From assembly GCA_046300655.1 (NCBI GenBank), contig JBKCLM010000070.1, positions 17,741-81,740 on the forward strand: DNA of 64,000 nucleotides, written 5' to 3'. Source of the stretch: Chloroflexota bacterium. Its GTDB lineage: Bacteria > Chloroflexota > Chloroflexia > Chloroflexales > Roseiflexaceae. Both the position numbers and the translations under genes were made by a program. The notes below the pieces were generated by a model. That model saw nothing but the letters and a program-made list of their open reading frames with translations, had not been told where the DNA came from and did no database searches. The first letter of the stretch is position 1, and each line of letters begins with the position of its first letter. Below, one piece after another: positions 1-64,000 of this stretch.

Positions 1-20
1 TTCGTCTCATGTAGTGCACA

Positions 21-48
21 GCAGGGGATTTCGTGCGAAATCCCCTGC
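21..48 (-). terminator. GC-rich perfect hairpin downstream of xylA (possible terminator or mRNA-stabilising stem-loop)
   Basis: GCAGGGGATTT (21-31) pairs perfectly with AAATCCCCTGC (38-48) around a 6-nt loop, 38 nt past the xylA stop. No clear U-tract on either strand, so intrinsic termination is uncertain. Confidence 0.3.
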
Positions 49-85
49 TGCAAGTGCGTTATCGTGCGGAACGCCGGGCAATGAT

Positions 86-1249
86 TTAGCGCACACCCAT
101 GATGATTTCGTTGGTCAGCTGATCAAGCTGCTCGTATGGCTGCCCACGGCTGCCAATCGCCTTGCGGTCGAAGGTGTAAGCGCTGAGTGCAGCGGCCTTC
201 TCTTTGGTGAATCCACCCTGCCAGGCTGGTAACCCGGGGGCGATACTGTTGACTTGGCGTACCAATGCCTGAATCTCACTATCCTCGTTCCAGCGCTTGG
301 CCTTCTCTTTGAGGATGAGGTACGTGCGCATACAGCCACGAGCAAAGGCCTTGACGCCCTCGTAATCATCGGTGCGGAATGCGTGGGCATCAAAGTGCTT
401 GTTGCCCGCATAACCGACATCTTCGAGGAACTTGACTAGCATAAACGCACCCTTGAGGTTGGCCGCACCAAAGCGGAAGTCTTGGTCGTAACGGCCAATC
501 ACCTGGTCGTTCAGGTCAATATGGAATAACTTGCCCATCTCCCAGGCCTGTGCCACACCATGCAAGAAGTTGAGCCCAGCCATCGTCTCGTGGGCGACCT
601 CAGGGTTGACACCCACCATCTCGGCATGATCAAGCGTACTGATGAATGCTAGTGCATGACCGACCGTCGACAAGAAGATGTCGCCACGTGGCTCGTTTGG
701 CTTGGGCTCAAGCGCAAACTGCAAGTCATACCCTTGCGATTTGACGTAATGTGTGAGGAAGTTAATTGATTCGCGGAAGCGTTTGACCGCCTCGGCTGGG
801 TTCTTGGTGGCGTCGGTCTCAGTCCCCTCGCGCCCACCCCAGAACACGTACACTTTGGCGCCACACTCCACGCCCAAATCAATCGCACGCATCGTCTTTT
901 GGACGGCATAGGCGCGCACTGATGCGTCGTTTGAGGTGAATGCACCATCGCGGAATGCAGGGTCGGTGAACAGGTTGGTGGTGGCCATCGGCACAACTAA
1001 CCCAGTGTCGTTCAAGGCCTTCTTAAAATCGCGCACAATCTGGTTGCGCTCATCTGATGTCGCATCAATTGGCACCAAATCATTGTCATGAAAGTTCACG
1101 CCATATGCGCCTACATCGGCGAGGAGATGCACCAATTCAACCGGCGACTTTGCCGCGCGTACCGGCTCACCAAATGGGTCGCGGCCAACGTTGCCGACCG
1201 TCCATAACCCGAAAGTAAACTTGTGCTCGGGACGTGGTGTGTAATCCAT
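86..1249 (-). CDS. xylA: Xylose isomerase, short class I type (387 aa)
   Basis: Full-length ORF with N-terminus [19 protein letters not shown] and blocks FHDNDL, WGGREG and [11 protein letters not shown] typical of XylA. AAGGAGG lies 7 nt upstream of ATG 1249. Confidence 0.95.
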
Positions 1250-1478
1250 CTGTGATCCTCCTTGGATCGTATTCAGGTGTCAGAGCGGAACAGCGCCATT
1301 CTACCATGAGATTGTATGTCGATTATCAACACTGCATTCTGTCATGTTGTGCGCGGCCATTTCGTATTATGTGTTCGTATTGCGCACCAATCATGTATGC
1401 CTGTCAGCGTTTTTTTCCAAAAGAACAATGGTAATTTGGGGTATAATCATCGTGAATCAACCGAAGACGCAACGGAGC

Positions 1479-4286
1479 ATGTCTATGCCCCAGCCACAAG
1501 ACCGCGGCGGGCGCGATCGCCTGTCGGCGGTAATTCATTTTTTGGGGGATTTGCTCGGCGACGTGATTCGTTCACAGGCCGGCTTATCCGCTTACGAAAG
1601 CGAAGAATTCGTTCGTTCGCTCAGCAAAGAGTTACGCCATCAACCTTCGCCTGAGCGTATCCGTGATCTCCAACGTCATATTGCCAACTTGGATGTCGCC
1701 GGACTCAAGAATATCCTCAAAGCCTTTAGTACCTACTTTGCCCTTGTCAACCTCTCTGAGCAACTCCAACGCATCTGGGTGCTCGATGAGCGTGATCGTA
1801 CCGCCCGACTCAATGGCTCATCACGTAGTGAATCGCTCGGCGAGGCTATCCGCGATATCGCGCAAGCCGGTGTGACGCCGGCCGAGCTAACCGCTTGGAT
1901 GACACAAGCCTGCATTCGCCCTGTCTTTACGGCGCACCCTACCGAGGCCCGACGTCGCACCATCCTCGACAAATTGCGCCGGCTGGCCAGCGCTTTGAGC
2001 GCTGCTGCCACCGATATGTCGCATCTCGATGACCCCGAGGTCGTCAGCCTTGTGCGCGAGGAGATGCTCGGCATGTGGCAAAGCGACGAGATTCGCGTGG
2101 TGCGCCCAACCGTCATCGACGAGGTCAACAATGGCCTTTACTACTTTGAGCAGAGCATCGTCAATCTCATCCCGCATCTCTATCGCGAACTTGAGCGTTC
2201 GCTCGCCCGCGAGTATCCAGGGGTGACATGGCGCGTGCCGGCGATTTTACGCTTTGGCTCTTGGATGGGTGGCGACCGCGACGGCAATCCGTTTGTCCGC
2301 CCCGAGACAACGGTCACCGCCGTGCGCTTGATGCGATTGGCCGCCCTCGAATTTTATCGCGACCAGTGCGACCTAATTAGTCGACGCCTCAGTTATTCCG
2401 ATCGCCAAGTGTCGATTAGCGCTGAATTGCGTGAGTCATTAAATCAGTACGCGCAACGTTTTTCTGAGTTTGATGCCGAGATCAACCGTCGCTACCCGCA
2501 TGAACCATACCGACGCAAGTGTCTGTTTATTGCACATCGCTTGCAACACACGATTGACGCGACAGAGAGCCTCAAACCGGTGTGGTCACTTGCCCACGAT
2601 GCGCATCACCCCGACAGTTATGACACGGCTGATGAGTTGCTTGCCGATTTGAACCTGATGCAGGATTCACTTGTCGCCTATGGTGGTGCCGATGCGGCAA
2701 GCCGATCGCTTGCCGATTTAATTCGTCAGGTTGAGGTCTTTGGCTTGAGCTTTGCCACCCTCGATGTGCGTCAGCACAGCGAGCGCCATTCGACAGCCCT
2801 CGCCGAGATTTTTGCGCATGCGGGTGTCCATGTCGATTACTTAGCCTGTGACGAGGCAACGCGTGCGCGACTGTTACAACATGAACTTGACACCCACCGT
2901 CCGCTTATTCCTGCGCGTCTGCCCTACAGTGAGGCGACGAACGAAATCGTCGAGACGTTCCGCATCATCTCAGCCATCAACGAGCAGTTAGCACCTGGTG
3001 TCATCCAAACAGTGATTGTGAGCATGACCAAGGGTGTTTCCGATGTGCTCACGGTCCTGTTGTTGGCACGCGAGGCTGGAGTACTCGAATTGCCGAATGG
3101 TGGCATCGATATCGTGCCGTTGTTCGAGACGGGCGATGACCTCGCCAATGGCGAGCATATCATCCGTGCCTGTTGGGATGTGCCAAGCTACCGAGCGCAT
3201 TTGGCCAAACGTGGCAATTTGCAAGAGGTGATGATCGGTTACTCCGATAGCAACAAAGACGTCGGCTTTGTGGCGGCTAACTGGGCGCTCTACGAGGCCC
3301 AACGCAAATTACGCGATATCGGTCGCGAATACGGCATTAGCATGCGACTATTCCATGGTCGTGGTGGCTCAATTGGTCGTGGTGGTGGCCCTACCAACGA
3401 GGCAATTTTGGCCCAACCGCCGGGGAGTGTGGCTGGCCAAATCAAAATCACTGAACAAGGTGAGGTTATCTCGGATCGATACGGTCTGGCAGCGATTGCC
3501 AAACGCCACCTCGAGCAAGTGTTGCACGCTGTCATCAAAGCAGCGTTTGCCCAACCTACTGATCCTCCCGCTGCCTGGACTCATGCACTCGAGCAGTTGG
3601 CGACGACATCGCGCCAGAGTTATCGCGGATTGGTGTACGGGCACCCACAATTTGTCCAGTTCTTCCGCGAGGTGACGCCGATTGCCGAGATTAGCCGGCT
3701 CAAAATCGGTAGCCGTCCGGCTGCTCGGCGCAACAGCCAGCGCATTGAGGATTTGCGTGCCATCCCATGGGTCTTTAGCTGGATGCAGGCGCGATTCACG
3801 TTGCCGGGCTGGTATGGTCTTGGTAGTGCCGTCAGTCAATTTGTGGCGGGGCATGCCGATGGTCCAGCGCAGGCACAGCACCTGTTGCAACAGATGTACC
3901 GCGAGTGGCCCTTCTTTCGCTCGATGATTGATAACGCCCAGATGATCCTAGCCAAGGCTGATATGTATATCGCTCAGCGCTATGCCGAGTTAGTGACGGA
4001 TCAGGCGCTCGCAACCGAGATGATGACGATTATTGAGCAGGAGTACCATCGTAGTGTGTCGGCCGTGTGCATGATTAGTGATAGTGACAAACTGCTCTCA
4101 CGCAGTCCGGTGTTACAACGCTCAATTGCCCAACGTAACCCATACGTCGACCCGATTTCGTATGTGCAGGTCGAGCTCCTCAAACGCCTGCGCGCCAATC
4201 CCGACATGGAGGGCCACGAAGAGGTCGAGGATGCCATTCTGCTCTCGATTAGTGGACTTGCCGCCGGCCTCAAAAATACCGGATAA
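1479..4286 (+). CDS. ppc: Phosphoenolpyruvate carboxylase
   Basis: Blocks VFTAHPTE, GSWMGGDRDGNP, GYSDSNKDVG and FHGRGGSIGRGGGP, with C-terminal AGLKNTG. The ORF-track start at 1344 lies upstream of the SD-like GGAG (1474-1477), so ATG 1479 or 1485 is more plausible. Confidence 0.95.
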   Translation: MSMPQPQDRGGRDRLSAVIHFLGDLLGDVIRSQAGLSAYESEEFVRSLSKELRHQPSPERIRDLQRHIANLDVAGLKNILKAFSTYFALVNLSEQLQRIWVLDERDRTARLNGSSRSESLGEAIRDIAQAGVTPAELTAWMTQACIRPVFTAHPTEARRRTILDKLRRLASALSAAATDMSHLDDPEVVSLVREEMLGMWQSDEIRVVRPTVIDEVNNGLYYFEQSIVNLIPHLYRELERSLAREYPGVTWRVPAILRFGSWMGGDRDGNPFVRPETTVTAVRLMRLAALEFYRDQCDLISRRLSYSDRQVSISAELRESLNQYAQRFSEFDAEINRRYPHEPYRRKCLFIAHRLQHTIDATESLKPVWSLAHDAHHPDSYDTADELLADLNLMQDSLVAYGGADAASRSLADLIRQVEVFGLSFATLDVRQHSERHSTALAEIFAHAGVHVDYLACDEATRARLLQHELDTHRPLIPARLPYSEATNEIVETFRIISAINEQLAPGVIQTVIVSMTKGVSDVLTVLLLAREAGVLELPNGGIDIVPLFETGDDLANGEHIIRACWDVPSYRAHLAKRGNLQEVMIGYSDSNKDVGFVAANWALYEAQRKLRDIGREYGISMRLFHGRGGSIGRGGGPTNEAILAQPPGSVAGQIKITEQGEVISDRYGLAAIAKRHLEQVLHAVIKAAFAQPTDPPAAWTHALEQLATTSRQSYRGLVYGHPQFVQFFREVTPIAEISRLKIGSRPAARRNSQRIEDLRAIPWVFSWMQARFTLPGWYGLGSAVSQFVAGHADGPAQAQHLLQQMYREWPFFRSMIDNAQMILAKADMYIAQRYAELVTDQALATEMMTIIEQEYHRSVSAVCMISDSDKLLSRSPVLQRSIAQRNPYVDPISYVQVELLKRLRANPDMEGHEEVEDAILLSISGLAAGLKNTG

Positions 4287-4340
4287 TCAGGCCAACAATG
4301 CAACACTGTGGTTGTATTGAATTGACATAAAAGGTGAACT

Positions 4341-5534
4341 ATGACGTTGCCACTCGCCAATTTGCGCGTCCTTGACCTGACGCGCGCCCTCACAGGCCCC
4401 TACTGCACCCAAATGCTGGGTGATATGGGCGCCGATGTCATCAAAATCGAACAACCAGGCGTCGGCGATAACTCGCGCGCCTGGGGCCCACCATTTGAAG
4501 GGGGCGAGAGCAGCTACTACCTCAGCGTCAACCGTAACAAGCGTAGTATGGCGCTGAATTTGCGTAACCAGCATAGTGCGACCATCATGCAAAAGTTGGT
4601 GGCGCAGAGCGATATTATCATCGAAAACTTCGTGCCGGGCACCATGGATCGCTCTGGCTTCGGCTATGAACAGTGCAAAGCCATTCGCCCTGACATCATC
4701 TACTGCTCAATCTCGGGTTTTGGTCAAGTTGGCCCAGATCGTGAACGGGCCGCCTATGACCAAATCGCCCAAGGGCTCGGCGGGCTGATGAGCGTCACCG
4801 GCGAGATTGCTGGGACACCGATGCGTGTCGGTATTGCTATTGCCGATCTCGTGGCCGGCATGCACGCCGCCTATGCGGTGATGGTCGCCGCCTACCATCG
4901 TCAAGCGACGGGCATCGGCCAGTATATTGACACATCGCTCCTATCGGGCCAACTGGCGATTATGACCTACCAAGCGGCACGCTATTTCGCCACCGGCGAG
5001 GCTCCAGCGAGTAGCGGTAATCACCACCCGACCATTTCACCATACGGCGTTTATCGTGCCAAAGATACCTGGTTTAATTTGGCAGTCGGCACCGATGATT
5101 TGTGGCGCCGGTTTTGTGATGCACTCAATCTCGCTGACCTCAAAGCAGATGTACGCTTTGCCACCAACCGTAGCCGAGCTGAGCAACGCCCTGCCCTCAA
5201 TCAACTGCTTGATGCGGTATTTGCCAACTACACCGTGGCGGAGCTCGAGCGTATCCTTGAGCCAGCCGGTATCCCGATTGGTGCCGTGCGTGACATCAAA
5301 GCGGCATTCGAGGATCCCCAAGTGCAGGCGCTCGGGCTAGTGCAGACGATTGCCCACCCTACGGCCGGCGATGTACGTGTGGTCGGTCCGCCGTACAACT
5401 TCTCTGAGACGCCGGGGACGATTCGACGCTATCCGCCACGGCTTGGTGAACACACGGATGAGATTTTGCGCGAGTTAGGCTTTGCTGAGCACGACATTGA
5501 CACCTTCCGCACTGCAGGAGCAATTGGTCAGTGA
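4341..5534 (+). CDS. Family III CoA-transferase (CaiB/BaiF/Frc-like), paralogue A
   Basis: N-terminal [30 protein letters not shown] Rossmann-like block, conserved Asp in [11 protein letters not shown]-terminal [20 protein letters not shown] lies upstream of the ATG. Confidence 0.9.
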
Positions 5535-6325
5535 GTAAAGCAGAACGGATGCGGTTAGATCTCTTGCTGGTGGCGCGTGGTCTCGCTGAGTCACGCGCCA
5601 AAGCGCAGGCCTTGATCATGGCCGGTGTGGTGCGCGTCAATGGCCAGGTCTGCCGCAAGGCCGGTGAGAATTTGCTCCTCACGGCTGAACTTGCCGTCGA
5701 GGAGAGCCTGCCGTACGTAAGCCGTGGTGGCTACAAGTTAGCGCATGCCCTCGACGAATTCGGCATTGATGTCACCGGTATTACTGCTATTGACGTGGGT
5801 GCCTCAACTGGCGGATTCACCGATGTGCTGTTGCAACGCGGTGCCGCCGCCGTGTATGCGGTTGATGTGGGCTACGGCATCCTCGATTATGCGATTCGCA
5901 GTAACCCCAAAGTGATTGTGCTTGAGCGCACCAATATCCGCTATTTGACTGAGTTGCCTGCTGCTGATCATGCGACGTTGCCACCAACTGCGGCCGTGAT
6001 TGATGTGGCGTTTATTTCGCTTAAGTTGGTCCTGCCTGCCGTCAAAGCGTTGCTCGCTCCCGATGGCTGGATTATCGGCCTGATTAAGCCGCAATTTGAG
6101 GCTGGGGTTGACCAAGTCGGCAAAGGTGGCGTCGTGCGCGATACTGCCGTGCGGGCTCAGACGATTCGTGAGGTATTGCGCTCGGCCGCGGATTTGGGGT
6201 ATGGGTGCGCTGGGCTGGCGCGATCGCCCATTCAAGGACCAGCCGGCAACGTCGAGTTCTTGGCGTGGCTCAAGCGTGGCGTTGACGCCGATATCGAAAA
6301 ACGCATCGCCACCGTTGAATTGTGA
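5531..6325 (+). CDS. tlyA: TlyA-family rRNA 2'-O-methyltransferase (S4 domain plus FtsJ-like methyltransferase)
   Basis: [31 protein letters not shown] (S4-like) followed by [17 protein letters not shown] (SAM-binding). The GTG start overlaps the upstream stop as GTGA. ATG 5549 is an alternative start. Confidence 0.85.
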
Positions 6326-6424
6326 TGTGGTGGATGGTTTGATTGGTTCCATTCGTGGTAGATTTGACATGTAAAAAACGCACAACCCCGTGTGTCATTG
6401 ATGTGTCTGCGAAGGGATGAATAT

Positions 6425-7615
6425 ATGCAACCGCTGACGAACATCCGTGTGCTCGACATGACCCGTGCTTTGACTGGACCATATTGCACCCAAATGCTCG
6501 GTGATATGGGCGCCGACATCATCAAAGTTGAGCAACCCAAGATTGGCGACAACTCGCGCGCCTGGGGGCCACCGTTTGTCAACGGCGAAAGCACGTACTT
6601 TATGAGTATCAACCGCAATAAGCGCAGTATTACCATTGATTTGCGCCATCCAGATAGTGCGGTCATCATGCGTGAGTTAGTTGCACAGAGCGATATTATT
6701 ATCGAAAACTTCGTGCCGGGGCACATGCACAAATACGGCTTCGATTATGAATCCTGCAAGGCCATTCGTCCTGACATCATCTACTGCTCAATTTCCGGCT
6801 TCGGCCAAGAGGGGCCCGATCACGGCCGCGCGGCCTACGATCAGGTGATTCAAGGGCTCGGTGGCGTCATGAGTGTCACCGGGTATGCTGATGGCGGTCC
6901 GATGCGCGTCGGGATAGCGTTGTCAGACATTATTAGTGGGATGAACGCCGCGTTTGCAATTATGGCAGCGACCATTCACCGCATGCAGACCGGTATCGGC
7001 CAGTACATCGATACATCGCTTTTGTCGGGGCAGCTCGCAATGATGTCGTATCATGCGGCGGCGTACTTGGCTACTGGTACTGCGCCCAAGCGGACGGGCA
7101 ATCATAACCCCGAGATTGCTCCATATGGTGTCTATCAGGCCAAGGACGGCTGGTTTAATCTGGCAGTAGGGACGAATGTGTTGTGGCAGCGCTTTTGTGA
7201 TGCGTTGCATATCACAGAACTCCGTGATGACCCGCGTTTTGCCACGAACCACGATCGCTCGGTCAACTATGCGACCATGAATGCCGAGCTTGACAAGGTA
7301 TTTCAACAGTACACCATGCGTGAGCTCCAAGACATGTTGATTCCAGCGGGTGTGCCAATAGGTGAGATCCACGATATGGCGAGTGTGTTCGCCGATCCGC
7401 AAGTCAAAGCGCTTGACGAGGTGGTGACAATTGCCCACCCTAAAGCCGGCGATATCCGGGTTGTTGGGGCGCCCTATCGCCTGACGGAGACGCCGGCCAC
7501 AGTTCGTCGCCATCCACCGATGCTCGGTGAGCATACCGATGAGATTTTGGCCGAGGTTGGTTTTGATGCGGCGCAAATCGCTGCATTCCATCAATCAGGT
7601 GTGTTGGGTGAATAA
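6425..7615 (+). CDS. Family III CoA-transferase, paralogue B
   Basis: Collinear with 4341-5534 over the whole length, roughly two-thirds identical by eye, with long identical nucleotide runs. Start moved to ATG 6425 (MQPLTNIRVLDMTR), preceded by GAAGGG. Confidence 0.9.
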   Translation: MQPLTNIRVLDMTRALTGPYCTQMLGDMGADIIKVEQPKIGDNSRAWGPPFVNGESTYFMSINRNKRSITIDLRHPDSAVIMRELVAQSDIIIENFVPGHMHKYGFDYESCKAIRPDIIYCSISGFGQEGPDHGRAAYDQVIQGLGGVMSVTGYADGGPMRVGIALSDIISGMNAAFAIMAATIHRMQTGIGQYIDTSLLSGQLAMMSYHAAAYLATGTAPKRTGNHNPEIAPYGVYQAKDGWFNLAVGTNVLWQRFCDALHITELRDDPRFATNHDRSVNYATMNAELDKVFQQYTMRELQDMLIPAGVPIGEIHDMASVFADPQVKALDEVVTIAHPKAGDIRVVGAPYRLTETPATVRRHPPMLGEHTDEILAEVGFDAAQIAAFHQSGVLGE

Positions 7616-7974
7616 ACATTCTGGAATTGTAGAGCGCGTCCTCGTGTGCTCGAATCGGCATTACATCTAACCGGTGATTGTATGTAGTGTGGGACCAACT
7701 ACAAATTGAAAGATGCTCCCTCCAAGGTGTGAGGTGTTTTCGTTGGTTCCATCAAATTCTATGATCGGTGCGCCATAGATGCTGTGTTTACGATTTACTC
7801 GCACCTCAAGTCCAAAAACACCGTAGATGATTCGATTATTGCATTCAAACAGTGCGTGAAAATACACGTTTCATAAAAAATTCCCGTTGAGATGCGTAGT
7901 GTAATACTCTAGGATAAGCATGGGATATCAGACATCGTTGTTTGAACAGAATCCATCTTGTAAGGAGTGTGACT

Positions 7975-9651
7975 ATGTTGGCCAAGAAAACCAACCCGTT
8001 TTGGCTCACGCTGGTGTGTGTCGCAATGCTTTTGTTGGCGGCGTGTGGGAGTGCTCCTGCTGCTGAGCCGACCACCGCGCCCGAACCAGCCGCTGAAGAG
8101 CCAGCCCCGGCCGTGGAGCCTACGGTAGCTCCTGAGCCTGCCCCCGCTGCAAAAGAACACGTTATCAAAATTATGACGTGGCACGGGCCTGACAGCAACA
8201 CTGGGTATTATGATGGTTACAAGCAAATCGCCGATGACTACACGGCAATGCATCCGAATGTGACGTTCGAGTTTGTCTATCAACCGCTCGACGGCTACAA
8301 GGAATTACTCGACACGCAATTCGTGTCAGGTAGCGCTCCACACATTATTCAGATGCAACCATGGATGTTTGGTGAATATGCCAACAAGGGAGTGCTGTAT
8401 AACCTCAATAATGCGTACAACTCAAAAAGTGCGTATGCTGATGCACCACGCTGGATAGATACGTTTTCCGGTGGTGAAGCCTCGTTTGCTGGAATCCGCT
8501 CATCAAATAAGTTCGGTGGCATTTTCTTTGTGCCAAGCGACAGTAATGCAACCATGTCAATCGGTCAACCTATTTTCTATAACAAAGACTTGTTTAAGAA
8601 GGCAGGACTTGACCCCGAAAAACCTCCCCAGAATTGGGAGGAATACCGGACGGTCATGAAGGCACTCAAAGCGAGTGGTGTTATTCCAGTAGCTGCTGAC
8701 AATGGACGTTGGGTTGGGTGGTCGCTCGGTCAGGTTGGCTATCAATTCGGCGAGAAATATGTTGACCAGTTTTATGATGCCAAGTACACGGATAAAAACC
8801 GTGGCGTCGAGTACTACTGGGACAAGGTGTATTTGTCATTGGCCAACGGTCAACTTGAAAACGCAGACTACTACGATGACATGTTGACAATATGGCAGGA
8901 TTACGCACAGTATTGGCAAGAAGGGTGGACAGGCACTGCCGAGGCTGATGCCCCTAATCTCTTCATGACTGGCCAAGCTGCTATGTTACAAGCCGGGTTC
9001 TGGGATTTTCAAGGGTATTCGGAGTTGATCGGTGATAAGTTCGAATGGGGAATTTTCCCTGTTCCAGTCATTACCAAAGAGACTTCGCAGTACGCCATCG
9101 GTAAGTATGGTGCACCACCGAACACGCAGGATTATGGTTTTACGGTGAATGCTACTGTTGAGCAGGACAAAGAGCTAGAGGTAGTGATTGTCGATTTCTT
9201 ACAGTATTTTTCAAGTGTTGAAGCGCAAACCAAATATGTAGAGATTGCGAAGTCATTCTCTCCTGTGGATGGTGTCCCCGTTCCAGCCGAAATCAAAGGT
9301 TTTGTGAACCCTAGCGATCGTGCTACCGCTGTTGAAGTGGTTGGATCCTCGTTCATTGAATGGGGCGATGGGGCGATTTGGCCAGGACTTTCACAAGATT
9401 TTTTGATGGGTAATATTAGTCTTGATGATTACAAAGCCAAAGTTGCCGAATTGTCACGCGATGGCTCGAAGGGGTATGTTGAGGGGATGATTGGGGCGGA
9501 TGGATATGCCGCGCAAATCACAGCTGCTGAAGCGAAACTTGCCGAAATGCAAGCTGATGGGAGTAATGAATTGATGATTCAATCCCAGCAAGCAACCATT
9601 GAGAACCTGAAGCTCCGACTTGAGATGATGCAGACATACTATAAGCCGTAA
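7975..9651 (+). CDS. Large family-1 extracellular solute-binding lipoprotein (LplA/YtcQ-like sugar ABC SBP)
   Basis: Lipobox LLLAAC-GS is followed by an Ala/Pro/Glu-rich linker and then the SBP body. AAGGAG lies 7 nt upstream of ATG 7975. Two sugar permease genes follow. Confidence 0.85.
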   Translation: MLAKKTNPFWLTLVCVAMLLLAACGSAPAAEPTTAPEPAAEEPAPAVEPTVAPEPAPAAKEHVIKIMTWHGPDSNTGYYDGYKQIADDYTAMHPNVTFEFVYQPLDGYKELLDTQFVSGSAPHIIQMQPWMFGEYANKGVLYNLNNAYNSKSAYADAPRWIDTFSGGEASFAGIRSSNKFGGIFFVPSDSNATMSIGQPIFYNKDLFKKAGLDPEKPPQNWEEYRTVMKALKASGVIPVAADNGRWVGWSLGQVGYQFGEKYVDQFYDAKYTDKNRGVEYYWDKVYLSLANGQLENADYYDDMLTIWQDYAQYWQEGWTGTAEADAPNLFMTGQAAMLQAGFWDFQGYSELIGDKFEWGIFPVPVITKETSQYAIGKYGAPPNTQDYGFTVNATVEQDKELEVVIVDFLQYFSSVEAQTKYVEIAKSFSPVDGVPVPAEIKGFVNPSDRATAVEVVGSSFIEWGDGAIWPGLSQDFLMGNISLDDYKAKVAELSRDGSKGYVEGMIGADGYAAQITAAEAKLAEMQADGSNELMIQSQQATIENLKLRLEMMQTYYKP

Positions 9652-9674
9652 TAGCTTGCCCCATCAATCTTTTT

Positions 9675-9703
9675 GGCAAGGTGGGAGTCATCCCCACCTT
9701 GCC
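9675..9703 (+). terminator. Intra-operon stem-loop after the SBP gene (attenuator or mRNA stabiliser)
   Basis: GGCAAGGTGGG (9675-9685) pairs perfectly with CCCACCTTGCC (9693-9703) around a 7-nt loop. No downstream U-tract. The position between SBP and permease genes is typical of differential-expression hairpins. Confidence 0.45.
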
Positions 9704-9726
9704 ACTAGTTGCCGACGAGGTTCATT

Positions 9727-10653
9727 ATGGTAGAACATTTGCCGAAACCGACGCAACGTCAAAAGCGTGTCAGTCAAGGTCGCAAACAGATGTGGATTGG
9801 GTGGTTATTTGTAGCACCGGCATTGTCGTTGAATCTGCTATTCGATTGGTATCCCATGTTTGAGGGTATCTACCGATCATTCTATCGGTGGGATGGCTAT
9901 AGTACTGCAGTATTTGTTGGTTTAGAGAATTTCCAGAAAATATTCAATGATTCGATTTTTTGGGGTTCTGTTGCCAACATGTTATTTTTTTTGGTTATGA
10001 GTATTGTGTTGATGATTCCAACCATCATCACGAGTGTCATATTGTTTCGCATCCGTAATATGCGTGGACAATATATCTATCGCATTCTCTTTTGTATTCC
10101 CATGGTCGTCCCGTGGATGGTGATTGTGTTAATGTGGCAGTTCATGTATAACCCCCAATATGGTTTGTTCAATCATCTTCTCACATCATTGGGATTAACC
10201 GAATGGCGACAAACGTGGCTTGGTAATCCTGAGTTAGTGAAATGGTGCCTGATTTTTATGGGCTTTCCATTCGTCACCACGAATGCCGCATTGATTTATC
10301 TCGGGGGATTGAAGAGTGTCTCTGAATCTGTATGGGAGGCAGGTGCACTTGATGGCGTAGGGCCAATTCAAAAGTTTTTCTATCTGGAATTTCCATTGAT
10401 TCTCGGACAGTTTAATTTGAATTTAATCGGTACTATCACCGCTGCCATAACTGGATATACGACACAACTGATTCTCACAAAAGGTGGTCCGGGATTTGCA
10501 TCTATGGTGCCTGGTCTATACATGTACTTGTCTGCATTCAAAAGCCAAAAGTACGGATACGCATCAGCGCTCGGGTTAGTAATGTTCGTCATGTCACTTG
10601 TCGTGACACTCATAAGCATCAAGTTTTTACAAAAAGAAGAGCATACATCATGA
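9727..10653 (+). CDS. Sugar ABC transporter permease (MalF/UgpA/LplB-like)
   Basis: Multi-TM protein with the EAA-type loop EAGALDGVGPIQKFFYLEFPL. GAGG lies 6 nt upstream of ATG 9727; the track start at 9709 is TTG. Confidence 0.85.
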   Translation: MVEHLPKPTQRQKRVSQGRKQMWIGWLFVAPALSLNLLFDWYPMFEGIYRSFYRWDGYSTAVFVGLENFQKIFNDSIFWGSVANMLFFLVMSIVLMIPTIITSVILFRIRNMRGQYIYRILFCIPMVVPWMVIVLMWQFMYNPQYGLFNHLLTSLGLTEWRQTWLGNPELVKWCLIFMGFPFVTTNAALIYLGGLKSVSESVWEAGALDGVGPIQKFFYLEFPLILGQFNLNLIGTITAAITGYTTQLILTKGGPGFASMVPGLYMYLSAFKSQKYGYASALGLVMFVMSLVVTLISIKFLQKEEHTS

Positions 10654-11498
10654 GAGTTTCAATTACTCAGAGTCAACATAGACATATTGTTGTAGCAGAG
10701 TGGTTCAAACATGTAGTGCTCGTATGTGTGTCGATTGCACTTCTCTTTCCTATGTTTTTGATGCTGGTCATGTCAGTCAAAAACAAAGAGCAAATTGTTT
10801 TTGAGTTTTTTGCTATTCGTCCACCGTTCCATTTTGAAAACTATGCCGTTGCGTTTGAATTTATCTCGCCATTCATGATGAATAGTGTATGGATGGCACT
10901 CGCATCAACGATGTTGACTGTTTCTGTGACCGCATTAGCAGGATACGCATTTGGCAAACTTGAGTTTCCTGGGCGGAATGTATTGTTTTGGATTTTGTTT
11001 GCCAAAATGATGTTGCCTGGCATCATGAATCTGATCCCATCATTCACCTTGGCGTGGCGTCTCGGTATTTTGGATACCTCGTGGCCAGTTATTCTATTTT
11101 GTGCAGGAACATCCCAGCCGTTCTGGGTCTTTGTGATGCGTACGTTCGTGGCGCAACAACCACAAGAATTGTTTGAGTCAATGCGAATAGATGGTGCCAA
11201 TGAGTTTCAAATATTTCGTTATCTTGCCATTCCCTTGTTACGCCCAATGATTGCTTTAATGTCGATTAATGTGTTTGTGTTTGTGTGGAACGACTACATT
11301 TGGCCATTGGTGACCATTCAATCATTCGAGAAGCGCCCGTTGACGGTTGGGTTGGCGTATCTGACATCCGCATATCCGGGCGACTACGGCATGCTCACCG
11401 CTGGGTATGTGATTGCGGCATTGCCCCTTCTCATTCTTTTCTTTATCTCCATGAAACAATTTATCGAAGGGTTGACAGCCGGCGCAATTAAGTTATAG
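10650..11498 (+). CDS. Sugar ABC transporter permease (MalG/UgpE/LplC-like)
   Basis: Multi-TM protein with EAA loop ESMRIDGANEFQIFRYLAIPLLRP. ATGA overlap with the upstream stop. Confidence 0.85.
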   Translation: MRVSITQSQHRHIVVAEWFKHVVLVCVSIALLFPMFLMLVMSVKNKEQIVFEFFAIRPPFHFENYAVAFEFISPFMMNSVWMALASTMLTVSVTALAGYAFGKLEFPGRNVLFWILFAKMMLPGIMNLIPSFTLAWRLGILDTSWPVILFCAGTSQPFWVFVMRTFVAQQPQELFESMRIDGANEFQIFRYLAIPLLRPMIALMSINVFVFVWNDYIWPLVTIQSFEKRPLTVGLAYLTSAYPGDYGMLTAGYVIAALPLLILFFISMKQFIEGLTAGAIKL

Positions 11499-11509
11499 GG
11501 CAAACATTC

Positions 11510-13795
11510 ATGCAACCACTTCTCATCGATGATATCGACCAACTCAGATATCGACTCTTGAACAGCGAAACGACGCATGGGCGCAGTGCTGATCTCTGGC
11601 GACTCATAGTACGATGTGCACGGAGCGCACCCTTCTCGTTTCCGTGGTTTACGCCGTTTGTGGCTGTGATAACTCGTGATCCGCGCGATATCGCACATGC
11701 CGCCGAAGTAATCCGACGCTATGTGAGCAAGCTCGATAGCATGTATTTTTCGACAGGACTGCAATTTCATTTCTGGTGTTTTGCGTTTCCTCATGCAAAA
11801 TGGAGTCTTTATTTTCAGTGGTTGTGTACGCTTGATGCGTTTGATGATGCCGAGGCTAAGCATATTGCCGAACAATTCATCGAATACCACTTTGTTAATT
11901 TTTTGTATGGGATGCGTACCAAACCAGAACCTGAGTGTGTCGATAACCAAGCACTGTCATTGGCTCTGAGTGCTACCCTGCTCGGATATGTCTTTACACA
12001 GCCACCACATTCATCGCAAATGGCTACATTGATCCGCGATGAGGGACTGCGACGCTTACCAGTTATTCTTGGTGATATGCCGCCATCTGGCTATAGTGGC
12101 GAGGGAAGCTCGTACATGGACTGTGTAAATGGTCCAGCGGTGGCGCTTGCCGTTGAGCTTCTCGAACGTATCACCGATGAATCAAATCTGCTCCACAGAC
12201 CGTTTACGTTGAATGGTGCGACCCCCTATGCGGTGCTCAAAATGGTCGCATACGAGTGGATGCCTGGTTCACTTTTGTTACCGTGGGATAACTATGGATA
12301 TCAATTTGGCGTGCGCGCCCCCCTGGCATATGCAGCAAAGAAAACCGGTGAAGCGCTTTTTTCTGATATTCTCGAACATGAAGCGCTCTGGAGTTACGAT
12401 ATCGGCACTGGTTGGGCATATGATGATTTGCCGTGGACGTTGATTTGGTGGCCAGATAGCACCAATGCACACACGCCCAAAACTAATCGTAGCTGGTTTC
12501 AAGCGCACGTGGGTGGTGCATTGGTCAGCACTGACCGTCAGTATTACGCCATGCAGATGTGGGATGCCTCAACGCCCGTAGTGCCGACGCGTGCGCATGT
12601 GAATCCCAACGCGCTCCTGTTTAATGCACATGGTGTGCCACTTTCGGCTGATGGATCGCCCACATCAACTGGTGCTGCACGGTTTAAATTTGCTGATACG
12701 GTGCGGCAAGTGAATTTTCTGACGATGGGACAAATCGATGAGTACAACTACGGTGATGGTTGTGGTGGTGCGCACTCGGTTATGCTCGTTGATGGATGGG
12801 AGGGGATGCGCAACTTTGCGGATGGGGCGCAGATTCGCGCATCATCCATAGCAGATACGCACGCATTATCACTAATGTGTGATGTTGCACCAACATATCA
12901 AGAGCGATGGCCGGATATCGCCTCAGTCTGTCGAAGGACCACGTTGTGTGCGCAACGATTTTTCGTCGTAGAAGATATGTGTCGCGCTACTGAACAGCAT
13001 CAGTGGACGCAGCGTTTTGTGTTGCGCCCTTCGTTTGTGCCGACAACACATGGCGTCAAGATACAGTCACCCGAAGGTGTGGTGTTACACCTCATTCCGG
13101 TTTTAGTTGATGCACACGTTGTGACAGAATCAGTCACTGGTCATCCTGCCAAACCAGATGGTTGTTGTGGTATTGCTGATTTTGTGTATCACGGCACACA
13201 TATGCATCAACTAACGCTCGCATGGATGGCGTCAACACGTCAGCGTGGTGCCCAAATTCGCCACTTTTCAGCTATTGCTGATGAGACTGACTCACTAACA
13301 TATGCAGATGCACGCCTGCAGCTGCAGGCCAGCACAATCACCCTTGATATGCAACTACCGCCATATATGGAGGCAGATGTGGCCATCATCAAACGCTGGT
13401 GGTATCGTGTGATTGTCGCCAAACCAGAAAATGCCAACTGGATTCAGTTACCACTTGGGATGTTACATCCGCGGTTGTGGCTTAATGACGAGGAGATTGA
13501 TCTCACGCCGTATCGACAATCCGCAGAGTTAATTGCGCCGCACGTTACCCTGCCTTCGCATTTTTTTGGTCAACGCACGCTTGATATCGTCATGTGCGTT
13601 GATGTCCCAATTAGTCATTATGAGGGTGGAGGTGATGGCACGATTGGCTTGAGTGGTGGTGTGTGGTGGATTCATCCTATTGAAGAAGAAGAGGTTATCT
13701 CGTGTCATCTGCGTGACGGTGCCTTGATTGTGCAGAGCTCTCATGCTGTGTATGTCGAGCCGTATTCGCTTCAATGGAATGAGGAAAGTCGATGA
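11510..13795 (+). CDS. Heparinase II/III-like (polysaccharide or oligo-uronate lyase-like) protein, 761 aa
   Basis: Central block TRAHVNPNALLFNAHGVPLSADGSP ... GGAHSVMLVDGWEG resembles the Hepar_II_III signature (H.H.D..sf.l...G..l..D.G ... aHNtv.vdg). No signal peptide is evident. Assignment is by motif only. Confidence 0.55.
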   Translation: MQPLLIDDIDQLRYRLLNSETTHGRSADLWRLIVRCARSAPFSFPWFTPFVAVITRDPRDIAHAAEVIRRYVSKLDSMYFSTGLQFHFWCFAFPHAKWSLYFQWLCTLDAFDDAEAKHIAEQFIEYHFVNFLYGMRTKPEPECVDNQALSLALSATLLGYVFTQPPHSSQMATLIRDEGLRRLPVILGDMPPSGYSGEGSSYMDCVNGPAVALAVELLERITDESNLLHRPFTLNGATPYAVLKMVAYEWMPGSLLLPWDNYGYQFGVRAPLAYAAKKTGEALFSDILEHEALWSYDIGTGWAYDDLPWTLIWWPDSTNAHTPKTNRSWFQAHVGGALVSTDRQYYAMQMWDASTPVVPTRAHVNPNALLFNAHGVPLSADGSPTSTGAARFKFADTVRQVNFLTMGQIDEYNYGDGCGGAHSVMLVDGWEGMRNFADGAQIRASSIADTHALSLMCDVAPTYQERWPDIASVCRRTTLCAQRFFVVEDMCRATEQHQWTQRFVLRPSFVPTTHGVKIQSPEGVVLHLIPVLVDAHVVTESVTGHPAKPDGCCGIADFVYHGTHMHQLTLAWMASTRQRGAQIRHFSAIADETDSLTYADARLQLQASTITLDMQLPPYMEADVAIIKRWWYRVIVAKPENANWIQLPLGMLHPRLWLNDEEIDLTPYRQSAELIAPHVTLPSHFFGQRTLDIVMCVDVPISHYEGGGDGTIGLSGGVWWIHPIEEEEVISCHLRDGALIVQSSHAVYVEPYSLQWNEESR

Positions 13796-14349
13796 GTCGT
13801 TTTGCGTTGATGGAGGAGGTGTTGTCACAGCCAGAGCGTATTAGCGAGGCTGCCTCCCACGAAGATTGGCGTATTCGATATGCTGCAGCCATCGCTATTG
13901 CCCGCTACCCTGACGCGCGATGGCTGACGGTACTGCATCAAATGCTCATTATTGAATCGCAGCGACCACTGTATACGCAACCTGTGGTGAACTTTTCACA
14001 CGGGACCGGTGATACCCGTATGGCCGAACAGATTGGACCTCTGACCGTGATGTTTGATCACCCATACGATGAGTCTACCAAAGATGCATGGCGATGTCGT
14101 GGTCGTGTACGTCAAGCCGTACTTTTTGCAGTGGCAGTGATAGGACACGCCTCACCCGAGTTACTTGAGATGATGCATGCATTTCTTGCAGACCCTCACG
14201 AGGATTTTGCAGTCAAAGCCGCTACGGCTCGTGCCCTCGGAGCTATTGGCGATCCAGCGAGTGTTCCTTTTTTGCATATGGCGCTTGCATTTGATGAGTG
14301 GTGCACAAACCGCGAGGCTGCCAAAGCATTAGCAAGGATAGTATCATGA
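13792..14349 (+). CDS. HEAT-repeat (PBS-lyase HEAT-like) protein
   Basis: Repeated blocks DWRIRYAAAIAIARYPDARWL and DFAVKAATARALGAIGDPASVPFL. ATGA overlaps at both ends. Confidence 0.65.
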   Translation: MSRFALMEEVLSQPERISEAASHEDWRIRYAAAIAIARYPDARWLTVLHQMLIIESQRPLYTQPVVNFSHGTGDTRMAEQIGPLTVMFDHPYDESTKDAWRCRGRVRQAVLFAVAVIGHASPELLEMMHAFLADPHEDFAVKAATARALGAIGDPASVPFLHMALAFDEWCTNREAAKALARIVS

Positions 14350-15224
14350 CGCGAATGTTGACTATTGGGATTGCATCGCTGGCTGTTATTCCGGGCGAAC
14401 TTGCGCATAATCTCGCACAAATCACATTGACAGCGCAACAAGCTGCACGCGTCGGATGTGACCTGTTAGTAACGCCCGAAATGAGTGCAACTGGATACGG
14501 TGGATATCCGGAGATTTTGGCGTGCGCAGAGGTGGCCGGTCAAGGTCCAATTTATGCACATCTTGCACATGTGGCGCACCAAACCAATATGGTTATTACG
14601 GCAGGATTCGTGGAACACGCTCACGGTAGACGCTTTTTGGCACACTATGTCGTCTATCCTAATGGTACGTTTGTGGTGCAGCGCAAAAACCGTGTTACTC
14701 CGCGTGAATACCCACTCGATGCCGCAGTTCCACTCTTTTTTGATGACACTGAAGAAATTGGTCATGTACACGCAGAAGACGCGTACTGGCAGTTTTTTGA
14801 TGTCAAAGGTGTGCGTTGCGGTATTGTGATTTGCGCTGATTTAGGTGTCAAACAGCTTAATTCGTATTTTTTGGCACAAGGTATTGAATTAATGCTTTTG
14901 CCAACAGGCGCAGGCGGCACACGCGACGAACGTATGACAACAACAGAGATTCTTGCAGAACACGGTATTACGCGCTACATGCAAGAAATGCGCGCTGCCT
15001 GCTTTCCTGGGGATGGAATCAGTCAGTGTATAACCTATCGTAGAGCGCTTGCTGCGGTCAATTTATGTGGGTTTGATGGGCATCAGTTTTATCACGGTGG
15101 ACAAGGGTCAATCATCGATATGTATGGCGATGTGCACGTGGTTATCCCTGGAATTCCAAATCTCGATCGCCAACAGTCGCGCTTTGCGTTCGCACACATT
15201 GATTTTGATCAACAACGAGATTGA
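14346..15224 (+). CDS. Carbon-nitrogen hydrolase (nitrilase superfamily)
   Basis: Candidate Glu-Lys-Cys triad: LVTPEMSATGY, VVQRKNRV, GIVICADL. ATGA overlap with the HEAT gene. Confidence 0.75.
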   Translation: MTRMLTIGIASLAVIPGELAHNLAQITLTAQQAARVGCDLLVTPEMSATGYGGYPEILACAEVAGQGPIYAHLAHVAHQTNMVITAGFVEHAHGRRFLAHYVVYPNGTFVVQRKNRVTPREYPLDAAVPLFFDDTEEIGHVHAEDAYWQFFDVKGVRCGIVICADLGVKQLNSYFLAQGIELMLLPTGAGGTRDERMTTTEILAEHGITRYMQEMRAACFPGDGISQCITYRRALAAVNLCGFDGHQFYHGGQGSIIDMYGDVHVVIPGIPNLDRQQSRFAFAHIDFDQQRD

Positions 15225-15232
15225 AGGTCATC

Positions 15233-16258
15233 ATGAACCGCATACGGGTTGGAGTGGTGGGACTGAACTTCGGTAGTTGGATGATTGAGCACGAATTATT
15301 GGTTGGTGAAGGTGCAGCGTGCATAGAAATTGTTGCCGTCTGTGATCTGCAGACCGATAAAGTCGCATTCTGGAGTGCACGCTTAGCAGTCCCTGGCTAC
15401 ACCAATCTGCATGACATCCTACAACAGTCGAATATACAAGCCATTGCGCTTTTTACAGGACCTGTGGGCCGGTCACTCCTTATCCAGCAAATCATTGATA
15501 GTGGTCGAGATGTGATTACAACGAAGCCATTTGATGGTGAATTGAATGCCGCACAAACGGTGTTACACGCCGCAATTGCTGCACGACGTGTGGTTCACCT
15601 CAATTCGCCACCACCACAAATGACTCCAGATATTGCACAATTGCATACGTGGATGACAAAGTACGATCTTGGCCGTCCAATCGCGTATCGTGCAACGACG
15701 TGGTGCTCATATCGTGAAGTCCCTGATGGGAGTTGGTACGATGACCCACAACGTTGCCCTGTGGCGCCGATTTTTCGGCTAGGCATCTATCTCATCAATG
15801 ATTTATCGTGGTTTTTTACGCATGTGCAAGACGTATCAGTCATGCAATCGCGTGTTTTTACACAGCGCCCGACTGCCGATAATGCACAGTTGTCAGTGCA
15901 ATACACCAATGGTGCGATTGGGAGTGTATTTGCGTCGTTTTGTATTGCCGATCAGCAGTATTATCGATGTGCCCTCGAGATGAACTTTGCGAATGGTACG
16001 CTCTATCGAAATGTAGGACCGTTTACGTTGGGCAGTGAAGTACAACTTAGTCTTGTGACTGTCCAAGGAGGAGACCAACGTATCATCAATGCACAAACAC
16101 CACCACAAGGTGCTGGGTATCAATGGCGCGCATTTCAACGTGCTGTGTGGCAATCCGAAGGCATGACTGAGGCCTATGCGGAGCGTATTCTTACCGGATT
16201 GCAGGTTATTAACGCCATGCAACGTGCGATTTCGCCAGAGTCAGGAGTATGTCAATGA
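15233..16258 (+). CDS. Gfo/Idh/MocA-family oxidoreductase
   Basis: N-terminal Rossmann block RVGVVGLNFGS and family-typical length and layout. GAAGG lies 5 nt upstream of ATG 15233. Confidence 0.8.
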   Translation: MNRIRVGVVGLNFGSWMIEHELLVGEGAACIEIVAVCDLQTDKVAFWSARLAVPGYTNLHDILQQSNIQAIALFTGPVGRSLLIQQIIDSGRDVITTKPFDGELNAAQTVLHAAIAARRVVHLNSPPPQMTPDIAQLHTWMTKYDLGRPIAYRATTWCSYREVPDGSWYDDPQRCPVAPIFRLGIYLINDLSWFFTHVQDVSVMQSRVFTQRPTADNAQLSVQYTNGAIGSVFASFCIADQQYYRCALEMNFANGTLYRNVGPFTLGSEVQLSLVTVQGGDQRIINAQTPPQGAGYQWRAFQRAVWQSEGMTEAYAERILTGLQVINAMQRAISPESGVCQ

Positions 16259-17199
16259 TTGGTATTGGCTTGTTTGGTCACAACGGGCATCAGTTATCGA
16301 TTGATAGTCTGTGGGATGGCGCAACAATCGTTGCGGTATGTGATGTTCCAAGCCAGGTTTCACCAAAACAATATGGAACGTTTGATGAATTACTAGAGGA
16401 TTCACACATCCATCTCGTCGCGATTTGTGCACCGCGACGTGATCAACAAGTGCATTACATTCGCCGTGCACTGTTGGCCGGAAAGCATGTAATCGCAGAG
16501 AAACCATGTCTCATGCTTCATGATGATATTTACGAGGTGGTTGCATTAGCACAGCGAGTCGGTCGACACTTTTTTGAAATGTCAGGGAGTGTTGATGAAG
16601 CACCCTATGCGCTCATTGCACCGCTGATTACACAAGGACTCATTGGTGAGATTGGTCAAGTATGTGTGCGTAAATCGTACCCATATGCTGATTGGCGCCC
16701 TCAAGACGAAGGTGTTGATGGTGGATTGGTGATGCAGTGTGGAATTCACGCGTTGCGAATGATTGCTCATATCACAGGTCTTCGAGTTGTGGCAATTTCA
16801 GCTGTTGAAACCAAAATTGGTAACCCTGATTTATCCGGTGAGTTAATAATGGCTGTCAGTATTTCAGCGCGACTTAGTAATGGCGCGGTGGCTAGCGTTG
16901 CCGCAAATTACTACAATCCCCGTGCACATGGACGTTGGGCAGATGATGAATTACGCATTTATGGACGTGATGGGATGATTGTGACAGGGCAACACAATGA
17001 AGTTCATGTGATCACACATGAATCGCGTACGACACTCCAGTGTCCAGTACAACCGCATCCATTTCAGCATGTAATTGATGTCATTAATCAAAAATCTCTG
17101 CGTACTCGAGATATTGTGTGGGATTTACATCCGACACATGCCGTGATTGCAGCGAAAGACTCTGCTCGGCACGATGGTATGTGGATAAATATCCCATAA
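16255..17199 (+). CDS. Gfo/Idh/MocA-family oxidoreductase
   Basis: MIGIGLFGHNGH Rossmann start and AEKP motif. ATGA overlap with the upstream stop. CAGGAG lies 7 nt upstream of ATG 16255. Confidence 0.8.
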   Translation: MIGIGLFGHNGHQLSIDSLWDGATIVAVCDVPSQVSPKQYGTFDELLEDSHIHLVAICAPRRDQQVHYIRRALLAGKHVIAEKPCLMLHDDIYEVVALAQRVGRHFFEMSGSVDEAPYALIAPLITQGLIGEIGQVCVRKSYPYADWRPQDEGVDGGLVMQCGIHALRMIAHITGLRVVAISAVETKIGNPDLSGELIMAVSISARLSNGAVASVAANYYNPRAHGRWADDELRIYGRDGMIVTGQHNEVHVITHESRTTLQCPVQPHPFQHVIDVINQKSLRTRDIVWDLHPTHAVIAAKDSARHDGMWINIP

Positions 17200-17263
17200 C
17201 TTGCAGTATAATGAGGCACCACATAAACACATTGCACAGATAACTCCCGCGGAGGGCTCCTCT

Positions 17264-18322
17264 ATGCCGCAGGTAATTTTAGTCGATGATAATATCAAAG
17301 CACTTGACGGCTTGCGTCGTCATATTCCATGGCAGTCTACCGGTTGTGTGTGTGTGGGTACTGCCCAAAATGGGGTGGAGGCGTTGGAGTTGTGTCGCAC
17401 CTTACACCCTGATGTCGTCATCACTGATGTGAAAATGCCACAAATGGATGGCATCGAATTGTGCCATCAACTCCATCAGTCATATCCTGATATGCAGCTT
17501 ATTGTGATTTCTGCGTATGATGATTTTAGCTTTGCTCAGAAAGCTATGGCTGTTGGTGTGAAACATTACGTGCTGAAACCAATGAATCACCTGAAAATCA
17601 ATGAACTTACACAGATTCTGACTGAGATGGCGCAACGTGCCCATAAATATACGGCATCAATTTCTGCGTTTTTTACATCGAATGATGTTGATGCGTTACG
17701 CCAAGCTTTGATGCATACGAACGAAGCAACGCTATTTGATGTGTTGGGACGTATTTTAAAGAACAGTACACTTGAATTGCGTGTTGCCAAAGAAATCGCC
17801 ACTCATCTTGTGGCCGTTGTCTACCAGCATACAAATCAGTTGGGATTGCCAACATCGGTTGGTTGTCAACAGCTGAATGATAGAGTCGCTGACATCCAAA
17901 CATTGCATACGGCTGAGAGTGTGTATGAATACGTTCTGCAAATATATCTCGGTGTGTGTCGGCATATCAATCATCAACGCAATCCAAGTACTGAGCATTT
18001 AGTACAGCGTATACAACAGTATATTGATGCACATTACTGTGATGCAGAGATCTCAACCTACACAATTGCCGAGAAGTTTCACCTGAGTCAGAGTTATCTG
18101 TGCCAGATATATCGTACCCATTTGCACGCAAGTGTGCACGCCACGATTACGCGTATGCGTATGGCACGTGCATGCGCCATTCTCAAACAAGAGAAGTTTC
18201 GTTCTATTGCTGAAGTTGGCCGTGAAGTTGGTTACATGGATGCACAATATTTTGCAAAGGTGTTTCGACGGATTTGCGGATCCACTCCGAGTGAATATCG
18301 TGATTTATCGTTTCCACTATGA
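17264..18322 (+). CDS. Response regulator with AraC-type HTH output (YesN-like)
   Basis: REC motifs ILVDDN, VVITDVKMPQMDG and LKP. C-terminal AraC HTH IAEKFHLSQSYLCQIYR ... YMDAQYFAKVFRRICGSTPSEYR. GGAGGG lies 7 nt upstream of the ATG. Confidence 0.9.
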   Translation: MPQVILVDDNIKALDGLRRHIPWQSTGCVCVGTAQNGVEALELCRTLHPDVVITDVKMPQMDGIELCHQLHQSYPDMQLIVISAYDDFSFAQKAMAVGVKHYVLKPMNHLKINELTQILTEMAQRAHKYTASISAFFTSNDVDALRQALMHTNEATLFDVLGRILKNSTLELRVAKEIATHLVAVVYQHTNQLGLPTSVGCQQLNDRVADIQTLHTAESVYEYVLQIYLGVCRHINHQRNPSTEHLVQRIQQYIDAHYCDAEISTYTIAEKFHLSQSYLCQIYRTHLHASVHATITRMRMARACAILKQEKFRSIAEVGREVGYMDAQYFAKVFRRICGSTPSEYRDLSFPL

Positions 18323-20076
18323 CAAATACGACATTATTACGACGTATATTTTTGCTCGTCAGTGTCCTCTTTTTTGTATTGTTGACCACGACGATTACCA
18401 TCATTTATCTCTTTTTTTCAAATTTATTAGTGCGTAATGCACAAGATTATCTGCACCTCATAATGCAGCAACATCAACGTACGGTAAATACCTCATTACA
18501 GCGCGTGGATGAAGTGGTTGTTGGTCTCACTACGGATAAGTTTTTGTATCAACAAGTTGCGTTACCGCTAAGCGAAAGCTACGTAGATCACGCAATTTCT
18601 CGTCAAGAAATCAATCGCTATTTAGTACGGTCTGTCTATGTACCGTTGCGTCGTTATTTTGATCAGGTGAACTACTGGTTCTTTATTGATGATCAATATC
18701 CGCGCAGTGAATTATATGCGGCATACTCTTTTCCGGCGAATCGCGTACTGACGATGCGTGATGCGCGGCAAATGCTGTTTTTTGATAAGACACAACGAGC
18801 ACAAGGGCAAGTCTATTGGTTTATGGATAACAACAAGCCAAGCAAAATATATGCTGCGGTATGGTTACGTGGTACATCGGGTACAGTAAGTATTCCTGAT
18901 ATTGGCATTTTGCTACTTGAGTTTGATGTCGTTGATATTGTGGGTACACAACAAACCGACATGAATGGTGCATCAACATATTATCTGATTGACCCTAATC
19001 GTGTTGTGTACGGAGTGAATGGTTCAGCACACACAGCAGATGTACAACAATTTGTGCAATCATATCAATTTGTTCAACCACGCACGAATCAAACAGTACA
19101 ATCAAATAATCAGTTGTTTAGTGTGTTGTGGTTAGATACTGGGTGGATGCTACTTGGTGTCACACCGTTTACTGAGATTACACGTCAAACACACCGATTA
19201 AGTGAATTTTTGATACCGCTCGTGATTGTATCATTGGGAGCGGTGGTGATTGTATCCTATGTGATCGCGCGTTCAGTCTCTCGTCCAATTGTCCGATTAT
19301 CACAAGTCATGCAACAGTCGCGTCAACAGTCAGATTTTGATATGGAGATGCTTGAACGTCCACAAACTATTGAAATTGCTCGATTATATGACGCATATCG
19401 TGAGTTTATCGTACGTATTAAACAGCTGCTTCACGATGTGTATCTGACTGGAGTCAGTGTAAAACAGGCAGAGTTGCGTGCGTTACAAGCACAGATCAAT
19501 CCACACTTTTTGTATAACACATTAGACTCAATAAGTTGGGTGGCACTTGACCACGGTGATTCTGATGTACCACGAGTAGTCTCATCTCTCTCGAATATTT
19601 TGCGTTACAGTATCAATGATTCTGATCGGATGGTCACTTTCGCTGATGAAATTGCGATTGTCCGTGATTATCTTGATATTCAGAACTTCTGTTATCAGCT
19701 TGATATTCAGTTACAGGTATCTGTGAGTGATGAGTATATGAATTATCGTCTCCCCAAATTAACACTCCAACCAATCATCGAAAATGCAGTACTTCATGGA
19801 TTTTTGGAACAACAACAAAAGACGGGAGTGATACGGATAAGTTGTAACCGGCACGAAGACTGCATTCAGTACGCTATTGAAAACCCAGGTCACGCAGATA
19901 TCGAACGTATCAACGCATTATTGCAAGACAGTGTCGAACCGCAGAAACATGGTGTACGCAATGTGCATAACCGTCTTCGTATGCTTTTTGGTGAGGGATC
20001 GGGATTGCAATACACGCGTGCCTCGACTGGTGCGACAGTGGCGATACTCACATTAACGGTGCCATCAGAAGTGTGA
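18319..20076 (+). CDS. Sensor histidine kinase (YesM/LytS-type His_kinase plus HATPase)
   Basis: Two TM segments flank a roughly 260-aa extracytoplasmic domain, followed by a HAMP-like region, QINPHFLYNTLDSISW (His box) and RNVHNRLRMLFGEGSGL (ATPase). ATGA overlap with the regulator gene. Confidence 0.9.
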   Translation: MTNTTLLRRIFLLVSVLFFVLLTTTITIIYLFFSNLLVRNAQDYLHLIMQQHQRTVNTSLQRVDEVVVGLTTDKFLYQQVALPLSESYVDHAISRQEINRYLVRSVYVPLRRYFDQVNYWFFIDDQYPRSELYAAYSFPANRVLTMRDARQMLFFDKTQRAQGQVYWFMDNNKPSKIYAAVWLRGTSGTVSIPDIGILLLEFDVVDIVGTQQTDMNGASTYYLIDPNRVVYGVNGSAHTADVQQFVQSYQFVQPRTNQTVQSNNQLFSVLWLDTGWMLLGVTPFTEITRQTHRLSEFLIPLVIVSLGAVVIVSYVIARSVSRPIVRLSQVMQQSRQQSDFDMEMLERPQTIEIARLYDAYREFIVRIKQLLHDVYLTGVSVKQAELRALQAQINPHFLYNTLDSISWVALDHGDSDVPRVVSSLSNILRYSINDSDRMVTFADEIAIVRDYLDIQNFCYQLDIQLQVSVSDEYMNYRLPKLTLQPIIENAVLHGFLEQQQKTGVIRISCNRHEDCIQYAIENPGHADIERINALLQDSVEPQKHGVRNVHNRLRMLFGEGSGLQYTRASTGATVAILTLTVPSEV

Positions 20077-20161
20077 TAACGTTTGACAATCATTCGCGAG
20101 TATGTTTATAGGGTAGAGGGATGTGCATCAGTAGCATATATCAAAAACAGACAATAAAGTG

Positions 20162-20190
20162 CAGACAACCAGCAGAAAATATGCTACAAT
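20162..20190 (+). promoter_or_regulatory. Candidate sigma70-type promoter for hppA with extended -10
   Basis: CAGACA (20162-20167), 17-nt spacer, then TG-C-TACAAT (TG at 20182-20183, -10 at 20185-20190). Confidence 0.35.
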
Positions 20191-20204
20191 CGGGTTGCTT
20201 CAAA

Positions 20205-20295
20205 CTATCCATACACGTATATAGCGCCCAATATGGATAGGATCCGTCGGGCTAGAGTTATCTCGGCGGCGCAAAGCGGCAACGAGGCCGGATCC
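20205..20295 (+). promoter_or_regulatory. Structured 5' leader of hppA (two adjacent hairpins; candidate cis-regulatory RNA)
   Basis: CTATCCATA (20205-20213) pairs perfectly with TATGGATAG (20232-20240). GGATCCG (20240-20246) pairs with CGGATCC (20289-20295), enclosing the nested CTCG...CGAG (20262-20265 / 20283-20286). Confidence 0.35.
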
Positions 20296-20321
20296 GCGCA
20301 TTAGATCAAATGAGGAGACAA

Positions 20322-22613
20322 ATGCAACACTTAACGCTGTTCGAACAGTCAGCCGTCTGGGCGGTGCTGGGCATGTCATTGCTCGGTATCGCCTATGCTT
20401 TTATCCTGCGGGCCCAGATTCTGGCCCAGGACAAAGGCACAGAGCGCATGCAAGAGGTCTGGGGATTCATCAAGGCTGGTGCCAACGCCTATTTGAGTCG
20501 GCAATTCCGCACCATTGCAATTTTAATTGCCATCTTGACCTTTGTGCTTGGTGCAAGTGTGCTTATCATTCCTCCCACGCGTGAGGCTGTTGAGCGTTTC
20601 GGCACCGAAGAGGCCGCACTCTGGTGGGTCGCCATTGGGCGTGCTGTCGCTTTTTTGATGGGATCGTTCTTCTCCTATGCTGTCGGGTATGTGGGCATGA
20701 ATGTCGCAGTTGAAGGAAATGTGCGTGTCGCCCAAGCTGCACGGCAGGGCTATAATCCAGCGCTACAAGTCGCCTACCGTTCTGGTACGGTCACTGGTAT
20801 GCTGACAGTCGGTCTTGGATTGCTGGGCGGTACACTCATCTTCATGGTGTACGACATTAGTGCACCTGACGCATTGCTCGGCTTCGGGTTTGGTGGGTCG
20901 CTGATTGCCCTCTTCATGCGTGTCGGTGGTGGTATCTACACCAAAGCCGCTGACGTCGGTGCTGACTTGGTTGGCAAAGTCGAGGCCGGCATTCCCGAGG
21001 ATGATCCACGCAATGCGGCCGTCATTGCAGACTTGGTCGGTGACAATGTCGGTGATTGTGCTGGTATGGCTGCGGACGTCTTTGAGAGCTTTGAGGTGAC
21101 GATCGTCTCAGCCTTGATTCTCGGTATTGTGCTTGGTGATGCCGTCATGGGCGTGATGGGTGATGGTCAATACGACATGCGCTTTGTCATCTTCCCCTTG
21201 ATTTTGCGCGGTATTGGTGTCATTGCCTCGCTGATTGGTAATACCGTCGTCAAAACCGACGAGATCAAGCGCGATGCCATGGGCGCCATGAACCGAGGCT
21301 TTTATTTGGCTGCTGCGGTGTCTGTTGTTGGATTTGCGGCCGTGACGCAGTTCTACATGATTGACCCTGCTACCGGTGCAGTTGACTGGAAGCCGTTCTT
21401 GGCAACGGTTGCTGGTATATTGTTGGCCATTGCCCTCGACAAGTTGACCGAGTATTACACCTCGACAGCGCATAAGCCCGTCAAAGAGGTCAGTGCTGCC
21501 TCGCAAACGGGTGCCGCCACGAACATCCTGTCGGGTACTGCTTTGGGTATGGAGTCGAGCATGTGGTCAGCCATCGTCATTGGTGTCTCGGTCATGGCTT
21601 CAGTCTTCATTTATGCTGGCGAGCCAGCAGCCACCCAGTTCACTGCGATTTTGTATGGCGTCTCGTTGACCGGTATCGGCATGTTGACGCTGACGGGTAA
21701 TACCATTTCGATGGACTCGTTCGGACCCATTTCGGACAACGCCAATGGTATTGGTGAGATGGCAAATCTTGAGAAGAATGCCCGTAACGTCATGGACGAC
21801 CTCGACGCCGTTGGTAATACCACCAAAGCGGTTACCAAAGGTATTGCTATCGGTTCAGCGGTCATTGCTGCTGTGGCCCTGTTCGGCTCGTTCTTGACTG
21901 ATGTCGGTAAGGTCCAAGAACAAATCGGTGTCGAGAAGTTGATGCAAATCAACGTCGCAGCTCCCGATGTATTCATTGGCTTGCTCATTGGTGGCGCAAT
22001 ACCGTTCCTCTTCTCGTCAATCATGATTCGTGCGGTATCGCGTGCTGCTGCTGAGATTGTCAATGAAGTGCGGCGCCAGTTCAAAATCCCGGGCGTCATG
22101 GAGGGCACCGTGTTGCCAGATTACGCTCGTGCGGTCAGCATCTCAACGACCGCTGCACAGAACGAACTGCTCGGTCTTGGCATTTTGGCTGTGGTTGTGC
22201 CGATGATTGTCGGCTTCATGCTCGGCGTCGAGGCCCTTGGCGGATTCTTGGCTGGTGTGATTCTTTCCGGGCAACTCTTGGCCGTCTATCAGTCAAATGC
22301 AGGCGGTGCTTGGGACAATGCCAAGAAATACATCGAAGAGGGCAACTTTGGCGGCAAGCACTCCGAGCCCCACAAAGCTGCTGTCGTCGGTGATACAGTT
22401 GGCGATCCACTCAAGGATACCGCTGGTCCAGCCCTTAACCCAATGATCAAAGTAATGAACTTGGTGTCGTTGATTATTGCGCCAATCATTGTGACAGCCC
22501 GCCCTGAGGGTGAGCCAATGGGTGTTGGTGTAATGATTGTGATGGCCTTGAGCATTGCTGGTTTTGTTTGGGCCATCTGGCGCTCCAAAAAGCCCACCGG
22601 CGTCAGCATGTAA
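20322..22613 (+). CDS. hppA: Membrane-bound H+-translocating pyrophosphatase, K+-independent type
   Basis: Blocks GGGIYTKAADVGADLVGKVE, DNVGDCAGMAADVFES and GGAWDNAKKYIE. The GNTTKA variant (Lys rather than Ala) marks K+-independent enzymes. GAGGAG lies upstream of ATG 20322; ATG 20310 is also possible. Confidence 0.95.
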   Translation: MQHLTLFEQSAVWAVLGMSLLGIAYAFILRAQILAQDKGTERMQEVWGFIKAGANAYLSRQFRTIAILIAILTFVLGASVLIIPPTREAVERFGTEEAALWWVAIGRAVAFLMGSFFSYAVGYVGMNVAVEGNVRVAQAARQGYNPALQVAYRSGTVTGMLTVGLGLLGGTLIFMVYDISAPDALLGFGFGGSLIALFMRVGGGIYTKAADVGADLVGKVEAGIPEDDPRNAAVIADLVGDNVGDCAGMAADVFESFEVTIVSALILGIVLGDAVMGVMGDGQYDMRFVIFPLILRGIGVIASLIGNTVVKTDEIKRDAMGAMNRGFYLAAAVSVVGFAAVTQFYMIDPATGAVDWKPFLATVAGILLAIALDKLTEYYTSTAHKPVKEVSAASQTGAATNILSGTALGMESSMWSAIVIGVSVMASVFIYAGEPAATQFTAILYGVSLTGIGMLTLTGNTISMDSFGPISDNANGIGEMANLEKNARNVMDDLDAVGNTTKAVTKGIAIGSAVIAAVALFGSFLTDVGKVQEQIGVEKLMQINVAAPDVFIGLLIGGAIPFLFSSIMIRAVSRAAAEIVNEVRRQFKIPGVMEGTVLPDYARAVSISTTAAQNELLGLGILAVVVPMIVGFMLGVEALGGFLAGVILSGQLLAVYQSNAGGAWDNAKKYIEEGNFGGKHSEPHKAAVVGDTVGDPLKDTAGPALNPMIKVMNLVSLIIAPIIVTARPEGEPMGVGVMIVMALSIAGFVWAIWRSKKPTGVSM

Positions 22614-22627
22614 TTGGTAGCTGTGGG

Positions 22628-22808
22628 TGTCGTATGGGCGTCCGAAAGGGCGCCCTGTCCTGGGGGAGGGGCGTCGCGTGCGGCGCCCCATCATTGTGCC
22701 CTTATGGTACGCGCGGTGGCGAGGCATTCAGTATCTAGTAGGGGTGTTGCATGCGGCACCCCGTCATTGTGCGTTGTGTATGTCGTAAGGGCGTCCAACA
22801 GGGCGCCC
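22628..22808. repeat. Cluster of four GC-rich hairpin repeats of two families, in order A-B-B-A
   Basis: A1 (22628-22655) and A2 (22781-22808) are TGTCGTA[T/A]GGGCGTCC-loop-GGGCGCCC. B1 (22668-22699) and B2 (22741-22772) are GGGG[C/T]G...C[G/A]CCCC-[A/G]TCATTGTGC, with a compensatory C-G to T-A stem change. Confidence 0.7.
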
Positions 22809-22845
22809 AAAACAAAACCCACCCAAATCGCGCCATTTGGGTGGG
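22809..22845 (-). terminator. Intrinsic terminator of the zinc-ribbon gene
   Basis: CCCACCCAAA (22818-22827) pairs perfectly with TTTGGGTGGG (22836-22845) around an 8-nt loop. On the minus strand it is followed by TTTTGTTTT (22817-22809). Confidence 0.75.
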
Positions 22846-22883
22846 AAAAACCTGGTCCGCTTAGGAAAAGAAAAACCGGAGAA

Positions 22884-23210
22884 TTAGTAGCTGCGCTTCT
22901 GGCTTTGGAAGCAGTCTTCGCAGTATACAGGCTTGTTGTTGCGCGGCACAAATGGCACAGTTGCCTCTTTGCCACAACCAGCACAAGTTGTCGTGAATTG
23001 CTCACGGGGTCCGCTGTTACCGCGATCGCGGTAGCCACCACCCATGCCATCACGTGAGTTCATTTGTGACTTGCGTGCTTGGCGGCATGGACCGCAGCGG
23101 GTTGGCTCGTTGGTGAAGCCCTTTTGGGCGTAAAACTCTTGCTCGCCTGCGGTAAACACAAATGGTGCGTCGCAGTCTTTGCAGTTCAGTGTCTTGTCAG
23201 CGTAGCTCAT
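22884..23210 (-). CDS. Small double zinc-ribbon protein (zf-trcl-like N-terminal ribbon plus CxxC-x17-CxxC C-terminal ribbon, Arg/Gly-rich linker)
   Basis: CKDCDAPFVF...CGPCRQ and CAGCGKEATVPFVPRNNKPVYCEDCF. Start moved to ATG 23210 (MSYADKTL), which has GGAGAG upstream. Confidence 0.75.
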   Translation of the reverse strand: MSYADKTLNCKDCDAPFVFTAGEQEFYAQKGFTNEPTRCGPCRQARKSQMNSRDGMGGGYRDRGNSGPREQFTTTCAGCGKEATVPFVPRNNKPVYCEDCFQSQKRSY

Positions 23211-23356
23211 CGCTAGCTCTCCTCTAGTCTCCAAGGTGGGTAAATGCCGTAGGGGGAATCTGGTATGCGCGGACCAGGGGATTTGAGTGCAATCACACGT
23301 GCGTAAGGGGGTTTTAACAAAACATGCCTAGAACGTATTGAACATCACCCAATATC

Positions 23357-23490
23357 GTAAAATCATTGTATCACATGTTGTCTACGTAATGCAATACTTT
23401 TGTATTGAGTATGCCAAGATTTACTGCACAATGATTATGAAATTTGTCACAAAATCATTTACATGCACCCACTACTGTAAAATGATTACA
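23357..23490. promoter_or_regulatory. Array of four AATCATT/AATGATT cores in alternating orientation upstream of the zinc-ribbon gene
   Basis: Cores at 23361-23367 (AATCATT), 23430-23436 (AATGATT), 23453-23459 (AATCATT) and 23481-23487 (AATGATT). The last sits in the palindrome TGTAAAATGATTACA. Confidence 0.35.
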
Positions 23491-23522
23491 CCTACCACAA
23501 CAACACTATGCCGTATCAATGC

Positions 23523-24170
23523 CTAATCAACTATTTTACTATCGTGGCGTACAATCAACAGAATTCCTGACGAAATGCTCACACGCGCTGGTACTTGAAT
23601 AATGACGTTGCTGACACCACGTGAGTGTTCGAAGTACAACGTCGCATTCTCCAGCGGGTATTGCAGTCCATCGGTGGTAATCCCGGTGACTTCGGGGGTT
23701 AACGGTAAAAGCGATACTAAATGTTCGGTGTGCCCCTCAATATATACACTGTCACGTACAATTTGTAATACCTGGCTATCTGCATAAATACACACATGAA
23801 TATCCCGCAGGATAGGCATTGTTAAGAGCGCAATGGTAGCAAATGTATGATCCCAACGTCCGCCGAGGACACAGCATAAATCAATGTGAGAAGCGCCAAG
23901 TTCAACGGCAGCCATCAATGCCAGCTCGAGGTCGGTTTCGTCTTTGTCACGGCGAAAACGGCGAATTTCGGTGCCAACCCCTGCTAATGTGGCTACATGA
24001 ATATCGCTTACTGAATCAAGATCACCTATCAAAATATGTGGTTGAATCCCTGCCCGTTGTAATGCAAGGGCTCCACCATCGGCAGCGATGATTGAGTTGG
24101 CTTGGGTGGCAAGTTGTTGCATGCGTCGATCGGGTACAACTGGTGCATTGGCCACTATCAAAATACGCAT
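23523..24170 (-). CDS. thiN: Thiamine pyrophosphokinase
   Basis: MRILIVANAP...IIAADGGA...LIGDLDSV...DKDETDLELAL is typical of TPK. Start moved to ATG 24170. Confidence 0.85.
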   Translation of the reverse strand: MRILIVANAPVVPDRRMQQLATQANSIIAADGGALALQRAGIQPHILIGDLDSVSDIHVATLAGVGTEIRRFRRDKDETDLELALMAAVELGASHIDLCCVLGGRWDHTFATIALLTMPILRDIHVCIYADSQVLQIVRDSVYIEGHTEHLVSLLPLTPEVTGITTDGLQYPLENATLYFEHSRGVSNVIIQVPARVSISSGILLIVRHDSKIVD

Positions 24171-24293
24171 CGACGGGAACTCCAGTGTGATAAAGAATAG
24201 TTGCATTGTACCACTGCCATATGCTGCACTTGTATGACCCTTCCAATAATCATTTATGATGATAGCGAGACACGTAGTTTACACGAGGCATGT

Positions 24294-25349
24294 ATGACGC
24301 ATACTGCAGGCATGTGGGAAGAACGTTGGCATCCATTACGCCAGGAGTGGGTAATTGTGGCCGCACATCGACAGAACCGACCGTGGATTGGCCAAACAGT
24401 CAAAAATATACCGCCCCCCGATCCTGTCTACGACCCCACCTGTTATTTATGCCCAGGTAACACCCGTGTCAGTGGTGCAAACAACCCCACATATCATGGT
24501 GTCTATGTGTTCGATAACGACCATCCGTGTGTGGGGCCGAATGCGCCTGATCCGGTGTCACCTGGATTCCCGTTTGTCAGTCGACGAGCCGATGGTATTG
24601 CACGCGTGGTATGTTTTAGTCCATTGCACAATTTAACGCTGGCGGAGATGAGTTTGCCCCACATCACCGACGTTGTCGGTGTCTGGCAACAACAAACTTA
24701 TGATCTAGGGCAACGTCCTGAGGTCAATCATGTGCTCTGTTTTGAGAACAAAGGCCAGGTCGTCGGTGTCTCAAATCCGCATCCGCATGGGCAGATTTAT
24801 GCCACAAACTTTGTCTTTAAAAGTGTTGAGGTGGAGTTGACCGCGAGCCAGACCCATTGGCGTGACCATGGTCGTGGTCTGATGGCCGATATTAATCAGG
24901 CCGAAATCGCCGATGGCCGGCGTGTGCTCTATGAGGACGAACACACCGTTGCCTACGTGCCGTATTTTGCGCGGTATGCCTACGAGGTCTATGTGGTGCC
25001 AAAGCGACGTGTTGCGCACTTTCATGCGTTAAACGACGCCGAGTCACTGTCGTTGGCCGCTGCCGTCCAAGCGATTACGATTCGTTTTGATAATCTTTGG
25101 CAAATGCCATTCCCGTATGTAATGGCGCTCCATCAGGCACCGACCGATGGTGGCAACTATGACTTCTATCATGCATTCATCCTCTTTCAACCGCCGTTAC
25201 GCCGTCCCGATTTGCTCAAATACTTGGCTGGTCCTGAGATTGGCGGCGGGAACTTTTTGAGTGATACGGCGCCCGAGCAAACGGCAGCACAACTCCAAGC
25301 CACAACGCTTTTGCACTATCGAAAAGGTGGGAATGATGCAACCACATGA
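24294..25349 (+). CDS. galT: Galactose-1-phosphate uridylyltransferase (type 1, HIT superfamily)
   Basis: [28 protein letters not shown] and the active-site block NPHPHGQIY. Start set at ATG 24294 by comparison with typical GalT N-termini, with GAGG 5 nt upstream. Confidence 0.85.
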
Positions 25350-26361
25350 GCTTTTAGCGTTTGTCAAACGCGTGCACGAACATATTCGTGATCGTGTAGT
25401 TGCCGCCTGTGAAGCGACGGCGCTTGAGCAACTTGCTGCAGTGACGGGGCATGAGGGTGGCGATACTATCTTTGCGATTGATCGTGTTTCGGAGGTGGTG
25501 TTACTTGAACAGTTTGCTGAACTCGGCGCAAAAGTGCCGTTCCGCCTAGTGGCTGAGGGATTAGGTGAAAGCGGCGTGCATGATTTTCCGCTGGGCGTAT
25601 CACCCGACGCACTGCAATATGTGGTGATTGTTGATCCCATTGACGGGACGCGGGGTTTGATGTACCAAAAGCGCTCGGCCTGGATTTTGACTGGTATTGC
25701 GCCATATCGTGGTGACTATACCTGTTTGAGTGACATAATGTTGGCTGTCATGACCGAGATTCCGCTCGTCAAGCAACATCTCAGCGATACATTGTGGGCT
25801 ATCAAGGGGCAAGGGGCGCAAGCGGCGCGATTTGATCGAGTGCGAGGCACAACGGTTGCATTGCCGATTCGGCCATCACAAGCGACGACGATTCGTCAGG
25901 GGTTCGGCAATATTGCCCGCTTCTTCCCGGGCGATCGCGCGCGCTTAGCGGCCGTTGATGACAAAGTAGTAACCAGTATGTTGGGCGAGGCACCACAAGG
26001 ACGTGCATTGTCATTTGAAGATCAATACATTTCGACTGGTGGACAGTTTTATGAATTGCTGATGGGCCATGATCGCTGGTTGGCCGATGTACGGCCGCTG
26101 TTGTTAGCGCCGGCTGATCGGTTGGGGAGTCAGCCCATGTTGTGTTGCCATCCATACGACGTATGTACCGAGTTAGTTGCCCGTGAGGCGGGTATCATTG
26201 TGTGTCAGGCAAATGGGTTGCCGCTCGACGCACCACTTGACGTGCATTCACCAGTGTCGTGGGTTGCAGTGGCCAATGCGACGCTGGCCCAACAGCTCAT
26301 CCCCGCATTACAACAGGCGCTGATTGAACATGGTATGGCGCTTGAGGAGGTACAGAAATGA
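25333..26361 (+). CDS. Inositol-monophosphatase/FBPase-superfamily protein
   Basis: [13 protein letters not shown] metal-binding motif. Overlaps the galT 3' end by 17 nt. AAGGTGGG lies upstream of the ATGATG. Confidence 0.7.
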
Positions 26362-27743
26362 CTGCGATCTCGACAGCTCAAATGAACATACTGCATGCGC
26401 TCGGGCAGTCGTATCTTGATATGCGTCGCCCTCGACTAATTGGGCGCGCTCCTGGCCGGCTCGATGTGATGGGTGGCATTGCAGACTACTCAGGCTCGTT
26501 AGTACTACAACTCCCTCTGACCGAGGCGACATATGCACTGGTGCAACCGCGATGTGATGGGCAGGTCGTAGTTGTCAGTGGTGCGGTCACTGATTTGTCG
26601 GGTCCAAATATTGTCGAAATGCCAATTGCCGAAATTTATCGGTATCTTGCTGATACCACCGCATTACATCAAATGTTGACTGTCAATCCTGATACCGCGT
26701 GGGCGAGCTACTTGTTGGGTGTGGTGGCGATTGTCGCCCGCCAAGCCAACGTCTTTTTGTATGACGGCATCACAATTGTGATTGATTCTCAGGTGCCGCT
26801 CGGTAAAGGGGTAAGCTCATCGGCGGCGATTGAAGTTGCCACAATGCGGGCGTTGTTAGCGCTAGTCGGACATGAAATTGATGGGCGGACTTTGGCCATG
26901 TGGAGCCAAATGGTTGAGAACCATATCGTTGGTGCGCCGTGTGGCATTATGGATCAAATGACCTCGGCATGTGGTGTGGCCAACCAGTTGTTAGCGCTTC
27001 GTTGTCAACCTGCTGAGTTGCTCGAACCGGTGGCATTGCCTGATTCAATCCAGGTATGGGGGATTGACTCCGGCGTGCGCCATGCGGTGACCGGGGCAGA
27101 TTACACGACGGTTCGCGTGGCTGCATTCATGGGGTATCGTATGTTGACAAGTCTGCTTGGCATGCCTACAACAATTGTGGATGGAGTTGCCAAAATCGAT
27201 GATTCACGTTGGCATGGGTATCTGGCAAATATTACACCATCGGAATTTATGCAGTACTATGCACAATTACCCAATCATCTTGATGGTGGCAGTTTTATTC
27301 GTCATTATCAGGCAACGCATGACACCGTCACTCATGTCAATCCACATCAAAACTATCCAGTGCGACAAGCCACTGCGCATCCTATTTATGAACATCAGCG
27401 CGTCCGCTTGTTTGCCGCACTCCTACAACATCCAACGATGAACCATGAACGTGCCCAGCTGCTTGGTGAGTTGATGTATCAGGCTCATGAAAGCTACAAT
27501 GCCTGTGGTCTTGGTGCCGATGCCACCGATGCAATCGTGGCGCAGGTACGCGCACTCGGCCCTGCATATGGTCTCTATGGCGCCAAAATTACGGGCGGTG
27601 GCAGTGGTGGTACCGTGGCAGTGCTTGGACGCCCTGATGCGCGCGCAATTGTGCAGGATATTGCATCACAGTACGGCACTGGCATGGTATTTGCTGGATC
27701 CTCAGATGGTGCAATCAAGGTTGCGCCGGTCACCATTGAATAA
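26358..27743 (+). CDS. GHMP-family sugar-1-kinase (galactokinase/arabinokinase-like)
   Basis: GRAPGRLDVMGGIADYSG (galactokinase-signature variant), PLGKGVSSSAAIEVA (GHMP motif II), GAKITGGGSGGT (motif III). ATGA overlap with the upstream gene. Confidence 0.8.
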   Translation: MTAISTAQMNILHALGQSYLDMRRPRLIGRAPGRLDVMGGIADYSGSLVLQLPLTEATYALVQPRCDGQVVVVSGAVTDLSGPNIVEMPIAEIYRYLADTTALHQMLTVNPDTAWASYLLGVVAIVARQANVFLYDGITIVIDSQVPLGKGVSSSAAIEVATMRALLALVGHEIDGRTLAMWSQMVENHIVGAPCGIMDQMTSACGVANQLLALRCQPAELLEPVALPDSIQVWGIDSGVRHAVTGADYTTVRVAAFMGYRMLTSLLGMPTTIVDGVAKIDDSRWHGYLANITPSEFMQYYAQLPNHLDGGSFIRHYQATHDTVTHVNPHQNYPVRQATAHPIYEHQRVRLFAALLQHPTMNHERAQLLGELMYQAHESYNACGLGADATDAIVAQVRALGPAYGLYGAKITGGGSGGTVAVLGRPDARAIVQDIASQYGTGMVFAGSSDGAIKVAPVTIE

Positions 27744-27836
27744 TACGACGGGTTATGCACCATACATGGATACTCAATAATCTGTGAGTGCGGCTACTGT
27801 AAGGTGGAATGATGTTGTGCGCGTGCATTAACTGAG

Positions 27837-27862
27837 GGAGTCACTGATTCGTCAGTGGCTTC
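27837..27862 (+). terminator. Possible terminator hairpin after the galT operon
   Basis: GGAGTCACTGA-TTCG-TCAGTGGCTTC forms an 11-bp stem with 2 G-U pairs and a UUCG loop. The trailing tract is only weakly T-rich. Confidence 0.3.
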
Positions 27863-27950
27863 CTGGTGTTATTCAGATACTCCTGACATCCAACTACGGC
27901 GACATAAGCGTTTGATTATATAGTCAGATGTATTGAATGGTGAGTGTGAT

Positions 27951-28862
27951 ATGTTGCGTAAATCGCTACGAATTATTGTGTCGAGTGTTGCGATAGTTGG
28001 GCTTGTGGCAGGCATTTGGGCCTGGGATGAGATTGTCTATAATGTGCGTCTGCTGAATGCGTATCGGTTGGGTCAACAGTACTATGAGACACACCCGGCG
28101 ATTGCCAAAAACGTCGCATATGGCAGTCAGTCACATCAGCTGTTAGATATATATCAACCAGATGCACCGGGGAGTTACCCGGTGATTGTCTATATTCATG
28201 GTGGTGGGTGGAACAGTGGCAACAAAGAATTATACGCACTTGTCGCTCAGAAGCTCGTTCCGTATGATGTAGTGGTGGTGGTGCCTCGCTATCAACTGTA
28301 TCCGGATGCTACCTATCCGCAGATGCGCGATGATGTGGCGACTGCATTGTCGTGGACGGTAAACAATATTGCTAACTACAATGGTGACCCCGCACGCATC
28401 GTCTTTGGTGGTCAATCTGCTGGGGCGCAACTAAGTGCGATGACCGTTTTTGATAAGAGTGTGCTGGCGACACATCAACTGACTCCATCGGCTATTTGTG
28501 CTTACTATGGCATTAGTGGCGTTTATGATATAAATGCACAGTATCAATTTGAAGTGGATAATGGTCGGACAGCTCCGGTTATGACAGCAGTTATGGGGGG
28601 AGAGTCAGCCTTTGCCGCCACATCGCCAATCTCGTTTGTCCATGCCGATATTCCGCATACACTGTTGATACATGGTGACCAAGATGAGACTGTACCGTTA
28701 CAGATGTCACAAGACTTTGCGCGTGCACTGACCGATGCAGGCGCGACTGTATCACTGCAAATATACCCAGGTCGAGGCCATTCTGAACTATTGTTCTATA
28801 CATTAACGCAGTCTCCAGGACAGTTGATTGAGGATGTAATTGCGTTAACACGCGACTGCTGA
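27951..28862 (+). CDS. Alpha/beta-hydrolase (esterase/lipase, HGGG type) with N-terminal membrane anchor or signal
   Basis: VYIHGGGW oxyanion block, GGQSAGA nucleophile elbow, HGDQDETVP, GRGHSE. Start moved to ATG 27951; the track start is TTG. Confidence 0.8.
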   Translation: MLRKSLRIIVSSVAIVGLVAGIWAWDEIVYNVRLLNAYRLGQQYYETHPAIAKNVAYGSQSHQLLDIYQPDAPGSYPVIVYIHGGGWNSGNKELYALVAQKLVPYDVVVVVPRYQLYPDATYPQMRDDVATALSWTVNNIANYNGDPARIVFGGQSAGAQLSAMTVFDKSVLATHQLTPSAICAYYGISGVYDINAQYQFEVDNGRTAPVMTAVMGGESAFAATSPISFVHADIPHTLLIHGDQDETVPLQMSQDFARALTDAGATVSLQIYPGRGHSELLFYTLTQSPGQLIEDVIALTRDC

Positions 28863-28906
28863 TCGCGGTGTCACTAAGGTATGGCAGCCGCTCTGGATGC
28901 GGATCA

Positions 28907-29428
28907 TCATTGTGTGATGGTACGCACATCTTGTTCTTCCTTTTCATACGGTTCAAAAACATCGAAGAGCTCAGTGTTATCGACATCAGTAGTGGTGTGC
29001 TTCTTTGTTTGTTGTGTAATACGGTTAAGAGATCCAAGGTCATAGGTGCGGGTCAGTGCACCCCACGTGGTGTTGTGTACGCTGATGCGGCGCCAGTGTG
29101 CACTACTAATTGGCATGCGTAACGTGTAAATGACATCAAACGTTAGGATTGCATAGAGCTGATGTGCCCGCGGATGCGTGTGTTCCTCGGGGAGGTATGC
29201 ACAGCGCGGTGCGATGGTCATGGCGGACATGCTCGCCACATGGCGAATACAGTGTGGGTGCGTCGTATGCCAGCCTGGAATGTAGAAGGCCACCCAAGGC
29301 GAGTGTATGATGCGTGTGACATAACGCACTGGAATATGGTATTGCCGAGTCTGGATGAGGTGTTGCCAATCGGGTTGGCGTTTGACGATGGCAATGGTGA
29401 TGCCAGAGGTGGTGGTCAGCTGATGCAC
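28907..29428 (-). CDS. Hypothetical protein (173 aa) translationally coupled to the uvdE-like gene
   Basis: GGAGGG lies 9 nt upstream of GTG 29428. The protein MHQLTTTSGITIAIVKRQPDWQHLIQTRQYHIPVRY... belongs to no family I can name. The 262-aa track ORF extends it artificially through the tandem repeat. Confidence 0.5.
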   Translation of the reverse strand: MHQLTTTSGITIAIVKRQPDWQHLIQTRQYHIPVRYVTRIIHSPWVAFYIPGWHTTHPHCIRHVASMSAMTIAPRCAYLPEEHTHPRAHQLYAILTFDVIYTLRMPISSAHWRRISVHNTTWGALTRTYDLGSLNRITQQTKKHTTTDVDNTELFDVFEPYEKEEQDVRTITQ

Positions 29429-29578
29429 TGCCGTACTCCCTCCGATAGTTGTGATCGCCAAAGGTGTTGCCAATCGTGTTGGCGTTCGACGATAGCAATG
29501 GTGATGCCAGAGGTGGTGGTCAGCTGATGCACTGCCGTACTCCCTCCGATAGTTGTGATTGCCAGAGGTGTTGCCAAT
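29358..29578. repeat. 104-bp direct tandem duplication (2 full units plus a 13-nt third copy of the unit start)
   Basis: Units 29361-29464 and 29465-29568 differ at 5 of 104 positions. AGGTGTTGCCAAT recurs at 29358, 29462 and 29566. Confidence 0.95.
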
Positions 29579-30323
29579 GTGGTGGGGTGTGGTGGTGGCA
29601 TTGTTGGAGGAAGTGTGCCACGGCCCTGGCCCCTGCACTTGCTTCGACCTCGATGTCAAATGTATCACCGACGCGCGCACTGAGTTGACCAACAAAGTGC
29701 ATCAGTGTTGCCCAGTCAAGATAGGCACTATGGCGACCATGGATGTGTTTGTGGCGGTCGCCATAATCTGCGGTGTCCGGCGAGCTGATGTGGAGCAATG
29801 GTCGTCGTGACCCCCATGTGTGATAGCACTGTGTGGCGGCAATGATCGGTTGATATGGCCAGGGCGATTGAATATGATAGTGCAACCAATCAAAGATGAT
29901 AGGAATGCCTGATGCGCATAGATTATCAATCGACTGATTCGTGATCTCGATCGCAAGATATGTGCGTATGTGGGCCGGTATGGCTTGCAACGCCTGCCAT
30001 GTGTGTGGCGATGCTGATGGCATGTGGCAAATGATAACACCGTCATCTGCCTCGATATGACGCAGAAAATCGGCGTAGTCCGTGAGTTGTGAGATGATGG
30101 TGTGTGGTGCAACCAGCGGTGCATGAATCACACATCGCAACTGGTGCTGAATAAGTGTATGTCGGATTGCAATCGTTGTTGCACTATCAATTGGCGCAAT
30201 CGATGTGTGAGGGATACGTACGACACCATGCCCTAACTGATTTGCAGTTAGACAACGTGCTAATAGTCGTAATCCTGCTGTTGCATGGGGTGCAACCTCG
30301 AGCGTGCTACTGCCAAATCGCAT
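29520..30323 (-). CDS. uvdE: UvdE-like UV-damage endonuclease (TIM-barrel), divergent and short form
   Basis: IPIIFDWLHYH, PLLHISSP...GRHSAYLD and FDIEVEASAGARAV match UvdE blocks (FDxHHH, HLSSP...HADY, MIEAK.KD.A) from memory. AAGGAG lies 7 nt upstream of ATG 30323. The last ~19 codons lie in the tandem repeat. Confidence 0.6.
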   Translation of the reverse strand: MRFGSSTLEVAPHATAGLRLLARCLTANQLGHGVVRIPHTSIAPIDSATTIAIRHTLIQHQLRCVIHAPLVAPHTIISQLTDYADFLRHIEADDGVIICHMPSASPHTWQALQAIPAHIRTYLAIEITNQSIDNLCASGIPIIFDWLHYHIQSPWPYQPIIAATQCYHTWGSRRPLLHISSPDTADYGDRHKHIHGRHSAYLDWATLMHFVGQLSARVGDTFDIEVEASAGARAVAHFLQQCHHHTPPHWQHLWQSQLSEGVRQCIS

Positions 30324-30427
30324 ATGCTGACTCCTTGACAACCATGATTCCTGTCATGAATGTGCCAAGCAATCGCGCTGCGATTGAGCATTACACGAGG
30401 AGCGTGTACTACGGTGTACATAAGGTG

Positions 30428-30456
30428 ATTATAGAACAAATGTGCTAATTTGTCAA
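30428..30456 (-). promoter_or_regulatory. Perfect consensus sigma70 promoter (TTGACA-N17-TATAAT) upstream of the uvdE-like gene
   Basis: On the minus strand, TTGACA is at 30456-30451, followed by a 17-nt spacer and TATAAT at 30433-30428. The -35 element overlaps the stop codon of the MBL gene. Confidence 0.55.
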
Positions 30457-31283
30457 GGGGTAGATGGTGATTCGTCGTCCCACAACGATGGTTGATGGCC
30501 ACGCTGTGCTGGTCCCCATACGACGTGTTGATTGCGTGGGAGTGGTGTGATGGTGTGGTAGTACTGTGCACTCTGATGCATGTTTAGAACACTTCTGACG
30601 CTGCGGACTGCCAAATCGCTGGTATTTGCCTCATGCGATAAATGGGCTAACCAGGCAGTACGTCGGCGTTTGTTCTGTGCGATTTGTGCCAAAAACAAGC
30701 CTGCCTGTATGTTATCAAGATGCCCACGTGGACTAGCGATGCGTAGTTTGAGATGTGGTGCGTAGCTGCTCATATGCAGCCGTTCACGTTCGTGGTTGGC
30801 CTCGATTACGACCAAATCAGCATCACTACATGCGCTGACAAGTGTTTCATCCCACATACCCAAATCAGTTGCAATTACAGTGGTGATGCTATCGTGATGA
30901 ATTTTAATCGCCATCGGTTCAGCTGCATCATGTGATACGGGGATTGGTGTTACCTGCATGCCGGCGATGTTATACGACTGATTGGCGCTGAGAGGCACTG
31001 TCACAACCGATGGTGGCACACTCAATGCATGAAGTGTGCCACGACTAGCAAGGATGGGGAGATTGTAGCGTTTGGCCAGTGCAACGACGCTGGTAATATG
31101 ATCGCTGTGCTCATGCGTTACGATAATGCCATGGAGTTGAGTGGGAGTCGTGCCCAATTGACTAATGCGTTGGGTAATACTGCGTTGACTGATGCCTGCA
31201 TCAACGAGCAAACCGCCGTCATAGGTTGTTTGTACCAGTGTGGCGTTACCCGAACTCCCCGATGCTAGTGATACCACCTGCAT
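30453..31283 (-). CDS. MBL-fold metallo-hydrolase (YycJ/PhnP-like)
   Basis: MQVVSLASGSSGNATLV, THEHSDH, and further His/Asp blocks (VSHD, EANH). Confidence 0.85.
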   Translation of the reverse strand: MQVVSLASGSSGNATLVQTTYDGGLLVDAGISQRSITQRISQLGTTPTQLHGIIVTHEHSDHITSVVALAKRYNLPILASRGTLHALSVPPSVVTVPLSANQSYNIAGMQVTPIPVSHDAAEPMAIKIHHDSITTVIATDLGMWDETLVSACSDADLVVIEANHERERLHMSSYAPHLKLRIASPRGHLDNIQAGLFLAQIAQNKRRRTAWLAHLSHEANTSDLAVRSVRSVLNMHQSAQYYHTITPLPRNQHVVWGPAQRGHQPSLWDDESPSTP

Positions 31284-31285
31284 GA

Positions 31286-32497
31286 CTAGTGCCTGCAGTG
31301 GTGGAGACCACCATCGAGATCGGCGATAATATCATCGACGCTTTCGATGCCCACCGATAGCCGAATCAGGCTGTCGCTGATGCCACGTGCCTGGCGCTCA
31401 CTTGGCGACAACCCGCGGTGTGATGCCATGGCCGGAATGCTAATCATGGTATAAATATCGCCGAGCGTGCTAGCTGGTAGTACGAGTTCGAGGGCATCCA
31501 CAAATGCACGTAGGCCCTGTGGATTGGCCAATTCAAACGACACCATGGCACCATACCGCCCTCCAAGTGTGCGTTGAGCAGTGTCGGCGTCGGGGTGTTG
31601 TGCCAAGCCTGGATAGTGCACTGTCGATACTGCCGAGTGCGATGCCAACCATGTGGCGATCGCGAAGGCATTATCACATTGTCGCATGACTCGTAGCGGC
31701 ATTGTTTTGAGTCCACGCAGAATTTGTAGCGCTTCGAATGGACCAAGCACCATGCCGAGTGTCGCATTGATATGCCGTAATGGCCCCATCAATGCTTCGT
31801 CGCTGACAACGACAACTCCACCGGTGCTGTCGCCGTGCCCACTAAAGTATTTGGTAGCACTGTGACAGACGAAATCAGCCCCCAAGGTGAGTGGTTGTTG
31901 TACGATTGGCGTTGCGATGGTGTTGTCTACAACAGTGCGTGCGCCTACTGATCGGGCAGCGGCACAAATCTGGGCCATATCAACCACGCGGAGTAGTGGG
32001 TTCGATAATTGTTCAATATAGACAATGTCGGGCTGATGTGTGTGAATTGCAGCCGTCACCTCGGCACTGTTGGTCATGTCACAGGTAATGACGGTTGTGC
32101 CATGGTTTGCCACAAAATCGCGCAGCAAAATAGTGGTAGCGCCGTACATGTCGCGTGGTACGACAATCGTGCGTAATGGTCGTTGATTGAGGTGTGATAC
32201 GGCCAGAATTGCGGTGTATATGGCCGACATCCCAGAGGCAGTTGTTAATGCACCTGTGCCCGCTTCGGCGGTGGCTGTGGCGATTTCGAGCGCTGTATTG
32301 GTTGGATTGCCGTTGCGCCCATACGCATATCCTGTTCCTGCCAGGGCTACATCAAAATCGGCAAGACTTTGGTGGAAATAGGTAGTTGAGCTGTATAACG
32401 GTGTGCTGGTAGGGGCACCAGGTTGCGGTGGTTGACGCTCGCCTGCAATCACCATGCGGGTATGGTAGTGCCAAGCTTTATTGAAACGCGGTGCCAT
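31286..32497 (-). CDS. Cys/Met-metabolism PLP-dependent enzyme (cystathionine gamma-synthase/lyase or methionine gamma-lyase family)
   Basis: SATKYFSGHGDSTGG (PLP-lysine block) and C-terminal IRLSVGIE. AAGGAG lies 5 nt upstream of ATG 32497. Confidence 0.85.
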   Translation of the reverse strand: MAPRFNKAWHYHTRMVIAGERQPPQPGAPTSTPLYSSTTYFHQSLADFDVALAGTGYAYGRNGNPTNTALEIATATAEAGTGALTTASGMSAIYTAILAVSHLNQRPLRTIVVPRDMYGATTILLRDFVANHGTTVITCDMTNSAEVTAAIHTHQPDIVYIEQLSNPLLRVVDMAQICAAARSVGARTVVDNTIATPIVQQPLTLGADFVCHSATKYFSGHGDSTGGVVVVSDEALMGPLRHINATLGMVLGPFEALQILRGLKTMPLRVMRQCDNAFAIATWLASHSAVSTVHYPGLAQHPDADTAQRTLGGRYGAMVSFELANPQGLRAFVDALELVLPASTLGDIYTMISIPAMASHRGLSPSERQARGISDSLIRLSVGIESVDDIIADLDGGLHHCRH

Positions 32498-32599
32498 TCA
32501 CACTCCTTTGATTCGCCGTAAGCTCGAATGATGCACAAGTATACCACATCATTTATTTGACACCTGCTGTACTGTTGTGTCACCAAATCACCCTATAAT

Positions 32600-33910
32600 A
32601 TGAGTATGATAGCGTCTAATCAGAATGGTGTGACGGTGAATCAATCAATCCAACAACAACGTCGTCAGTTTTTGCGGCGATGTGTGCTATTTGGGGCCGG
32701 ATTCGTTGTATCAGCGTGTAGTCAACGCGCACCCGAAGCACCGGCTGTCCAACCAACCATAGAGATTTCGGCGGAGGTTATTGCTAGTATGGCTCCGACC
32801 GCTACCGTCGTGGTTACTCCCACACTTCAACCAACGAGTGCAATTCTGAATTTACCAATTGCGCCGACACCTGGTCCGCTCACTCTTGAGTCGGTTGGTG
32901 GCATGAATGATCTTGTCGCCCAAGCTGAGGCTGAAGGTGAACTTGCTATTATTGGTATGCCACGCGAGTTATTTGGATATGCCGAAATCATTGATCTATT
33001 CAAAGCAAAATATGCCATTAATGTCCGTGAGATATTGCCGAGTGCATCATCAAGCGAAGTTGTTGAGATTATGCAACAAACAGCTGTTCAGCCATCGGAT
33101 CAATTGCCTGATGTAGTCGATTTGACACACCTCCAAGCGGCATATGCCCATTCGCGACGACTTTTTCAGCCATATCAAGTACAAACATGGAACGAGATAC
33201 CCGACCGAATCAAGGAGTCTGGCGGTTATTGGTATTGTGGCTACTATGGCGTGGTGGTAATTTTGGTGAATCGTGATTTTGTGCGTATAGCCCCAACAAA
33301 TTGGATAATGTTGAGTAACCCCGAATACATGGGGTTGTTTGCCATGCCTGGCGATCCGCGCACATCACATCAAGCACTGCACGTGGTGTACTCGGCTACA
33401 ATCGAGCGCACTGGTAGTTTGATTGACATTCGTGAGGGGATTCGTTACTTTGCGCAGTTGCGCAATAGCGGCGTTATGGTTGATCGGATTGGCACCAAGT
33501 CATTGTTCTTACTCGGTGAAGCCGCAATTGTGCCGATGTGGTCGTATCTCGCTATGCAAATTATGGACGAGACATCGGGTGCTCCTGTGGTGGATATGGT
33601 GTTACCTGATGCATCAGTTGCAGGGCTAAATGTGCATGCTATCAACGCATATGCTCAGCATCCATTTGCCGCCCGCCTTTGGCAAGAGCATATGTTCAGT
33701 GACGAGGTACAGTTGATTTTGGCCCGTGCCAACGCAATTCCTGCTCGTTTTGATGAAATGCAACGTGCCAACGTGATTGGAACCGATCTCGCAGAACGCT
33801 TCCCTAACCCGACGCAGCTGAGCGCGGTGATTGTTCCAAGCGAGAAAGACATGCTCGAGGCCAAGGACGTTATTCAGGAACAATGGCAGAGCGTGTTTGA
33901 GATTGAATAG
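32600..33910 (+). CDS. Orphan ABC substrate-binding lipoprotein with Tat-like signal (iron/polyamine/thiamine SBP class)
   Basis: QQQRRQFLRRCVLFGAGFVVSAC (twin-Arg plus lipobox), Pro/Thr linker and SBP-like body. No permease or ATPase gene adjacent. TATAAT (32594-32599) immediately precedes the ATG, so ATG 32606 may be a leaderless start. Confidence 0.7.
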   Translation: MSMIASNQNGVTVNQSIQQQRRQFLRRCVLFGAGFVVSACSQRAPEAPAVQPTIEISAEVIASMAPTATVVVTPTLQPTSAILNLPIAPTPGPLTLESVGGMNDLVAQAEAEGELAIIGMPRELFGYAEIIDLFKAKYAINVREILPSASSSEVVEIMQQTAVQPSDQLPDVVDLTHLQAAYAHSRRLFQPYQVQTWNEIPDRIKESGGYWYCGYYGVVVILVNRDFVRIAPTNWIMLSNPEYMGLFAMPGDPRTSHQALHVVYSATIERTGSLIDIREGIRYFAQLRNSGVMVDRIGTKSLFLLGEAAIVPMWSYLAMQIMDETSGAPVVDMVLPDASVAGLNVHAINAYAQHPFAARLWQEHMFSDEVQLILARANAIPARFDEMQRANVIGTDLAERFPNPTQLSAVIVPSEKDMLEAKDVIQEQWQSVFEIE

Positions 33911-33922
33911 AGGAGTCCCACC

Positions 33923-34657
33923 ATGTTGCCACGCCCACCCCGATTGGTGATTTTTGATAAAGATGGTACGTTAATCGATTTTCAACGCATGTGGGGGCAT
34001 TGGGCTAGTGCGTTTGCCGAGCGGATTAGCCAGCATATTGTGGTTGATGTGCGTCAGGATATTTTGCGATTATATGGAGTTGACCCGCAGTCGTTACGGA
34101 TTGACCCCCAAGGTGCACTGTCGATTTCGCCGATGGCGACTATGCAACAACTGGTTGTGCAGCACATCATGCCCTACTGTAGTGATATGGCACAGGCGTA
34201 TCAGATTGTAGAGCAGGCCTGGCAACCACCTGATCCCACTGTTAATGTGTATCCGTTAGCAGATTTGCCACAACTATTTCGCCAATTGCGTCAGCTCGGT
34301 GTGCTGATTGCAGTTGCTACTGCAGATAATCGTCAACCAACAATCGCCACTTTGACACATTTAGGCGTTGTGCAACATGTTGCGGCGTTTGCCTGTGCCG
34401 ATGATCCACATATGCCACCGAAGCCAGCACCTGATAAAATCTGGGCGGTGTGTCGCTCCGTTGGTGTGCACCCGCAGGATGCCATTATGATCGGTGACAC
34501 GCCTGCGGATATGCAAATGGGTCGTAATGCGGGTGTGATGGCACAAATCGGCGTTACGTCGGGTGTATCAACTGCACCCGAACTTACACCATGGGCTAGT
34601 TGGGTGATGCCGACCGTTGCCGAGGTGTGGCAGTACTGGCCGCGTCAATCTGCCTAA
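33923..34657 (+). CDS. HAD-superfamily phosphatase (phosphoglycolate phosphatase-like)
   Basis: LVIFDKDGTLIDF (motif I), VATAD, KPAPD, IGDTPADMQMG. AGGAG lies 7 nt upstream of the ATG. Confidence 0.85.
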   Translation: MLPRPPRLVIFDKDGTLIDFQRMWGHWASAFAERISQHIVVDVRQDILRLYGVDPQSLRIDPQGALSISPMATMQQLVVQHIMPYCSDMAQAYQIVEQAWQPPDPTVNVYPLADLPQLFRQLRQLGVLIAVATADNRQPTIATLTHLGVVQHVAAFACADDPHMPPKPAPDKIWAVCRSVGVHPQDAIMIGDTPADMQMGRNAGVMAQIGVTSGVSTAPELTPWASWVMPTVAEVWQYWPRQSA

Positions 34658-34658
34658 C

Positions 34659-35747
34659 CTATGGATTAGGTGTGGCCGTTGGTATTGTGGGATCCGGGGT
34701 AGGTGTTGCATCTACTGGTGCGGATGTGGGAACAGGCGTCATTGTGGCAAATAGTGGCATCACGATTTGGCGTACGTTGTTAAACAGCGCATTGATGCGT
34801 GGCTGATCGACGTACCAGATGCCATACCCGATCCCGACCAAGATGAGGACAGCGAAAAACACTTTGAGGAAGTTTGCATACGAAGTATTACGCAAATTTG
34901 CTCGACCATAATCGGTAATTGGGTCGTGACGATCGCCGTATTGGAAGCTACGGTACTCGGTAAGCGCCTCATCGACACTCACACCCAAATAGCGTGCATA
35001 CTTTGAAATCATCTCCTCGGCCATGGCTCCGCGTGGTAAATGACTAAAACGATCTTCCTCCATGGCTTGGAGATACGTCAATCGGACGCCGGTGTTGAGC
35101 TCTGCTTGTGTCAATGGGATGCTACGCCGGTTGCGTGATGCCCGTAGCCGTGCGCCGAGTGTCTCGGTGTCTGATGACTCGCGAATATGGAGTGTGGTAC
35201 TTGGGAGTCCGGCGAGGAGTAACTCATCCTCGTCACTTAATGACAGACCTGAGGCATCACCTTTGATTACCGGTGGTTGTGGTACAGGTGGTGGGTCATC
35301 GGATTTGACGACTTTGTTGCGTAGGCGACTCGCTTTGGTTGAGATTTTTTTGCCGGAGCTCGTATCAGCGGGTGGGGCTACTGGCGTCGTGTCAACAGGG
35401 GGCGTAATGTGTGGCATGAGTACATCGACAAGCTCGCGCACCATGAACGGCTTCGATAAAATACCTGCACATCCCATCTGTTTGGCGCGCGTGGTGAGCT
35501 CATCGCTGGGCTCATGAATCGTGATAAATACGGGGATAAGCTTAGCTTTTTCGGAGACGACTTGCCACCCGGCCTGATTATCAATGGTGGGGTCAATGAC
35601 AATTACATCAGGACTTAGTTCGCCAAGTAGCTGATTGACTTGCGCCATGTTCCCTGCACGTCGTACGGTATGTCCTATGTGGCCGAGTTGGAGATCCAAA
35701 CTCATTGTCAGCACGACATCTTCGTCGATTGCCAGAATAATTGCCAT
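34659..35747 (-). CDS. Receiver domain fused to a RodZ-like HTH, one TM segment and a Pro/Thr-rich tail
   Basis: REC: AIDED, VIVIDPT, FITIH, SKPF. HTH: LGARLRASRNRRSIPLTQAELNTGVRLTYLQAMEEDRFSHLP. TM: FLKVFFAVLILVGIGYGIWYV. C-terminal tail: PVPTSAPVDATPTPDPTIPTATPNP. Confidence 0.75.
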   Translation of the reverse strand: MAIILAIDEDVVLTMSLDLQLGHIGHTVRRAGNMAQVNQLLGELSPDVIVIDPTIDNQAGWQVVSEKAKLIPVFITIHEPSDELTTRAKQMGCAGILSKPFMVRELVDVLMPHITPPVDTTPVAPPADTSSGKKISTKASRLRNKVVKSDDPPPVPQPPVIKGDASGLSLSDEDELLLAGLPSTTLHIRESSDTETLGARLRASRNRRSIPLTQAELNTGVRLTYLQAMEEDRFSHLPRGAMAEEMISKYARYLGVSVDEALTEYRSFQYGDRHDPITDYGRANLRNTSYANFLKVFFAVLILVGIGYGIWYVDQPRINALFNNVRQIVMPLFATMTPVPTSAPVDATPTPDPTIPTATPNP

Positions 35748-35789
35748 AGCAATGCTCCGATTACACTCTAAGCATTAGTATAGCCGAAA

Positions 35790-36569
35790 TTAGCGTGGTT
35801 TGGTACTAGCTGCAACAGATAAGTGTGTGAGAAACGCTAACACTCGGTGGAGATATGCAGAGGGGATCATTAACACAAGTAACTCAAGCAACCCAGCTCC
35901 GCTCAAGAGTGCCCAAAACGCACCGGCAATTTGGAGGTGGGATTGTGATGATTGAATGGCAATACCAGTTGCCCAAATCGTGCATGCAGTTGCGATACTG
36001 ACCGTAAATACAAAGAACCAATGCGTGCGTGCGGGGCCAAAAAACGCCGTGATGTAACTCAGGTGTGCGGGCAACCACTCGCCACTAAAGTTATGCACGC
36101 CGAAATAAATGTTTAATTTTGCTAATAAGTGTAAAACATAAAATAGTACTATTGTCACAAATCCTGTTGGATTGGTTGCGCCGGGAATACTCCATAACGC
36201 GCCACCAAGTAATAGGAGTGAGACCAGTTCATGATGGATGGTGCTCTTGACCGCAAAGACAAAGCGTTGGCGATTGGTGAGTGGTAAGGCTGGTAGCTCG
36301 ACCCGTTGCCCCGTGATGAAGCCTGTGTAGTAACTCGCCAAATTCCAGCCCCATACGACGGTCCCGGCGCTAAAAGACGCATACACGGCCCAGGTCTCGC
36401 TGTTCTCACGGAGCAAATACAATGCGACCGCACATGCGGCAGCGACGATACTCATACCACCAAAAGTGGCATCGTACGTCCAGCGTGCCTGTCGATATAA
36501 GATGATGATGATGCCAGTACTGACCCACCATAATACAATTGCATAACTGATGGCAATCAGGTAGTGCAT
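35790..36569 (-). CDS. DUF3623-family membrane protein (PuhE-like, 'photosynthetic complex assembly protein 2')
   Basis: N-terminal AIVLWWVSTGIIIILY matches the WW.STG block I recall for DUF3623/PuhE. Polytopic membrane protein. Starts 9 nt after the PucC-family gene. Confidence 0.55.
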   Translation of the reverse strand: MHYLIAISYAIVLWWVSTGIIIILYRQARWTYDATFGGMSIVAAACAVALYLLRENSETWAVYASFSAGTVVWGWNLASYYTGFITGQRVELPALPLTNRQRFVFAVKSTIHHELVSLLLLGGALWSIPGATNPTGFVTIVLFYVLHLLAKLNIYFGVHNFSGEWLPAHLSYITAFFGPARTHWFFVFTVSIATACTIWATGIAIQSSQSHLQIAGAFWALLSGAGLLELLVLMIPSAYLHRVLAFLTHLSVAASTKPR

Positions 36570-36578
36570 GCAAACCCC

Positions 36579-38012
36579 TTAGTAGAGGAGTTGATCTGCA
36601 GGAATGTCCTGCAATCCACTCCACGGTGAGCGAATTTCACCGTTTGCGAGGCGGCGATCAATGCGTCGGATAACCATGTAGCCAACCATGAATACTAAAA
36701 ACAACCCGGCTACGATATAGACACCGACATACCCCAGTACGACGCTTTGTGTGGTAGCCTGAATATAATCACGGGCGATACCGCCTCCAATCGTGCCGAA
36801 TCCTTGTGCAAGCGCCTGTACAACGCCCCACATCCCCAAAAACAAACCAGTATGGGCGTTGTCGGCAAGCTGCATGACAGTTGCAATACTCCCGACAATA
36901 AATAATCCGCGCCCCATACCAATGATTGAGACGCCAAGCTGGAACAACCAAGCCCCACCCCAGAACCCACTTAACGACACCACGCCAAAACCGACAATCC
37001 CGGCCATGCCACCCGCAATCAGGAGTTTGCCACTCGCGTGACCGCGCCATAACCACCACCCAGCGATGATAATTGCGATAATCATCGAGACACCCCAGAT
37101 GGCCGTCAAAAATGTTGTGGCAGTGACGCTCATGCCGAGTACCTCGCCACCGTATGGCTCAAGCAGAATGTCGTGTGTGCCGAATCCTAAGGTCGCCACG
37201 AAAAAGATGAGAAACATGCCGCGGAGGGCTGAGCTTTGCCAGAGGGTGCGGATTGATGTACCCAACGACTGGCGCGCCTGGCGACTCACCTCGGCAACTA
37301 AAGTCCCGTCAGGGCGCATTTTCTCTTGATTGAATAACGCCAAAAACGTGCAGATCAAAAAGACGACCGCACTACCTTGCATCACCCGAATCAGGTTGGA
37401 ATGCGTGTAGTTGGTCAGTAAAAGACCGACCACTAACGAGCCGACAACCGTGCCAATCACCAGCATTAACCATAGGATGGCTAATGTTTTGCCCCGCTCT
37501 CCATCGCTGGTAATATCGCTGACCAATGCCAAATAACTCGTCTCGACAATATTGACTCCAATGCCGTATACGAGAAAGATTGCAATGCTAAATACGTAGA
37601 CCATCCAACCTTGGAGATTGCTCTCTGGACTGAATAGAATGAGCGAAAACGGCGCAGTTGCTAACCCGCCATACGTCAACATGGCGCCGAGTACTAAATA
37701 CGGCGTGCGCCAACGACCTTCCATCCGCTTTTGGTCTGATATATGTCCAACTACTGTGCGGATGGGTGAGACAAAGTAGTGAATCGACATCAGCGCTGCC
37801 ACAAATCCTGCCGAGATAGCAAGCTCGTGGATCAGGACGCGATTCAGTGTGCCCGTAATCGGTGCAAGTGATACACCCATGCCGAACTGAAACAACCCGA
37901 GTCGCAACACACGGAGCCACCATGGTGCATCAGGATGGCGCATAATCCATGCACGTAATTCCAACCAGCGGGCCTGGATACTACGTGGCAGAAAGGTGCG
38001 TTCACTCGCCAT
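36579..38012 (-). CDS. PucC/LhaA/Bch2-family MFS protein (BCD family)
   Basis: LRLGLFQFGMGVSLAPITGTLNRVLIHELAI...PIRTVVGHISD matches the PUCC-family N-terminal signature. 12-TM layout. Start moved to ATG 38012, with GAGGAG 5 nt upstream. Confidence 0.8.
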   Translation of the reverse strand: MASERTFLPRSIQARWLELRAWIMRHPDAPWWLRVLRLGLFQFGMGVSLAPITGTLNRVLIHELAISAGFVAALMSIHYFVSPIRTVVGHISDQKRMEGRWRTPYLVLGAMLTYGGLATAPFSLILFSPESNLQGWMVYVFSIAIFLVYGIGVNIVETSYLALVSDITSDGERGKTLAILWLMLVIGTVVGSLVVGLLLTNYTHSNLIRVMQGSAVVFLICTFLALFNQEKMRPDGTLVAEVSRQARQSLGTSIRTLWQSSALRGMFLIFFVATLGFGTHDILLEPYGGEVLGMSVTATTFLTAIWGVSMIIAIIIAGWWLWRGHASGKLLIAGGMAGIVGFGVVSLSGFWGGAWLFQLGVSIIGMGRGLFIVGSIATVMQLADNAHTGLFLGMWGVVQALAQGFGTIGGGIARDYIQATTQSVVLGYVGVYIVAGLFLVFMVGYMVIRRIDRRLANGEIRSPWSGLQDIPADQLLY

Positions 38013-38189
38013 GTTGACTCCTCGATGTCTCGTGTCGATATCCTTCGCTTTGGGGCAATCATAGCACATCACTTTTTTGAAATACTATTAATTTGCTGCG
38101 GTATATATTTTGTGTAATTGATGTATATGAAATGTGTGAGTTAGCGAATATTGCATAAGCAATATCCAGAGTCCGGGTAGAATACCTAT

Positions 38190-39560
38190 ATGAAATATAA
38201 CGATACGATTGTGGCTATAGCCACTGCCATGGGACATGCAGCAATAGGCACGATTCGCATCAGTGGCAATGATGCGTTGACGATTTTGCAACACGTCATG
38301 CGACCACGTCGCTCGGGAGTATGGCGACCACGAGTGGTGCGCTATGGGCATGTATATGATGCGGACGGCCGTGTAATTGATGAGGTATTGGCCTTTTATA
38401 TGCCAGGACCGGCGAGCTATACCGGTGAGGATGTCGTCGAAATATCGTGTCACGGCGGGCGAGTGGCCATGTCACAGGTACTTCAGCGGGTTATTGCCTG
38501 TGGTGCGCGCAGTGCTGATCCGGGAGAGTTCACCATGCGGGCGTTCGTGTCGGGGCGCATCGATTTGAGTCAGGCCGAAGCGGTGATGGATGTCATTCAA
38601 GCCCAGACACCGCACGCCCTGCGTCAAGCGCATGCACAACTTGACGGCTGGCTCGGCCAGCGCGTCGGCCAGTTGCGCCATGCCGTGATGTACGAGTTAG
38701 CAGCGGTGGTGGCACGCATTGATTTCCCTGATGAAGTTGATGAGACTGCCATCGATCGCGACGCACTGCGGCGTGTGATTGACGATATCGAGAGCATGGT
38801 ATCCGAGTCGCGGAGTGGCATGATGCTTCGTGATGGCGCCAAAGTCGTGTTGATCGGCCGGCCAAATGTCGGTAAATCAAGCCTGCTCAACGCATTGTTA
38901 CGCCATGATCGGGCGATTGTGTCCCCCATCGCCGGTACAACCCGTGATACACTCGAAGAGTACGCAGATGTGGGTGGCGTGCCGGTGCGCTTTGTGGATA
39001 CTGCCGGGATTCGTGCCGATAGCACCGATACCATTGAGCAACTGGGCATCGAGCGCAGTCGTGCGGTGGCTGCCGAGGCCGATGTCGCGTTAGTCTTGAT
39101 TGATGCATCAGCAGCGCTAACTGCACAAGATTATGCGGTGGTACAGGCTCGTGGTGATTTGCCGGCGATTTTGGTGCTGACCAAGGCTGATTTGCCTGCC
39201 AATGCCGAGACAATTGCACAATCAGTCAATTTGCGCCAATTGCCGTTTGTGGCAGTGATGCATGTCTCAACCCATACTCAATCGGGATTGCTCGAGTTAC
39301 AACAATCGTTGACGGCGTTGTTGCTTGATTATGCGCCGCCCAGCGATCAACGGGTCAGTAATGCCCGGCATGTTGATGCATTGCGGCGCACCGCTCTCGC
39401 GGTTCGAGATGCACTCGATGGTCTTGCGCAGGCACGCACGGCAGATTTGGTAGCCGTCGATTTGCAAGCAGCCGTGGCCGCTCTTGGTGAAATAACTGGC
39501 GAAGATGTCAGCGAATCGGTTCTTGATATTGTTTTTGCGCGCTTTTGTATTGGAAAGTAG
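38190..39560 (+). CDS. mnmE: tRNA uridine-5-carboxymethylaminomethyl modification GTPase MnmE
   Basis: DTIVAIATAMG...IRISG, GRPNVGKSSLLNAL, DTAGIR and C-terminal FCIGK. Confidence 0.95.
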   Translation: MKYNDTIVAIATAMGHAAIGTIRISGNDALTILQHVMRPRRSGVWRPRVVRYGHVYDADGRVIDEVLAFYMPGPASYTGEDVVEISCHGGRVAMSQVLQRVIACGARSADPGEFTMRAFVSGRIDLSQAEAVMDVIQAQTPHALRQAHAQLDGWLGQRVGQLRHAVMYELAAVVARIDFPDEVDETAIDRDALRRVIDDIESMVSESRSGMMLRDGAKVVLIGRPNVGKSSLLNALLRHDRAIVSPIAGTTRDTLEEYADVGGVPVRFVDTAGIRADSTDTIEQLGIERSRAVAAEADVALVLIDASAALTAQDYAVVQARGDLPAILVLTKADLPANAETIAQSVNLRQLPFVAVMHVSTHTQSGLLELQQSLTALLLDYAPPSDQRVSNARHVDALRRTALAVRDALDGLAQARTADLVAVDLQAAVAALGEITGEDVSESVLDIVFARFCIGK

Positions 39561-39563
39561 CTC

Positions 39564-40766
39564 ATGCGCATTGCATCTCCTCTGCAACGCCCACTCTGGA
39601 TTCTTGCCCTTGCAGTGCTTGGCATTATTGCGGCCCAAGGCACGGGGCAGATGATTTTTGCTCGATTTGGCTACCTGCTCATCGTGTTGCTTGGCATGAC
39701 CGTCATATGGGCGCTCTATGCAGTCAGCGGTATTCGCATTGAACGCCATGTGCTGACTCCACGCGTGGTCGTTGGCGATAGTATCCGTGAGCGTATCACC
39801 ATCACGAATGTGTGGCCTATCCCGCGCACGATGGTCGAGGTCATTGATGACTCAGCGCTGCCCGAACGTATGGCAGGCGTTGTGCTTGATCTTGGTGCGC
39901 GACAAGAGCGCCAACGCGTGTGGCGTAGCCGTGCCGTCATTCGTGGCGTGTATACACTGGGCCCGACGATTGTGGTTGGGAGTGATCCATTCGGCTTGTT
40001 CCGCATCGAGCGTCGTTTTGTGGCCCACGATCGCGTGCTGGTGCATCCACGCCCGCGGCAGGTGCGTTTAGCCGCAATTGGCCGTTCGCTCATGACCGGG
40101 CAGCGCACCAGCGGGCGTCGTACCAGCGATGACGCACCGCTTGTCGTCTCCGTGCGGGAATATCGCCCGGGCGATAGCTTTCAACGGGTGCACTGGCGCT
40201 CTACTGCCAAACGCGGGCAACTGATGATCAAAGAAGGCGTCAATGAGCCTGGTGTGTCAGCTTGGGTTATCGTTGATGCCAATGTTGCTGTACAAGAGTG
40301 GCGTGGGTTGAGTTTTATGCCGGGGAGTATGCCAATCCCCGATTCAACCGAGGAGTACGCAGTATCAGCGGCTGCTTCGGTGACACAACAGTGGATTGGT
40401 CAAGGACATTCGGTTGGGCTCGTCGCCCACGGGCTGGCAGTACTTAATATCTCGCCACAACGTGGGCTAGCGCAACGCCTTGCGCTTTTTGATGGATTGG
40501 CGGCGTTGCGGTGTGGAGGCAATACGCCGCTGAGCGATGTGTTCGGCTTGCATCGATTTTCGGCGGGACATACCGTGTGTGTGATTACGAGTGATACCGA
40601 TCCGGCTTGGGTTAACGCGGTAGCCATGCTCAAAATTCAAGGTGTTGATGTGTTTGTAGTACTCATCGAGCCACTGCAGTTTGGTGGGCGTCGAGATATG
40701 CAGGCAGTGCGTAATGCGTTGACACACGCCAATATCGATTATAATAGGGCGTCGTTCGTTCAATGA
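39564..40766 (+). CDS. DUF58-domain protein (vWA-like, N-terminal TM segments)
   Basis: VREYRPGDSFQRVHWRSTAKRGQLMIKE is the hallmark DUF58 block. Confidence 0.85.
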   Translation: MRIASPLQRPLWILALAVLGIIAAQGTGQMIFARFGYLLIVLLGMTVIWALYAVSGIRIERHVLTPRVVVGDSIRERITITNVWPIPRTMVEVIDDSALPERMAGVVLDLGARQERQRVWRSRAVIRGVYTLGPTIVVGSDPFGLFRIERRFVAHDRVLVHPRPRQVRLAAIGRSLMTGQRTSGRRTSDDAPLVVSVREYRPGDSFQRVHWRSTAKRGQLMIKEGVNEPGVSAWVIVDANVAVQEWRGLSFMPGSMPIPDSTEEYAVSAAASVTQQWIGQGHSVGLVAHGLAVLNISPQRGLAQRLALFDGLAALRCGGNTPLSDVFGLHRFSAGHTVCVITSDTDPAWVNAVAMLKIQGVDVFVVLIEPLQFGGRRDMQAVRNALTHANIDYNRASFVQ

Positions 40767-40776
40767 GGAACACGTC

Positions 40777-41625
40777 ATGTATATTTCTTTTGCCACAAAA
40801 ATAGACCTCGCTAGCTGCGAACAGAATTGTCAATTTGCTGCAGACCACCAGATTCCAGCGCTAGATATCGTGCTTACGGATGTTGCCCAATTGACACTCG
40901 CCCATATCAAATCGATTCGTCACCTGCTGAATGCCTATGGCCTGCGCTGCGCCACAGTGCACATGCTGGGTGTCAACCACCTGACAGTTGATATGGTCCA
41001 GCGCCAACAGCATCAAATATATCGTGCCTTGGCGTGTGAATACACTGCGGTGCTTGGTGCGTCAGCGTTTGTGACAACGAGTGGCAAACGCTCACACGTG
41101 CTCGATGAGAACGCCTACATGTTTGCCCAAGAGCTCCGCCCCACGATTACCACGCTTCATGCGAGCGGTATTCTTTTTGCGGTACAACCTGATAGTGCTG
41201 GATTTGTTGACAGTACTACGGCGTATGAGCGTATTTGGTCGCTTATTGGCAACGTCTATGGGGTTTTTGATCCGGTGGCGCTGCATCGTAGTGGTGATGA
41301 TATGCTGGCATTTGTACGCCATCACGCCGGCCGTATCGCCCATGTGCGGGCAAGCGACACGGTGTGGCAACACGGTCAGTGTATCGCGTCACCGCCGGTC
41401 GGTATGGGGGATTTGCGCTGGGGCACACTCGTGGGATTGCTATACGAGGGTGGCTATGATGGTGCGTTGTCGATTACGCCAGCTGGGAGCTTTTGGGGGC
41501 GAGCGAATCAACGGCAGCGGATGATTTTGCTGTCACAACATCATCTTCAACAATACCTGTTTGACGATGACCACGAGACTATTTTGGCCACCAAGTCAGC
41601 GTCGTTCTATGGTAGGATGATGTAG
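40777..41625 (+). CDS. Xylose-isomerase-like TIM-barrel protein (sugar phosphate isomerase/epimerase family)
   Basis: Length and periodic beta-alpha pattern with His/Asp/Glu positions (TVHM, AVQPD, HVRASD, LSITP) consistent with the AP_endonuc_2 fold. GAGGAA lies upstream of the ATG. Confidence 0.6.
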   Translation: MYISFATKIDLASCEQNCQFAADHQIPALDIVLTDVAQLTLAHIKSIRHLLNAYGLRCATVHMLGVNHLTVDMVQRQQHQIYRALACEYTAVLGASAFVTTSGKRSHVLDENAYMFAQELRPTITTLHASGILFAVQPDSAGFVDSTTAYERIWSLIGNVYGVFDPVALHRSGDDMLAFVRHHAGRIAHVRASDTVWQHGQCIASPPVGMGDLRWGTLVGLLYEGGYDGALSITPAGSFWGRANQRQRMILLSQHHLQQYLFDDDHETILATKSASFYGRMM

Positions 41626-41655
41626 GCGAAGTGCCACTCACACGAGGAGGTCGTG

Positions 41656-42651
41656 ATGGCAGATGGTGTGCGAATTGGTATTATTGGTTGTGGTGGCATG
41701 GCGCGTCACCATGGGCGTATGTTTGATGCACTGCCAGGTGCACGTGTCGTTGCGCTGGCTGAGCCGTCGCAATCAAATCTTGATCGTTTTATTTTGGAGA
41801 CTGTCTCCGACAAAACACAACTTCCCAACACGTACGCCGACTACCGCGAAATGCTCAAAAAAGAGCAACTCGATGGCGTGGTGATTGTAACACCTCATAA
41901 CCAACACTTCACCCAAGCCGTTGAGGCGATGCAAGCTGGTGCGCATGTACTTGTCGAAAAGCCGATGGTCATCGATACCGAAGATGCATTGGCCTTGATT
42001 GAAAAAGCCGAACAACTCAACAAAGTGGTCTCCGTGGCATTTCCCGGGCCATTTACTTGCGAGTTTCAGTATATCCGTGAAAGCGTGGCCCATGGTGACT
42101 TAGGTCAGCTTTCGCTGGTCACCGGTGTCTGCGCCCAACCATGGATCCAGCACCAAAAAGGCACCTGGCGCGCCGATCCGGTGCAGTCTGGCGGTGGCAA
42201 TTTGTACGACAGCGGCGCGCACATGTTCAATGCCATGTTGTATTTGACTGGACAGGCCGTGACCGAGGTGCAGGCGTTTGTGAATAACAAGGGCGAGGCA
42301 GTAGATGTGGCTGGCACGGTGATTATGCGCTTTGCGAATGGTACGCTCGGGTCAGCTGCAGTCAGTGGTGACTCGACCATCTTTGAGCAGGGGATTTATA
42401 TCCAAGGCACTGGTGGCAGTGTCAAGACCAGTATTTATGGGGGCACGATGGAGCATTGGCACAACGGCAAAATGGTCAAGTACCCCAATGTGCCAGTGAC
42501 TGACTCGCTCCAAGCCAACTTCCGTGATTGTATTTTGGGGATTGCCCAGACACCAAGTCCAGCGCTGTTGGGCTTGCGTCAAGCGCGCCTCATGGATGCA
42601 ATATATGCCTCGGCTGCAAGTGGTAAGCCTGTTGCAGTTGTCGCAGATTAG
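41656..42651 (+). CDS. Gfo/Idh/MocA-family oxidoreductase
   Basis: RIGIIGCGGMARHH Rossmann start and VEKPM motif. GAGGAGG lies 5 nt upstream of ATG 41656. Confidence 0.85.
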   Translation: MADGVRIGIIGCGGMARHHGRMFDALPGARVVALAEPSQSNLDRFILETVSDKTQLPNTYADYREMLKKEQLDGVVIVTPHNQHFTQAVEAMQAGAHVLVEKPMVIDTEDALALIEKAEQLNKVVSVAFPGPFTCEFQYIRESVAHGDLGQLSLVTGVCAQPWIQHQKGTWRADPVQSGGGNLYDSGAHMFNAMLYLTGQAVTEVQAFVNNKGEAVDVAGTVIMRFANGTLGSAAVSGDSTIFEQGIYIQGTGGSVKTSIYGGTMEHWHNGKMVKYPNVPVTDSLQANFRDCILGIAQTPSPALLGLRQARLMDAIYASAASGKPVAVVAD

Positions 42652-42722
42652 TGTGAGCCTAGTGGTGTGGCGCTCCGTCTAGGATGTGGTAGCCATGTGA
42701 ATGATTCACAGAAAGGTCTGTC

Positions 42723-43565
42723 ATGAAAGTCGGTATTTTGTCGGTCCCAGTGCGCGACATGCCCATCGAAGAGATGATTGCATGGGCAGCATCAATTGGT
42801 GTGCAACAAATTGAGTTGAACGTTGAGCCAGGTGGTAACTTCGATGCAACCAAGGTTACCGATGCAGACGTCGCTAACCTCAAAGCGTTGTTGGCCAAGC
42901 ACAATATCAGCTTGTCAGCCGTGGTCTGCTATTGGTTTAGCATGATGACCGGCGTCAGCGACGAGCATCGCGCCAAGTCCAAAGAAGTATTCGCTGCCGC
43001 TATCAAGTTGGCCGCCAAGCTCGACTGCAAGATGGTCGGTGCCTTGGCCGGATTCCCAACTCCGGGCAAAGACCGCAATAAAACCATCCGTGAGGACTTG
43101 CCGGAGCATATGCGTCCAATGGCCGATTTGGCCAAGCAACACGGCGTCAAGATCATGTTCGAGAATTGGTATGCCACCAATCTGCAGAACCTCGAGAACT
43201 TCGCCACCTTGTTCGAAGTTTTCCCCGATGCCCACATGGGTCTCAACTACGACCCATCACACCTCGATTGGCAAGAGATCGACTACATCGACGGTGTGCG
43301 TGAGTTCAAGGATCGTATCTTCCACGTGCATGCTAAGGACGTCTGGGTCAACCCAACCATCCGCGCTCGCATTGGTAGCAATGCCTCGGGCTGGTGGCGC
43401 TACGTGTTGCCAGGCTACGGCCGCATTCGCTGGGGTGAGTTCATCACCACCTTGCGCCGCGTCGGCTACGACGGCGTTATCTCTGTCGAGCATGAGGACG
43501 ATGCCTTTGGTGCCCAAGAGGGCTTTGTCAAGTCAGTGCGCTACTTGCGCTCACTGACCGACTAA
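42723..43565 (+). CDS. Xylose-isomerase-like TIM-barrel protein (sugar phosphate isomerase/epimerase family)
   Basis: IMFENW, NYDPSHL, FHVHAKD and ISVEHED are typical metal-ligand blocks of the family. Confidence 0.8.
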   Translation: MKVGILSVPVRDMPIEEMIAWAASIGVQQIELNVEPGGNFDATKVTDADVANLKALLAKHNISLSAVVCYWFSMMTGVSDEHRAKSKEVFAAAIKLAAKLDCKMVGALAGFPTPGKDRNKTIREDLPEHMRPMADLAKQHGVKIMFENWYATNLQNLENFATLFEVFPDAHMGLNYDPSHLDWQEIDYIDGVREFKDRIFHVHAKDVWVNPTIRARIGSNASGWWRYVLPGYGRIRWGEFITTLRRVGYDGVISVEHEDDAFGAQEGFVKSVRYLRSLTD

Positions 43566-43637
43566 ATTCCCTACATAACTACCAATGAACGGCGGGACGG
43601 GTGATAATCACTCGCCCCGCTGTTGTGCGTATGGCGG

Positions 43638-43652
43638 TATAATTTAGCCATG
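43638..43652 (+). promoter_or_regulatory. TATAAT box 6 nt upstream of the helicase ATG (candidate leaderless transcript)
   Basis: TATAAT is at 43638-43643 and the ATG at 43650. No SD sequence lies between them and no convincing -35 element is present. Confidence 0.3.
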
Positions 43653-45830
43653 CATATACCAGATCCGACCGTCGAACAACTTGCCGTTATCGCCCACCCG
43701 CTCCGCCAGCATGCCCGCGTCTTGGCAGTGGCTGGCTCCGGCAAAACTACCACCATCGTGTTGCGCGTCGCCTACCTCATCAAAGAGCTGGGCGTTGATC
43801 CACGCGGCATTCGCGTCTTTGCCTATAATGCCCTCGCCCGTAACGAACTCAAAGAGCGGATTAGCCTGCTGTTGCCCGACAAAGCCGACCAACCGCGCGT
43901 CGACACGTTCCATTCATTTGCCTTTCGCTGGATAAAGCAAGCCATCAGTGAGCAAGTGATCCCCGAACCGCTTGAATGGTGGCTCGACGACGAAAGCGAT
44001 AAATCGCGCCTGTTGATGCACCGTTCGATTCAATCACTCGTGCAAGAAGGCATCATCGAGGATGGTGCGGTCGATGTCGATGCGGTATCGGCTGCCATCA
44101 CCCTGTGGAAGGCTGCCCTCATTCCAGCAGGCAGCGAACGCGCCGCTCATGCGAGTAGCAGCGACATCCCACTCGTCTATGCCCGCTACGAGGAGATGCG
44201 GCAGTCGTTGCAGGCCGTCGGGTTTGATGATTTTGTCGGCATGATGCTCGATTTGGCCGACAATCATCCGCAATTCTGGCGCAAAGTCGTTGGTGGCTTG
44301 CGCGTCTTGATTGTCGATGAGTACCAAGATGTGAATTTTGGCCAGCAGTTACTCGTGCAAAAAATCGCCGCCACGAATGTCGATGTGATGGTAGTCGGTG
44401 ACGACGATCAGACCATTTATGAGTGGCGTGGTGCCCGCCCCGATTATCTCATTCAGCGCTTCGGCCAAGGATTAACACAGCGTAATATGGTCGATTACCC
44501 GTTGACCGTCAGCTTTCGCTTTGGCCCGCTGCTGGCCCAAGTCGCCCACAACGTGATTGTGCGCAATAGCGTGCGCTTTGCCAAAGACTTGGTCTCAGCG
44601 AGTTTGCAACGGGCTACGGCTGTGCAAATCATTGAGGATCGCACTAGCCAAGCTGGCATCATCGACCAAGAGGTCAGTGAGCAGTTGCAGACCTGGCTGA
44701 GCGATCATCCGGCCTCGTCGGTAGTGGTACTCGGGCGCACATTAGGGCAACTTCAGGCGTTTGAGATGGCCTGTTTGCTCAACGAGATTCCCTATCGCGT
44801 GTTGGGTCGCGGTCCGTTTTATCAACGTCGCGAGCATATGATTTTGGCCGATTATATGCATCTGGTGAACCACATTGATGCGCCGCTCGATGAAGCACTC
44901 GGGCAGGTGTTTATACGGATTGCCAATACGCCGATGCGTGGTTTGCAACGCGATTTCCTAAAGCAACAATTGCGCCAAGCGGTGCACCAGGAGCAGACGC
45001 TCCGGCAGGTGCTGGTTGAGTTGAGCACCAGCGAATCGTCGTCAGCCCAGGTACGTGCCCGCCTTGACGACATGCTCGCCATGTTCGAGCAGTTGACACG
45101 CATGCTTCGTGACGAGGCAAGTGCCTACGAAGTGTTGACCTGGTTGACGCAACAGTTACGTCTTGACGAGCATTTTGTGCGGGCCTACGGCCGCGGCGAG
45201 GCGGCCGCCGAGCGTTCAATTGCTGTGAGGCATTTGATTGCCGTCGTCGAGTATTTGTCAGTGCCGGCAGCACAGTTTGTCACGTGGCTCCGCGAGTTCG
45301 ATCATACCGCCGGCAAAGAAGAGCCTGAGCAAGTGTTGTTGACCACCGTCTACCGCGCCAAGGGCCTTGAGTACGACCATGTGCTTATTCCAGCAGCGCT
45401 TGAGGGCTACATGCCGGCCTACGGCAATTCGCCCGAGGTGTATGACCGCAGCGACCCCACCGCCGTGCCGGCCGGTTCGGATGCCATCGAGGAGGAGCGC
45501 CGGCTCTTTTATGTGGCCATCACCCGCGCCAAAGAGTTGCTGACGATTGGCGTGCCATTACCGAAGCCTGGCCTGGGTCGCGATGCTTTACCTACCGCCA
45601 CGCCATCGCGCTTTGTCAAAGAGATGAAACTCGAGCCGACCGAGCAGATTCTGCAGAGTGCCACCGACGACGCTGATGCGCTGACCGAATCGTTACTAGA
45701 ACACGGAGCTAGCAAGGGACTGCTGACGCACCTCGCACGCTATGTAGCCGATGATCCGCAACTCCTCAAGGTGGTGCAGTCATTCAAGGGTGAAATTTGG
45801 CCGATGCGCCCGTTGAAGTTAAAAAAATAA
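43650..45830 (+). CDS. UvrD/Rep/PcrA-family superfamily-1 DNA helicase
   Basis: VLAVAGSGKTTT (Walker A), LIVDEYQDVN (motif II), VGDDDQTIYEWRGA (motif III), TVYRAKGLEYDHV, LFYVAITRAK. Confidence 0.9.
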   Translation: MHIPDPTVEQLAVIAHPLRQHARVLAVAGSGKTTTIVLRVAYLIKELGVDPRGIRVFAYNALARNELKERISLLLPDKADQPRVDTFHSFAFRWIKQAISEQVIPEPLEWWLDDESDKSRLLMHRSIQSLVQEGIIEDGAVDVDAVSAAITLWKAALIPAGSERAAHASSSDIPLVYARYEEMRQSLQAVGFDDFVGMMLDLADNHPQFWRKVVGGLRVLIVDEYQDVNFGQQLLVQKIAATNVDVMVVGDDDQTIYEWRGARPDYLIQRFGQGLTQRNMVDYPLTVSFRFGPLLAQVAHNVIVRNSVRFAKDLVSASLQRATAVQIIEDRTSQAGIIDQEVSEQLQTWLSDHPASSVVVLGRTLGQLQAFEMACLLNEIPYRVLGRGPFYQRREHMILADYMHLVNHIDAPLDEALGQVFIRIANTPMRGLQRDFLKQQLRQAVHQEQTLRQVLVELSTSESSSAQVRARLDDMLAMFEQLTRMLRDEASAYEVLTWLTQQLRLDEHFVRAYGRGEAAAERSIAVRHLIAVVEYLSVPAAQFVTWLREFDHTAGKEEPEQVLLTTVYRAKGLEYDHVLIPAALEGYMPAYGNSPEVYDRSDPTAVPAGSDAIEEERRLFYVAITRAKELLTIGVPLPKPGLGRDALPTATPSRFVKEMKLEPTEQILQSATDDADALTESLLEHGASKGLLTHLARYVADDPQLLKVVQSFKGEIWPMRPLKLKK

Positions 45831-45841
45831 ATCGTCAATGC

Positions 45842-45881
45842 CCCCCTGTAGAGCCGTAGCATGCTACGGCTCTACAGGGGG
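45842..45881. terminator. Perfect 40-bp palindrome between convergent helicase genes (bidirectional terminator candidate)
   Basis: CCCCCTGTAGAGCCGTAGCA (45842-45861) is the exact reverse complement of TGCTACGGCTCTACAGGGGG (45862-45881). An A/T-rich tract lies on the addA side. Confidence 0.6.
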
Positions 45882-45888
45882 TAATGAT

Positions 45889-48800
45889 TTACCAACCAAA
45901 CGGTTCGAAGGCGGGGATTTCTTGTGGCGGCACGAGCGTGCGCCCTTCGGCGCATATCGCCCGGGCAGGGCAGTGGCGACAGTAGTGGTGCTCTGGACGA
46001 GCTGGGTAATCCCCCTCAACCAAATGGGTGGCTGCCGTTGCCACACGTTGTTGCGTTTGACGCATCAACAGTTCATCATTGGGGATTGGAATCATGGTGC
46101 CTGTACGTGCATGATAGACCGCAATTGCTGGGATAGATGCGTGTTGTTGTTGGCGCATCCATGCTTGGGCATAGAGGCGTAACTGGTCGCCGTGTCGCTC
46201 AACGATGCCGTCCATGCTCTCGTCCGTTTTGTAGTCGACAATCATGCCGTTCCATTGCCGATCAATCACGCCCGTCATTTCGACGAGCGCCCGTGGTGTC
46301 TCGATGCGCCAGCGTATTCGTTGCTCGACCTCGTGCAGTCGCGGTGGGTGTTGGCCGAGCGGTGAGGCAAGGTAGGTCGTCAGCATCGATATCAGTAGAT
46401 GCATCGTATCTGGATTGACGGGTTTGCCGTAGCGTTGTACCGCCAACTGGCACAGGTGCTGCGCATCGGCATGTGGGTGATGGGCATGTATCTCTGTGGC
46501 AAAGTGGAAGAGCGATCCAATCGCCCGGGCTGACTTGCCGACCGCCTGTGGGTCATCCGCGATTGGTAGTTCGATTGGCTCTTGGGCCAGACTTTGCCAT
46601 GCATCAAGATGCGAAGGCAGTGTGTAATGCCCGGCTGGCGCGTCTGTCCAATGTGGTGTGCTCACTTGTTCCTCAACTTCGAGCAAATCATCAAGCCCGC
46701 TCCGACGCTGGAACCGATAGCGTTTGGGGCATTGCATGAGTTCGTGCAATCCGGACGGTGAGAGCGAGATGATTTGCTTGCTGGCGATGCGCTGTATGTG
46801 TGGCCGCTGGTTAGCGATTGTCGGTTCATCAGGGAACGGTTCATTGATTACCGTCACATCAACTGGTGTCGTTGTAACACCATGAATGGGTGTGTCGTTG
46901 AGGGAATCGTACATCTTGCGGAACAGGCTGTCTCGTTTTTTGCTGTTCTCAGTCGCACTGACCATCAAAAAGCGTTTGGCACGGGTGAGTGCCACATACC
47001 ATAATGCAACAACTTCGTTGTATTTTTGTCGTTCAAGCTCGAGGGATGCAGTGCGTTGTGTACTGTCTTCGCTGCTCGGATCAACCAAAACGCCGCTTTG
47101 GAATGTCATTTGTTCGTCGGATCGCACATCAAATGCATGGGCATCCGGCACAAATACCGCCATAAACTCCAGTCCTTTGGCCGCATGCACGGTCATGATT
47201 TGTACCGCATTTGCGTTGGTTTTTAGTTCGGGCGATGCGCTATCAGGCTCATGCCGAATGCGTTCGAGTAACTCACGAATCAATTCGTGACTTGATCCAG
47301 TCTGCATGGCACGGCAGTCGTTGATGAGTTTGGTGAGCATGCGCTGGCCGTAGGCACCGTCGCGTTGCCATAAGCCAAATTGTTCGATTGTCGTGGCAAA
47401 CCATTCAGCTGGGGGGAGTTGCCATTGTAGGTGTTGTGCGTTGATAAGCGTTGTTACAAACTGTTGGATGTGTGGGTGTAATTCGCCGCTCTTCTGGAGC
47501 AAACGCCATAGGCTGGTATCGCGTTCTTGTTGGCGAATTGCGCGCAAGCCTATTTCGTCACAGGTGCGCGTCGCCGAAAGCAGCGCCCGTGTAAGTGATT
47601 GTTCGTTGGCCGGGTCGTAACAGGCGATCAACAGGTGAATCGCATCGAGAATCAGCGGTCGATGATAGAATGGATCGCTTTTGCCGCGATCAAACGGAAT
47701 TCCTGCACGTTCCATGGCGTTGGCGTAGATATCAAGGTGCGTGCGCTGGCGAAGTAACATGGCCATGTCGCCATAGTCAATACCGTGCGTCGTGTGGAGC
47801 TCACGCATGCGAGATGCAACGGCGTCAGCCTCGTTGTTACGATCGCCCATCAACCAGAATCGCACGCAGTCATCAGGCGCTGAGGGCGTTCCAGGTGGTG
47901 GATGGAGTTGTGCAGTTGCATCGAACTCTACTGGGGTATTGAACCGGTATGTGGCCAGACTGCGATTCGCCACGGCGAGAATTGGTGCCAGTGAACGCCG
48001 ATTTTCGGTCAAATTTACTGTGACCTGGCTCTGTTCTTTCATGTGCACGATATTTTGCACGTTTGCTTGCCGCCAGACGTAAATGGCCTGTCGTGGGTCG
48101 CCAACGACTGTGCGGGCAGCGGGGCCGTGTGGACGTGGAGTGATGCTTTCGAGGAGGTTGGCCTGCGCGCTACTCGTGTCTTGGTACTCATCAACCATGA
48201 TGTAGCGCACTTGCTCGAAGAGTTCGGGGAAGCGCTCCTTAATCACAGGTACGATTTGAATCAAATCATCGAGATCGAGTTGACCACGGAGACTCAAATC
48301 GTGGGCGCGGGCTGCGAAGTTCCACGCCAATAACTGGCCAAACAGTGTATGTTTGTCACTGACTGACTGTGTCTTTTTGATGGCATTGATAAGCTTTTCG
48401 GATGTGAGCCCCAGGCCTTTGGCGTCAGCAATCATCTGATTGAGTGTGGCAAATATTTTCTCGTCATTCCAGTCGATTTGGTCGATTAACGTATGCAGAT
48501 GGGCAATCGCCTCTTGCCAACCATGATCAAGGAAGCGCTCCCAACAGGCTTCGCCAATGGTATCGCGTTCGCGTTCCTCACAAAACGGTTCATCCGGGTT
48601 CAGGTTAAGGGCAATGCTCCGTTGCAGGGCAAGGCGTGCGGCAAACGCATGAAACGTCGAAATATGCGCTTCGGCCATGTCAATCCGACTAAACGGCAAC
48701 TGTTCGTTGATGACGGTGTACATGATGCGCGCCCGCATCTCGGTGGCGGCTTTTTCGGTAAAGGTCAACACCACAATGTTGCGTGGATGGAGCGCTGGGT

Positions 48801-48942
48801 TGTGTGTAAGCAACTTGACATAGCGTCGTGCTAAGGTTTCGGTTTTGCCAGTGCCAGCCCCAGCGATGATGGCGAGTGTGGCGTCCGGCGCGGCGTTTAG
48901 TGCTTGTTGTTGCCCTATATTTGGAATAAATTGCTGCGTCAT
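45889..48942 (-). CDS. addA: AddA/RecB-type helicase-nuclease (UvrD-like motor plus C-terminal PD-(D/E)xK nuclease with Cys cluster)
   Basis: IIAGAGTGKT, IMVDEYQDT, VGDPRQAIYVWR, TVHAAKGLEF, YVALTRAK. Nuclease GVIDRQ...IVDYKTD. Cys pattern QCPKRY...CRHCPARAIC. Start moved to ATG 48942, with AAGGAA upstream. Confidence 0.85.
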   Translation of the reverse strand: MTQQFIPNIGQQQALNAAPDATLAIIAGAGTGKTETLARRYVKLLTHNPALHPRNIVVLTFTEKAATEMRARIMYTVINEQLPFSRIDMAEAHISTFHAFAARLALQRSIALNLNPDEPFCEERERDTIGEACWERFLDHGWQEAIAHLHTLIDQIDWNDEKIFATLNQMIADAKGLGLTSEKLINAIKKTQSVSDKHTLFGQLLAWNFAARAHDLSLRGQLDLDDLIQIVPVIKERFPELFEQVRYIMVDEYQDTSSAQANLLESITPRPHGPAARTVVGDPRQAIYVWRQANVQNIVHMKEQSQVTVNLTENRRSLAPILAVANRSLATYRFNTPVEFDATAQLHPPPGTPSAPDDCVRFWLMGDRNNEADAVASRMRELHTTHGIDYGDMAMLLRQRTHLDIYANAMERAGIPFDRGKSDPFYHRPLILDAIHLLIACYDPANEQSLTRALLSATRTCDEIGLRAIRQQERDTSLWRLLQKSGELHPHIQQFVTTLINAQHLQWQLPPAEWFATTIEQFGLWQRDGAYGQRMLTKLINDCRAMQTGSSHELIRELLERIRHEPDSASPELKTNANAVQIMTVHAAKGLEFMAVFVPDAHAFDVRSDEQMTFQSGVLVDPSSEDSTQRTASLELERQKYNEVVALWYVALTRAKRFLMVSATENSKKRDSLFRKMYDSLNDTPIHGVTTTPVDVTVINEPFPDEPTIANQRPHIQRIASKQIISLSPSGLHELMQCPKRYRFQRRSGLDDLLEVEEQVSTPHWTDAPAGHYTLPSHLDAWQSLAQEPIELPIADDPQAVGKSARAIGSLFHFATEIHAHHPHADAQHLCQLAVQRYGKPVNPDTMHLLISMLTTYLASPLGQHPPRLHEVEQRIRWRIETPRALVEMTGVIDRQWNGMIVDYKTDESMDGIVERHGDQLRLYAQAWMRQQQHASIPAIAVYHARTGTMIPIPNDELLMRQTQQRVATAATHLVEGDYPARPEHHYCRHCPARAICAEGRTLVPPQEIPAFEPFGW

Positions 48943-48955
48943 TATCGTTTCCTTG

Positions 48956-51826
48956 TTATTGTGCATCATCACAGATATGGGTAAATGGGCAATACATACA
49001 TTGTCGTGATGGTTTCGCGGGATACGGTGCATGACGCATTTGGTGCATAATCCTGAGCAGATCCTGCTGAATAACGCCGTGCAAGTCATTGATGGATACG
49101 TTTAGGCCGATGTGTGAGTTCCCCGATTTGACGAATTCCGTGGCTTTGTCAACAACGTATACACTACGGAGCTGACTATTTTTTTCACCTTGCCCCAAGT
49201 AAAATAGCGTGAGCGTGTCAGCTGCAGGCGTGAGTTGCCACCCTGGTTGGTTGAGACCGAGTAAATAAATCGGAATTTGGAAGTTCGAGAGCTCCTTGCC
49301 CTCTTTTTTCATAAAGCCATTGAGCAAATCAGAGTATGCTTTGGGCTTGCCACTCTTGTAGTCAATAATCTCGTAGCGTACATATGACCCCATATGCACC
49401 ATGTCGATGCGGTCGATTCGCCCGACAATGCGCATGCCCTCGATGCGAAAATCAAGTTGGTGTTCGAGCAGGATCGGGCGCCGATTGGGTATTTTGGTGT
49501 AGAGCTCTTGCTCGTACTGCCACCAGCGCTGTAACATGCCGTGGATGCGCAACCAGTTGCTCCGCAGACGTAGACCGGTGTCAAAGCGTTGTTGCCAGGC
49601 TTGTGTTGCGCGGTAGGTGCCACCGCCAGGGAGTGCAACTTCATGGCCGTGCCAAGCGGCGTGCAACGCGCTGTGGAGCCGCTGCGGCATGACGGCCAAT
49701 CGAGCGCGGAACGCCTCAAGCGATTCACTGCGCAAGTCGACGTTCTCAGTTGCACCTGTGCCTAAAACGGCACACAACACCTCGTGAGCCAGTGCGCCCA
49801 TATCGAGACTACGCTCATCGACCTCACTCTCATCATCATGCCCAAGCTGAATCACTTTCTCGTAGTAGTAGCGCCGTGGACAGGCGAGGTATGTGCTGAT
49901 TTGACTTGCCGAGAACGAGTTATTTGTCAACAGCTGAATCGGTTGGACAACCTCACGCATATGTTGGTGCGCCTGTGGCAATGGTAACGTCGGTACACAT
50001 GCAATCGACGGGTGATGCACTTGCACGTGACCGTCACGATCAAATGTCGCGAGCCCATCGAGGAGCTGCGCCAGGTATGGCGTCGCCAGCTGGGATTGAC
50101 CGTTTGCCCCATACTGGGCAAAACTGAGCACGACGTGTTGGGCATGACTAGCAATTAGATTCATAAAGCGGCGTTGCTCGCGGTGTTGCCATGCATTTGG
50201 CTCTGTCAGTGCCGGCTGTGCAGGCCGATAATCGGGGTGGAATACGGCGCATAGTGCTGATTCTGCAATCAACTGGAAGCCTTGCGTTGCCCGTGGGGCG
50301 ACATGCTCGCTTAATCCCATCACAATCACACAATCGTGAGCACTGTGTGCACCGGTCGTTGAGATCGTGAGTGGAATCGTGGTGCGATAGAGTTCACGCA
50401 TGGGCGCTGGTAATGTATCAACGCTGAGCAGTAGTTGATCTCGTTGGTGAACGGTGAGTTGATGCTCCTGCGCTAATTGATCGATCTCGTCGATGCGCTC
50501 CAGCCAGGTGCGAGTCTCGCGGAGCCAGCTATCACGTACATCGACCGGGTGATTTGTGGACTCCCAGGCCCACATAATTGCCCCACTTTGATTGAGTAGT
50601 TGACGAATTTGCGGTGCAAGTGCTGCATCTGGCTGTATCGCACCAAACCAACCATGAATGTGTTGTGTGTGCGGGTGATGCGGATCCGCACTATACTTGC
50701 GGGCGACGTTGGCCGGTACTCCCACAAATGGCAGCATCATGGTTGTCTGGATGAGGCGTTGCTGGTCAACCGGGTCTGGACTCTCGAGCCAGCGCAATGC
50801 AATCCGTGCGAGATTGATAATCGGGTTGATGTAATCAGGTGGTGCAAGGGGCGGTAAGTCAATGCCCTGTTGTACTAACGCGGCACGAACATGCGGCACC
50901 AACGATTCGTCGGCACAGACAATCTGCACGCTCCGCCCTTTTTGTAGGAGTTGGTGACAATGATTCGCGACGGCGTGACACTCATCGACAATGGTGGCAG
51001 CGCCAGCGTGCCAGACCTCTTGATTTGTGAGCCGTGTGCCAATCAACCCAATGGTGATTGGCGCATTCATTGCCGAATCCGTCATGCGCATCACGAGTTG
51101 GCTGCCAGTACTCGTAGGCGCTGCCCATGTGGTCGGTGTCGCGTGCTGTGTCAGCCATGTATGGAGGATCTGTTGCTCAGGTAGGTGTGCAGTACCACTT
51201 ACCCATGCACCGAGCCACATGGCGTAGCGTTGTGCATAACGTGATAGCACGGCGAGTTGGGCAGGTTGGGCGTGTTGGAGCTCACACACCGCGAGGTATT
51301 CATACTCGAGCGGTGGTAGTTCGTGCGCAAGTACATGCAAGGCTACATCGTCGTACCCGATGACATCGTGTTGATTAAGAAGGTTGACGTAATGATTGTA
51401 AATTGCGCCTATTTCGTGCGTTGTATCCAGCTCCACATCGACGTTGTGCCACTGTCGCCGATGACTCGAAATCCAACTCAGGAGTTGGCCAACCTCACGC
51501 ACTGCACCACGATTACTGCCATAGGTATGCCATAATGCGCCATTGGCGCGTTGCCACGCTTGTTGGACTAGCATGGCGCGACTCGTGGCATTTAATACTT
51601 TGCGTGGGCGTTGATATTGTAGTTGACGAATCAAAAATGACTGGAGCGTCATGACGCTGATGTTGGCGTGCTGTCGATCGGTTAGCATCGTCTTGAGCGC
51701 CTGCGCATGCGTTGCATTTGCGCTGATAATTACGGTGCGGCGTCCTTGAGACTTGGCGACCACGAGGCTGATAAAGTCGGGATGAAATAGTGCTTGTGGC
51801 GAATCGTAGCAACATGTTTCAATCAT
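48956..51826 (-). CDS. addB: AddB-type subunit (degenerate helicase-like N-terminus plus C-terminal iron-staple PD-(D/E)xK nuclease)
   Basis: No intact Walker A. C-terminal LACPRRYYYEK, GRIDRID...IIDYKSGK and CMYCPFTHIC. The gene ends 13 nt before addA. Confidence 0.75.
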   Translation of the reverse strand: MIETCCYDSPQALFHPDFISLVVAKSQGRRTVIISANATHAQALKTMLTDRQHANISVMTLQSFLIRQLQYQRPRKVLNATSRAMLVQQAWQRANGALWHTYGSNRGAVREVGQLLSWISSHRRQWHNVDVELDTTHEIGAIYNHYVNLLNQHDVIGYDDVALHVLAHELPPLEYEYLAVCELQHAQPAQLAVLSRYAQRYAMWLGAWVSGTAHLPEQQILHTWLTQHATPTTWAAPTSTGSQLVMRMTDSAMNAPITIGLIGTRLTNQEVWHAGAATIVDECHAVANHCHQLLQKGRSVQIVCADESLVPHVRAALVQQGIDLPPLAPPDYINPIINLARIALRWLESPDPVDQQRLIQTTMMLPFVGVPANVARKYSADPHHPHTQHIHGWFGAIQPDAALAPQIRQLLNQSGAIMWAWESTNHPVDVRDSWLRETRTWLERIDEIDQLAQEHQLTVHQRDQLLLSVDTLPAPMRELYRTTIPLTISTTGAHSAHDCVIVMGLSEHVAPRATQGFQLIAESALCAVFHPDYRPAQPALTEPNAWQHREQRRFMNLIASHAQHVVLSFAQYGANGQSQLATPYLAQLLDGLATFDRDGHVQVHHPSIACVPTLPLPQAHQHMREVVQPIQLLTNNSFSASQISTYLACPRRYYYEKVIQLGHDDESEVDERSLDMGALAHEVLCAVLGTGATENVDLRSESLEAFRARLAVMPQRLHSALHAAWHGHEVALPGGGTYRATQAWQQRFDTGLRLRSNWLRIHGMLQRWWQYEQELYTKIPNRRPILLEHQLDFRIEGMRIVGRIDRIDMVHMGSYVRYEIIDYKSGKPKAYSDLLNGFMKKEGKELSNFQIPIYLLGLNQPGWQLTPAADTLTLFYLGQGEKNSQLRSVYVVDKATEFVKSGNSHIGLNVSINDLHGVIQQDLLRIMHQMRHAPYPAKPSRQCMYCPFTHICDDAQ

Positions 51827-51987
51827 TGGCGGTATACCTTGCTATTTAATACGTAATATTGCAATAATATCATAAAAATGCATATATGTGGGTGTATTTA
51901 TATGAAATTAATGATATAATTCAATACATGCTAACGTAATTACGGCACATATACCGGGAATCAGATTGCGAGATAGGCATAATAAGT

Positions 51988-52009
51988 GTTTTCGTCAAAA
52001 ATGACGAAA
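51988..52009. promoter_or_regulatory. Perfect 22-bp palindrome in the addB / PARG-like-A intergenic region (operator or leader hairpin)
   Basis: TTTTCGTCA-AAAA-TGACGAAAA. It lies downstream of an extended -10 (TG-A-TATAAT; TG at 51912-51913, -10 at 51915-51920) and of TAACGTAAT (51932-51940). Confidence 0.4.
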
Positions 52010-52106
52010 AGCAATCATCAGATGAGTGGTATAACAAATATATCAAAGATTGCGTGAAATGAGCTTCGCGGATTTGGCAGTATTTCAAAGTGAGAGAGGC
52101 CAAGCA

Positions 52107-52934
52107 ATGTTTGTTCCCCCATTACATGTTGCACCATTGAGTGGTGATGCGTTTGATTTACCAGCCAAGGTCATCCATAATCTGGTCAGTTCAACACGAG
52201 CAATAGTTGATCGTGGCTGGTATGTGGCGCCGACGCAACAGACAGTCGTGTTCAAGCCGGCACAAGATGCGGCACGACGCCTGACGACGCGAGTATCGCA
52301 GTTAGCCAAGCCGACGAATCGTCGACGGTATGATGCGACGAGTCTGATGGTGCATAATCATACACCATTAACGGTGGGGCGTGCGTGGTTCCAGCGCGGC
52401 TATCGTGTAGCTGTTGTGAATCCAACGCCATTGCGCTTATGCCATCCAAGTTTAATGAGCAGTATTGCATCACAAAACATGTTGTTGCGATCAGGCGGTT
52501 TGGCTGAGTGTATCATCGACAGTGGTTATTACGAATTAGGGAGTACCAGTGAGCCAATTGTCAGCCCACAACTACCGCTTTTTCGTACCTATGACGGCGA
52601 TTTGCTCGATCAACCATGGGGTTGTGATGTGATTACGTTGGCCAGTGATGCGATTGATGCCGTGACATCGCCGATGCATCATGATTTTGTGCTTGATTGG
52701 TTGCACACGGTCGTGCAAGCGGTGCAACGTGTTGGTGCAAATGTGTTGGTCTTCTCGGTTGGAAACGATGTAGATGCGCCGTTAGTTGTGCGGCTGCTAT
52801 ATGAAGCATTTATGCGGGTCAAATTGCACGCTTTAGCTGCAATCAACATCGTCGTAGCCGATCAAAGTTACAATCAACGCACTTGGACCCCGTTTCAAAA
52901 ACGGTTTGATGGTGTCATGATTAGTAACAGTTAA
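52107..52934 (+). CDS. TIGR02452/DUF2263 (bacterial PARG-like macrodomain) homologue A, strongly degenerate
   Basis: Paralogue of 53926-54795, sharing blocks VAPL/VAPI, RRYDAT, GYRVA and PLFR/PFFRD..GDLL..PW. The GGG...QEE loop is replaced (NPTPLRLCHPSLMSSIASQNML) and the LGAWGCG block has decayed to VLVFSVGND. Start moved to ATG 52107, with GAGAGG upstream. Confidence 0.5.
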   Translation: MFVPPLHVAPLSGDAFDLPAKVIHNLVSSTRAIVDRGWYVAPTQQTVVFKPAQDAARRLTTRVSQLAKPTNRRRYDATSLMVHNHTPLTVGRAWFQRGYRVAVVNPTPLRLCHPSLMSSIASQNMLLRSGGLAECIIDSGYYELGSTSEPIVSPQLPLFRTYDGDLLDQPWGCDVITLASDAIDAVTSPMHHDFVLDWLHTVVQAVQRVGANVLVFSVGNDVDAPLVVRLLYEAFMRVKLHALAAINIVVADQSYNQRTWTPFQKRFDGVMISNS

Positions 52935-53812
52935 TTCGTACGGAGTAGCGTTTCAACGCTCATGGCATGGAGCGCAACAAGCGTTTCGTGGTCGAGTTTA
53001 CCGCCCTCATACCCACCAGCAAGACACGCCACAACAGCCAGCGAATGGGATTCTGCCCATTCGCTGACGTATTGTTCGCGGGCGTGAACAATCTCAGTGG
53101 TAATGCCGTGTAATCCACCGATTCGACAATCTTCGTGGACATCCATCCCTGCATTGTAAATCAACAAATCGCTTGGTTTGATGTGTGATTCGACATGTGC
53201 GAGCAGGTTGTGTAGGGTTGCCATGTACTGATCTGCGCTTGTCACACTGCGGCGTACATGTGGAGCACGGGCGACATAACTGTCATAACCACTCGTATGA
53301 ATGTCAAGGTGGAACAGTCTGTCCCAATCGGCACACATGCTCATTGTGCCACCGCCACAGTGTGCATCAGCATCCACGATGATAACGTTGCGATTAGGAT
53401 AATCTGCCAGGATCTCACCTGCGGCAATGACCAACCCATTCAACGTACAAAAACCTGCTCCTTGTGTTGCGCGTGCATGATGGAACCCGGCACTTAGCGC
53501 ATACGCGCGCCCGTGTAGGCAGGCGTACTGCGCAGCATCACGCATTGCGCCGTTTTGGGCGGCCACCGAACGCCACATCATCTCGTCCCACATAAATCCC
53601 TGTGATTCCGCAATATCAATAGGATCACCAGTGATGATTGCATCTACATAGGTGCCATCGTGGTAACGTGCAGCGATGTCTGGCGTTATGGGAGCTGGTT
53701 GTGTTATCTGCCACCCACGGTTAACTAGGTACGCGGCAATGTCTGCCCCTTTGCGGGTTGTGTCGAATGCGTGTGCCGTTTTGATGGTATCTGGATGATA
53801 AAATACTGCCAT
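52931..53812 (-). CDS. Histone-deacetylase-fold (arginase/deacetylase superfamily) Zn amidohydrolase, about 293 aa
   Basis: SAGFHHA (His-His dyad), GFCTLN, IVDADAHCGGGT, NAGMDVHEDC and LAGGYEGG (catalytic Tyr). Start moved to ATG 53812; the track start is TTG. Its stop overlaps the convergent gene's stop within TTAA. Confidence 0.7.
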   Translation of the reverse strand: MAVFYHPDTIKTAHAFDTTRKGADIAAYLVNRGWQITQPAPITPDIAARYHDGTYVDAIITGDPIDIAESQGFMWDEMMWRSVAAQNGAMRDAAQYACLHGRAYALSAGFHHARATQGAGFCTLNGLVIAAGEILADYPNRNVIIVDADAHCGGGTMSMCADWDRLFHLDIHTSGYDSYVARAPHVRRSVTSADQYMATLHNLLAHVESHIKPSDLLIYNAGMDVHEDCRIGGLHGITTEIVHAREQYVSEWAESHSLAVVACLAGGYEGGKLDHETLVALHAMSVETLLRTN

Positions 53813-53863
53813 TTTTGAAAATCTTTCTAAAAACCACAAATGTGGACATATAAATAATTATAA

Positions 53864-53884
53864 TAACGTATAACGTATAACGTA
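53864..53884. repeat. Three perfect tandem TAACGTA heptamers at overlapping divergent -10 boxes
   Basis: TAACGTA occurs at 53864, 53871 and 53878. The plus-strand TATAAT (53859-53864) abuts the heptamers. The minus-strand TATAAT (53862-53857) overlaps that box. Confidence 0.6.
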
Positions 53885-53925
53885 TGCATGTATTGTATCA
53901 CGATTGTTGATGGCAAGGGAGCGAG

Positions 53926-54795
53926 ATGCCAAGTAATTTAGCACTCACAGTTGCGCCAATCACCCCTGATGAGTTTGTTATAGCACCTGCGGTGATGCGT
54001 AATATTCGTCATGCAACCCAAACAATCTTAGCACGTGGTACCTATACGAATCCAGATGGTGTAGATATATCGATTGATGCATTACAGGCATCTGCACGTA
54101 CCAAGCAGCGGAGATATGATGCAACCCAACCGATTGATGTGACGGGTGGGCGATATGGACACTCCCAACTATACGTGTATAACCAGACGGCGTTGACTAT
54201 TGCCCGGGAGCGTGTTCGTCAAGGATATCGTGTGGCGATGTTACATTTTGTGAATCCTCCGTACCTGCAAAGTGCGAATTCTGTGCGCCCCTCACAAGCA
54301 GATAGTTTGATGTGGTCGTCGAGCTTGGCGTATTGTTTACAGGATGTCGAATGGCAAGGTGTGTCGCCGTTTTATGATGATACGGTGGTCGTGACGCCGC
54401 AGATGCCGTTTTTTCGAGATCATGGTGGTGATTTGTTGTCAGAACCATGGCGAAGTAGCGTAGTGCATGCTGTGGCGATTGATGCACATGCTGTCCGCAC
54501 ACAAATGCCGGAACACACCGCTGAGGTACCGCAGCTGATGGTACAACGCGCAATACGTGTATTACAAGCTGCTGCGACTACACGTGCGAATGTGCTTGTG
54601 CTCGGGGCATGGGGGTGTGGATGTGCCGGGCATGATGCAGCTGTGATGGCTGCCATATGGCACGTAGCAATTGCACAGGCAAAAGTACGGATATTTGGGA
54701 TTATCGATTTTGCGGTGGCTGACATTAAACCATCGCGTCCGACGTTTACATCATTTTATCAACAGCTCCATCAGCAATATATTGCACTCACATAG
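53926..54795 (+). CDS. TIGR02452/DUF2263 (bacterial PARG-like macrodomain) homologue C with altered catalytic loop
   Basis: The block order matches the family from memory: ...RGTY.NPDG, VAMLHFVNP, SQADSLMWSSSLAYCL, PFFRDHGGDLL, VLVLGAWGCGCAGHD, FAVAD. The expected NPGGGF...AQEES loop reads NPPYLQSANSVRPSQADS instead. Confidence 0.65.
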   Translation: MPSNLALTVAPITPDEFVIAPAVMRNIRHATQTILARGTYTNPDGVDISIDALQASARTKQRRYDATQPIDVTGGRYGHSQLYVYNQTALTIARERVRQGYRVAMLHFVNPPYLQSANSVRPSQADSLMWSSSLAYCLQDVEWQGVSPFYDDTVVVTPQMPFFRDHGGDLLSEPWRSSVVHAVAIDAHAVRTQMPEHTAEVPQLMVQRAIRVLQAAATTRANVLVLGAWGCGCAGHDAAVMAAIWHVAIAQAKVRIFGIIDFAVADIKPSRPTFTSFYQQLHQQYIALT

Positions 54796-54871
54796 TGGTA
54801 GAGACGATTCACTCTGGTGTATAGTATAAATGTCTACAAGTAGTGACTTTGTACGTACATAGGCAGTAGTG

Positions 54872-55630
54872 ATGGATAGTCAAAGTGATCTTCGTCATTC
54901 GGTAGATCAACTCCTGCACGTCTTTCAGCAGGGGTATGAACCGTTTGTGATAACTGCAATTCGTAGCATTCATGGCACTAGTTGGCTCGATGTCATCAAG
55001 AATACGCCAGATCTGCGAGTGAATACGCAACAACAGCCGTTGCGTCTTGATGCGACAGCGATTGTGCGCATCATGCTTCATCATTGGGATAGTACCTTCT
55101 CGCGCGTGTTGGTTGCCACCGACCGGAGCATGCTGTCCGAAGTTCGATTGATGCGGAATAAATGGGCGCATCAGGGGAATATAACTGTTGATGATGTCGA
55201 TCGACTCGCCGATAACGTCACGCGCTTACTTGTGTCGATTAATGCGCCAAACGCTCACCAAGCCAAACAACTGCGTGAGGACTGGCGCATGCGTCGGTAT
55301 CGCAAACCGCGTACGGTGCCAGTATGGGCGATTGGTGTAATGGTGGGTGTATTGGTGTTGGGGGTCATTGGTTGGTGGTTTTGGGAGGGCAGTGCTGTAC
55401 CTAATAACGAAAATCGTAGCCAACCAGCGCAGGTGACGCGTACACCGGCTGCAACTGCGAACGACAGCGCATTCCCTTGTCAACCAGGACAAATCAAAGC
55501 AAACCCACGTTCAATGATTTATCATCTGCCAGATGGTGCTTATTATGCAACCACCAAGAACAGCGACGTGCAATGTTTTGAGTCGGTTGAGGCGGTTGAG
55601 GCTGCTGGGTTTCGCAAATCGAAACGCTAG
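54872..55630 (+). CDS. Swt1-like HEPN domain, single TM segment and C-terminal sunset domain
   Basis: LDATAIVRIMLHHWDSTFSRVL...EVRLMRNKWAHQ carries the RxxxxH HEPN motif. TM: VPVWAIGVMVGVLVLGVIGWWFW. C-terminus: CQPGQIKANPRSMIYHLPDGAYYATTKNSDVQCFESVEAVEAAGFRKSKR. GTG 54869 is an alternative start. Confidence 0.65.
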   Translation: MDSQSDLRHSVDQLLHVFQQGYEPFVITAIRSIHGTSWLDVIKNTPDLRVNTQQQPLRLDATAIVRIMLHHWDSTFSRVLVATDRSMLSEVRLMRNKWAHQGNITVDDVDRLADNVTRLLVSINAPNAHQAKQLREDWRMRRYRKPRTVPVWAIGVMVGVLVLGVIGWWFWEGSAVPNNENRSQPAQVTRTPAATANDSAFPCQPGQIKANPRSMIYHLPDGAYYATTKNSDVQCFESVEAVEAAGFRKSKR

Positions 55631-55640
55631 CGTGCATTTA

Positions 55641-55677
55641 GGCCAATCAAACATCATTTAGAGGTGTTTGATTGGCC
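55641..55677. terminator. 13-bp perfect-stem hairpin between the convergent HEPN gene and the small minus-strand gene
   Basis: GGCCAATCAAACA (55641-55653) pairs perfectly with TGTTTGATTGGCC (55665-55677) around an 11-nt loop. The right arm overlaps the last codons of the minus-strand gene. Confidence 0.5.
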
Positions 55678-55927
55678 GGCGGCGACCTTCGTGGCGACCA
55701 TGTTTCATGTAGTGGTCGAACCCTGATGCAAATCGTCCTTGGCGTACATATCCGCGTACATCTTGGTTTTCGGCTAAATAGCGTTGTTCATCAAAATCAG
55801 GTGGTGGTTGAAGCCACGCTGATGGTAATTGTGCCAAGATGTCATCATATTGTGTGACAGGATTGCTTTTGGTTGCAGATATAACACGCAATACGCGCTT
55901 CACGAGTTGAGTGAACTGTGTCAGCAT
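55658..55927 (-). CDS. Small protein (89 aa) carrying one copy of the FDxxxYLxxNxDV...G...HY..(H)G..EGR motif seen in polysaccharide-biosynthesis proteins
   Basis: FDEQRYLAENQDVRGYVRQGRFASGFDHYMKHGRHEGRR. GGAGGG lies 4 nt upstream of ATG 55927; the track start is TTG. Confidence 0.5.
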   Translation of the reverse strand: MLTQFTQLVKRVLRVISATKSNPVTQYDDILAQLPSAWLQPPPDFDEQRYLAENQDVRGYVRQGRFASGFDHYMKHGRHEGRRRPIKHL

Positions 55928-56023
55928 GATGCCCTCCAAGCCCAAACCAATAATTCTAGGTGTTTTGTGATAACTCTACGTACTACGAACTATAGCACAC
56001 ATTTGTGATTTGTGCAGATGCAT

Positions 56024-56053
56024 TTGACGTTGCCAAAGTTTGTGCGGTATGAT
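56024..56053 (+). promoter_or_regulatory. Candidate sigma70 promoter of the polysaccharide locus
   Basis: TTGACG (56024-56029), 18-nt spacer, TATGAT (56048-56053), about 110 nt upstream of ATG 56163. Confidence 0.35.
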
Positions 56054-56162
56054 TACCGTGAATTGCTCGGCAGATTCGTAAGATTTGTGTGCACAACATC
56101 ATCGTGTTTCCACGTGTTTTTTGGCTTTTTTATACATGTTGTGATTTGAGTTAGGGGCAGTT

Positions 56163-57053
56163 ATGACCGTCAATACTAACGTATACACGCCTGGTGTACT
56201 GTCACAACACGTGTTGTCGCTCACTGACAGATTTGCTGTTCTCCATAATCCGCTGGCGCATCAGATAGTGGTCGATATTGAGTCGAAGATTGCTTCACCA
56301 CAGACTGTCTTATCGTTTGATGTGTTTGATACGCTCTTATTACGCAATCATCGTGCAGAATTAACGCGGTTCTATGATGTTTCGGGATTGGTGGCGTCGT
56401 TATTGGCCCAACGCTATCAGGAGTCAATCCGCCCCGAGGATGTGCTCATGGCGCGTTTGATGGCCAATCGTCTGTCATACCGATTGTCGCCTACCCGTGA
56501 TGGGTGTCGTGAGGGTACGATTACTGATATCTATCGTCTGATTCTCGAGCAATTACGTGTGCCCGCCACAGAATCAACTATTCAGGCGTGTATTGAGATT
56601 GAGTTAGCGTACGAAGTAACACAGTTGACAGTCAATCTACCGTTACTTGCCATGACACAACACCATATTGCACGCGGTGGGCGAGCCATTTATGTGAGTG
56701 ATATGTATTTGGGTGTGGCACACATCAATCAACTGTTAACTCGTTTGGGAGTCGAGGTTTCGTTGTTTGCTGCCACATATTCGAGTGCTGACACGATTCT
56801 TTCGAAGCGCAGTGGCAAGATATGGCCATTGATTCTCAACGAGCTTGGTATCACCGCTGCGCAGATGTTGCACATTGGTGATTCGTTGGTGAGTGATTAT
56901 CAAAGCCCACGCACGCAGGGGATTCCGGCTGTTCATGTGCCGATTCCATTGCAGATGCGTCGTGACATTATGGCTGATCATGGTGCACTCGTTCACCAAC
57001 TCGAATCAATGCACCTGCCGATTCAGAGTTGGATGGCGCCACCGCACTGGTAA
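56163..57053 (+). CDS. HAD-like hydrolase (FDVFDTLLLR type) of a polysaccharide locus
   Basis: SFDVFDTLLLR (motif I), VSDMY, and HIGDSLVSDYQSP (motif IV-like). Confidence 0.6.
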   Translation: MTVNTNVYTPGVLSQHVLSLTDRFAVLHNPLAHQIVVDIESKIASPQTVLSFDVFDTLLLRNHRAELTRFYDVSGLVASLLAQRYQESIRPEDVLMARLMANRLSYRLSPTRDGCREGTITDIYRLILEQLRVPATESTIQACIEIELAYEVTQLTVNLPLLAMTQHHIARGGRAIYVSDMYLGVAHINQLLTRLGVEVSLFAATYSSADTILSKRSGKIWPLILNELGITAAQMLHIGDSLVSDYQSPRTQGIPAVHVPIPLQMRRDIMADHGALVHQLESMHLPIQSWMAPPHW

Positions 57054-57074
57054 ATTCGAGTTGGGAAGGGTATC

Positions 57075-59288
57075 ATGCGCAATCCATCGCAATCCGCCTA
57101 TGAGTTCGGCAAAACCGTCTTAGGACCAGTCATTCGCTATTATTTGCATCTGCTCGATCAGCATATGCGCTATCTCGATGACGGTCAGACGAAGTTTTTG
57201 TATGTATCACGCGCCGGCGTCCGTATCAAAGCGTTGATGGATATGTATCGCAAGGCAGTGCCGAGTGTGCCAGTGCACGACGAGGATTACCTTTGGATGT
57301 CGCGCATTCTGACTGTTAAGGCCTGCTATCAACGTGCGCCTGAACTTGCGTTGACCGTCATAAAAAAAGAATTCCCAGCCCACCCAGTAAGCCATGTGGT
57401 GCGTGCATTGCTGGCTACCGAGCAGAACGTCACGGCGTTTGACGACGACCTCCGTCCATTTAGCTTACCGGCAAGCACGATTGCTGACGCGCTCAACGAT
57501 TCACATCCCGTTTTTAGTCAAATTCACCAGCATTTTGCAACGGTTGCTACGCGTTTTGATGCACAGCTTCATGGGCTGATGGCTGGTAAATCACGGGTAG
57601 TCTTAATCGATAGTGGTTGGCAGGGGACAAGCCAAACGCTCCTCGAGGTCGCATACCCTGAGTACACCTTTGTAGGATTGTATGTTGCCACTATGTATGG
57701 TGCCGGGCAAACACTGCCGACCCCGCGCCAGTCGCACGGTATGTTGTTCGAAGTGAATGAGTATGTGCCAGCGCAACCGATTACTGCATTGTGGTACAAC
57801 CGGCATGTGATGGAATCGTTGTTCGAACCCAAAGCGTCGAGCATTGAAACGTTGCTGACAGATGCGTCGGGTAAGGTCTATGCGCCACAGGCTGATGCGC
57901 TATTGCAGTATGTGGCACAACTTGATGATGACGCACACTATGTTGGTGTGTGTGACTACATTGCAGGATTACCTGCAGTAACGCCAATTCACCAGCTATA
58001 TGCAGACTTTTATCAGGCGAGTCAGGAATTTGCTCAGAAAATTCTGTTCCCAACAGTGGATGATATTCCTGTGGTTGCCACCAAGAAGCGTACTGCAGAT
58101 TTTGGCCGATCACTCGTTGTGCCTGTGGTGTATGAGGCTGTTGATCGGCATGAATATGACTCCCCCGAACAGCGTGTACGTGAGGCGATTTGGATTCAAG
58201 GCCAAATCACAATGGAGTATCCGTCATATGACGCACAGCAACGTCAACGTGATTTGATAGGTGGAGTGCAGGCGCATGCGTTTTTTCATGATCCGAATGA
58301 GCAACTATCACAAGATGATACACAATGGCGGATTGTACAGGATCAACAGCCGCGCGTATTAGTCGTGATGCGCACAAAGAACCGCCCAGTATTGTTGCGT
58401 CGTGCCCTCCAAAGTGTATTTCAGCAGACATACACTAATTACATTCTGGTGATTGTCAATGATGGTGGGCGATATGAGTTGGTAGCGAATGAACTTGCAC
58501 AAGTGCCTTTTGATCTGACACGGGTGCAAATTGTGAGCAATCAACGTAGTGTAGGCATGGAGGCAGCCTCAAATTTGGGGATTCGCTCGGCTCTATCGGA
58601 CTACGTGGTGGTACATGACGACGATGATTCATGGCACCCTCGCTTTTTGCAGAATATGATTAGCTTCCTTGAGAGTAGCGCTGGGCGTAAGTTTGGTGGT
58701 GCGGTATCGCGGTGCGAGCAAGTCATAGAGCGCGTACGGGGTGATGTGGTCACGATTTTGTCGCGTGAATCATACAAAAACCACTTTCGCCAAGTATATT
58801 TGCTTGAGATGGCGCGCCAAAATTTCTTTGCGCCGATTTCTTTTTTGTATCGTCGGTCGTTGTATGACAAAATCGGTGGTTACGATGAATCCCTCCCGGT
58901 ACTCGGTGACTGGGACTTTAACTTGCGCTTTCTGCTCGAAGCAGACATAGGTGTGGTTGATGAGGTCTTGTCGTATTATCATCAACGTGAGACTGCCTCG
59001 GGGAGCTATGCTAATTCAATTACAGGTGGCATTGGTAAGCATATTGAATACGACGCCATCGTCCGTAATCGCATGATGCGCCAGCTTTCCTCGACCGATA
59101 ATCGACTTGGGAACTTGCTGTCGATGGCGCGCTACACTGATATGGTGATACATCGTGTGCCAGCGAATGAAGGTTCAAACAAAAGAGTTGATGAGTCGGA
59201 TCAACTTGCCCGATATATTCGTCTTGCTGATGAACGTTGGACCATGATTCAAATTTTGCTGGATCAGATATCACCGTCGCGCAAGTAA
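57075..59288 (+). CDS. Two-domain protein: unknown roughly 420-aa N-terminal domain plus family-2 glycosyltransferase
   Basis: GT2 half: VLVVMRTKNRPVLLRRALQSVFQQTY, VIVNDGG, VVVHDDDD (DxD), GDWDFNLRF. I do not recognise the N-terminal half. Confidence 0.75.
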   Translation: MRNPSQSAYEFGKTVLGPVIRYYLHLLDQHMRYLDDGQTKFLYVSRAGVRIKALMDMYRKAVPSVPVHDEDYLWMSRILTVKACYQRAPELALTVIKKEFPAHPVSHVVRALLATEQNVTAFDDDLRPFSLPASTIADALNDSHPVFSQIHQHFATVATRFDAQLHGLMAGKSRVVLIDSGWQGTSQTLLEVAYPEYTFVGLYVATMYGAGQTLPTPRQSHGMLFEVNEYVPAQPITALWYNRHVMESLFEPKASSIETLLTDASGKVYAPQADALLQYVAQLDDDAHYVGVCDYIAGLPAVTPIHQLYADFYQASQEFAQKILFPTVDDIPVVATKKRTADFGRSLVVPVVYEAVDRHEYDSPEQRVREAIWIQGQITMEYPSYDAQQRQRDLIGGVQAHAFFHDPNEQLSQDDTQWRIVQDQQPRVLVVMRTKNRPVLLRRALQSVFQQTYTNYILVIVNDGGRYELVANELAQVPFDLTRVQIVSNQRSVGMEAASNLGIRSALSDYVVVHDDDDSWHPRFLQNMISFLESSAGRKFGGAVSRCEQVIERVRGDVVTILSRESYKNHFRQVYLLEMARQNFFAPISFLYRRSLYDKIGGYDESLPVLGDWDFNLRFLLEADIGVVDEVLSYYHQRETASGSYANSITGGIGKHIEYDAIVRNRMMRQLSSTDNRLGNLLSMARYTDMVIHRVPANEGSNKRVDESDQLARYIRLADERWTMIQILLDQISPSRK

Positions 59289-59355
59289 ATATGCATGGTA
59301 TCACGTTGACGTAGATTGAATCATAGGTTGCTATCAGCATCGTACAGAATGGCTG

Positions 59356-59364
59356 TGCTATAAT
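59356..59364 (+). promoter_or_regulatory. Extended -10 element (TG-C-TATAAT) upstream of the wzm-like gene
   Basis: TGCTATAAT is at 59356-59364, 87 nt upstream of ATG 59451. No good -35 element. Confidence 0.35.
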
Positions 59365-59450
59365 TCCATGGTCAAGATGACGTGTTTGGTATGCACAATC
59401 ATTCTGTGGTGATGTATGCATCAAACGACCACTAAAGGTTCCATCTGCTG

Positions 59451-61178
59451 ATGAATATGACGCGATTGTCTAAAGAGTATGGTCTCTATCTCGCTATCAC
59501 GGTCGTTGCGATTCTGGTTGCGTTTGCAATTGTGTTGCCGCGGCAGTTGACACTCCCGATATTTTTCGAAAGCACAGCACAAGTTACCATCGATCAAACG
59601 CGTTATGCGGAGCTTTTTGATGCAGAAGGTAAGCCTGATCAAGACATGCAGAGCATTGTCTTTCAGACACGTGAGTTGTTGCAACAACGATACAAGCAAT
59701 TTGCCACATTGGATCAACAAGATTCGATAACATGGAGTGGCAATGTCGCTACTATTCTTGTTACGGGGACAAGTGCGGTCGATAGTGCGTACGTCAGTGA
59801 TGAGTATGCCAATGAGTTTGTGCGGCATGTCCAGGCTGCCGGTGGCCGTGAGATTTTGCGGAACATTCTTGGCTGGGAGACGGTGCAATCACTGAAGGGT
59901 GAAGCAGCCGGTAATGAACTGACCGAAATTATCCGCGACATGGTACGCCTCAATGTGTTCACGTTTAATCGGCCCATTGAGCCCATCTCCTCGTATGTGA
60001 ATATTGCTGATTTGAGTATCAGTGACCGGAGTGATTTACTCCGTGCGGTTGAGGTCCAGCGGACACAACTACAGTTTGTTGCGATTGGTGAGCTTGATGT
60101 AAAAAAACAAGAGCATCTTCAACAAAAAATCATCTTGTTGCAACGCTTTGAAAATATGCTCATCAGTGCGGAGCCACAACTCCGCTTTGATCCTACCAGT
60201 AACCCTACCATTTATCGCAGTGTGGATGCCTCTGAACCACGTGAGGTGGCCCGGATTGCCATCGGCTGGTATGTGTTCGCATCTATTATTGGCGGTTTGG
60301 TGTTTGGTTTGTTGTTCTTGATGTTTGATCGGAGCGTGGGGATTGTTGAGCGCATCCGTGAAATCTGGGAATATCGCATTTTGATTATGCTACTGGTGCG
60401 GCGTAATCTGCAACTGCGCTATCGTGGTCAAGTCGTCGGATTTGCCTGGTCTCAAATTGCGCCGATATTGCAACTTGTCGTCTATTGGGTTGTATACGGA
60501 TATATTCTGCGCAACAATTATTTGCCGTACTACCCTATTTTTATGGCAGTGGCACTCTTACCGTGGCATTACACGACTGAGTCTATGACGAGCGGTATGC
60601 GGAGCATCATGGATAATTATTCACTGATTCGCAAAGCGTACTTCCCTCGAGAAGTGTTACCTATCTCATCAGTCATCACGAGTTTGGTGAATTATTTGTT
60701 GTCGTTGCCGGTCATGTTTTTATTTATTTTTGTGGTCAAGTACTCATATACGGGAGTATTTGAATGGCCTATTCCTATGGCCGCCTTATACTTCCCCATT
60801 ATTTTGTTGATTCACAGCATTTTTGTGTTGGGTGTTACCTTATTTTTGGCTGGATTAACCGTCGTGACCCTTGATACGGTACATCTTGCTGGCATATTCT
60901 TGCATATTTGGTTTTTCTTGACGCCAATTGTCTACTCGTTGACCGTGTTGAGTGACTCAATCTCACGGATTTTTCGTTGGCTCAATCCGATGGCATCGTT
61001 CATCGAGTATTATCGCGAGATATTTTATGGTCAAGTGTCCATCCCTGGTGTGATTCCTACGCCAAACATTCCTGCAACTGACTCGTTGTTGCGCTCGTTT
61101 GTTACATCGATCATAGTCTTTGTCATCGGGTATTGGGTCTTCAGACGACTACAAGACAAGATCATCGAGAGGATGTAA
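59451..61178 (+). CDS. ABC-2 type polysaccharide export permease (Wzm/TagG/KpsM-like) with a roughly 290-aa N-terminal extension
   Basis: C-terminal half: LVRRNLQLRYRGQVVGFAWSQIAPILQLVVYWVVYG followed by 6 TM segments. N-terminal half: one TM segment, then a soluble region with a coiled-coil-like segment (QKQEHLQQKIILLQRFENM), then a second TM segment. Confidence 0.75.
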   Translation: MNMTRLSKEYGLYLAITVVAILVAFAIVLPRQLTLPIFFESTAQVTIDQTRYAELFDAEGKPDQDMQSIVFQTRELLQQRYKQFATLDQQDSITWSGNVATILVTGTSAVDSAYVSDEYANEFVRHVQAAGGREILRNILGWETVQSLKGEAAGNELTEIIRDMVRLNVFTFNRPIEPISSYVNIADLSISDRSDLLRAVEVQRTQLQFVAIGELDVKKQEHLQQKIILLQRFENMLISAEPQLRFDPTSNPTIYRSVDASEPREVARIAIGWYVFASIIGGLVFGLLFLMFDRSVGIVERIREIWEYRILIMLLVRRNLQLRYRGQVVGFAWSQIAPILQLVVYWVVYGYILRNNYLPYYPIFMAVALLPWHYTTESMTSGMRSIMDNYSLIRKAYFPREVLPISSVITSLVNYLLSLPVMFLFIFVVKYSYTGVFEWPIPMAALYFPIILLIHSIFVLGVTLFLAGLTVVTLDTVHLAGIFLHIWFFLTPIVYSLTVLSDSISRIFRWLNPMASFIEYYREIFYGQVSIPGVIPTPNIPATDSLLRSFVTSIIVFVIGYWVFRRLQDKIIERM

Positions 61179-62462
61179 ATGGAACCGGTTATCGAGTTGC
61201 GTAACATTACGAAGCGCTTTGATATGCGTCAAGAGAGTAGCTCACTATGGCGATTTCTGATGCGTAAGCCGGCGTTTGATGAATCAAATAGTGCAGCGTA
61301 TAAAGTGGTGCTCAATGATATATCGTTGTCTATTAACCAAGGAGAGCGACTAGCGATTATTGGGCGTAATGGGGCAGGTAAGAGCACGTTGCTCAAAATA
61401 ATCAGCCGTATTTTACTGCCTGACAGCGGAAGCGTGGCTGTGCGCGGGACTATCTCGTCGCTTCTTGAGTTGGGTGTCGGTTTTCATCCTGAGTTATCTG
61501 GGGCTGATAACATCTACTTTTATGGCGCCTTAATGGGTAAAAACCGTGCTCAAGTCCGTGAGGTGTATGACGAGATTTGCGATTTTGCCGATATCGGTAA
61601 TTACATTCAGCAACCCGTAAAGACATACTCATCGGGCATGTATCAGCGTTTGGCGTTTTCGTGTGCATTTGCCATGGAACCGAGTATTTTGATCGCCGAC
61701 GAGGGTCTTTCGGTTGGTGACTTCTTGTTCCAACAAAAATGTTTTGACCGTATTGATGAAATTGTGGCTAAGGGCACGACCTTTTTGATGGTCGCCCATA
61801 GTGCCCGTCAAGTGCAGCGCATTGCAACGCGGGGAATATGGCTTGAGAACGGACGTATCGAGATGGACGGCGATATTAATGCGGTCCAAGATGCCTATAC
61901 CAAGTTTTTGCTGTATGAAAAGACCATGCTGGCAAGTAGTGGTGTCGTTGATACGCAGAACCAATCGACGGCCCTCGAGATTGAATACCAGAGCGGTGAT
62001 CCGAACGCGGCGAAATCAAGTCAATCGATGGTAATTATCTCTGATGTGACAATTAACGGCACCAAAGATCCATGGCGGATTGGCCAAAACACCGTGATAT
62101 ATGCACGATTTGCCGTCAACCTCCCAGAGCTGCGCGTGCGGGTGCGTTCGCAAATTATTGATGTATCAGATGATATTCCGTTGGTTGAGAATCGCTATAT
62201 GGCACCTGAGCCGATGGTGCTGGCGAAAGGTTCCCATACCATTAAATTTACTGTGCCTCCGCTCTTTATGAAGTTAGGGACATATCATTTTGTGATTGAA
62301 GTCTTCGATGAACATGGGCAGCTTTCACTCGCAAAAAGCCAGCCGCTCTTATTGGCCTCAAAATTTAAAACGCCAGATGTCGCATCGGCATATATACAAC
62401 ATCCACGATTTCTTGTTGAATTAACGTCTGAAGAAATCCCTGCACCGACACCCGATGCATAG
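61179..62462 (+). CDS. Polysaccharide export ABC ATPase (Wzt/TagH-like) with C-terminal beta-rich extension
   Basis: GRNGAGKSTLLK (Walker A), YSSGMYQRLAF (signature), ILIADEGLS (Walker B), plus a roughly 190-aa C-terminal domain where Wzt carries its glycan-binding domain. The ATG follows the upstream TAA directly. Confidence 0.85.
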   Translation: MEPVIELRNITKRFDMRQESSSLWRFLMRKPAFDESNSAAYKVVLNDISLSINQGERLAIIGRNGAGKSTLLKIISRILLPDSGSVAVRGTISSLLELGVGFHPELSGADNIYFYGALMGKNRAQVREVYDEICDFADIGNYIQQPVKTYSSGMYQRLAFSCAFAMEPSILIADEGLSVGDFLFQQKCFDRIDEIVAKGTTFLMVAHSARQVQRIATRGIWLENGRIEMDGDINAVQDAYTKFLLYEKTMLASSGVVDTQNQSTALEIEYQSGDPNAAKSSQSMVIISDVTINGTKDPWRIGQNTVIYARFAVNLPELRVRVRSQIIDVSDDIPLVENRYMAPEPMVLAKGSHTIKFTVPPLFMKLGTYHFVIEVFDEHGQLSLAKSQPLLLASKFKTPDVASAYIQHPRFLVELTSEEIPAPTPDA

Positions 62463-62487
62463 ATCGAGTGTCGGTATACAGCAACGG

Positions 62488-64000
62488 TTATGGTTTCAGC
62501 GCCGCAATAATCTGCTCGACGTCATAGACACAACCGCCCCAGGTGCCCCCACTTGCCTGTTGTAATGCTGCCCATAATTTTGTGTCCTCGGGCAAGAGTG
62601 GATGACTTGCAAGGTCGTCGCGGAGGTGGCGTTGTGCCAAAATCGCACTCCCATGCGCTGCATCGTGGACCTCGCCATTGGCGCCAACTAGATTCACACT
62701 CCCGACCAAGTTGACGCGATCAATGATAATCTCAATCATGTCACCGTCGAGGACTTTGCCGATGGGACCGCCGGCCAGGGCCTCAGGTCCGACATGGCCA
62801 ATACACGCTCCAGTGCTGACGCCCGAGAATCGGGCATCGGTAATCACGGCCACCTCGCGGCCCCAGCGGATGTGTTTGAGGGCCGACGTGACCTGATATG
62901 TCTCCTCCATGCCAGTCCCAAGCGGTCCACCACACATTAATACGATGATGTCACCGGGTTGGACGGTTTTGTCGCCTTGGCCCTTGATGGCGCGTACTGC
63001 GTCGCGTTCACGGATAAAGACCTTGGCGGGGCCGATTTTGCGATAAACGCCATCTTCATCCACCACGGCAGGATCGATGGCTGTGCTCTTGATAACGGAG
63101 CCCTCGGGAGCCAAGTTACCTTGCGGGAAGGTGACTGTTGCGGTGAGTCCACGCGCTTTAGCCTGAGCGGGTGACATAATCACGTCGTTGGCATCAACGC
63201 CATCGCGTTCGCTGAGCATGCGGCGGACAATCTGACGGCGCTCGGATTGAGCCCACCAGTCGAGGACGGTGTCGAGCGTCTCGCCAGTCACGGTGCGTAC
63301 ACTGGTATCGAGGAGCCCTAAATCGCGCAAATGGAGCATGACCTCGGGCACACCGCCAGCCATATATGCTTGGACGGTGACGTGATTGCGTGGGCCATTC
63401 GGCAAGACATCGACGAGTCGAGGGACTTGGCGATTGATGCGCTCCCAGTCCTGTACCGTAGGGCGAGCGAGTTTGGCTGCATGCGCAATTGCCGGGATGT
63501 GCAAGAGGAGGTTGGTGGATCCGCCAAACGCGGCGTGTACGACCATGGCATTGTGGATTGCACCTTGGGTAATGATATCCTTGGTGGTGATTTTTTGTTG
63601 ACGTAACGAAAGGACAGCCCGTGCTGATGCACTTGCCAACTCCAACCAAATAGGCTGACCGGATGGTGCCAAGGCGGAGTGCGGCAGTGCAATACCCATT
63701 GCCTCGGCAACGACTTGCGAGGTGGCTGCAGTCCCCAAAAACTGACAACCACCACCGGGTGAGCCACAGGCGCGACAGCCGAGTGCGGCAGCTTCACTTA
63801 AACTGAGTTCACCCTGGGCAAAGCGAGCGCCAATAGTCTGCACTTTGCCGGCATCCTCGCCGTCGGTAGGCGGCAAGGTGACGCCACCTGGCACCAAGAT
63901 GGTGGCCAGATTGGGTGTGCCAGCGAGAGCGATGAGCATGGCTGGCAGACCTTTGTCGCAGGTGGCCACGCCGATGACCGCTTGGCGTGTGGGCAGCGAA
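62488..64000 (-). CDS. IlvD/Edd-family dehydratase (dihydroxy-acid or sugar-acid dehydratase), 5' end outside the window
   Basis: [17 protein letters not shown] and ITDARFSG. The reading frame stays open to position 64000, so the track Met at 63969 is internal. Confidence 0.85.

Follow-up and report, generated by a model that had tools for sequence, protein, structure and literature searches.

A 104-bp tandem duplication across the stop/start junction of two neighboring genes in a wild Chloroflexota population, probably formed through microhomology

A 104-bp tandem array between two genes of a lake bacterium, in the window (the whole 64,000-nucleotide stretch of DNA analyzed here), is very likely a real, heritable microhomology-mediated tandem duplication (MTD), of an ordinary kind and tolerated at a gene junction. 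The duplicated segment spans the stop codon of a divergent UvdE-like gene and the start codon of a conserved downstream gene, so both gene ends are regenerated and both proteins are unchanged. The locus is a natural example of a microhomology duplication that survives across a stop/start junction for this reason, and of redundant halves that then decay and swap variants. It is probably a small near-neutral structural variant and not a new device. The features discussed below are as follows (positions in the window).

28907-29428, minus strand: conserved 173-aa gene of no recognised family, GTG start at 29428
29357-29370, minus strand: microhomology arm in the downstream gene, read as WQHL
29358-29585, unstranded: tandem array of two full 104-bp units plus a third microhomology arm (Tandem Repeats Finder, repeat search, sequence)
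29358-29461, minus strand: unit 1, with the working SD (29443-29438) and GTG (29428) of the downstream gene and the mini-ORF stop (29418-29416)
29456 and 29461, minus strand: upstream end of unit 1, a redundant, mutated copy of the UvdE-like tail
29416-29532, minus strand: 38-codon chimeric mini-ORF (by translation), codons 1-24 being the start of the downstream gene and codons 25-38 the UvdE-like tail
29461-29474, minus strand: joint copy of the arm, ending in CCTT
29462-29565, minus strand: unit 2, in which the UvdE-like gene has its working 3' end and its stop (29522-29520), plus the duplicate SD (29547-29542) and GTG (29532)
29462-29519, minus strand: downstream part of unit 2, which redundantly repeats downstream-gene codons 5-24; 29487 and 29494 carry derived changes
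29520-30323, minus strand: divergent UvdE-like gene, 267 aa, ATG at 30323 as in relatives, stop at 29520
29565-29578, minus strand: microhomology arm ATTGGCAACACCTC in the UvdE-like gene, read as WQHL
29606-29614, minus strand: ACUUCCUCC in the UvdE-like coding region, with predicted pairing to the SD region GGAGGGAGU (RNA folding prediction)
30428-30456, minus strand: perfect TTGACA-17-TATAAT promoter-like site upstream of the two-gene unit

Tandem Repeats Finder reported the array at 29358-29585 with a period of 104, 2.2 copies, 94% matches, no indels and a score of 407. A repeat search matched 29358-29461 to 29462-29565 at 95%, with 99 of the 104 bases identical, and found the short motif AGGTGTTGCCAAT starting at 29358, 29462 and 29566. 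The original prediction had described the duplicated stop/SD/GTG junction, its degree of identity and the recurrence of the motif, all of which were confirmed by these searches, and the identical peptides that it noted across three frames are seen in the ORF list. The five mismatched pairs (unit 1/unit 2) are 29373/29477, 29383/29487, 29390/29494, 29456/29560 and 29461/29565, and mismatch sites flank a 65-nt core that is identical between the units. On the minus strand each unit contains GGAGGG, 9 nt, a GTG, 7 nt and a TGA, at 29547-29542, 29532-29530 and 29522-29520 in unit 2 and at 29443-29438, 29428-29426 and 29418-29416 in unit 1. The GGAGGG and GTG spacing agrees with what had been proposed, and the TGA, placed there 11 nt after the GTG, begins 10 nt after its first base. 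The 104-bp unit has no other occurrence in the 3.24-Mb, 154-contig assembly, which rules out a dispersed repeat or MITE, and a search of 28700-30600 against Rfam gave no match at E <= 1. Among named genomes the nearest was a Roseiflexaceae MAG, which places the organism in the Chloroflexales.

In one-copy alleles the 14-nt sequence ATTGGCAACACCTC is repeated exactly and in direct orientation, with a distance of 104 nt between the two starts. One repeat belongs to the UvdE-like tail, where it is read within HWQHLW, and the other to the downstream gene, whose own frame reads it within DWQHLI. Two-copy alleles have three such arms at 104-nt spacing. The presence of two exact arms flanking the unit in the unduplicated allele, and of three after duplication, points to an origin by MTD. 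By our own calculation, ~3 close 14-mer pairs of this kind are expected by chance in 3.2 Mb. The population of the window (lineage A) has a sister lineage (lineage B) at 10.7% nucleotide divergence (30% at four-fold degenerate sites; ~90% identity of the UvdE-like protein), and the three lineage B contigs all have one copy and a downstream arm with G for A (DWQRL). Four other species of the genus (G015, G001, G017 and G010) share the gene order and also have one copy; the comparison with orthologous loci proposed alongside the original prediction thus shows a single copy in lineage B and in these four species. On these sequence comparisons, the duplication is best placed as a single event in lineage A after its split from B.

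We infer that in lineage A the 3' end of the UvdE-like gene and codons 20-24 of the downstream gene both held ATTGGCAACACCTC, 104 nt apart. Misalignment of these arms by replication slippage or unequal exchange would have copied the intervening 104 nt. In the resulting array the first copy ends the UvdE-like gene, the second starts the downstream gene and the middle is redundant. This redundant middle forms the 38-codon ORF, with its own SD and GTG and a stop overlapping the real start. The redundant halves have since gained four derived substitutions, the units appear to have exchanged variants by gene conversion, and the one- and two-copy forms are polymorphic in the wild population. Many one-copy alleles may be secondary precise deletions via the 65-nt identical core, and the net fitness effect of the duplication would be small.

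Three other explanations for parts of this sequence were considered. Because both proteins carry WQx(L/I) in all close species, the UvdE-like C-terminal 'PPHWQHLW' might have come from an earlier duplication; this was judged unlikely, given the '(V/I)PP.../IPA...' tail of distant UvdE-like homologues and the end of the similarity at the arm. Import of the joint variants from lineage B was ruled out, as B is without GCT, GAA, CTT and CGA. A clustering of joint mutations through error-prone synthesis was not significant, with three sites in 32 of ~91 redundant nt (P ~0.3, own estimate).

In S. pombe, MTDs form between arms of 4-25 bp and can revert to the wild-type sequence (PMC8639346); they also occur in bacteria, archaea and fungi, with depletion from coding regions (PMC13167724). 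As in those studies, a single-copy segment between short direct repeats has here become two units with three arms, the 14-nt arm lies within their 4-25 bp range (PMC8639346, PMC13167724), and the one-copy wild-type sequence coexists, the duplication being tolerated as the reading frames are unbroken. The array differs from them in that it is a standing polymorphism in wild metagenomes and not a de novo subclonal event, that it is known from sequences alone, and that its copies have since diverged at 3-5 sites.

Contigs from the wild were found by exact-protein look-ups with the UvdE-like protein, the neighboring hydrolase and variants of the downstream protein in ENA (MEGAHIT), JGI and Logan; a pattern scan of metagenome contigs gave one contig only, with two copies. 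The two-copy structure was present in 11 contigs including the window, from NCBI MAG, ENA MEGAHIT and JGI assemblies (samples ERZ27247978, ERZ27248008; JGI 3300057120, 3300027793, 3300031787, 3300057158, 3300031963, 3300042691, 3300057178 and 3300034200). All of them have GAA (29487), CTT (29461) and CGA (29456), which are specific to the joint, whose sequence in the two-copy allele is …GATTGGCAACACCTTTGGCGATCAC…. Since 11 independent contigs share the joint and these three substitutions, the two-copy array does not stem from misassembly. One copy was present in six contigs from this population, with near-identical flanks, one of them judged by gene spacing only (samples ERZ27248034, ERZ27247954, SRR14308756; JGI 3300057149, 3300057154 and 3300059473). 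Their sequence is that of the two functional halves joined, running from CTCTGGCAATCAC through the core to ATTGCCATCGTCAAACGCC, with no joint-specific variants. The coexistence of one-copy and two-copy forms in nature had been predicted and was found (6 vs 11 contigs, counts that rest on assembled contigs, which are consensus sequences and can be strain chimeras), and a three-copy allele was absent among these 17 contigs. Two Logan k=31 contigs start exactly at the first 31-mer unique to unit 1, as expected of a de Bruijn branch arising from two copies, and the Logan k=31 contig SRR14308756_46050 runs through the one-copy junction without a break.

With lineage B as the outgroup, GCT at 29494, GAA at 29487, CTT at 29461 and CGA at 29456 are derived, and all four fall within the redundant halves. 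The polarity is opposite for the remaining pair: 29477 has the ancestral CAC, and the working gene has the derived variant, CCC at 29373, a P/H polymorphism. The flanks have ~12 variable sites in 7.8 kb over 14 contigs (diversity ~0.03-0.1%), with 2 differences in 6.8 kb between the window and a one-copy contig. By our own arithmetic, the 3-4 changes in ~90 redundant bases amount to roughly one-fifth to one-quarter of the neutral divergence of the A branch. Because the changes in the redundant halves far exceed the polymorphism of the flanks, we infer that the duplication is much older than the present population diversity and younger than the split from lineage B. Alternatively, the three fixed changes within 32 nt of the joint could date from the duplication event, and the duplication would then be younger. 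The array had been called recent on the basis of its few mismatches, a view that does not fit with four of the five mismatches being derived and three of these being common to all two-copy contigs at such low flank diversity.

Copy number was seen with both alleles of the SNPs at 29373, 28541 and 30498. Two-copy haplotypes differ only at paralogous mismatch sites and can be ordered from 2d (three differences; L019, L042 and L043) to 2c and then 2a (the window), whereas haplotype 2b requires conversion of unit 2 by unit 1; these four-gamete and gene-conversion arguments are weakened by the fact that metagenome contigs are consensus sequences and possible strain chimeras. The population recombines, as indicated by the reassortment of flank SNPs among themselves and by one contig with a divergent imported tract. 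In that contig (L023, JGI 3300031963), 24866-25121 has fifteen differences in 256 nt in otherwise near-identical sequence, a pattern that resembles a segment acquired from a diverged lineage through homologous recombination. With regard to exact reversion, one-copy alleles equal the functional halves and copy number varies on several SNP backgrounds, but ancestral one-copy alleles together with recombination would produce the same pattern. We lean slightly toward secondary loss over recombination of ancestral one-copy alleles as the source of the one-copy alleles, as deletion via the 65-nt core regenerates exactly the one-copy allele. Work in E. coli leads to the expectation that tandem repeats of ~100 bp delete often, and it would then be somewhat surprising for a purely neutral two-copy form to persist for long.

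The array had also been suggested to be unstable or phase-variable. Instability is partly borne out: copy number varies on several SNP backgrounds, and the units show an exchange of variants that resembles gene conversion. One-copy and two-copy states encode an identical UvdE-like protein (267 aa) and both have an intact downstream ORF of 173 aa, so the on/off switching of a phase-variable contingency locus is absent, and nothing supports phase variation. In the pneumococcal type 3 capsule gene cap3A, reversible tandem duplications inside the ORF switch the gene off (phase variation); the array resembles these in being a tandem duplication of tens to hundreds of bases that may be lost precisely, but it regenerates both gene ends and inactivates nothing. 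Bacterial minisatellite or VNTR loci, which are used in MLVA typing, are similar in their unit of ~100 bp, in a copy number that differs between strains and in their position at gene boundaries, whereas here there are one or two copies only, no longer arrays, and a unit that is unique in the genome.

The 173-aa gene was found in ten relatives, at 29-57% identity, and in each of them it immediately follows the UvdE-like gene. The family of the 173-aa protein has sixteen invariant columns (e.g., D20, Y30-H31, H85-P86 and W112-R113-R114), and the SD-preceded start codon is retained in most relatives; judged by this conservation, the ORF is a real gene. The protein had no sequence match in Pfam, NCBIfam or PDB. 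An AlphaFold model, based on six sequences only (pLDDT 72.5, pTM 0.68), had top PDB neighbors that were all EVE, YTH or ASCH, as weak matches (E ~3e-3, TM 0.35-0.45), and lends weak support to a PUA-like fold. The resemblance to these modified-base readers suggests that the protein may form a reader-plus-nuclease pair with the UvdE-like protein. Such a conserved pair of a UvdE-like nuclease and a possibly PUA-like protein may merit study above the duplication itself. The duplication also confuses gene callers, giving three gene models for one DNA. The C-to-T change at the joint (29461, minus strand) makes a TTG in frame with the downstream gene. The NCBI annotation takes this TTG as the gene start (184 aa, P0013) despite the lack of a preceding SD; given this two-copy DNA, other pipelines predict either a 173-aa product, or a 104-aa product and a 95-aa ORF in antisense.

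The upstream protein scored 16.1-16.2 bits against PF03851 (UvdE), below the gathering cut-off of 24, and had no NCBIfam match. PF03851 was matched by 7 of 12 genus homologues (best E = 7e-7), and the genus profile matched the T. thermophilus UVDE structure 3bzj with E = 2.2e-9, over profile positions 79-195 only. The family alignment has invariant H, D and E columns, whose correspondence to metal ligands is putative. The gene thus appears to be only divergently UvdE-like, and the label 'uvdE' given to it originally is too strong for a protein below the Pfam cut-off, though its family profile reaches Thermus UVDE structures. The TTGACA-17-TATAAT site lies ~100 nt upstream of the UvdE-like start, at the end of an MBL-fold gene. 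In lineage B, a JGI contig of 3175 nt encodes a UvdE-like variant (P0004) without 24 residues (IHGRHSAYLDWATLMHFVGQLSAH), including the region of the invariant H198. The edges of this deletion share a repeated 'H' codon context, which suggests a microhomology-type deletion, one that probably inactivates the protein.

The mini-ORF at 29416-29532 on the minus strand translates to VHQLTTTSGITIAIVERQHDWQHLWRSQLSEGVRQCIS* and is open in every two-copy contig translated; the insertion of a 38-codon ORF with the stop/start overlap geometry preserved, as originally predicted, is evident from this direct translation. It has the features of a coupled cistron, i.e., GGAGGG, 9 nt and GTG 29532 at its start and, at its end, a stop (29418-29416) that begins 10 nt past GTG 29428. 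As its SD, spacer and GTG are the same as those of the real gene, it is probably translated, and such signals can in principle relay translational coupling across it. Operons contain translationally coupled, overlapping stop/start junctions and short relay cistrons. Like these, the array has its SD within the upstream gene, a start that precedes the upstream stop by a few bases and a short ORF whose stop overlaps the next start, but this ORF is an accidental chimera of neighboring genes and not a conserved leader. The unit differences within the mini-ORF are 3 non-synonymous (K to E, P/H and Q to R) versus 2 synonymous, with no sign of selection on the peptide. In terms of the AlphaFold model, the peptide consists of the downstream protein's first beta-strand and half of a helix, followed by the UvdE-like tail.

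The SD regions GGAGGGAGU are at 29437-29445 and 29541-29549 on the minus strand. In the predicted folds, the partner of ACUUCCUCC is the single SD of the one-copy RNA and, of the two SDs in the two-copy RNA, the distal (real) one; the fold scores are weak (z = -1.6 and -2.9), and conservation of the pairing does not extend to G015. If the pairing is real, downstream initiation would depend on ribosomes translating the UvdE-like gene. We found no evidence for a regulatory role of the duplication.

That the duplication is fixed, and that the one-copy contigs are assembler collapses through the 65-nt core with no real polymorphism behind them, is unlikely. Passage through the core would indeed yield the exact one-copy sequence and remove the joint-specific variants, but the one-copy contigs come from three pipelines, carry both CAC and CCC at 29373, and include SRR14308756_46050, which is continuous across the site, where contigs of two-copy samples from the Logan pipeline are broken. 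The final k of 141 in MEGAHIT also exceeds the length of both the core and the unit, and lineage B and the other species show that one copy is viable. The converse, that the two copies arose artificially during assembly or amplification of the window's MAG, is extremely improbable: the genome is a 154-contig MAG, and tandem duplications can be artefacts, yet ten other contigs from independent samples and assemblers have the same joint and the three derived substitutions, and collapse or expansion artefacts do not generate differences such as the 3-5 between the copies.

Selection could alternatively have maintained the two-copy state as a translational relay or attenuator, with the mini-ORF passing on or damping ribosomes and gain or loss of 104 bp acting as a reversible, heritable switch of protein ratio; we consider this very unlikely. 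SD, GTG and overlapping stop are all intact in the duplicate, and every translated two-copy contig has an open mini-ORF, but ORF and signals are intact by construction, four or five substitutions rarely create a stop, and with three of the five differences being non-synonymous no constraint on the peptide is seen. Identity of the signal-bearing 65-nt core in both units, with all changes outside it, would fit a relay, yet the two real genes and gene conversion also keep the core constant. The difference between the folds predicted for one-copy and two-copy RNAs likewise has to be set against their weak scores (z = -1.6, -2.9) and the lack of conservation of the pairing in G015. The two-copy form seems old and yet persists beside the one-copy form; on the other side, junction-spanning duplications are those that purifying selection tolerates (PMC13167724). 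It is highly doubtful that the extra coupled mini-cistron resets the number of ribosomes reaching the PUA-like partner, with easy loss and rare regain of a unit making a reversible, heritable dial. If true, the dial would set the ratio of a damage or modified-base reader to the UvdE-like nuclease, and the population would keep both states.

An ordinary, tolerated MTD remains our preferred reading of the array, and similar arrays were found elsewhere in the genome. There are 49 tandem arrays with a period of at least 40, ~18 of them with periods that are not multiples of three, and most of these are at ORF ends or intergenic. This placement fits the published selection against such duplications in coding sequence and their tolerance elsewhere (PMC13167724). 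Several other arrays have two to three copies of 90-130 bp units that are not multiples of three and are 92-94% identical, again mostly at ORF ends or intergenic, for example:

C154:8811-9097, tandem array
C154:9214-9442, tandem array
C138:7358-7614, tandem array
C74:103554-103753, tandem array
C62:48147-48377, tandem array

Three records from Chloroflexales-like MAGs of the genus (L039-L041) are titled 'uncultured Klebsiella sp.', evidently a third-party labelling error.

Follow-up and report, generated by a model that had tools for sequence, protein, structure and literature searches.

The locus

Four genes, hereafter A to D, lie next to genes for DNA-end processing in the 64-kb stretch of DNA that was analysed (hereafter the window). 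The genes, their conserved neighbours and the predicted regulatory elements are as follows.

43623-45830, plus strand: UvrD/PcrA-like SF1 helicase; the likely true start is the ATG at 43651
45889-48942, minus strand: AddA-type UvrD-helicase/PDDEXK nuclease subunit, gene call of 1017 aa; conserved neighbour
48956-51826, minus strand: AddB-type helicase-nuclease subunit (PDDEXK_1); conserved neighbour of the module
51989-52010, no strand: inverted repeat TTTTCGTCA-AAAA-TGACGAAAA, then -10-like TGGTATAAC, upstream of A
52107-52934, plus strand: gene A, 275 aa; second, strongly degenerate PARG-fold paralogue
52931-53812, minus strand: gene B, 293 aa; predicted class-IV/cluster-5-like Zn-dependent deacylase
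53834-53845, no strand: putative palindromic operator CCACAAATGTGG between the divergent genes B and C, 22 nt ahead of the start codon (ATG) of B
53864-53884, plus strand: (TAACGTA)x3, i.e. phased ACGT-N3-ACGT repeats, between the palindromic operator and C
53926-54795, plus strand: gene C, 289 aa; TIGR02452/bacterial-PARG homologue
54872-55630, plus strand: gene D; Swt1-type HEPN, TM helix and sunset domain

The four ORFs were found at the coordinates and on the strands given in the initial annotation, and the gene calls for the locus were identical in six independent metagenome contigs. The adjacency to AddAB and UvrD pointed out there was also confirmed, as AddB, AddA and UvrD flank A-D; in most relatives, the UvrD/PcrA-like helicase gene directly adjoins B. 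The range originally assigned to the finding, 51827-55945, is too wide, since the ORF at 55658-55945 is part of a downstream polysaccharide cassette and lies outside the module. The genes had further been described as set off by AT-rich spacers. This is true of the AddB|A spacer (280 bp, 33.9% GC) and of the B|C spacer (113 bp, 31.0% GC), both of which rank among the five most AT-rich 100-bp segments of the window (mean GC 51%), but not of the C|D spacer, whose 39.5% GC is ordinary for the window.

The predicted proteins

In profile HMM comparisons, protein C scored 116.1 bits against TIGR02452 (cut-off 50) and 34.1 bits against PARG_cat_microb (PF10021, cut-off 23.5). It matches the PARG structures of D. 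radiodurans (E 3e-20) and T. curvata (E 5e-18), and could be aligned with the latter (PDB-id 3SIG) across residues 27-279. Protein A stays under the family cut-offs, with 37.8 bits (E 1.5e-9) for TIGR02452 and 14.6 bits for PF10021, and its place in the PARG family comes only from its clear paralogy to C (BLASTP E 6e-26) and from a fold match. The AF2 model of A (pLDDT 90, pTM 0.89) aligned to 3SIG with a TM of 0.75 and an E of 1e-15 over 277 columns. Both proteins have a macrodomain fold with an N-terminal helical extension, as seen in the comparison of the A model and in the alignment of C with 3SIG.

PARG has the catalytic signature GGG-X6-8-QEE, the second Glu being the catalytic residue. 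In C, QAD replaces QEE and the GGG is gone. None of 16 C orthologues retains the canonical QEE, all having a disrupted catalytic Glu pair, and the catalytic-loop positions vary (QEA, QAD, QED, QEH, YRES). The Gly-rich diphosphate loop GAWGCG (GAWGxG) is kept in all C orthologues, while A lacks both the GGG..QEE loop and this second loop, which is deleted entirely. The sequence predicts a loss of canonical poly(ADP-ribose) glycohydrolase activity. Binding of ADP-ribose by the C protein of the window is uncertain as well, because the hydrophobic patch G[A,V][F,Y], which varies at its aromatic position in other orthologues (GEF, GRF, GAY), is lost here (GCA). A and C had been annotated as degenerate PARG-like paralogues; the fold is supported by the HMM matches of C and by the paralogy and AF2 fold of A, and the degeneracy by the disrupted signature of C and by the absence of both loops in A.

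Protein B scored 111.8 bits against Hist_deacetyl (PF00850, cut-off 27.9). Its top PDB matches are VcHdaH (9GKV), chrHDAC11-1/A (9RJE) and liHDAC11/B (9GZ5/9RJD); VcHdaH 9GKV is the best solved relative, and the best solved relatives (E 1.7e-45) belong to the class IV/cluster-5 group. The His-His dyad, the Asp-His-Asp Zn ligands and the catalytic Tyr are all intact, and residues H111/H112, D149, H151, D224 and Y268 show no variation among 19 members of the subfamily. These residues and the HMM score bear out the HDAC-fold call made for B. The foot pocket of cluster-5 deacylases is marked by the motifs xGGxHH, which replaces RPP, and xGGY; those of B are SAGFHH and AGGY. From its sequence, B is predicted to be a class-IV-like or cluster-5-like Zn deacylase with intact catalytic residues. 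It resembles the enzymes of this group (VcHdaH 9GKV/9GKY; HDAC11 clades A and B) in size (~295-320 aa), in SxGxHH and xGGY, with RPP replaced, and in its catalytic residues. However, B belongs to a distinct subfamily, set apart by an invariant N-terminal FDTTRK motif and by an ESQGFxWD motif. The characterised enzymes have no described partner proteins.

Protein D consists of a HEPN domain (residues 1-125), one TM helix (~148-172) and, after a linker rich in Pro and Thr, a C-terminal sunset domain (208-251). It scored 80.7 bits against HEPN_Swt1 (PF18731, cut-off 27.5) and 49.1 bits against the sunset domain profile (NF051437, cut-off 27), and the initial call of a membrane-anchored Swt1-HEPN protein stands. 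Locally, the fold of the sunset domain matches that of N-Ada (1U8B; probability 0.99, but E 0.4). The RNase motif (R-x4-6-H in the family; R95-N-K-W-A-H100, R-x4-H, in D) is intact, and it is invariant in all aligned orthologues, so that D appears to be an active-looking Swt1-type HEPN and a putative RNase. The combination of an R-x4-H HEPN domain (Abi2/Swt1 family) with a TM segment and one more small domain also occurs in membrane-associated HEPN RNases, for which stimulus-dependent RNA degradation has been proposed (Anantharaman et al. 2013). However, the order HEPN, TM helix, Pro/Thr linker and sunset domain is not among the three membrane-HEPN groups of that study and, unlike these, it is confined to the present Chloroflexi lineage.

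Distribution and conservation

We surveyed 80 genomes with the HDAC subfamily of B, comprising 15 Roseiflexaceae-type genomes (species-level) and 65 genomes from other phyla. The HEPN–PARG-like<>HDAC arrangement was found in all 15 of the former and in none of the latter, D itself being present in 14 of the 15. Among these 15 genomes, which carry the B-clade HDAC, C accompanies B in every one and A in four, with constant orientation. In genomes without A, a deletion remnant is visible. The layout of an HDAC gene between two PARG paralogues, as first described, is therefore correct for the window and represents the state of a sub-lineage rather than a general rule.

Outside the lineage, the subfamily of B occurs in unrelated contexts, such as beside a PotABC-like transporter or a VWA-like gene. 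No HDAC or HEPN neighbour was found at 80 canonical PARG loci from metagenomes and 11 viral loci. Recurrence of the arrangement in unrelated genomes, which had been suggested as a check, was thus absent from all the loci surveyed outside the lineage. Orthologues of the C and D types were found solely in this Chloroflexota lineage and in this arrangement, and no gene fusions between the PARG-like, HDAC and HEPN folds were seen. The cluster has a single evolutionary origin in freshwater, photosynthetic Chloroflexota of the Roseiflexaceae type.

Within the lineage, the D-C<>B core is never split. Both of its flanks gain and lose genes; the indels all lie at two borders, D|IlvD and B|AddB, and the core has none. 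From IlvD to AddA, the genomes of the lineage are collinear. Their divergence is deep, with identities of ~50% for B, ~40% for C, ~40-45% for D and 33-45% for AddB. The four genes are under purifying selection (dN/dS 0.06–0.11: A 0.064, B 0.065, C 0.114 and D 0.077), compared with 0.055 for AddB. The initial annotation had named co-location in close relatives only, together with a conserved housekeeping context, as speaking against a module, and about half of this applies.

Regulatory elements

The palindrome CCACAnnTGTGG is found in the window and at 12 of the 15 species loci, one copy at each and without exception within the B|C spacer; the other 65 loci contain one chance match. It is a module-specific, lineage-conserved putative operator common to B and C. 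The inverted repeat with its -10-like element is the predicted promoter/operator region of A itself. This repeat is conserved at loci L011, L012, L016 and L025, and a remnant of it is left in genomes without A. Each gene apparently has its own promoter-like element, and the operator of A differs from that of the B|C spacer.

A TAACGTA motif had been reported as shared by the AT-rich spacers. It is present in two of the three spacers, AddB|A and B|C, and the C|D spacer has only GTACGTAC. Overall, the seven copies in the window are not significant (4.15 expected); four of the seven fall in the two AT-rich spacers, three of these being the tandem repeat upstream of C. In orthologous loci, the B|C copy is kept as ACGT-N3-ACGT, that is, as paired ACGT cores.

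Functional interpretation

The combination of PARG-like, deacylase and HEPN genes is undescribed. In agreement with the initial annotation, no named system matches it: A-D, as well as a 95-aa ORF, gave no match in PADLOC-DB v2, and no link between PARG or macro proteins and HDACs was found in the literature searched.

Structural and sequence comparison shows that C and A share fold and homology with bacterial-type PARG (T. curvata 3SIG, D. radiodurans 5ZDB; TIGR02452/DUF2263/PF10021), and C also its Gly-rich diphosphate loop. However, the GGG-X6-8-QEE of these enzymes is disrupted in all module orthologues, and A is also without the diphosphate loop. The canonical TIGR02452 genes stand beside NADAR-like, Nudix-like or NAMPT-like genes, or are fused to Tpt1, but unlike those of the module they are never beside HDAC, HEPN or AddAB genes. 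SirTM operons and DarT-DarG pairs likewise join a macrodomain to a (de)acylation or ADP-ribosylation enzyme at the operon level, in a stress response. These systems encode a writer (sirtuin, ART or DarT), whereas the module has none, and no ART, PARP, SIR2 or DarT domain was found in any gene of the window or among the genes called on related contigs. Furthermore, the module macrodomains are of the PARG type and apparently catalytically disabled. In contrast to the SirTM enzyme, B is predicted to be Zn-dependent and not NAD-dependent, and so would make no O-acetyl-ADP-ribose. Of the stress, defence or (acyl-)ADP-ribose signalling cassette proposed at first, a unit with its own conserved operator stands; there is no writer or sirtuin nearby and no defence setting, and the function itself stays conjecture.

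The cluster is real, lineage-restricted and probably co-regulated. Our preferred explanation, which we put forward tentatively, is that D-C<>B, with A as an optional member, is a chromosomally fixed, probably co-regulated cluster that may act jointly as a stress- or DNA-damage-linked regulatory cassette, and not as a mobile anti-phage system. It would have arisen once in the freshwater Roseiflexaceae-type lineage and stayed beside the AddAB/UvrD DNA-end-processing genes. C, and perhaps A, would be non-hydrolytic binders or pseudoenzymes instead of PAR erasers, and their ligand may be ADP-ribose, an ADP-ribosylated target or a related nucleotide. In the same response, B would deacylate either a protein lysine or a small molecule. 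D would be a membrane-tethered RNase, the cytoplasmic HEPN domain of which could be controlled via the TM helix and the sunset domain. This explanation draws on the strict co-occurrence of B and C, nearly always with D, in constant orientation, on the unsplit core at deep divergence, on the restriction of C- and D-type orthologues to the lineage, on the conserved operator and ACGT repeats, on purifying selection, on the loss of QEE beside the retained GAWGxG loop in C and on the invariant catalytic residues of B and HEPN motif of D. The neighbourhood of repair genes is plausible, because D. radiodurans PARG, for which a link to DNA damage is documented, is DNA-damage-induced and because Swt1-type HEPNs have been reported fused to SF1 helicases. 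The single origin, the lack of independent recurrence and of fusions, the separate promoters, the unrelated contexts of the HDAC subfamily elsewhere, the absence of a writer or sirtuin in the window and the lost hydrophobic patch of its C protein argue against this explanation.

Since the IlvD to AddA block is collinear, conservation by descent is a serious possibility, even if we do not hold it to be probable. The four genes would then be functionally independent neighbours in an unbroken segment. The deacylase would be a general-purpose enzyme and the PARG relatives would be decaying or neofunctionalised, and all of them, the membrane RNase included, would have separate promoters and roles. 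The restriction to one lineage is consistent with this, as are the separate promoter-like elements with different operators for A and B|C, the quite different partners of the HDAC subfamily in other phyla and the fact that A and D can each be lost individually. However, at 33-45% identity of AddB, gene order outside functional units is normally eroded, and the indels at both flanks have never entered the D-C<>B core. That C- and D-type orthologues are known solely in this arrangement, and that the putative operator in the common B|C spacer is module-specific and conserved, also argues for a functional unit. If the genes are mere syntenic neighbours, the finding amounts to the correct annotation of four lineage-specific genes from uncultured freshwater Chloroflexi.

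A role in anti-phage defence or abortive infection is unlikely. Inactive macrodomains would sense an ADP-ribose-type signal made during infection, the membrane HEPN RNase would be the suicide effector and the deacylase a modulator, in cooperation with AddAB. Pseudoenzyme sensors are common in defence systems. Furthermore, according to the literature, conflict systems often include HEPN RNases and macrodomains. AddAB and UvrD-like helicases are involved in restricting phages, and for the flanking helicases PADLOC gives generic GajB matches. However, A-D themselves have no such match, and the window contains no integrases, R-M systems or other defence or mobile genes. The defence setting suggested earlier is absent: the genes are inherited vertically at a fixed site of an ordinary chromosome, among housekeeping neighbours with metabolic and repair flanks, and the plasmids and viral contigs searched contain no close relatives. 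The distribution is neither patchy nor HGT-like, and purifying selection is of housekeeping strength, not the fast turnover typical of defence genes.

We give equally little weight to a small-molecule pathway in which B hydrolyses an N-acyl group on an ADP-ribose-derived, NAD-derived or other metabolite, C and A act on that compound with a newly evolved catalytic or carrier function, and D is unrelated. Among solved enzymes, VcHdaH and class IV clade A are closest to B; they deacylate peptides weakly or not at all, and non-peptidic substrates are suspected for them. The subfamily gene stands after a PotABC-like importer in betaproteobacteria, canonical TIGR02452 genes lie beside NAD/ADP-ribose salvage genes, and hydrolysis by MacroD- and TARG1-type macrodomains needs no Glu pair; however, the module has no salvage or transport genes, the variation of the C catalytic loop looks like relaxed constraint and not like a new fixed active site, and A is without both ligand loops.

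The cluster could constitute an unrecognised signalling pathway, in which an ADP-ribose-type mark or messenger from DNA breaks or stress is read by catalytically dead macrodomains of the PARG type, which then gate a class-IV Zn deacylase and a membrane HEPN RNase. We regard this as improbable; if true, AddAB/UvrD end processing would be connected with bacterial ADP-ribose signalling, with the deacylation of lysines or small molecules and with RNA decay. If the genes work together, they would provide the first physiological context for bacterial class-IV-like deacylases and the first conserved PARG-type pseudoenzymes in bacteria, and RNA cleavage would be coupled to the recognition of ADP-ribose next to the main machinery for double-strand breaks. 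The conserved operator is a concrete handle for finding the regulator and its regulon.

Proteins of the cluster

Each of the four genes of the cluster is an open reading frame in the window, with matching gene calls on six independent freshwater metagenome contigs:

52107-52934, plus strand: gene A, PARG-like protein
52931-53812, minus strand: gene B, HDAC-fold Zn deacylase
53926-54795, plus strand: gene C, PARG-like paralogue of A
54872-55630, plus strand: gene D, protein with a HEPN domain, a transmembrane (TM) helix and a sunset domain

Profile searches support each of the folds that the initial annotation had assigned to these proteins, that of A by way of its paralogy to C and an AF2 model. 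Protein C scores 116 bits against TIGR02452 (cut-off 50), and it also matches PARG_cat_microb and the PARG structures from D. radiodurans and T. curvata. Protein A, at 37.8 bits, lies under the family cut-offs. Over its full length it shares 30% identity with C (E 6e-26), and its AF2 model (pLDDT 90, pTM 0.89) superposes on the T. curvata PARG with a TM-score of 0.75. Canonical bacterial PARGs carry the motifs LNFASAxNPGGGF..AQEE and GAWGCG[VA]F, in which the second Glu of QEE is the catalytic residue. The corresponding segments of C read LHFVNPPYLQSANSVRPSQAD and GAWGCGCA. The Glu pair is disrupted in all 16 C orthologues, variously as QEA, QAD, QED, QEH or YRES. GAWGxG is always present, and the G[A,V][F,Y] patch varies at its aromatic position. 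The copies of A lack both the QEE-bearing loop and the GAWGCG loop. Judged by its sequence, C is a member of TIGR02452 that nevertheless lacks the family-defining catalytic signature, and it should be labelled 'PARG-like, predicted non-catalytic' rather than PARG.

Protein B matches Hist_deacetyl with 111.8 bits (cut-off 27.9), and the family membership tests place it among the Zn deacylases. The His-His dyad, the Zn ligands and the catalytic Tyr are all present and are invariant across its subfamily, which is widespread, consists of proteins of about 295 residues and is marked by the motifs FDTTRK and ESQGFxWD. Among solved structures, VcHdaH and class IV HDAC11-like enzymes are nearest to B.

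The membership tests also confirm D, which scores 80.7 bits for HEPN_Swt1 and 49 bits for the sunset domain and whose TM helix spans roughly residues 148-172. The segment R-N-[KR]-W-A-H is kept in all D orthologues. From the six basic residues that precede the TM helix and the Pro/Thr-rich linker that follows it, we infer an N-in topology. A fold search with the whole protein gave a local N-Ada match only, plus weak matches to the HEPN domains of Csm6/AbiV. P0228, from the same Chloroflexi lineage, is a membrane-anchored protein with a staphylococcal-nuclease domain (PF00565) and a sunset domain fused at its C-terminal end. This fusion, together with the N-Ada match, suggests that the sunset domain is a nucleic-acid binder. 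With this architecture, D broadens the membrane-HEPN class, for which a role in stimulus-dependent RNA decay has been proposed.

Distribution and locus architecture

GTDB species genomes were scanned with an alignment of the B subfamily, and the neighbours of the resulting 80 loci were searched with custom HMMs. The arrangement HEPN-sunset <- PARG-like <> HDAC is found in 15/15 loci with an HDAC at least 46% identical to B. These are mostly titled Roseiflexaceae or Chloroflexota, and three are titled Klebsiella or Thermoflexus. It is found in none of the other 65, which come from Actinomycetota, Gemmatimonadota, Pseudomonadota, Planctomycetota, Verrucomicrobiota, Ktedonobacterales and other Chloroflexia; there, what precedes the HDAC gene is a PotABC-like transporter in betaproteobacteria and a VWA-like gene in Mycobacteriales, and the remaining loci show no recurrent partner. 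On the PARG side, the survey covered 11 viral loci and 80 canonical TIGR02452 metagenome loci, 48 of which span 4 kb or more; none adjoins an HDAC, D-like HEPN, sunset, UvrD or AddAB gene. Viral contigs have canonical PARGs only, with no HDAC or HEPN nearby, and plasmids have only distant canonical PARGs, mostly from Deinococcus. Orthologues of the C and D types are found in this lineage only. The survey thus speaks against a recurrence of the arrangement in unrelated genomes, which the initial annotation had raised.

The three loci with deviating titles (L014, L018 and L015; 'uncultured Klebsiella sp.' or 'Thermoflexus hugenholtzii JAD2') contain a Roseiflexaceae-type IlvD–HEPN–PARG–HDAC–AddAB block and are probably mislabelled or contaminated bins. 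Neighbours of canonical TIGR02452 genes, named by eye rather than by HMM in L102-L181, include NADAR/YbiA-like (14 loci), Nudix/NrtR-like (10) and NAMPT-like (4) proteins. The canonical PARG context points to NAD/ADP-ribose salvage, a setting that C of the cluster has abandoned.

Within the lineage the gene order is IlvD/Edd – [ABC ± GT/HAD cassette] – D – C <> B – [A] – [UvrD] – AddB – AddA. Insertions and deletions are confined to the D|IlvD and B|AddB borders; A is present in 4/15 genomes and D is absent once (L025). Relative to the window, identity is about 50% in B, 40% in C and in UvrD, 40-45% in D and 33-45% in AddB. Since these fast-evolving genes are only 33-50% identical, compared with 85% for IlvD, the lineage is deep for such genes. 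The module had been delimited as 51827-55945, which holds for A to D; the 95-residue ORF at its end (55658-55945, minus strand) belongs with the downstream HAD–glycosyltransferase–ABC cassette between D and IlvD. Its product has a C-terminal 'YLxxNxDV...HYxxxGxxEGR' motif, which we take to be typical of polysaccharide-cluster proteins. This ORF is 97% identical to the copy in locus L011, and the neighbouring genes are 71-86% identical.

Comparison of the window with its nearest sequenced relative gave dN/dS values of 0.064 for A, 0.065 for B, 0.114 for C, 0.077 for D and 0.055 for AddB, which are approximate as dS is saturated. These low values indicate that the 'degenerate' A and C are maintained and not decaying.

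Spacers and cis-elements

Two elements were located in the intergenic spacers:

53834-53845: palindromic operator, core CCACAwwTGTGG, in the divergent B|C spacer; once per locus, in that spacer only
51989-52010: inverted repeat before A, TTTTCGTCA-N4-TGACGAAAA, then TGGTATAAC; conserved in L011, L012, L016 and L025

The AddB|A and B|C spacers, with GC contents of 33.9% and 31.0%, are among the five most AT-rich segments of the window (mean 51%). The AT-rich spacers with a shared TAACGTA motif that had been described for the four genes are therefore real at these two positions; the C|D spacer is unremarkable in GC and does not contain the motif. TAACGTA occurs 7 times in the window (4.15 expected) and is not enriched window-wide; four of the copies are in the AddB|A and B|C spacers, including a tandem array of three at 53864-53884. 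This motif corresponds to ACGT cores, paired or tripled and mostly 7 bp apart, that adjoin the palindrome. The palindrome itself is present in the window and in 12/15 species loci (B|C spacers of L009-L025), with one chance match in about 0.9 Mb of other loci, and in some genomes (L013, L016) it extends to a perfect 24-26 bp.

The repeat before A differs from the B|C palindrome. It was also considered as an intrinsic terminator, a role that we rejected because a T-run followed by an A-run flanks it on both strands. In L009, L013 and L019, which lack A, the A promoter segment survives right after the HDAC stop codon, indicating that A was deleted in these relatives. A TGnTAnAGT element, which is extended -10-like, is common to the C|D spacers. 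The module encodes no transcription factor, and no cognate regulator of the palindrome is encoded nearby. Within 51000-56500, Rfam matched no known RNA element (E up to 1). The promoters of the module, of AddB and of UvrD contain no LexA box of the Gram-positive type (GAAC-N4-GTTC), and a scan for sigma-70 and terminator consensus sequences performed no better than on shuffles.

Discussion

The best-supported reading, which we favour only tentatively, is a lineage-specific, co-regulated cluster in which B, as an active class-IV-like deacylase, and D, as a membrane-tethered HEPN RNase, act with non-hydrolytic PARG-type macrodomains in functional proximity to AddAB/UvrD. It builds on the observed folds and motifs, on purifying selection, on a core that stays unbroken, on an operator private to the cluster and on a restricted distribution. 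C, optionally with A, would bind a ligand without hydrolysing it, and B, C and D may act jointly. DrPARG is damage-induced, and fusions of Swt1-HEPN to SF1 helicases exist; both would link the cluster to DNA damage.

Its main rival, synteny by descent, is a serious possibility: the arrangement has a single origin, and every gene apparently has a promoter of its own. A defence system is improbable, given that the locus is inherited vertically at a fixed chromosomal position, is constrained to the level of housekeeping genes and lacks defence neighbours. A small-molecule pathway, towards which the leaning of the relatives of B to non-peptidic substrates would point, is likewise unlikely, as the supporting genes are absent.

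The gene cluster is real and unusual; its parts are of known kinds, and it occurs only in uncultured freshwater Chloroflexi. As the initial annotation had stated, no described system combining these folds was found, in PADLOC or in the literature. PADLOC returned nothing for A-D, and its GajB/Cas4 matches to flanking genes were dismissed as generic UvrD/PDDEXK similarity.

Additional observations

The window is ordinary chromosome, with genes for PucC, DUF3623, PEP carboxylase, two family III CoA-transferases, H+-PPase, MnmE, sugar enzymes and two-component systems. Genes for an integrase, a transposase, an R-M system, an ART, a PARP or a sirtuin do not occur anywhere in the 64 kb. The grouping of PEP carboxylase with the two CoA-transferases and of PucC with DUF3623 (1344-7615 and 35790-38072) is consistent with a phototrophic member of the Chloroflexales, possibly a user of the 3-hydroxypropionate bi-cycle. 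The probable start of the UvrD-like ORF is ATG 43651 and not TTG 43623, with a -10-like GGCGGTATAAT just upstream.

In betaproteobacterial MAGs (L036, L053, L062, L064, L068, L070 and L084), the HDAC subfamily gene follows a PotABC-like ABC importer (ATPase and two permeases), which hints at a polyamine-like small-molecule substrate for the subfamily. The unannotated gene upstream of the HDAC gene in Actinobacteria was considered as a cryptic macrodomain and ruled out (hhalign probability 0.2); it has a DxSGS motif and is VWA-like. In four Mycobacteriales genomes this VWA-like protein, of 213-250 residues with a DxSGS MIDAS motif, is encoded immediately upstream of the HDAC gene. Three giant viral contigs carry homologues (E 1e-24 to 1e-31), which lie downstream of a canonical PARG at a distance of about 1.1 kb and adjoin Ro60/TROVE-vWA, GIY-YIG and cytidylyltransferase genes:

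L007 4914-5555 and L008 5327-6004, also L027 and L034: VWA-like protein beside HDAC
L094 7352-8068, L095 7894-8586 and L100 8039-8737: VWA-like homologues in giant viral contigs

The VWA-like protein is an indirect, third-party link between the HDAC fold and the PARG fold.

Follow-up and report, generated by a model that had tools for sequence, protein, structure and literature searches.

What becomes of a PARG scaffold that has shed its catalytic signature is the question raised by two neighbouring genes, A and C, of a filamentous Chloroflexota bacterium. The original prediction for this locus described A and C as PARG-like paralogues flanking an apparently active deacylase, B. We analyzed a 64-kb window (the whole stretch of DNA under study) and found the ORFs of A, B and C where that prediction had placed them, on the plus, minus and plus strands, respectively. 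We see about an even chance that A and C are selected PARG descendants without canonical PARG chemistry, which act in a module with B and a HEPN protein.

Organization of the locus

The features of the locus are as follows.

51880-51891, no strand: palindrome-related site GCATATATGTGG, 216 nt upstream of A and two mismatches from the palindrome
52107-52934, plus strand: copy A, a 275-aa PARG-fold paralogue without the GGG..QEE loop and without the diphosphate loop
52931-53812, minus strand: B, an HDAC11-like (class IV / 'cluster 5') Zn-dependent deacylase of 293 aa from ATG 53812
53834-53845, no strand: putative operator with the palindrome CCACAAATGTGG (CCACA-WA-TGTGG), within the divergent promoter region of B and C
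53863-53883, no strand: ATAACGT three times in tandem between the palindrome and the C start, read directly from the sequence
53926-54795, plus strand: copy C, a 289-aa member of the TIGR02452/bacterial-type PARG family with a degenerate catalytic loop and the diphosphate loop kept
54869-55630, plus strand: HEPN gene, 73 nt downstream of C, with a HEPN (Swt1-like) RNase domain

The ORF of A can be extended to a TTG at 52050, and ATG 52107 ('MFVPPL') is the start conserved among orthologues. The full ORF of B covers 52931-53839 on the minus strand, with ATG 53812 as the likely true start; B is convergent with A, and the stop codons of the two genes overlap by 4 nt. The wider region has a housekeeping-like character, with MnmE, PucC, AddAB and UvrD.

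Overall fold of A and C

The prediction that A and C are clear paralogues was confirmed by BLASTP, which aligned them with 30% identity over approximately 290 columns (E 9e-26). C exceeded the curated cut-offs of the bacterial-type PARG family, which is named TIGR02452, PF10021 and formerly DUF2263 (TIGR02452, 116.1 bits against a cut-off of 50; PF10021, 34.1 against 23.5), and A remained under both (37.5 and 14.3 bits, respectively). The AF2 model of C had a pLDDT of 91.5 and was low only at residues 111-120 (approximately 53), and Foldseek superposed it on TcPARG (3sih) with TM-scores of 0.79/0.83 and an E-value of 6e-20. The model of A (pLDDT 88.3) likewise had TcPARG (3sih) as its top match, with a TM-score of 0.73 and an E-value of 1.5e-13. 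For both models, TcPARG and DrPARG were the best PDB matches, and structures of macrodomain readers came next. The modelling therefore placed A and C confidently in the bacterial-type PARG fold, a macrodomain with an N-terminal helical extension.

Loss of the PARG signature

In the canonical enzymes, E114, E115 and F227 of TcPARG are the published key residues, the E112A variant of DrPARG has no activity and an unchanged Kd for ADP-ribose, and main-chain contacts from Gln110 and Gly224-Phe228 hold the pyrophosphate (PMC8120803, PMC6445106). We found the GGG-X6-8-QEE signature in neither A nor C, and GGG or QEE occurred nowhere else in the two proteins. HMMER alignment of C with T. curvata PARG (3SIG) set 'PGGGFLSGAHAQEEGL' of TcPARG opposite 'PPYLQSA-NSVRPSQADSL' of C, and the placement of the loop agreed in MAFFT alignments with 26, 27, 41 and 17 homologues. 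All strings quoted in the original prediction were present (NPPYLQSANSVRPSQADS and LGAWGCG in C; NPTPLRLCHPSLMSSIASQNML and VLVFSVGND in A), and its statements that both copies lack GGG...QEE, that C keeps LGAWGCG and that A has lost this block were all borne out by the alignments. Of the two outcomes set out as refuting the prediction, intact residues elsewhere in the sequences and lack of the macrodomain/PARG fold, neither was observed.

In particular, the catalytic-loop region of C reads PPYLQSANSVRPS-QAD, that is, P111-PYLQSANSVRPS-Q124-A125-D126, and the residues at the PARG-signature columns are PPYLQSANSVRPSQAD in C and PTPLRLCHPSLMSSIASQN in A. Relative to TcPARG, C has lost GGG and carries the replacements of E114 by A125, of the catalytic E115 by D126 and of F227 by A234. 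The diphosphate loop of C is kept as L226-GAWGCG-C233-A234, in which G227-A-W-G-C-G232 is invariant in the subfamily. In A, N105-PTPLRLCHPS occupies the position of the catalytic loop, V213-LVFSVGND stands where GAWGCGVF is expected, so that the diphosphate loop is lost, and no acidic residue is aligned at the position of the catalytic Glu (TcPARG E115 / DrPARG E112).

Selection and conservation

Loss of canonical motifs, together with a hypervariable loop in C, could be read as relaxed selection on decaying copies, that is, on pseudogenes in the making. The dN/dS values against the nearest orthologue were 0.064 for A, 0.114 for C and 0.065 for B, compared with 0.055-0.077 for neighbouring genes (AddB, 0.055), all of these values being approximate because dS was saturated (>1). 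The reading frames of A and C were intact in all orthologues, from at least eight lineages, and the folds were modelled with confidence. Orthologues of A were 63-90% identical and had MFVPPL as their common start, and A was more conserved than C within the same genomes (86% versus 71%, and 69% versus 59%). Decay is effectively ruled out by the low dN/dS and the intact orthologues and is scarcely credible as an explanation; A and C are under purifying selection and appear from their sequences to be functional genes.

The two proteins differ in where conservation falls. The former GGG loop of C was hypervariable, with an entropy of 1.78 bits against a protein mean of 0.73, which ranked it in the top 4 of 278 windows, and the diphosphate loop of C was near-invariant (entropy 0.17). 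In A, the replaced loop was itself near-invariant (0.15 versus a protein mean of 0.60); the LCHP motif within it was invariant in the two best-sampled A clades, and the more distant A-like clade P0191 reads 'QYHAD' and has no Cys-His pair. These patterns of conservation, together with the alignments and folds, support the prediction of catalytically altered or inactive macrodomain-like proteins.

Possible residual or altered catalysis

The catalytic Glu position is Asp126 in C and Ala, His, Gln or Glu in other linked lineages, whose variants include QAD, QAE, QEA and QEH. One or both of the two QEE positions were acidic in every C-type member, and among the C orthologues the 16 closest had D or E at the catalytic position without exception. 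Because this acidic residue persists beside an invariant diphosphate loop, C may be either inactive or changed in specificity.

It is thus conceivable, though unlikely, that C and possibly A are still hydrolases with a re-engineered active site. Asp126 of C (or the Glu of the QEA and QEH lineages) would then act on a substrate other than PAR, such as mono-ADP-ribosylated protein or RNA ends, O-acyl-ADP-ribose or ADP-ribose-1''-phosphate, and the invariant Cys112-His113 of A would form a new catalytic dyad. Canonical bacterial PARGs already act on more than one substrate, among them 2'-OH RNA-ADPr and phosphate-end ADPr (PMC11833690), and the retained acidic residue is as compatible with residual or altered catalysis as with binding. 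However, C no longer has the GGG turn, which places the distal ribose, and the hypervariable segment now standing there has low model confidence, as would not be expected of an active-site loop; F227 is Ala in C; several linked lineages carry exactly QEA, and replacement of the catalytic Glu by Ala kills the activity of DrPARG; and P0191 is without the Cys-His pair found in A.

Deacylase B and the HEPN protein

B matched PF00850 (6e-32), and its nearest solved structure was 9gkv (full-length alignment, 105 bits), presumably V. cholerae HdaH, the cluster 5b protein characterized in the paper citing that entry (PMC11532494). The His-His dyad, the Asp-His-Asp zinc ligands and the catalytic Tyr in GGY were all present, and residues H120, H121, D156, D158, H160, D233 and G275-G276-Y277 were invariant in 10 sequences. 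The description of the flanked gene as an apparently active deacylase was upheld, as the catalytic residues H120, H121, D158, H160, D233 and Y277 are all kept.

The protein encoded downstream of C matched PF18731 (1.3e-22; 80.7 bits against a cut-off of 27.5) and NF051437 (4e-13). Its HEPN domain is followed by one TM helix, a variable linker rich in Pro and Thr and, at the C terminus, a 'sunset'/ArfC-like domain. Its catalytic motif is R96-N-K-W-A-H101, and R-N-(K/R)-W-A-H (Rx4H) was invariant in seven orthologues. We found no MNT/NTase domain at the cluster of the kind expected for a HEPN-MNT toxin-antitoxin pair; the gene upstream of the HEPN gene is C.

Gene linkage across genomes

The order HDAC (minus), C (plus), HEPN (plus) was found in 8 of 8 distinct Chloroflexia lineages, the window included, down to approximately 40% identity, and the HEPN gene followed C in every context whose contig extended past the 3' end of C. 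In all eight linked lineages, the C-type gene was without GGG, without the catalytic Glu, or without both. The other sampled TIGR02452 loci kept GGG..QEE in 78 of 78 cases and had these HDAC and HEPN neighbours in none. Loss of the PARG signature thus coincides exactly with linkage to the HDAC and HEPN genes. C occurs in every instance of the module, and A is an additional paralogue that some lineages have and others (L005, L011, L013 and L014) do not. In the NJ tree, one clade with 100% bootstrap support united the A family with the C subfamily and with the canonical P0028, which indicates that A was duplicated within the same Chloroflexia clade. The basal P0028 (canonical) and P0023 (GGG..QEA) had no divergent HDAC upstream, on contigs of only 1.4-1.6 kb, and the palindrome was absent from the short P0023 contig.

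A general association between PARG and HDAC genes was rejected: an HDAC lay near 1 of 78 canonical TIGR02452 loci (L049, Hymenobacter), where it belonged to a different subfamily and was absent from the sister species L016. A general association of the HDAC subfamily of B with macrodomains was likewise rejected, as, in the three contexts examined, homologues from other phyla with approximately 45% identity had neither a PARG nor a HEPN gene beside them.

The linkage could also reflect inherited synteny alone, with A and C functionally independent of the deacylase and the HEPN protein. All linked loci are from Chloroflexia, AddAB and UvrD lie near most of them, so that general synteny is conserved, A, B and C do not share one strand, and no HDAC-PARG domain fusion was found among 586 HDAC homologues or 52 PARG homologues. 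Against this, the flanks outside the B-C-HEPN core change (A versus a UvrD helicase upstream; ILVD versus an ABC transporter versus HAD/GT2 downstream), while the core persists despite saturated dS; an invariant palindrome lies in the shared B/C promoter region, with a related site upstream of A; and loss of the signature matches linkage exactly. We consider bare synteny rather improbable, although, since all linked loci belong to one class with wider synteny, descent and functional linkage are not fully separable. The A/C pair is no peculiarity of this genome; it belongs to a conserved Chloroflexia module that includes the HEPN RNase and the shared palindrome.

A putative operator in the B/C promoter region

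The palindrome CCACA-WA-TGTGG was invariant in an alignment of seven orthologous B/C spacers and occurred once in the window. Each of L001-L013 had a single such site, which in every case lay in the B-C spacer; the 84 other loci had none, and L014 had the variant CCACAATTGTGG. The related site upstream of A was conserved (GCATATATGTGG in L001 and CCATATATGTGG in L002), which, taken alone, is weak evidence. From its position and conservation, the palindrome is a putative operator-like site common to B and C. The orthologous B/C spacers, like that of the window, were ACGTA-rich.

Sigma-70 promoters and intrinsic terminators predicted in 51700-56200 were as numerous as in shuffled sequence, and Rfam and tRNA scans of the whole window gave no matches. 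SOS regulation was rejected, as the sole GAAC-N4-GTTC box in the window is at 28785, away from the cluster, and this count is no better than chance. Additionally, a known anti-phage defence system was rejected: A, B, C and the HEPN protein had no match in PADLOC-DB v2 at E <= 0.01, candidate-system models included, and AddA and AddB matched GajB and Cas4 models only through generic helicase and nuclease domains.

Proposed function

A and C are probably repurposed binders or regulators. Our best reading of the sequences is that C may be an ADP-ribose- or nucleotide-binding pseudo-PARG or a hydrolase of altered chemistry, with A as its doubly degenerate partner. C keeps the backbone glycines of the diphosphate loop, the pyrophosphate-contacting Gln (Gln124) and the IDFAVxD 'ribose-cap' region, from which we infer ligand binding; it has neither the GGG turn nor the Phe packed against the distal ribose, and of the Glu-Glu pair only an Asp is left. 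C would therefore most likely bind ADP-ribose or a related nucleotide without ribose-ribose cleavage, as a reader or sensor subunit. A, a duplicate from the same Chloroflexia clade in which both ligand loops are replaced and the invariant PTPLRLCHPS motif appears instead, is probably not a binder of nucleotide diphosphates and may serve as a protein partner or regulator.

The proposed module, lineage-specific and consisting of an optional A, the HDAC11-like deacylase, C and the membrane HEPN RNase, would be driven by the divergent promoter with the conserved palindrome, and ligand sensing by C (and A) could be coupled to the deacylation step and to the membrane-anchored RNase. The stronger proposal, that the four genes form a signalling module in which the reader C and the ligand-blind A control an HDAC11-like lysine deacylase and a membrane HEPN RNase, is in our judgement quite unlikely. 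If true, it would link the sensing of ADP-ribose (or of ADPr-RNA or ADPr-protein) with protein deacylation and regulated RNA cleavage, possibly within a DNA/RNA-damage response, as the constant AddAB/UvrD neighbourhood suggests. We found no description of such a module in the literature searched on bacterial-type PARG/DUF2263, Swt1/HEPN/macro and the sunset domain.

Comparison with known systems

We compared A and C with the bacterial PARGs TcPARG (3SIG) and DrPARG (5ZDB) and found the same fold with the N-terminal helical extension (TM 0.7-0.83) and similar lengths (TcPARG, 277 aa; DrPARG, approximately 253 aa). C also shares with them the LGAWGCG loop, the PxxPxFR(D)xxGxLL block, the FAVxD cap region and a conserved Cys after the catalytic helix. 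They differ in GGG-X6-8-QEE, which is present in the bacterial PARGs and absent from A and C; A additionally has no diphosphate loop. The gene contexts also differ: canonical PARGs were seen with Ro60/RtcB in L016 and L049, and that of D. radiodurans is reported to lie with ligase and PNKP-like genes (PMC11833690), whereas A and C lie with the HDAC and the HEPN RNase.

Compared with HDAC11-like, cluster 5 deacylases (9gkv), B keeps all catalytic and Zn-binding residues, including S-x-G-(F/Y)-H-H and GGY, and differs in its context, as its homologues of other phyla were without macrodomain or HEPN neighbours in the three contexts examined. The HEPN protein resembles the membrane HEPN RNases of the Abi2/Swt1 clade (PMC3710099) in its Rx4H HEPN domain, predicted to be cytoplasmic, and its single-TM tether, an architecture that Anantharaman et al. 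(2013) proposed for stimulus-dependent RNases. In contrast, the partner domain here is 'sunset'/ArfC-like, and the gene is linked with those of a pseudo-PARG and an HDAC; the passages of PMC3710099 on Swt1 or Macro domains describe no such HEPN/PARG/HDAC neighbourhood.

For C, we favour a functional analogy with the macrodomain readers (macroH2A1.1; PARP9, PARP14), which have lost hydrolytic residues; C has likewise lost them and keeps the phosphate-binding glycine loop. The readers are MacroD/macroH2A-type domains of eukaryotic multidomain proteins, whereas C is of the PARG type and a stand-alone bacterial protein. To our knowledge, bacterial-type PARGs have so far been discussed only as hydrolases, in Deinococcus PAR turnover and in the reversal of RNA ADP-ribosylation as toxin immunity. 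The well-conserved subfamily without the PARG signature would be the first indication of a PARG scaffold recruited as a non-catalytic or re-specified bacterial module, with the signature shed exactly where the scaffold has become tied to a deacylase and an RNase under one putative operator. Such recruitment would parallel that of the eukaryotic macrodomain readers, and the four genes with one putative operator would offer a compact system in which to study the ligand of a pseudo-PARG and the in vivo role of an HDAC11-like deacylase.

Two PARG-like proteins and their partner genes

We found that the PARG-like proteins A and C are encoded on either side of an HDAC11-like Zn-dependent deacylase, B, and that the gene downstream of C encodes a membrane-anchored HEPN RNase.

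52107-52934, + strand: A; start ATG ('MFVPPL', common to 14 orthologues), the mechanical ORF running to TTG 52050
52931-53839, - strand: B; mechanical ORF, probable start ATG 53812
53926-54795, + strand: C; ORF
54869-55630: HEPN protein; N-terminal Swt1-like HEPN domain (Rx4H intact), one TM helix, Pro/Thr-rich linker of variable length and C-terminal 'sunset'/ArfC-like domain

The start of B was placed at ATG 53812 because its orthologues open with 'M(A/M)VFYHPD' and a conserved palindrome contains the TTG further upstream. The stop codons of A and B overlap by 4 nt (52931-52934), as in the homologous loci L001 and L002. Additionally, a strong hairpin at 53039-53066 (+ strand; 11-bp stem, seven GC pairs), ~100 nt past the A stop and within the 3' portion of the coding sequence of B, which runs towards A, may be a terminator of the A transcript.

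C cleared the curated thresholds for both TIGR02452 (116 bits; cut-off 50) and PF10021 (34; cut-off 23.5), and A fell under both (37.5 and 14.3 bits). The sequence strings quoted in the original prediction were all present in A and C, and the alignment of the two (30% identity, E 9e-26) identifies them as clear paralogues, as had been proposed. The AF2 model of C showed a pLDDT of 91.5, the sole weak stretch being the degenerate loop at residues 111-120 (~53); Foldseek placed T. curvata PARG (TcPARG; TM 0.79/0.83, E 6e-20) and D. radiodurans PARG (DrPARG) first, followed by ordinary macrodomains. TcPARG was also the first match of the A model (pLDDT 88.3; TM 0.73, E 1.5e-13). In these predicted structures, the PARG fold is present in both proteins.

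B is a PF00850 deacylase (6e-32) that retains the His-His dyad, the Asp/His/Asp zinc ligands and the GGY tyrosine. Its closest PDB entry, 9gkv, is presumably V. cholerae HdaH, a cluster 5b enzyme described as a lysine de-decanoylase in a paper that cites this entry (PMC11532494). R-N-K/R-W-A-H is retained in every orthologue of the HEPN protein, whose C-terminal domain contains two invariant Cys; no literature on the sunset domain was found in the library searched. Judged by these residues, both B and the HEPN protein look active, as had been supposed for the deacylase.

Catalytic and diphosphate loops

TcPARG 'NFASAEHPGGGFLSGAHAQEEGL' aligned to C 'HFVNPPYLQSA-NSVRPSQADSL' (HMMER), and C Q124 fell on the Q of QEE, with the SL..SS..L..C register kept after it (MAFFT, 17-41 homologues). 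From these registers it follows that GGG is lost in C and that E114, the catalytic E115 and F227 of TcPARG are replaced by A125, D126 and A234, respectively, so that the QEE position reads QAD; C retains G227-A-W-G-C-G232. At the same positions, A reads PTPLRLCHPS...SQN, and its diphosphate loop is VLVFSVGND. The claims that both proteins lack GGG..QEE and that C, and not A, carries LGAWGCG were thus upheld by the alignments. Intact GGG and QEE were not placed elsewhere in either sequence and both models have the PARG fold, so neither of the outcomes that would have overturned the original prediction was seen. The residue roles are taken from the literature: the key residues listed for TcPARG are E114, E115 and F227 (PMC8120803). 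In DrPARG, the main chain of Gln110 and of Gly224-Phe228 grips the pyrophosphate, the distal ribose is bound by Glu111, and the E112A mutant is inactive with unchanged ADP-ribose affinity (PMC6445106).

Comparison with the nearest orthologous locus, L001 from a Roseiflexaceae MAG, gave dN/dS values of 0.064 (A), 0.065 (B), 0.114 (C) and 0.077 (HEPN gene); AddB and a glycosyltransferase gave 0.055 and 0.064, respectively, all values being approximate because dS exceeded 1. A reading of A and C as decaying genes was ruled out by their ratios, which lie near those of neighbouring genes. On the same contigs, orthologues of A were more conserved than those of C (86% vs 71% and 69% vs 59%). Within the C clade, few segments vary as much as the former GGG loop (1.78 bits vs a mean of 0.73; top 4 of 278 windows), and the diphosphate loop hardly varies at all (0.17 bits). 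The replaced loop of the A clade is likewise almost invariant (0.15 vs a mean of 0.60).

The NJ tree recovered the A family as monophyletic in 100/100 replicates and grouped it with the C subfamily and with P0028, which is canonical, again in 100/100 replicates. A thus arose by duplication within this clade, from a canonical ancestor. An exhaustive HMMER search with the A profile against 1.84 billion representatives revealed only seven clusters at E <= 1e-30, among them two more A-like clades, P0191 and P0192, in which both loops are also lost.

Gene neighbourhood and conserved palindrome

Eight linked lineages, with C identities from 71% to ~40%, were compared. In 8/8, a divergent B-type deacylase gene precedes the C-type gene and a HEPN(Swt1)-TM-'sunset'/ArfC protein is encoded 54-94 nt after it. 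The outer flanks differ: the upstream side is taken by A or by a UvrD helicase gene, and the downstream side by ILVD, by an ABC-2 transporter or by a HAD/GT2 pair. The window and L008 clades carry A, which L005, L011, L013 and L014 lack. All eight linked C-type proteins lack part of the signature.

Palindrome site in the B/C spacer and signature state of the C-type protein in each linked lineage
Window: 53834-53845, CCACAAATGTGG; GGG and QEE both altered
L001: 7900-7911; both altered
L002: 7883-7894; QEE kept, GGG lost
L005: 7913-7924; GGG kept, QEE to QEA
L008: 7193-7204; GGG kept, QEE to QEA
L011: 1742-1753; both altered
L013: 5920-5931; both altered
L014: 2172-2183, variant CCACAATTGTGG; both altered

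The linkage is exclusive: across 185,579 species genomes, scanned with patterns in the diphosphate loop and cap region and not in the catalytic loop, the 78 other TIGR02452 loci all kept GGG-x-QEE, and 0/78 had these neighbours. The neighbours of B homologues in Actinomycetota and metagenomic contigs (~45% identity) were unrelated.

The 12-bp palindrome CCACA-WA-TGTGG is invariant across seven aligned orthologous B/C spacers. The 64-kb window contains one copy and L001-L013 have a single site per locus, always in this spacer; 0 of 84 other loci have it. The palindrome probably serves a regulator as its operator, and this shared putative site is the strongest argument for the cluster as a unit over mere neighbours. 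A related site, GCATATATGTGG (51880-51891), lies upstream of A and is conserved in three genomes. Between the palindrome and the C start, ATAACGT is repeated in three perfect tandem copies (53863-53883), and the orthologous spacers are likewise ACGTA-rich. An inverted repeat, TTTTCGTCA-N4-TGACGAAAA (51989-52010), sits in the divergent region between AddB and A, ~100 nt before A. It is conserved in L001 and L002 and was flagged as a terminator-like element of the minus strand; a regulatory hairpin and a second operator are possible roles.

Directly upstream of the cluster (43623-51826) are genes for a UvrD-type helicase (+), an AddA-like helicase-nuclease (-) and an AddB-like PD-(D/E)XK protein (-), which stay close to it in most lineages; in L005, UvrD sits where A would be. 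The true start of AddA is probably further downstream, because its mechanical ORF overlaps AddB by 134 nt. A 95-aa ORF (55658-55945, -) without a Pfam match has a counterpart in L001 and L002, a called 89-90-aa protein flanked by the HEPN and HAD-like/GT2 genes. The PucC-family (bacteriochlorophyll-related MFS) gene at 36579-38072 (-) and protein matches to Roseiflexaceae/Chloroflexia MAGs indicate a phototrophic filamentous Chloroflexota genome. Since the wider region is housekeeping-like (MnmE, PucC, UvrD, AddAB) and PADLOC matched none of the four cluster proteins (A, B, C and HEPN), the cluster was not called a defence system.

Proposed roles and comparison with known systems

We give about an even chance to a reading in which C would be a nucleotide-diphosphate binder without PARG chemistry and A a ligand-blind paralogue, both in one module that also includes the deacylase and membrane RNase. 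As a PARG-derived protein, C would most simply bind ADP-ribose or an ADP-ribosylated end; A would have lost ligand binding and present a new conserved surface. Both would act with the deacylase and the RNase in a co-regulated, Chloroflexia-specific module, with protein-protein coupling and a biological trigger presumed. The main rival, that C is still a hydrolase acting on a different substrate via Asp126 or the Glu retained in other lineages, is kept alive by one acidic residue universally kept in C-type proteins; the C loop, hypervariable and of low confidence in the model, and the QEA lineages speak against it. The original prediction of catalytically altered or inactive macrodomain-like proteins gained support from signature loss, fold and conservation, and this acidic residue refines it.

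No paper on a signature-less bacterial PARG subfamily, or on its linkage to HDAC and HEPN RNase genes, was found in the library searched. In two Hymenobacter species, at L049 (2349-9435) and L016 (~4077-9557), a canonical GGG..QEE PARG gene lies between Ro60/TROVE (Rsr) and RtcB RNA ligase genes, with an unrelated HDAC also upstream in L049 only; this set looks like an RNA-repair neighbourhood and recalls the D. radiodurans operon of ligase, PARG and PNKP. HMM score and fold place C in the bacterial-type PARG family, but it fails the enzyme signature test; A also fails the HMM thresholds and is linked to the family by descent. By analogy, the closest functional likeness of the A/C system would be to non-catalytic macrodomain readers.
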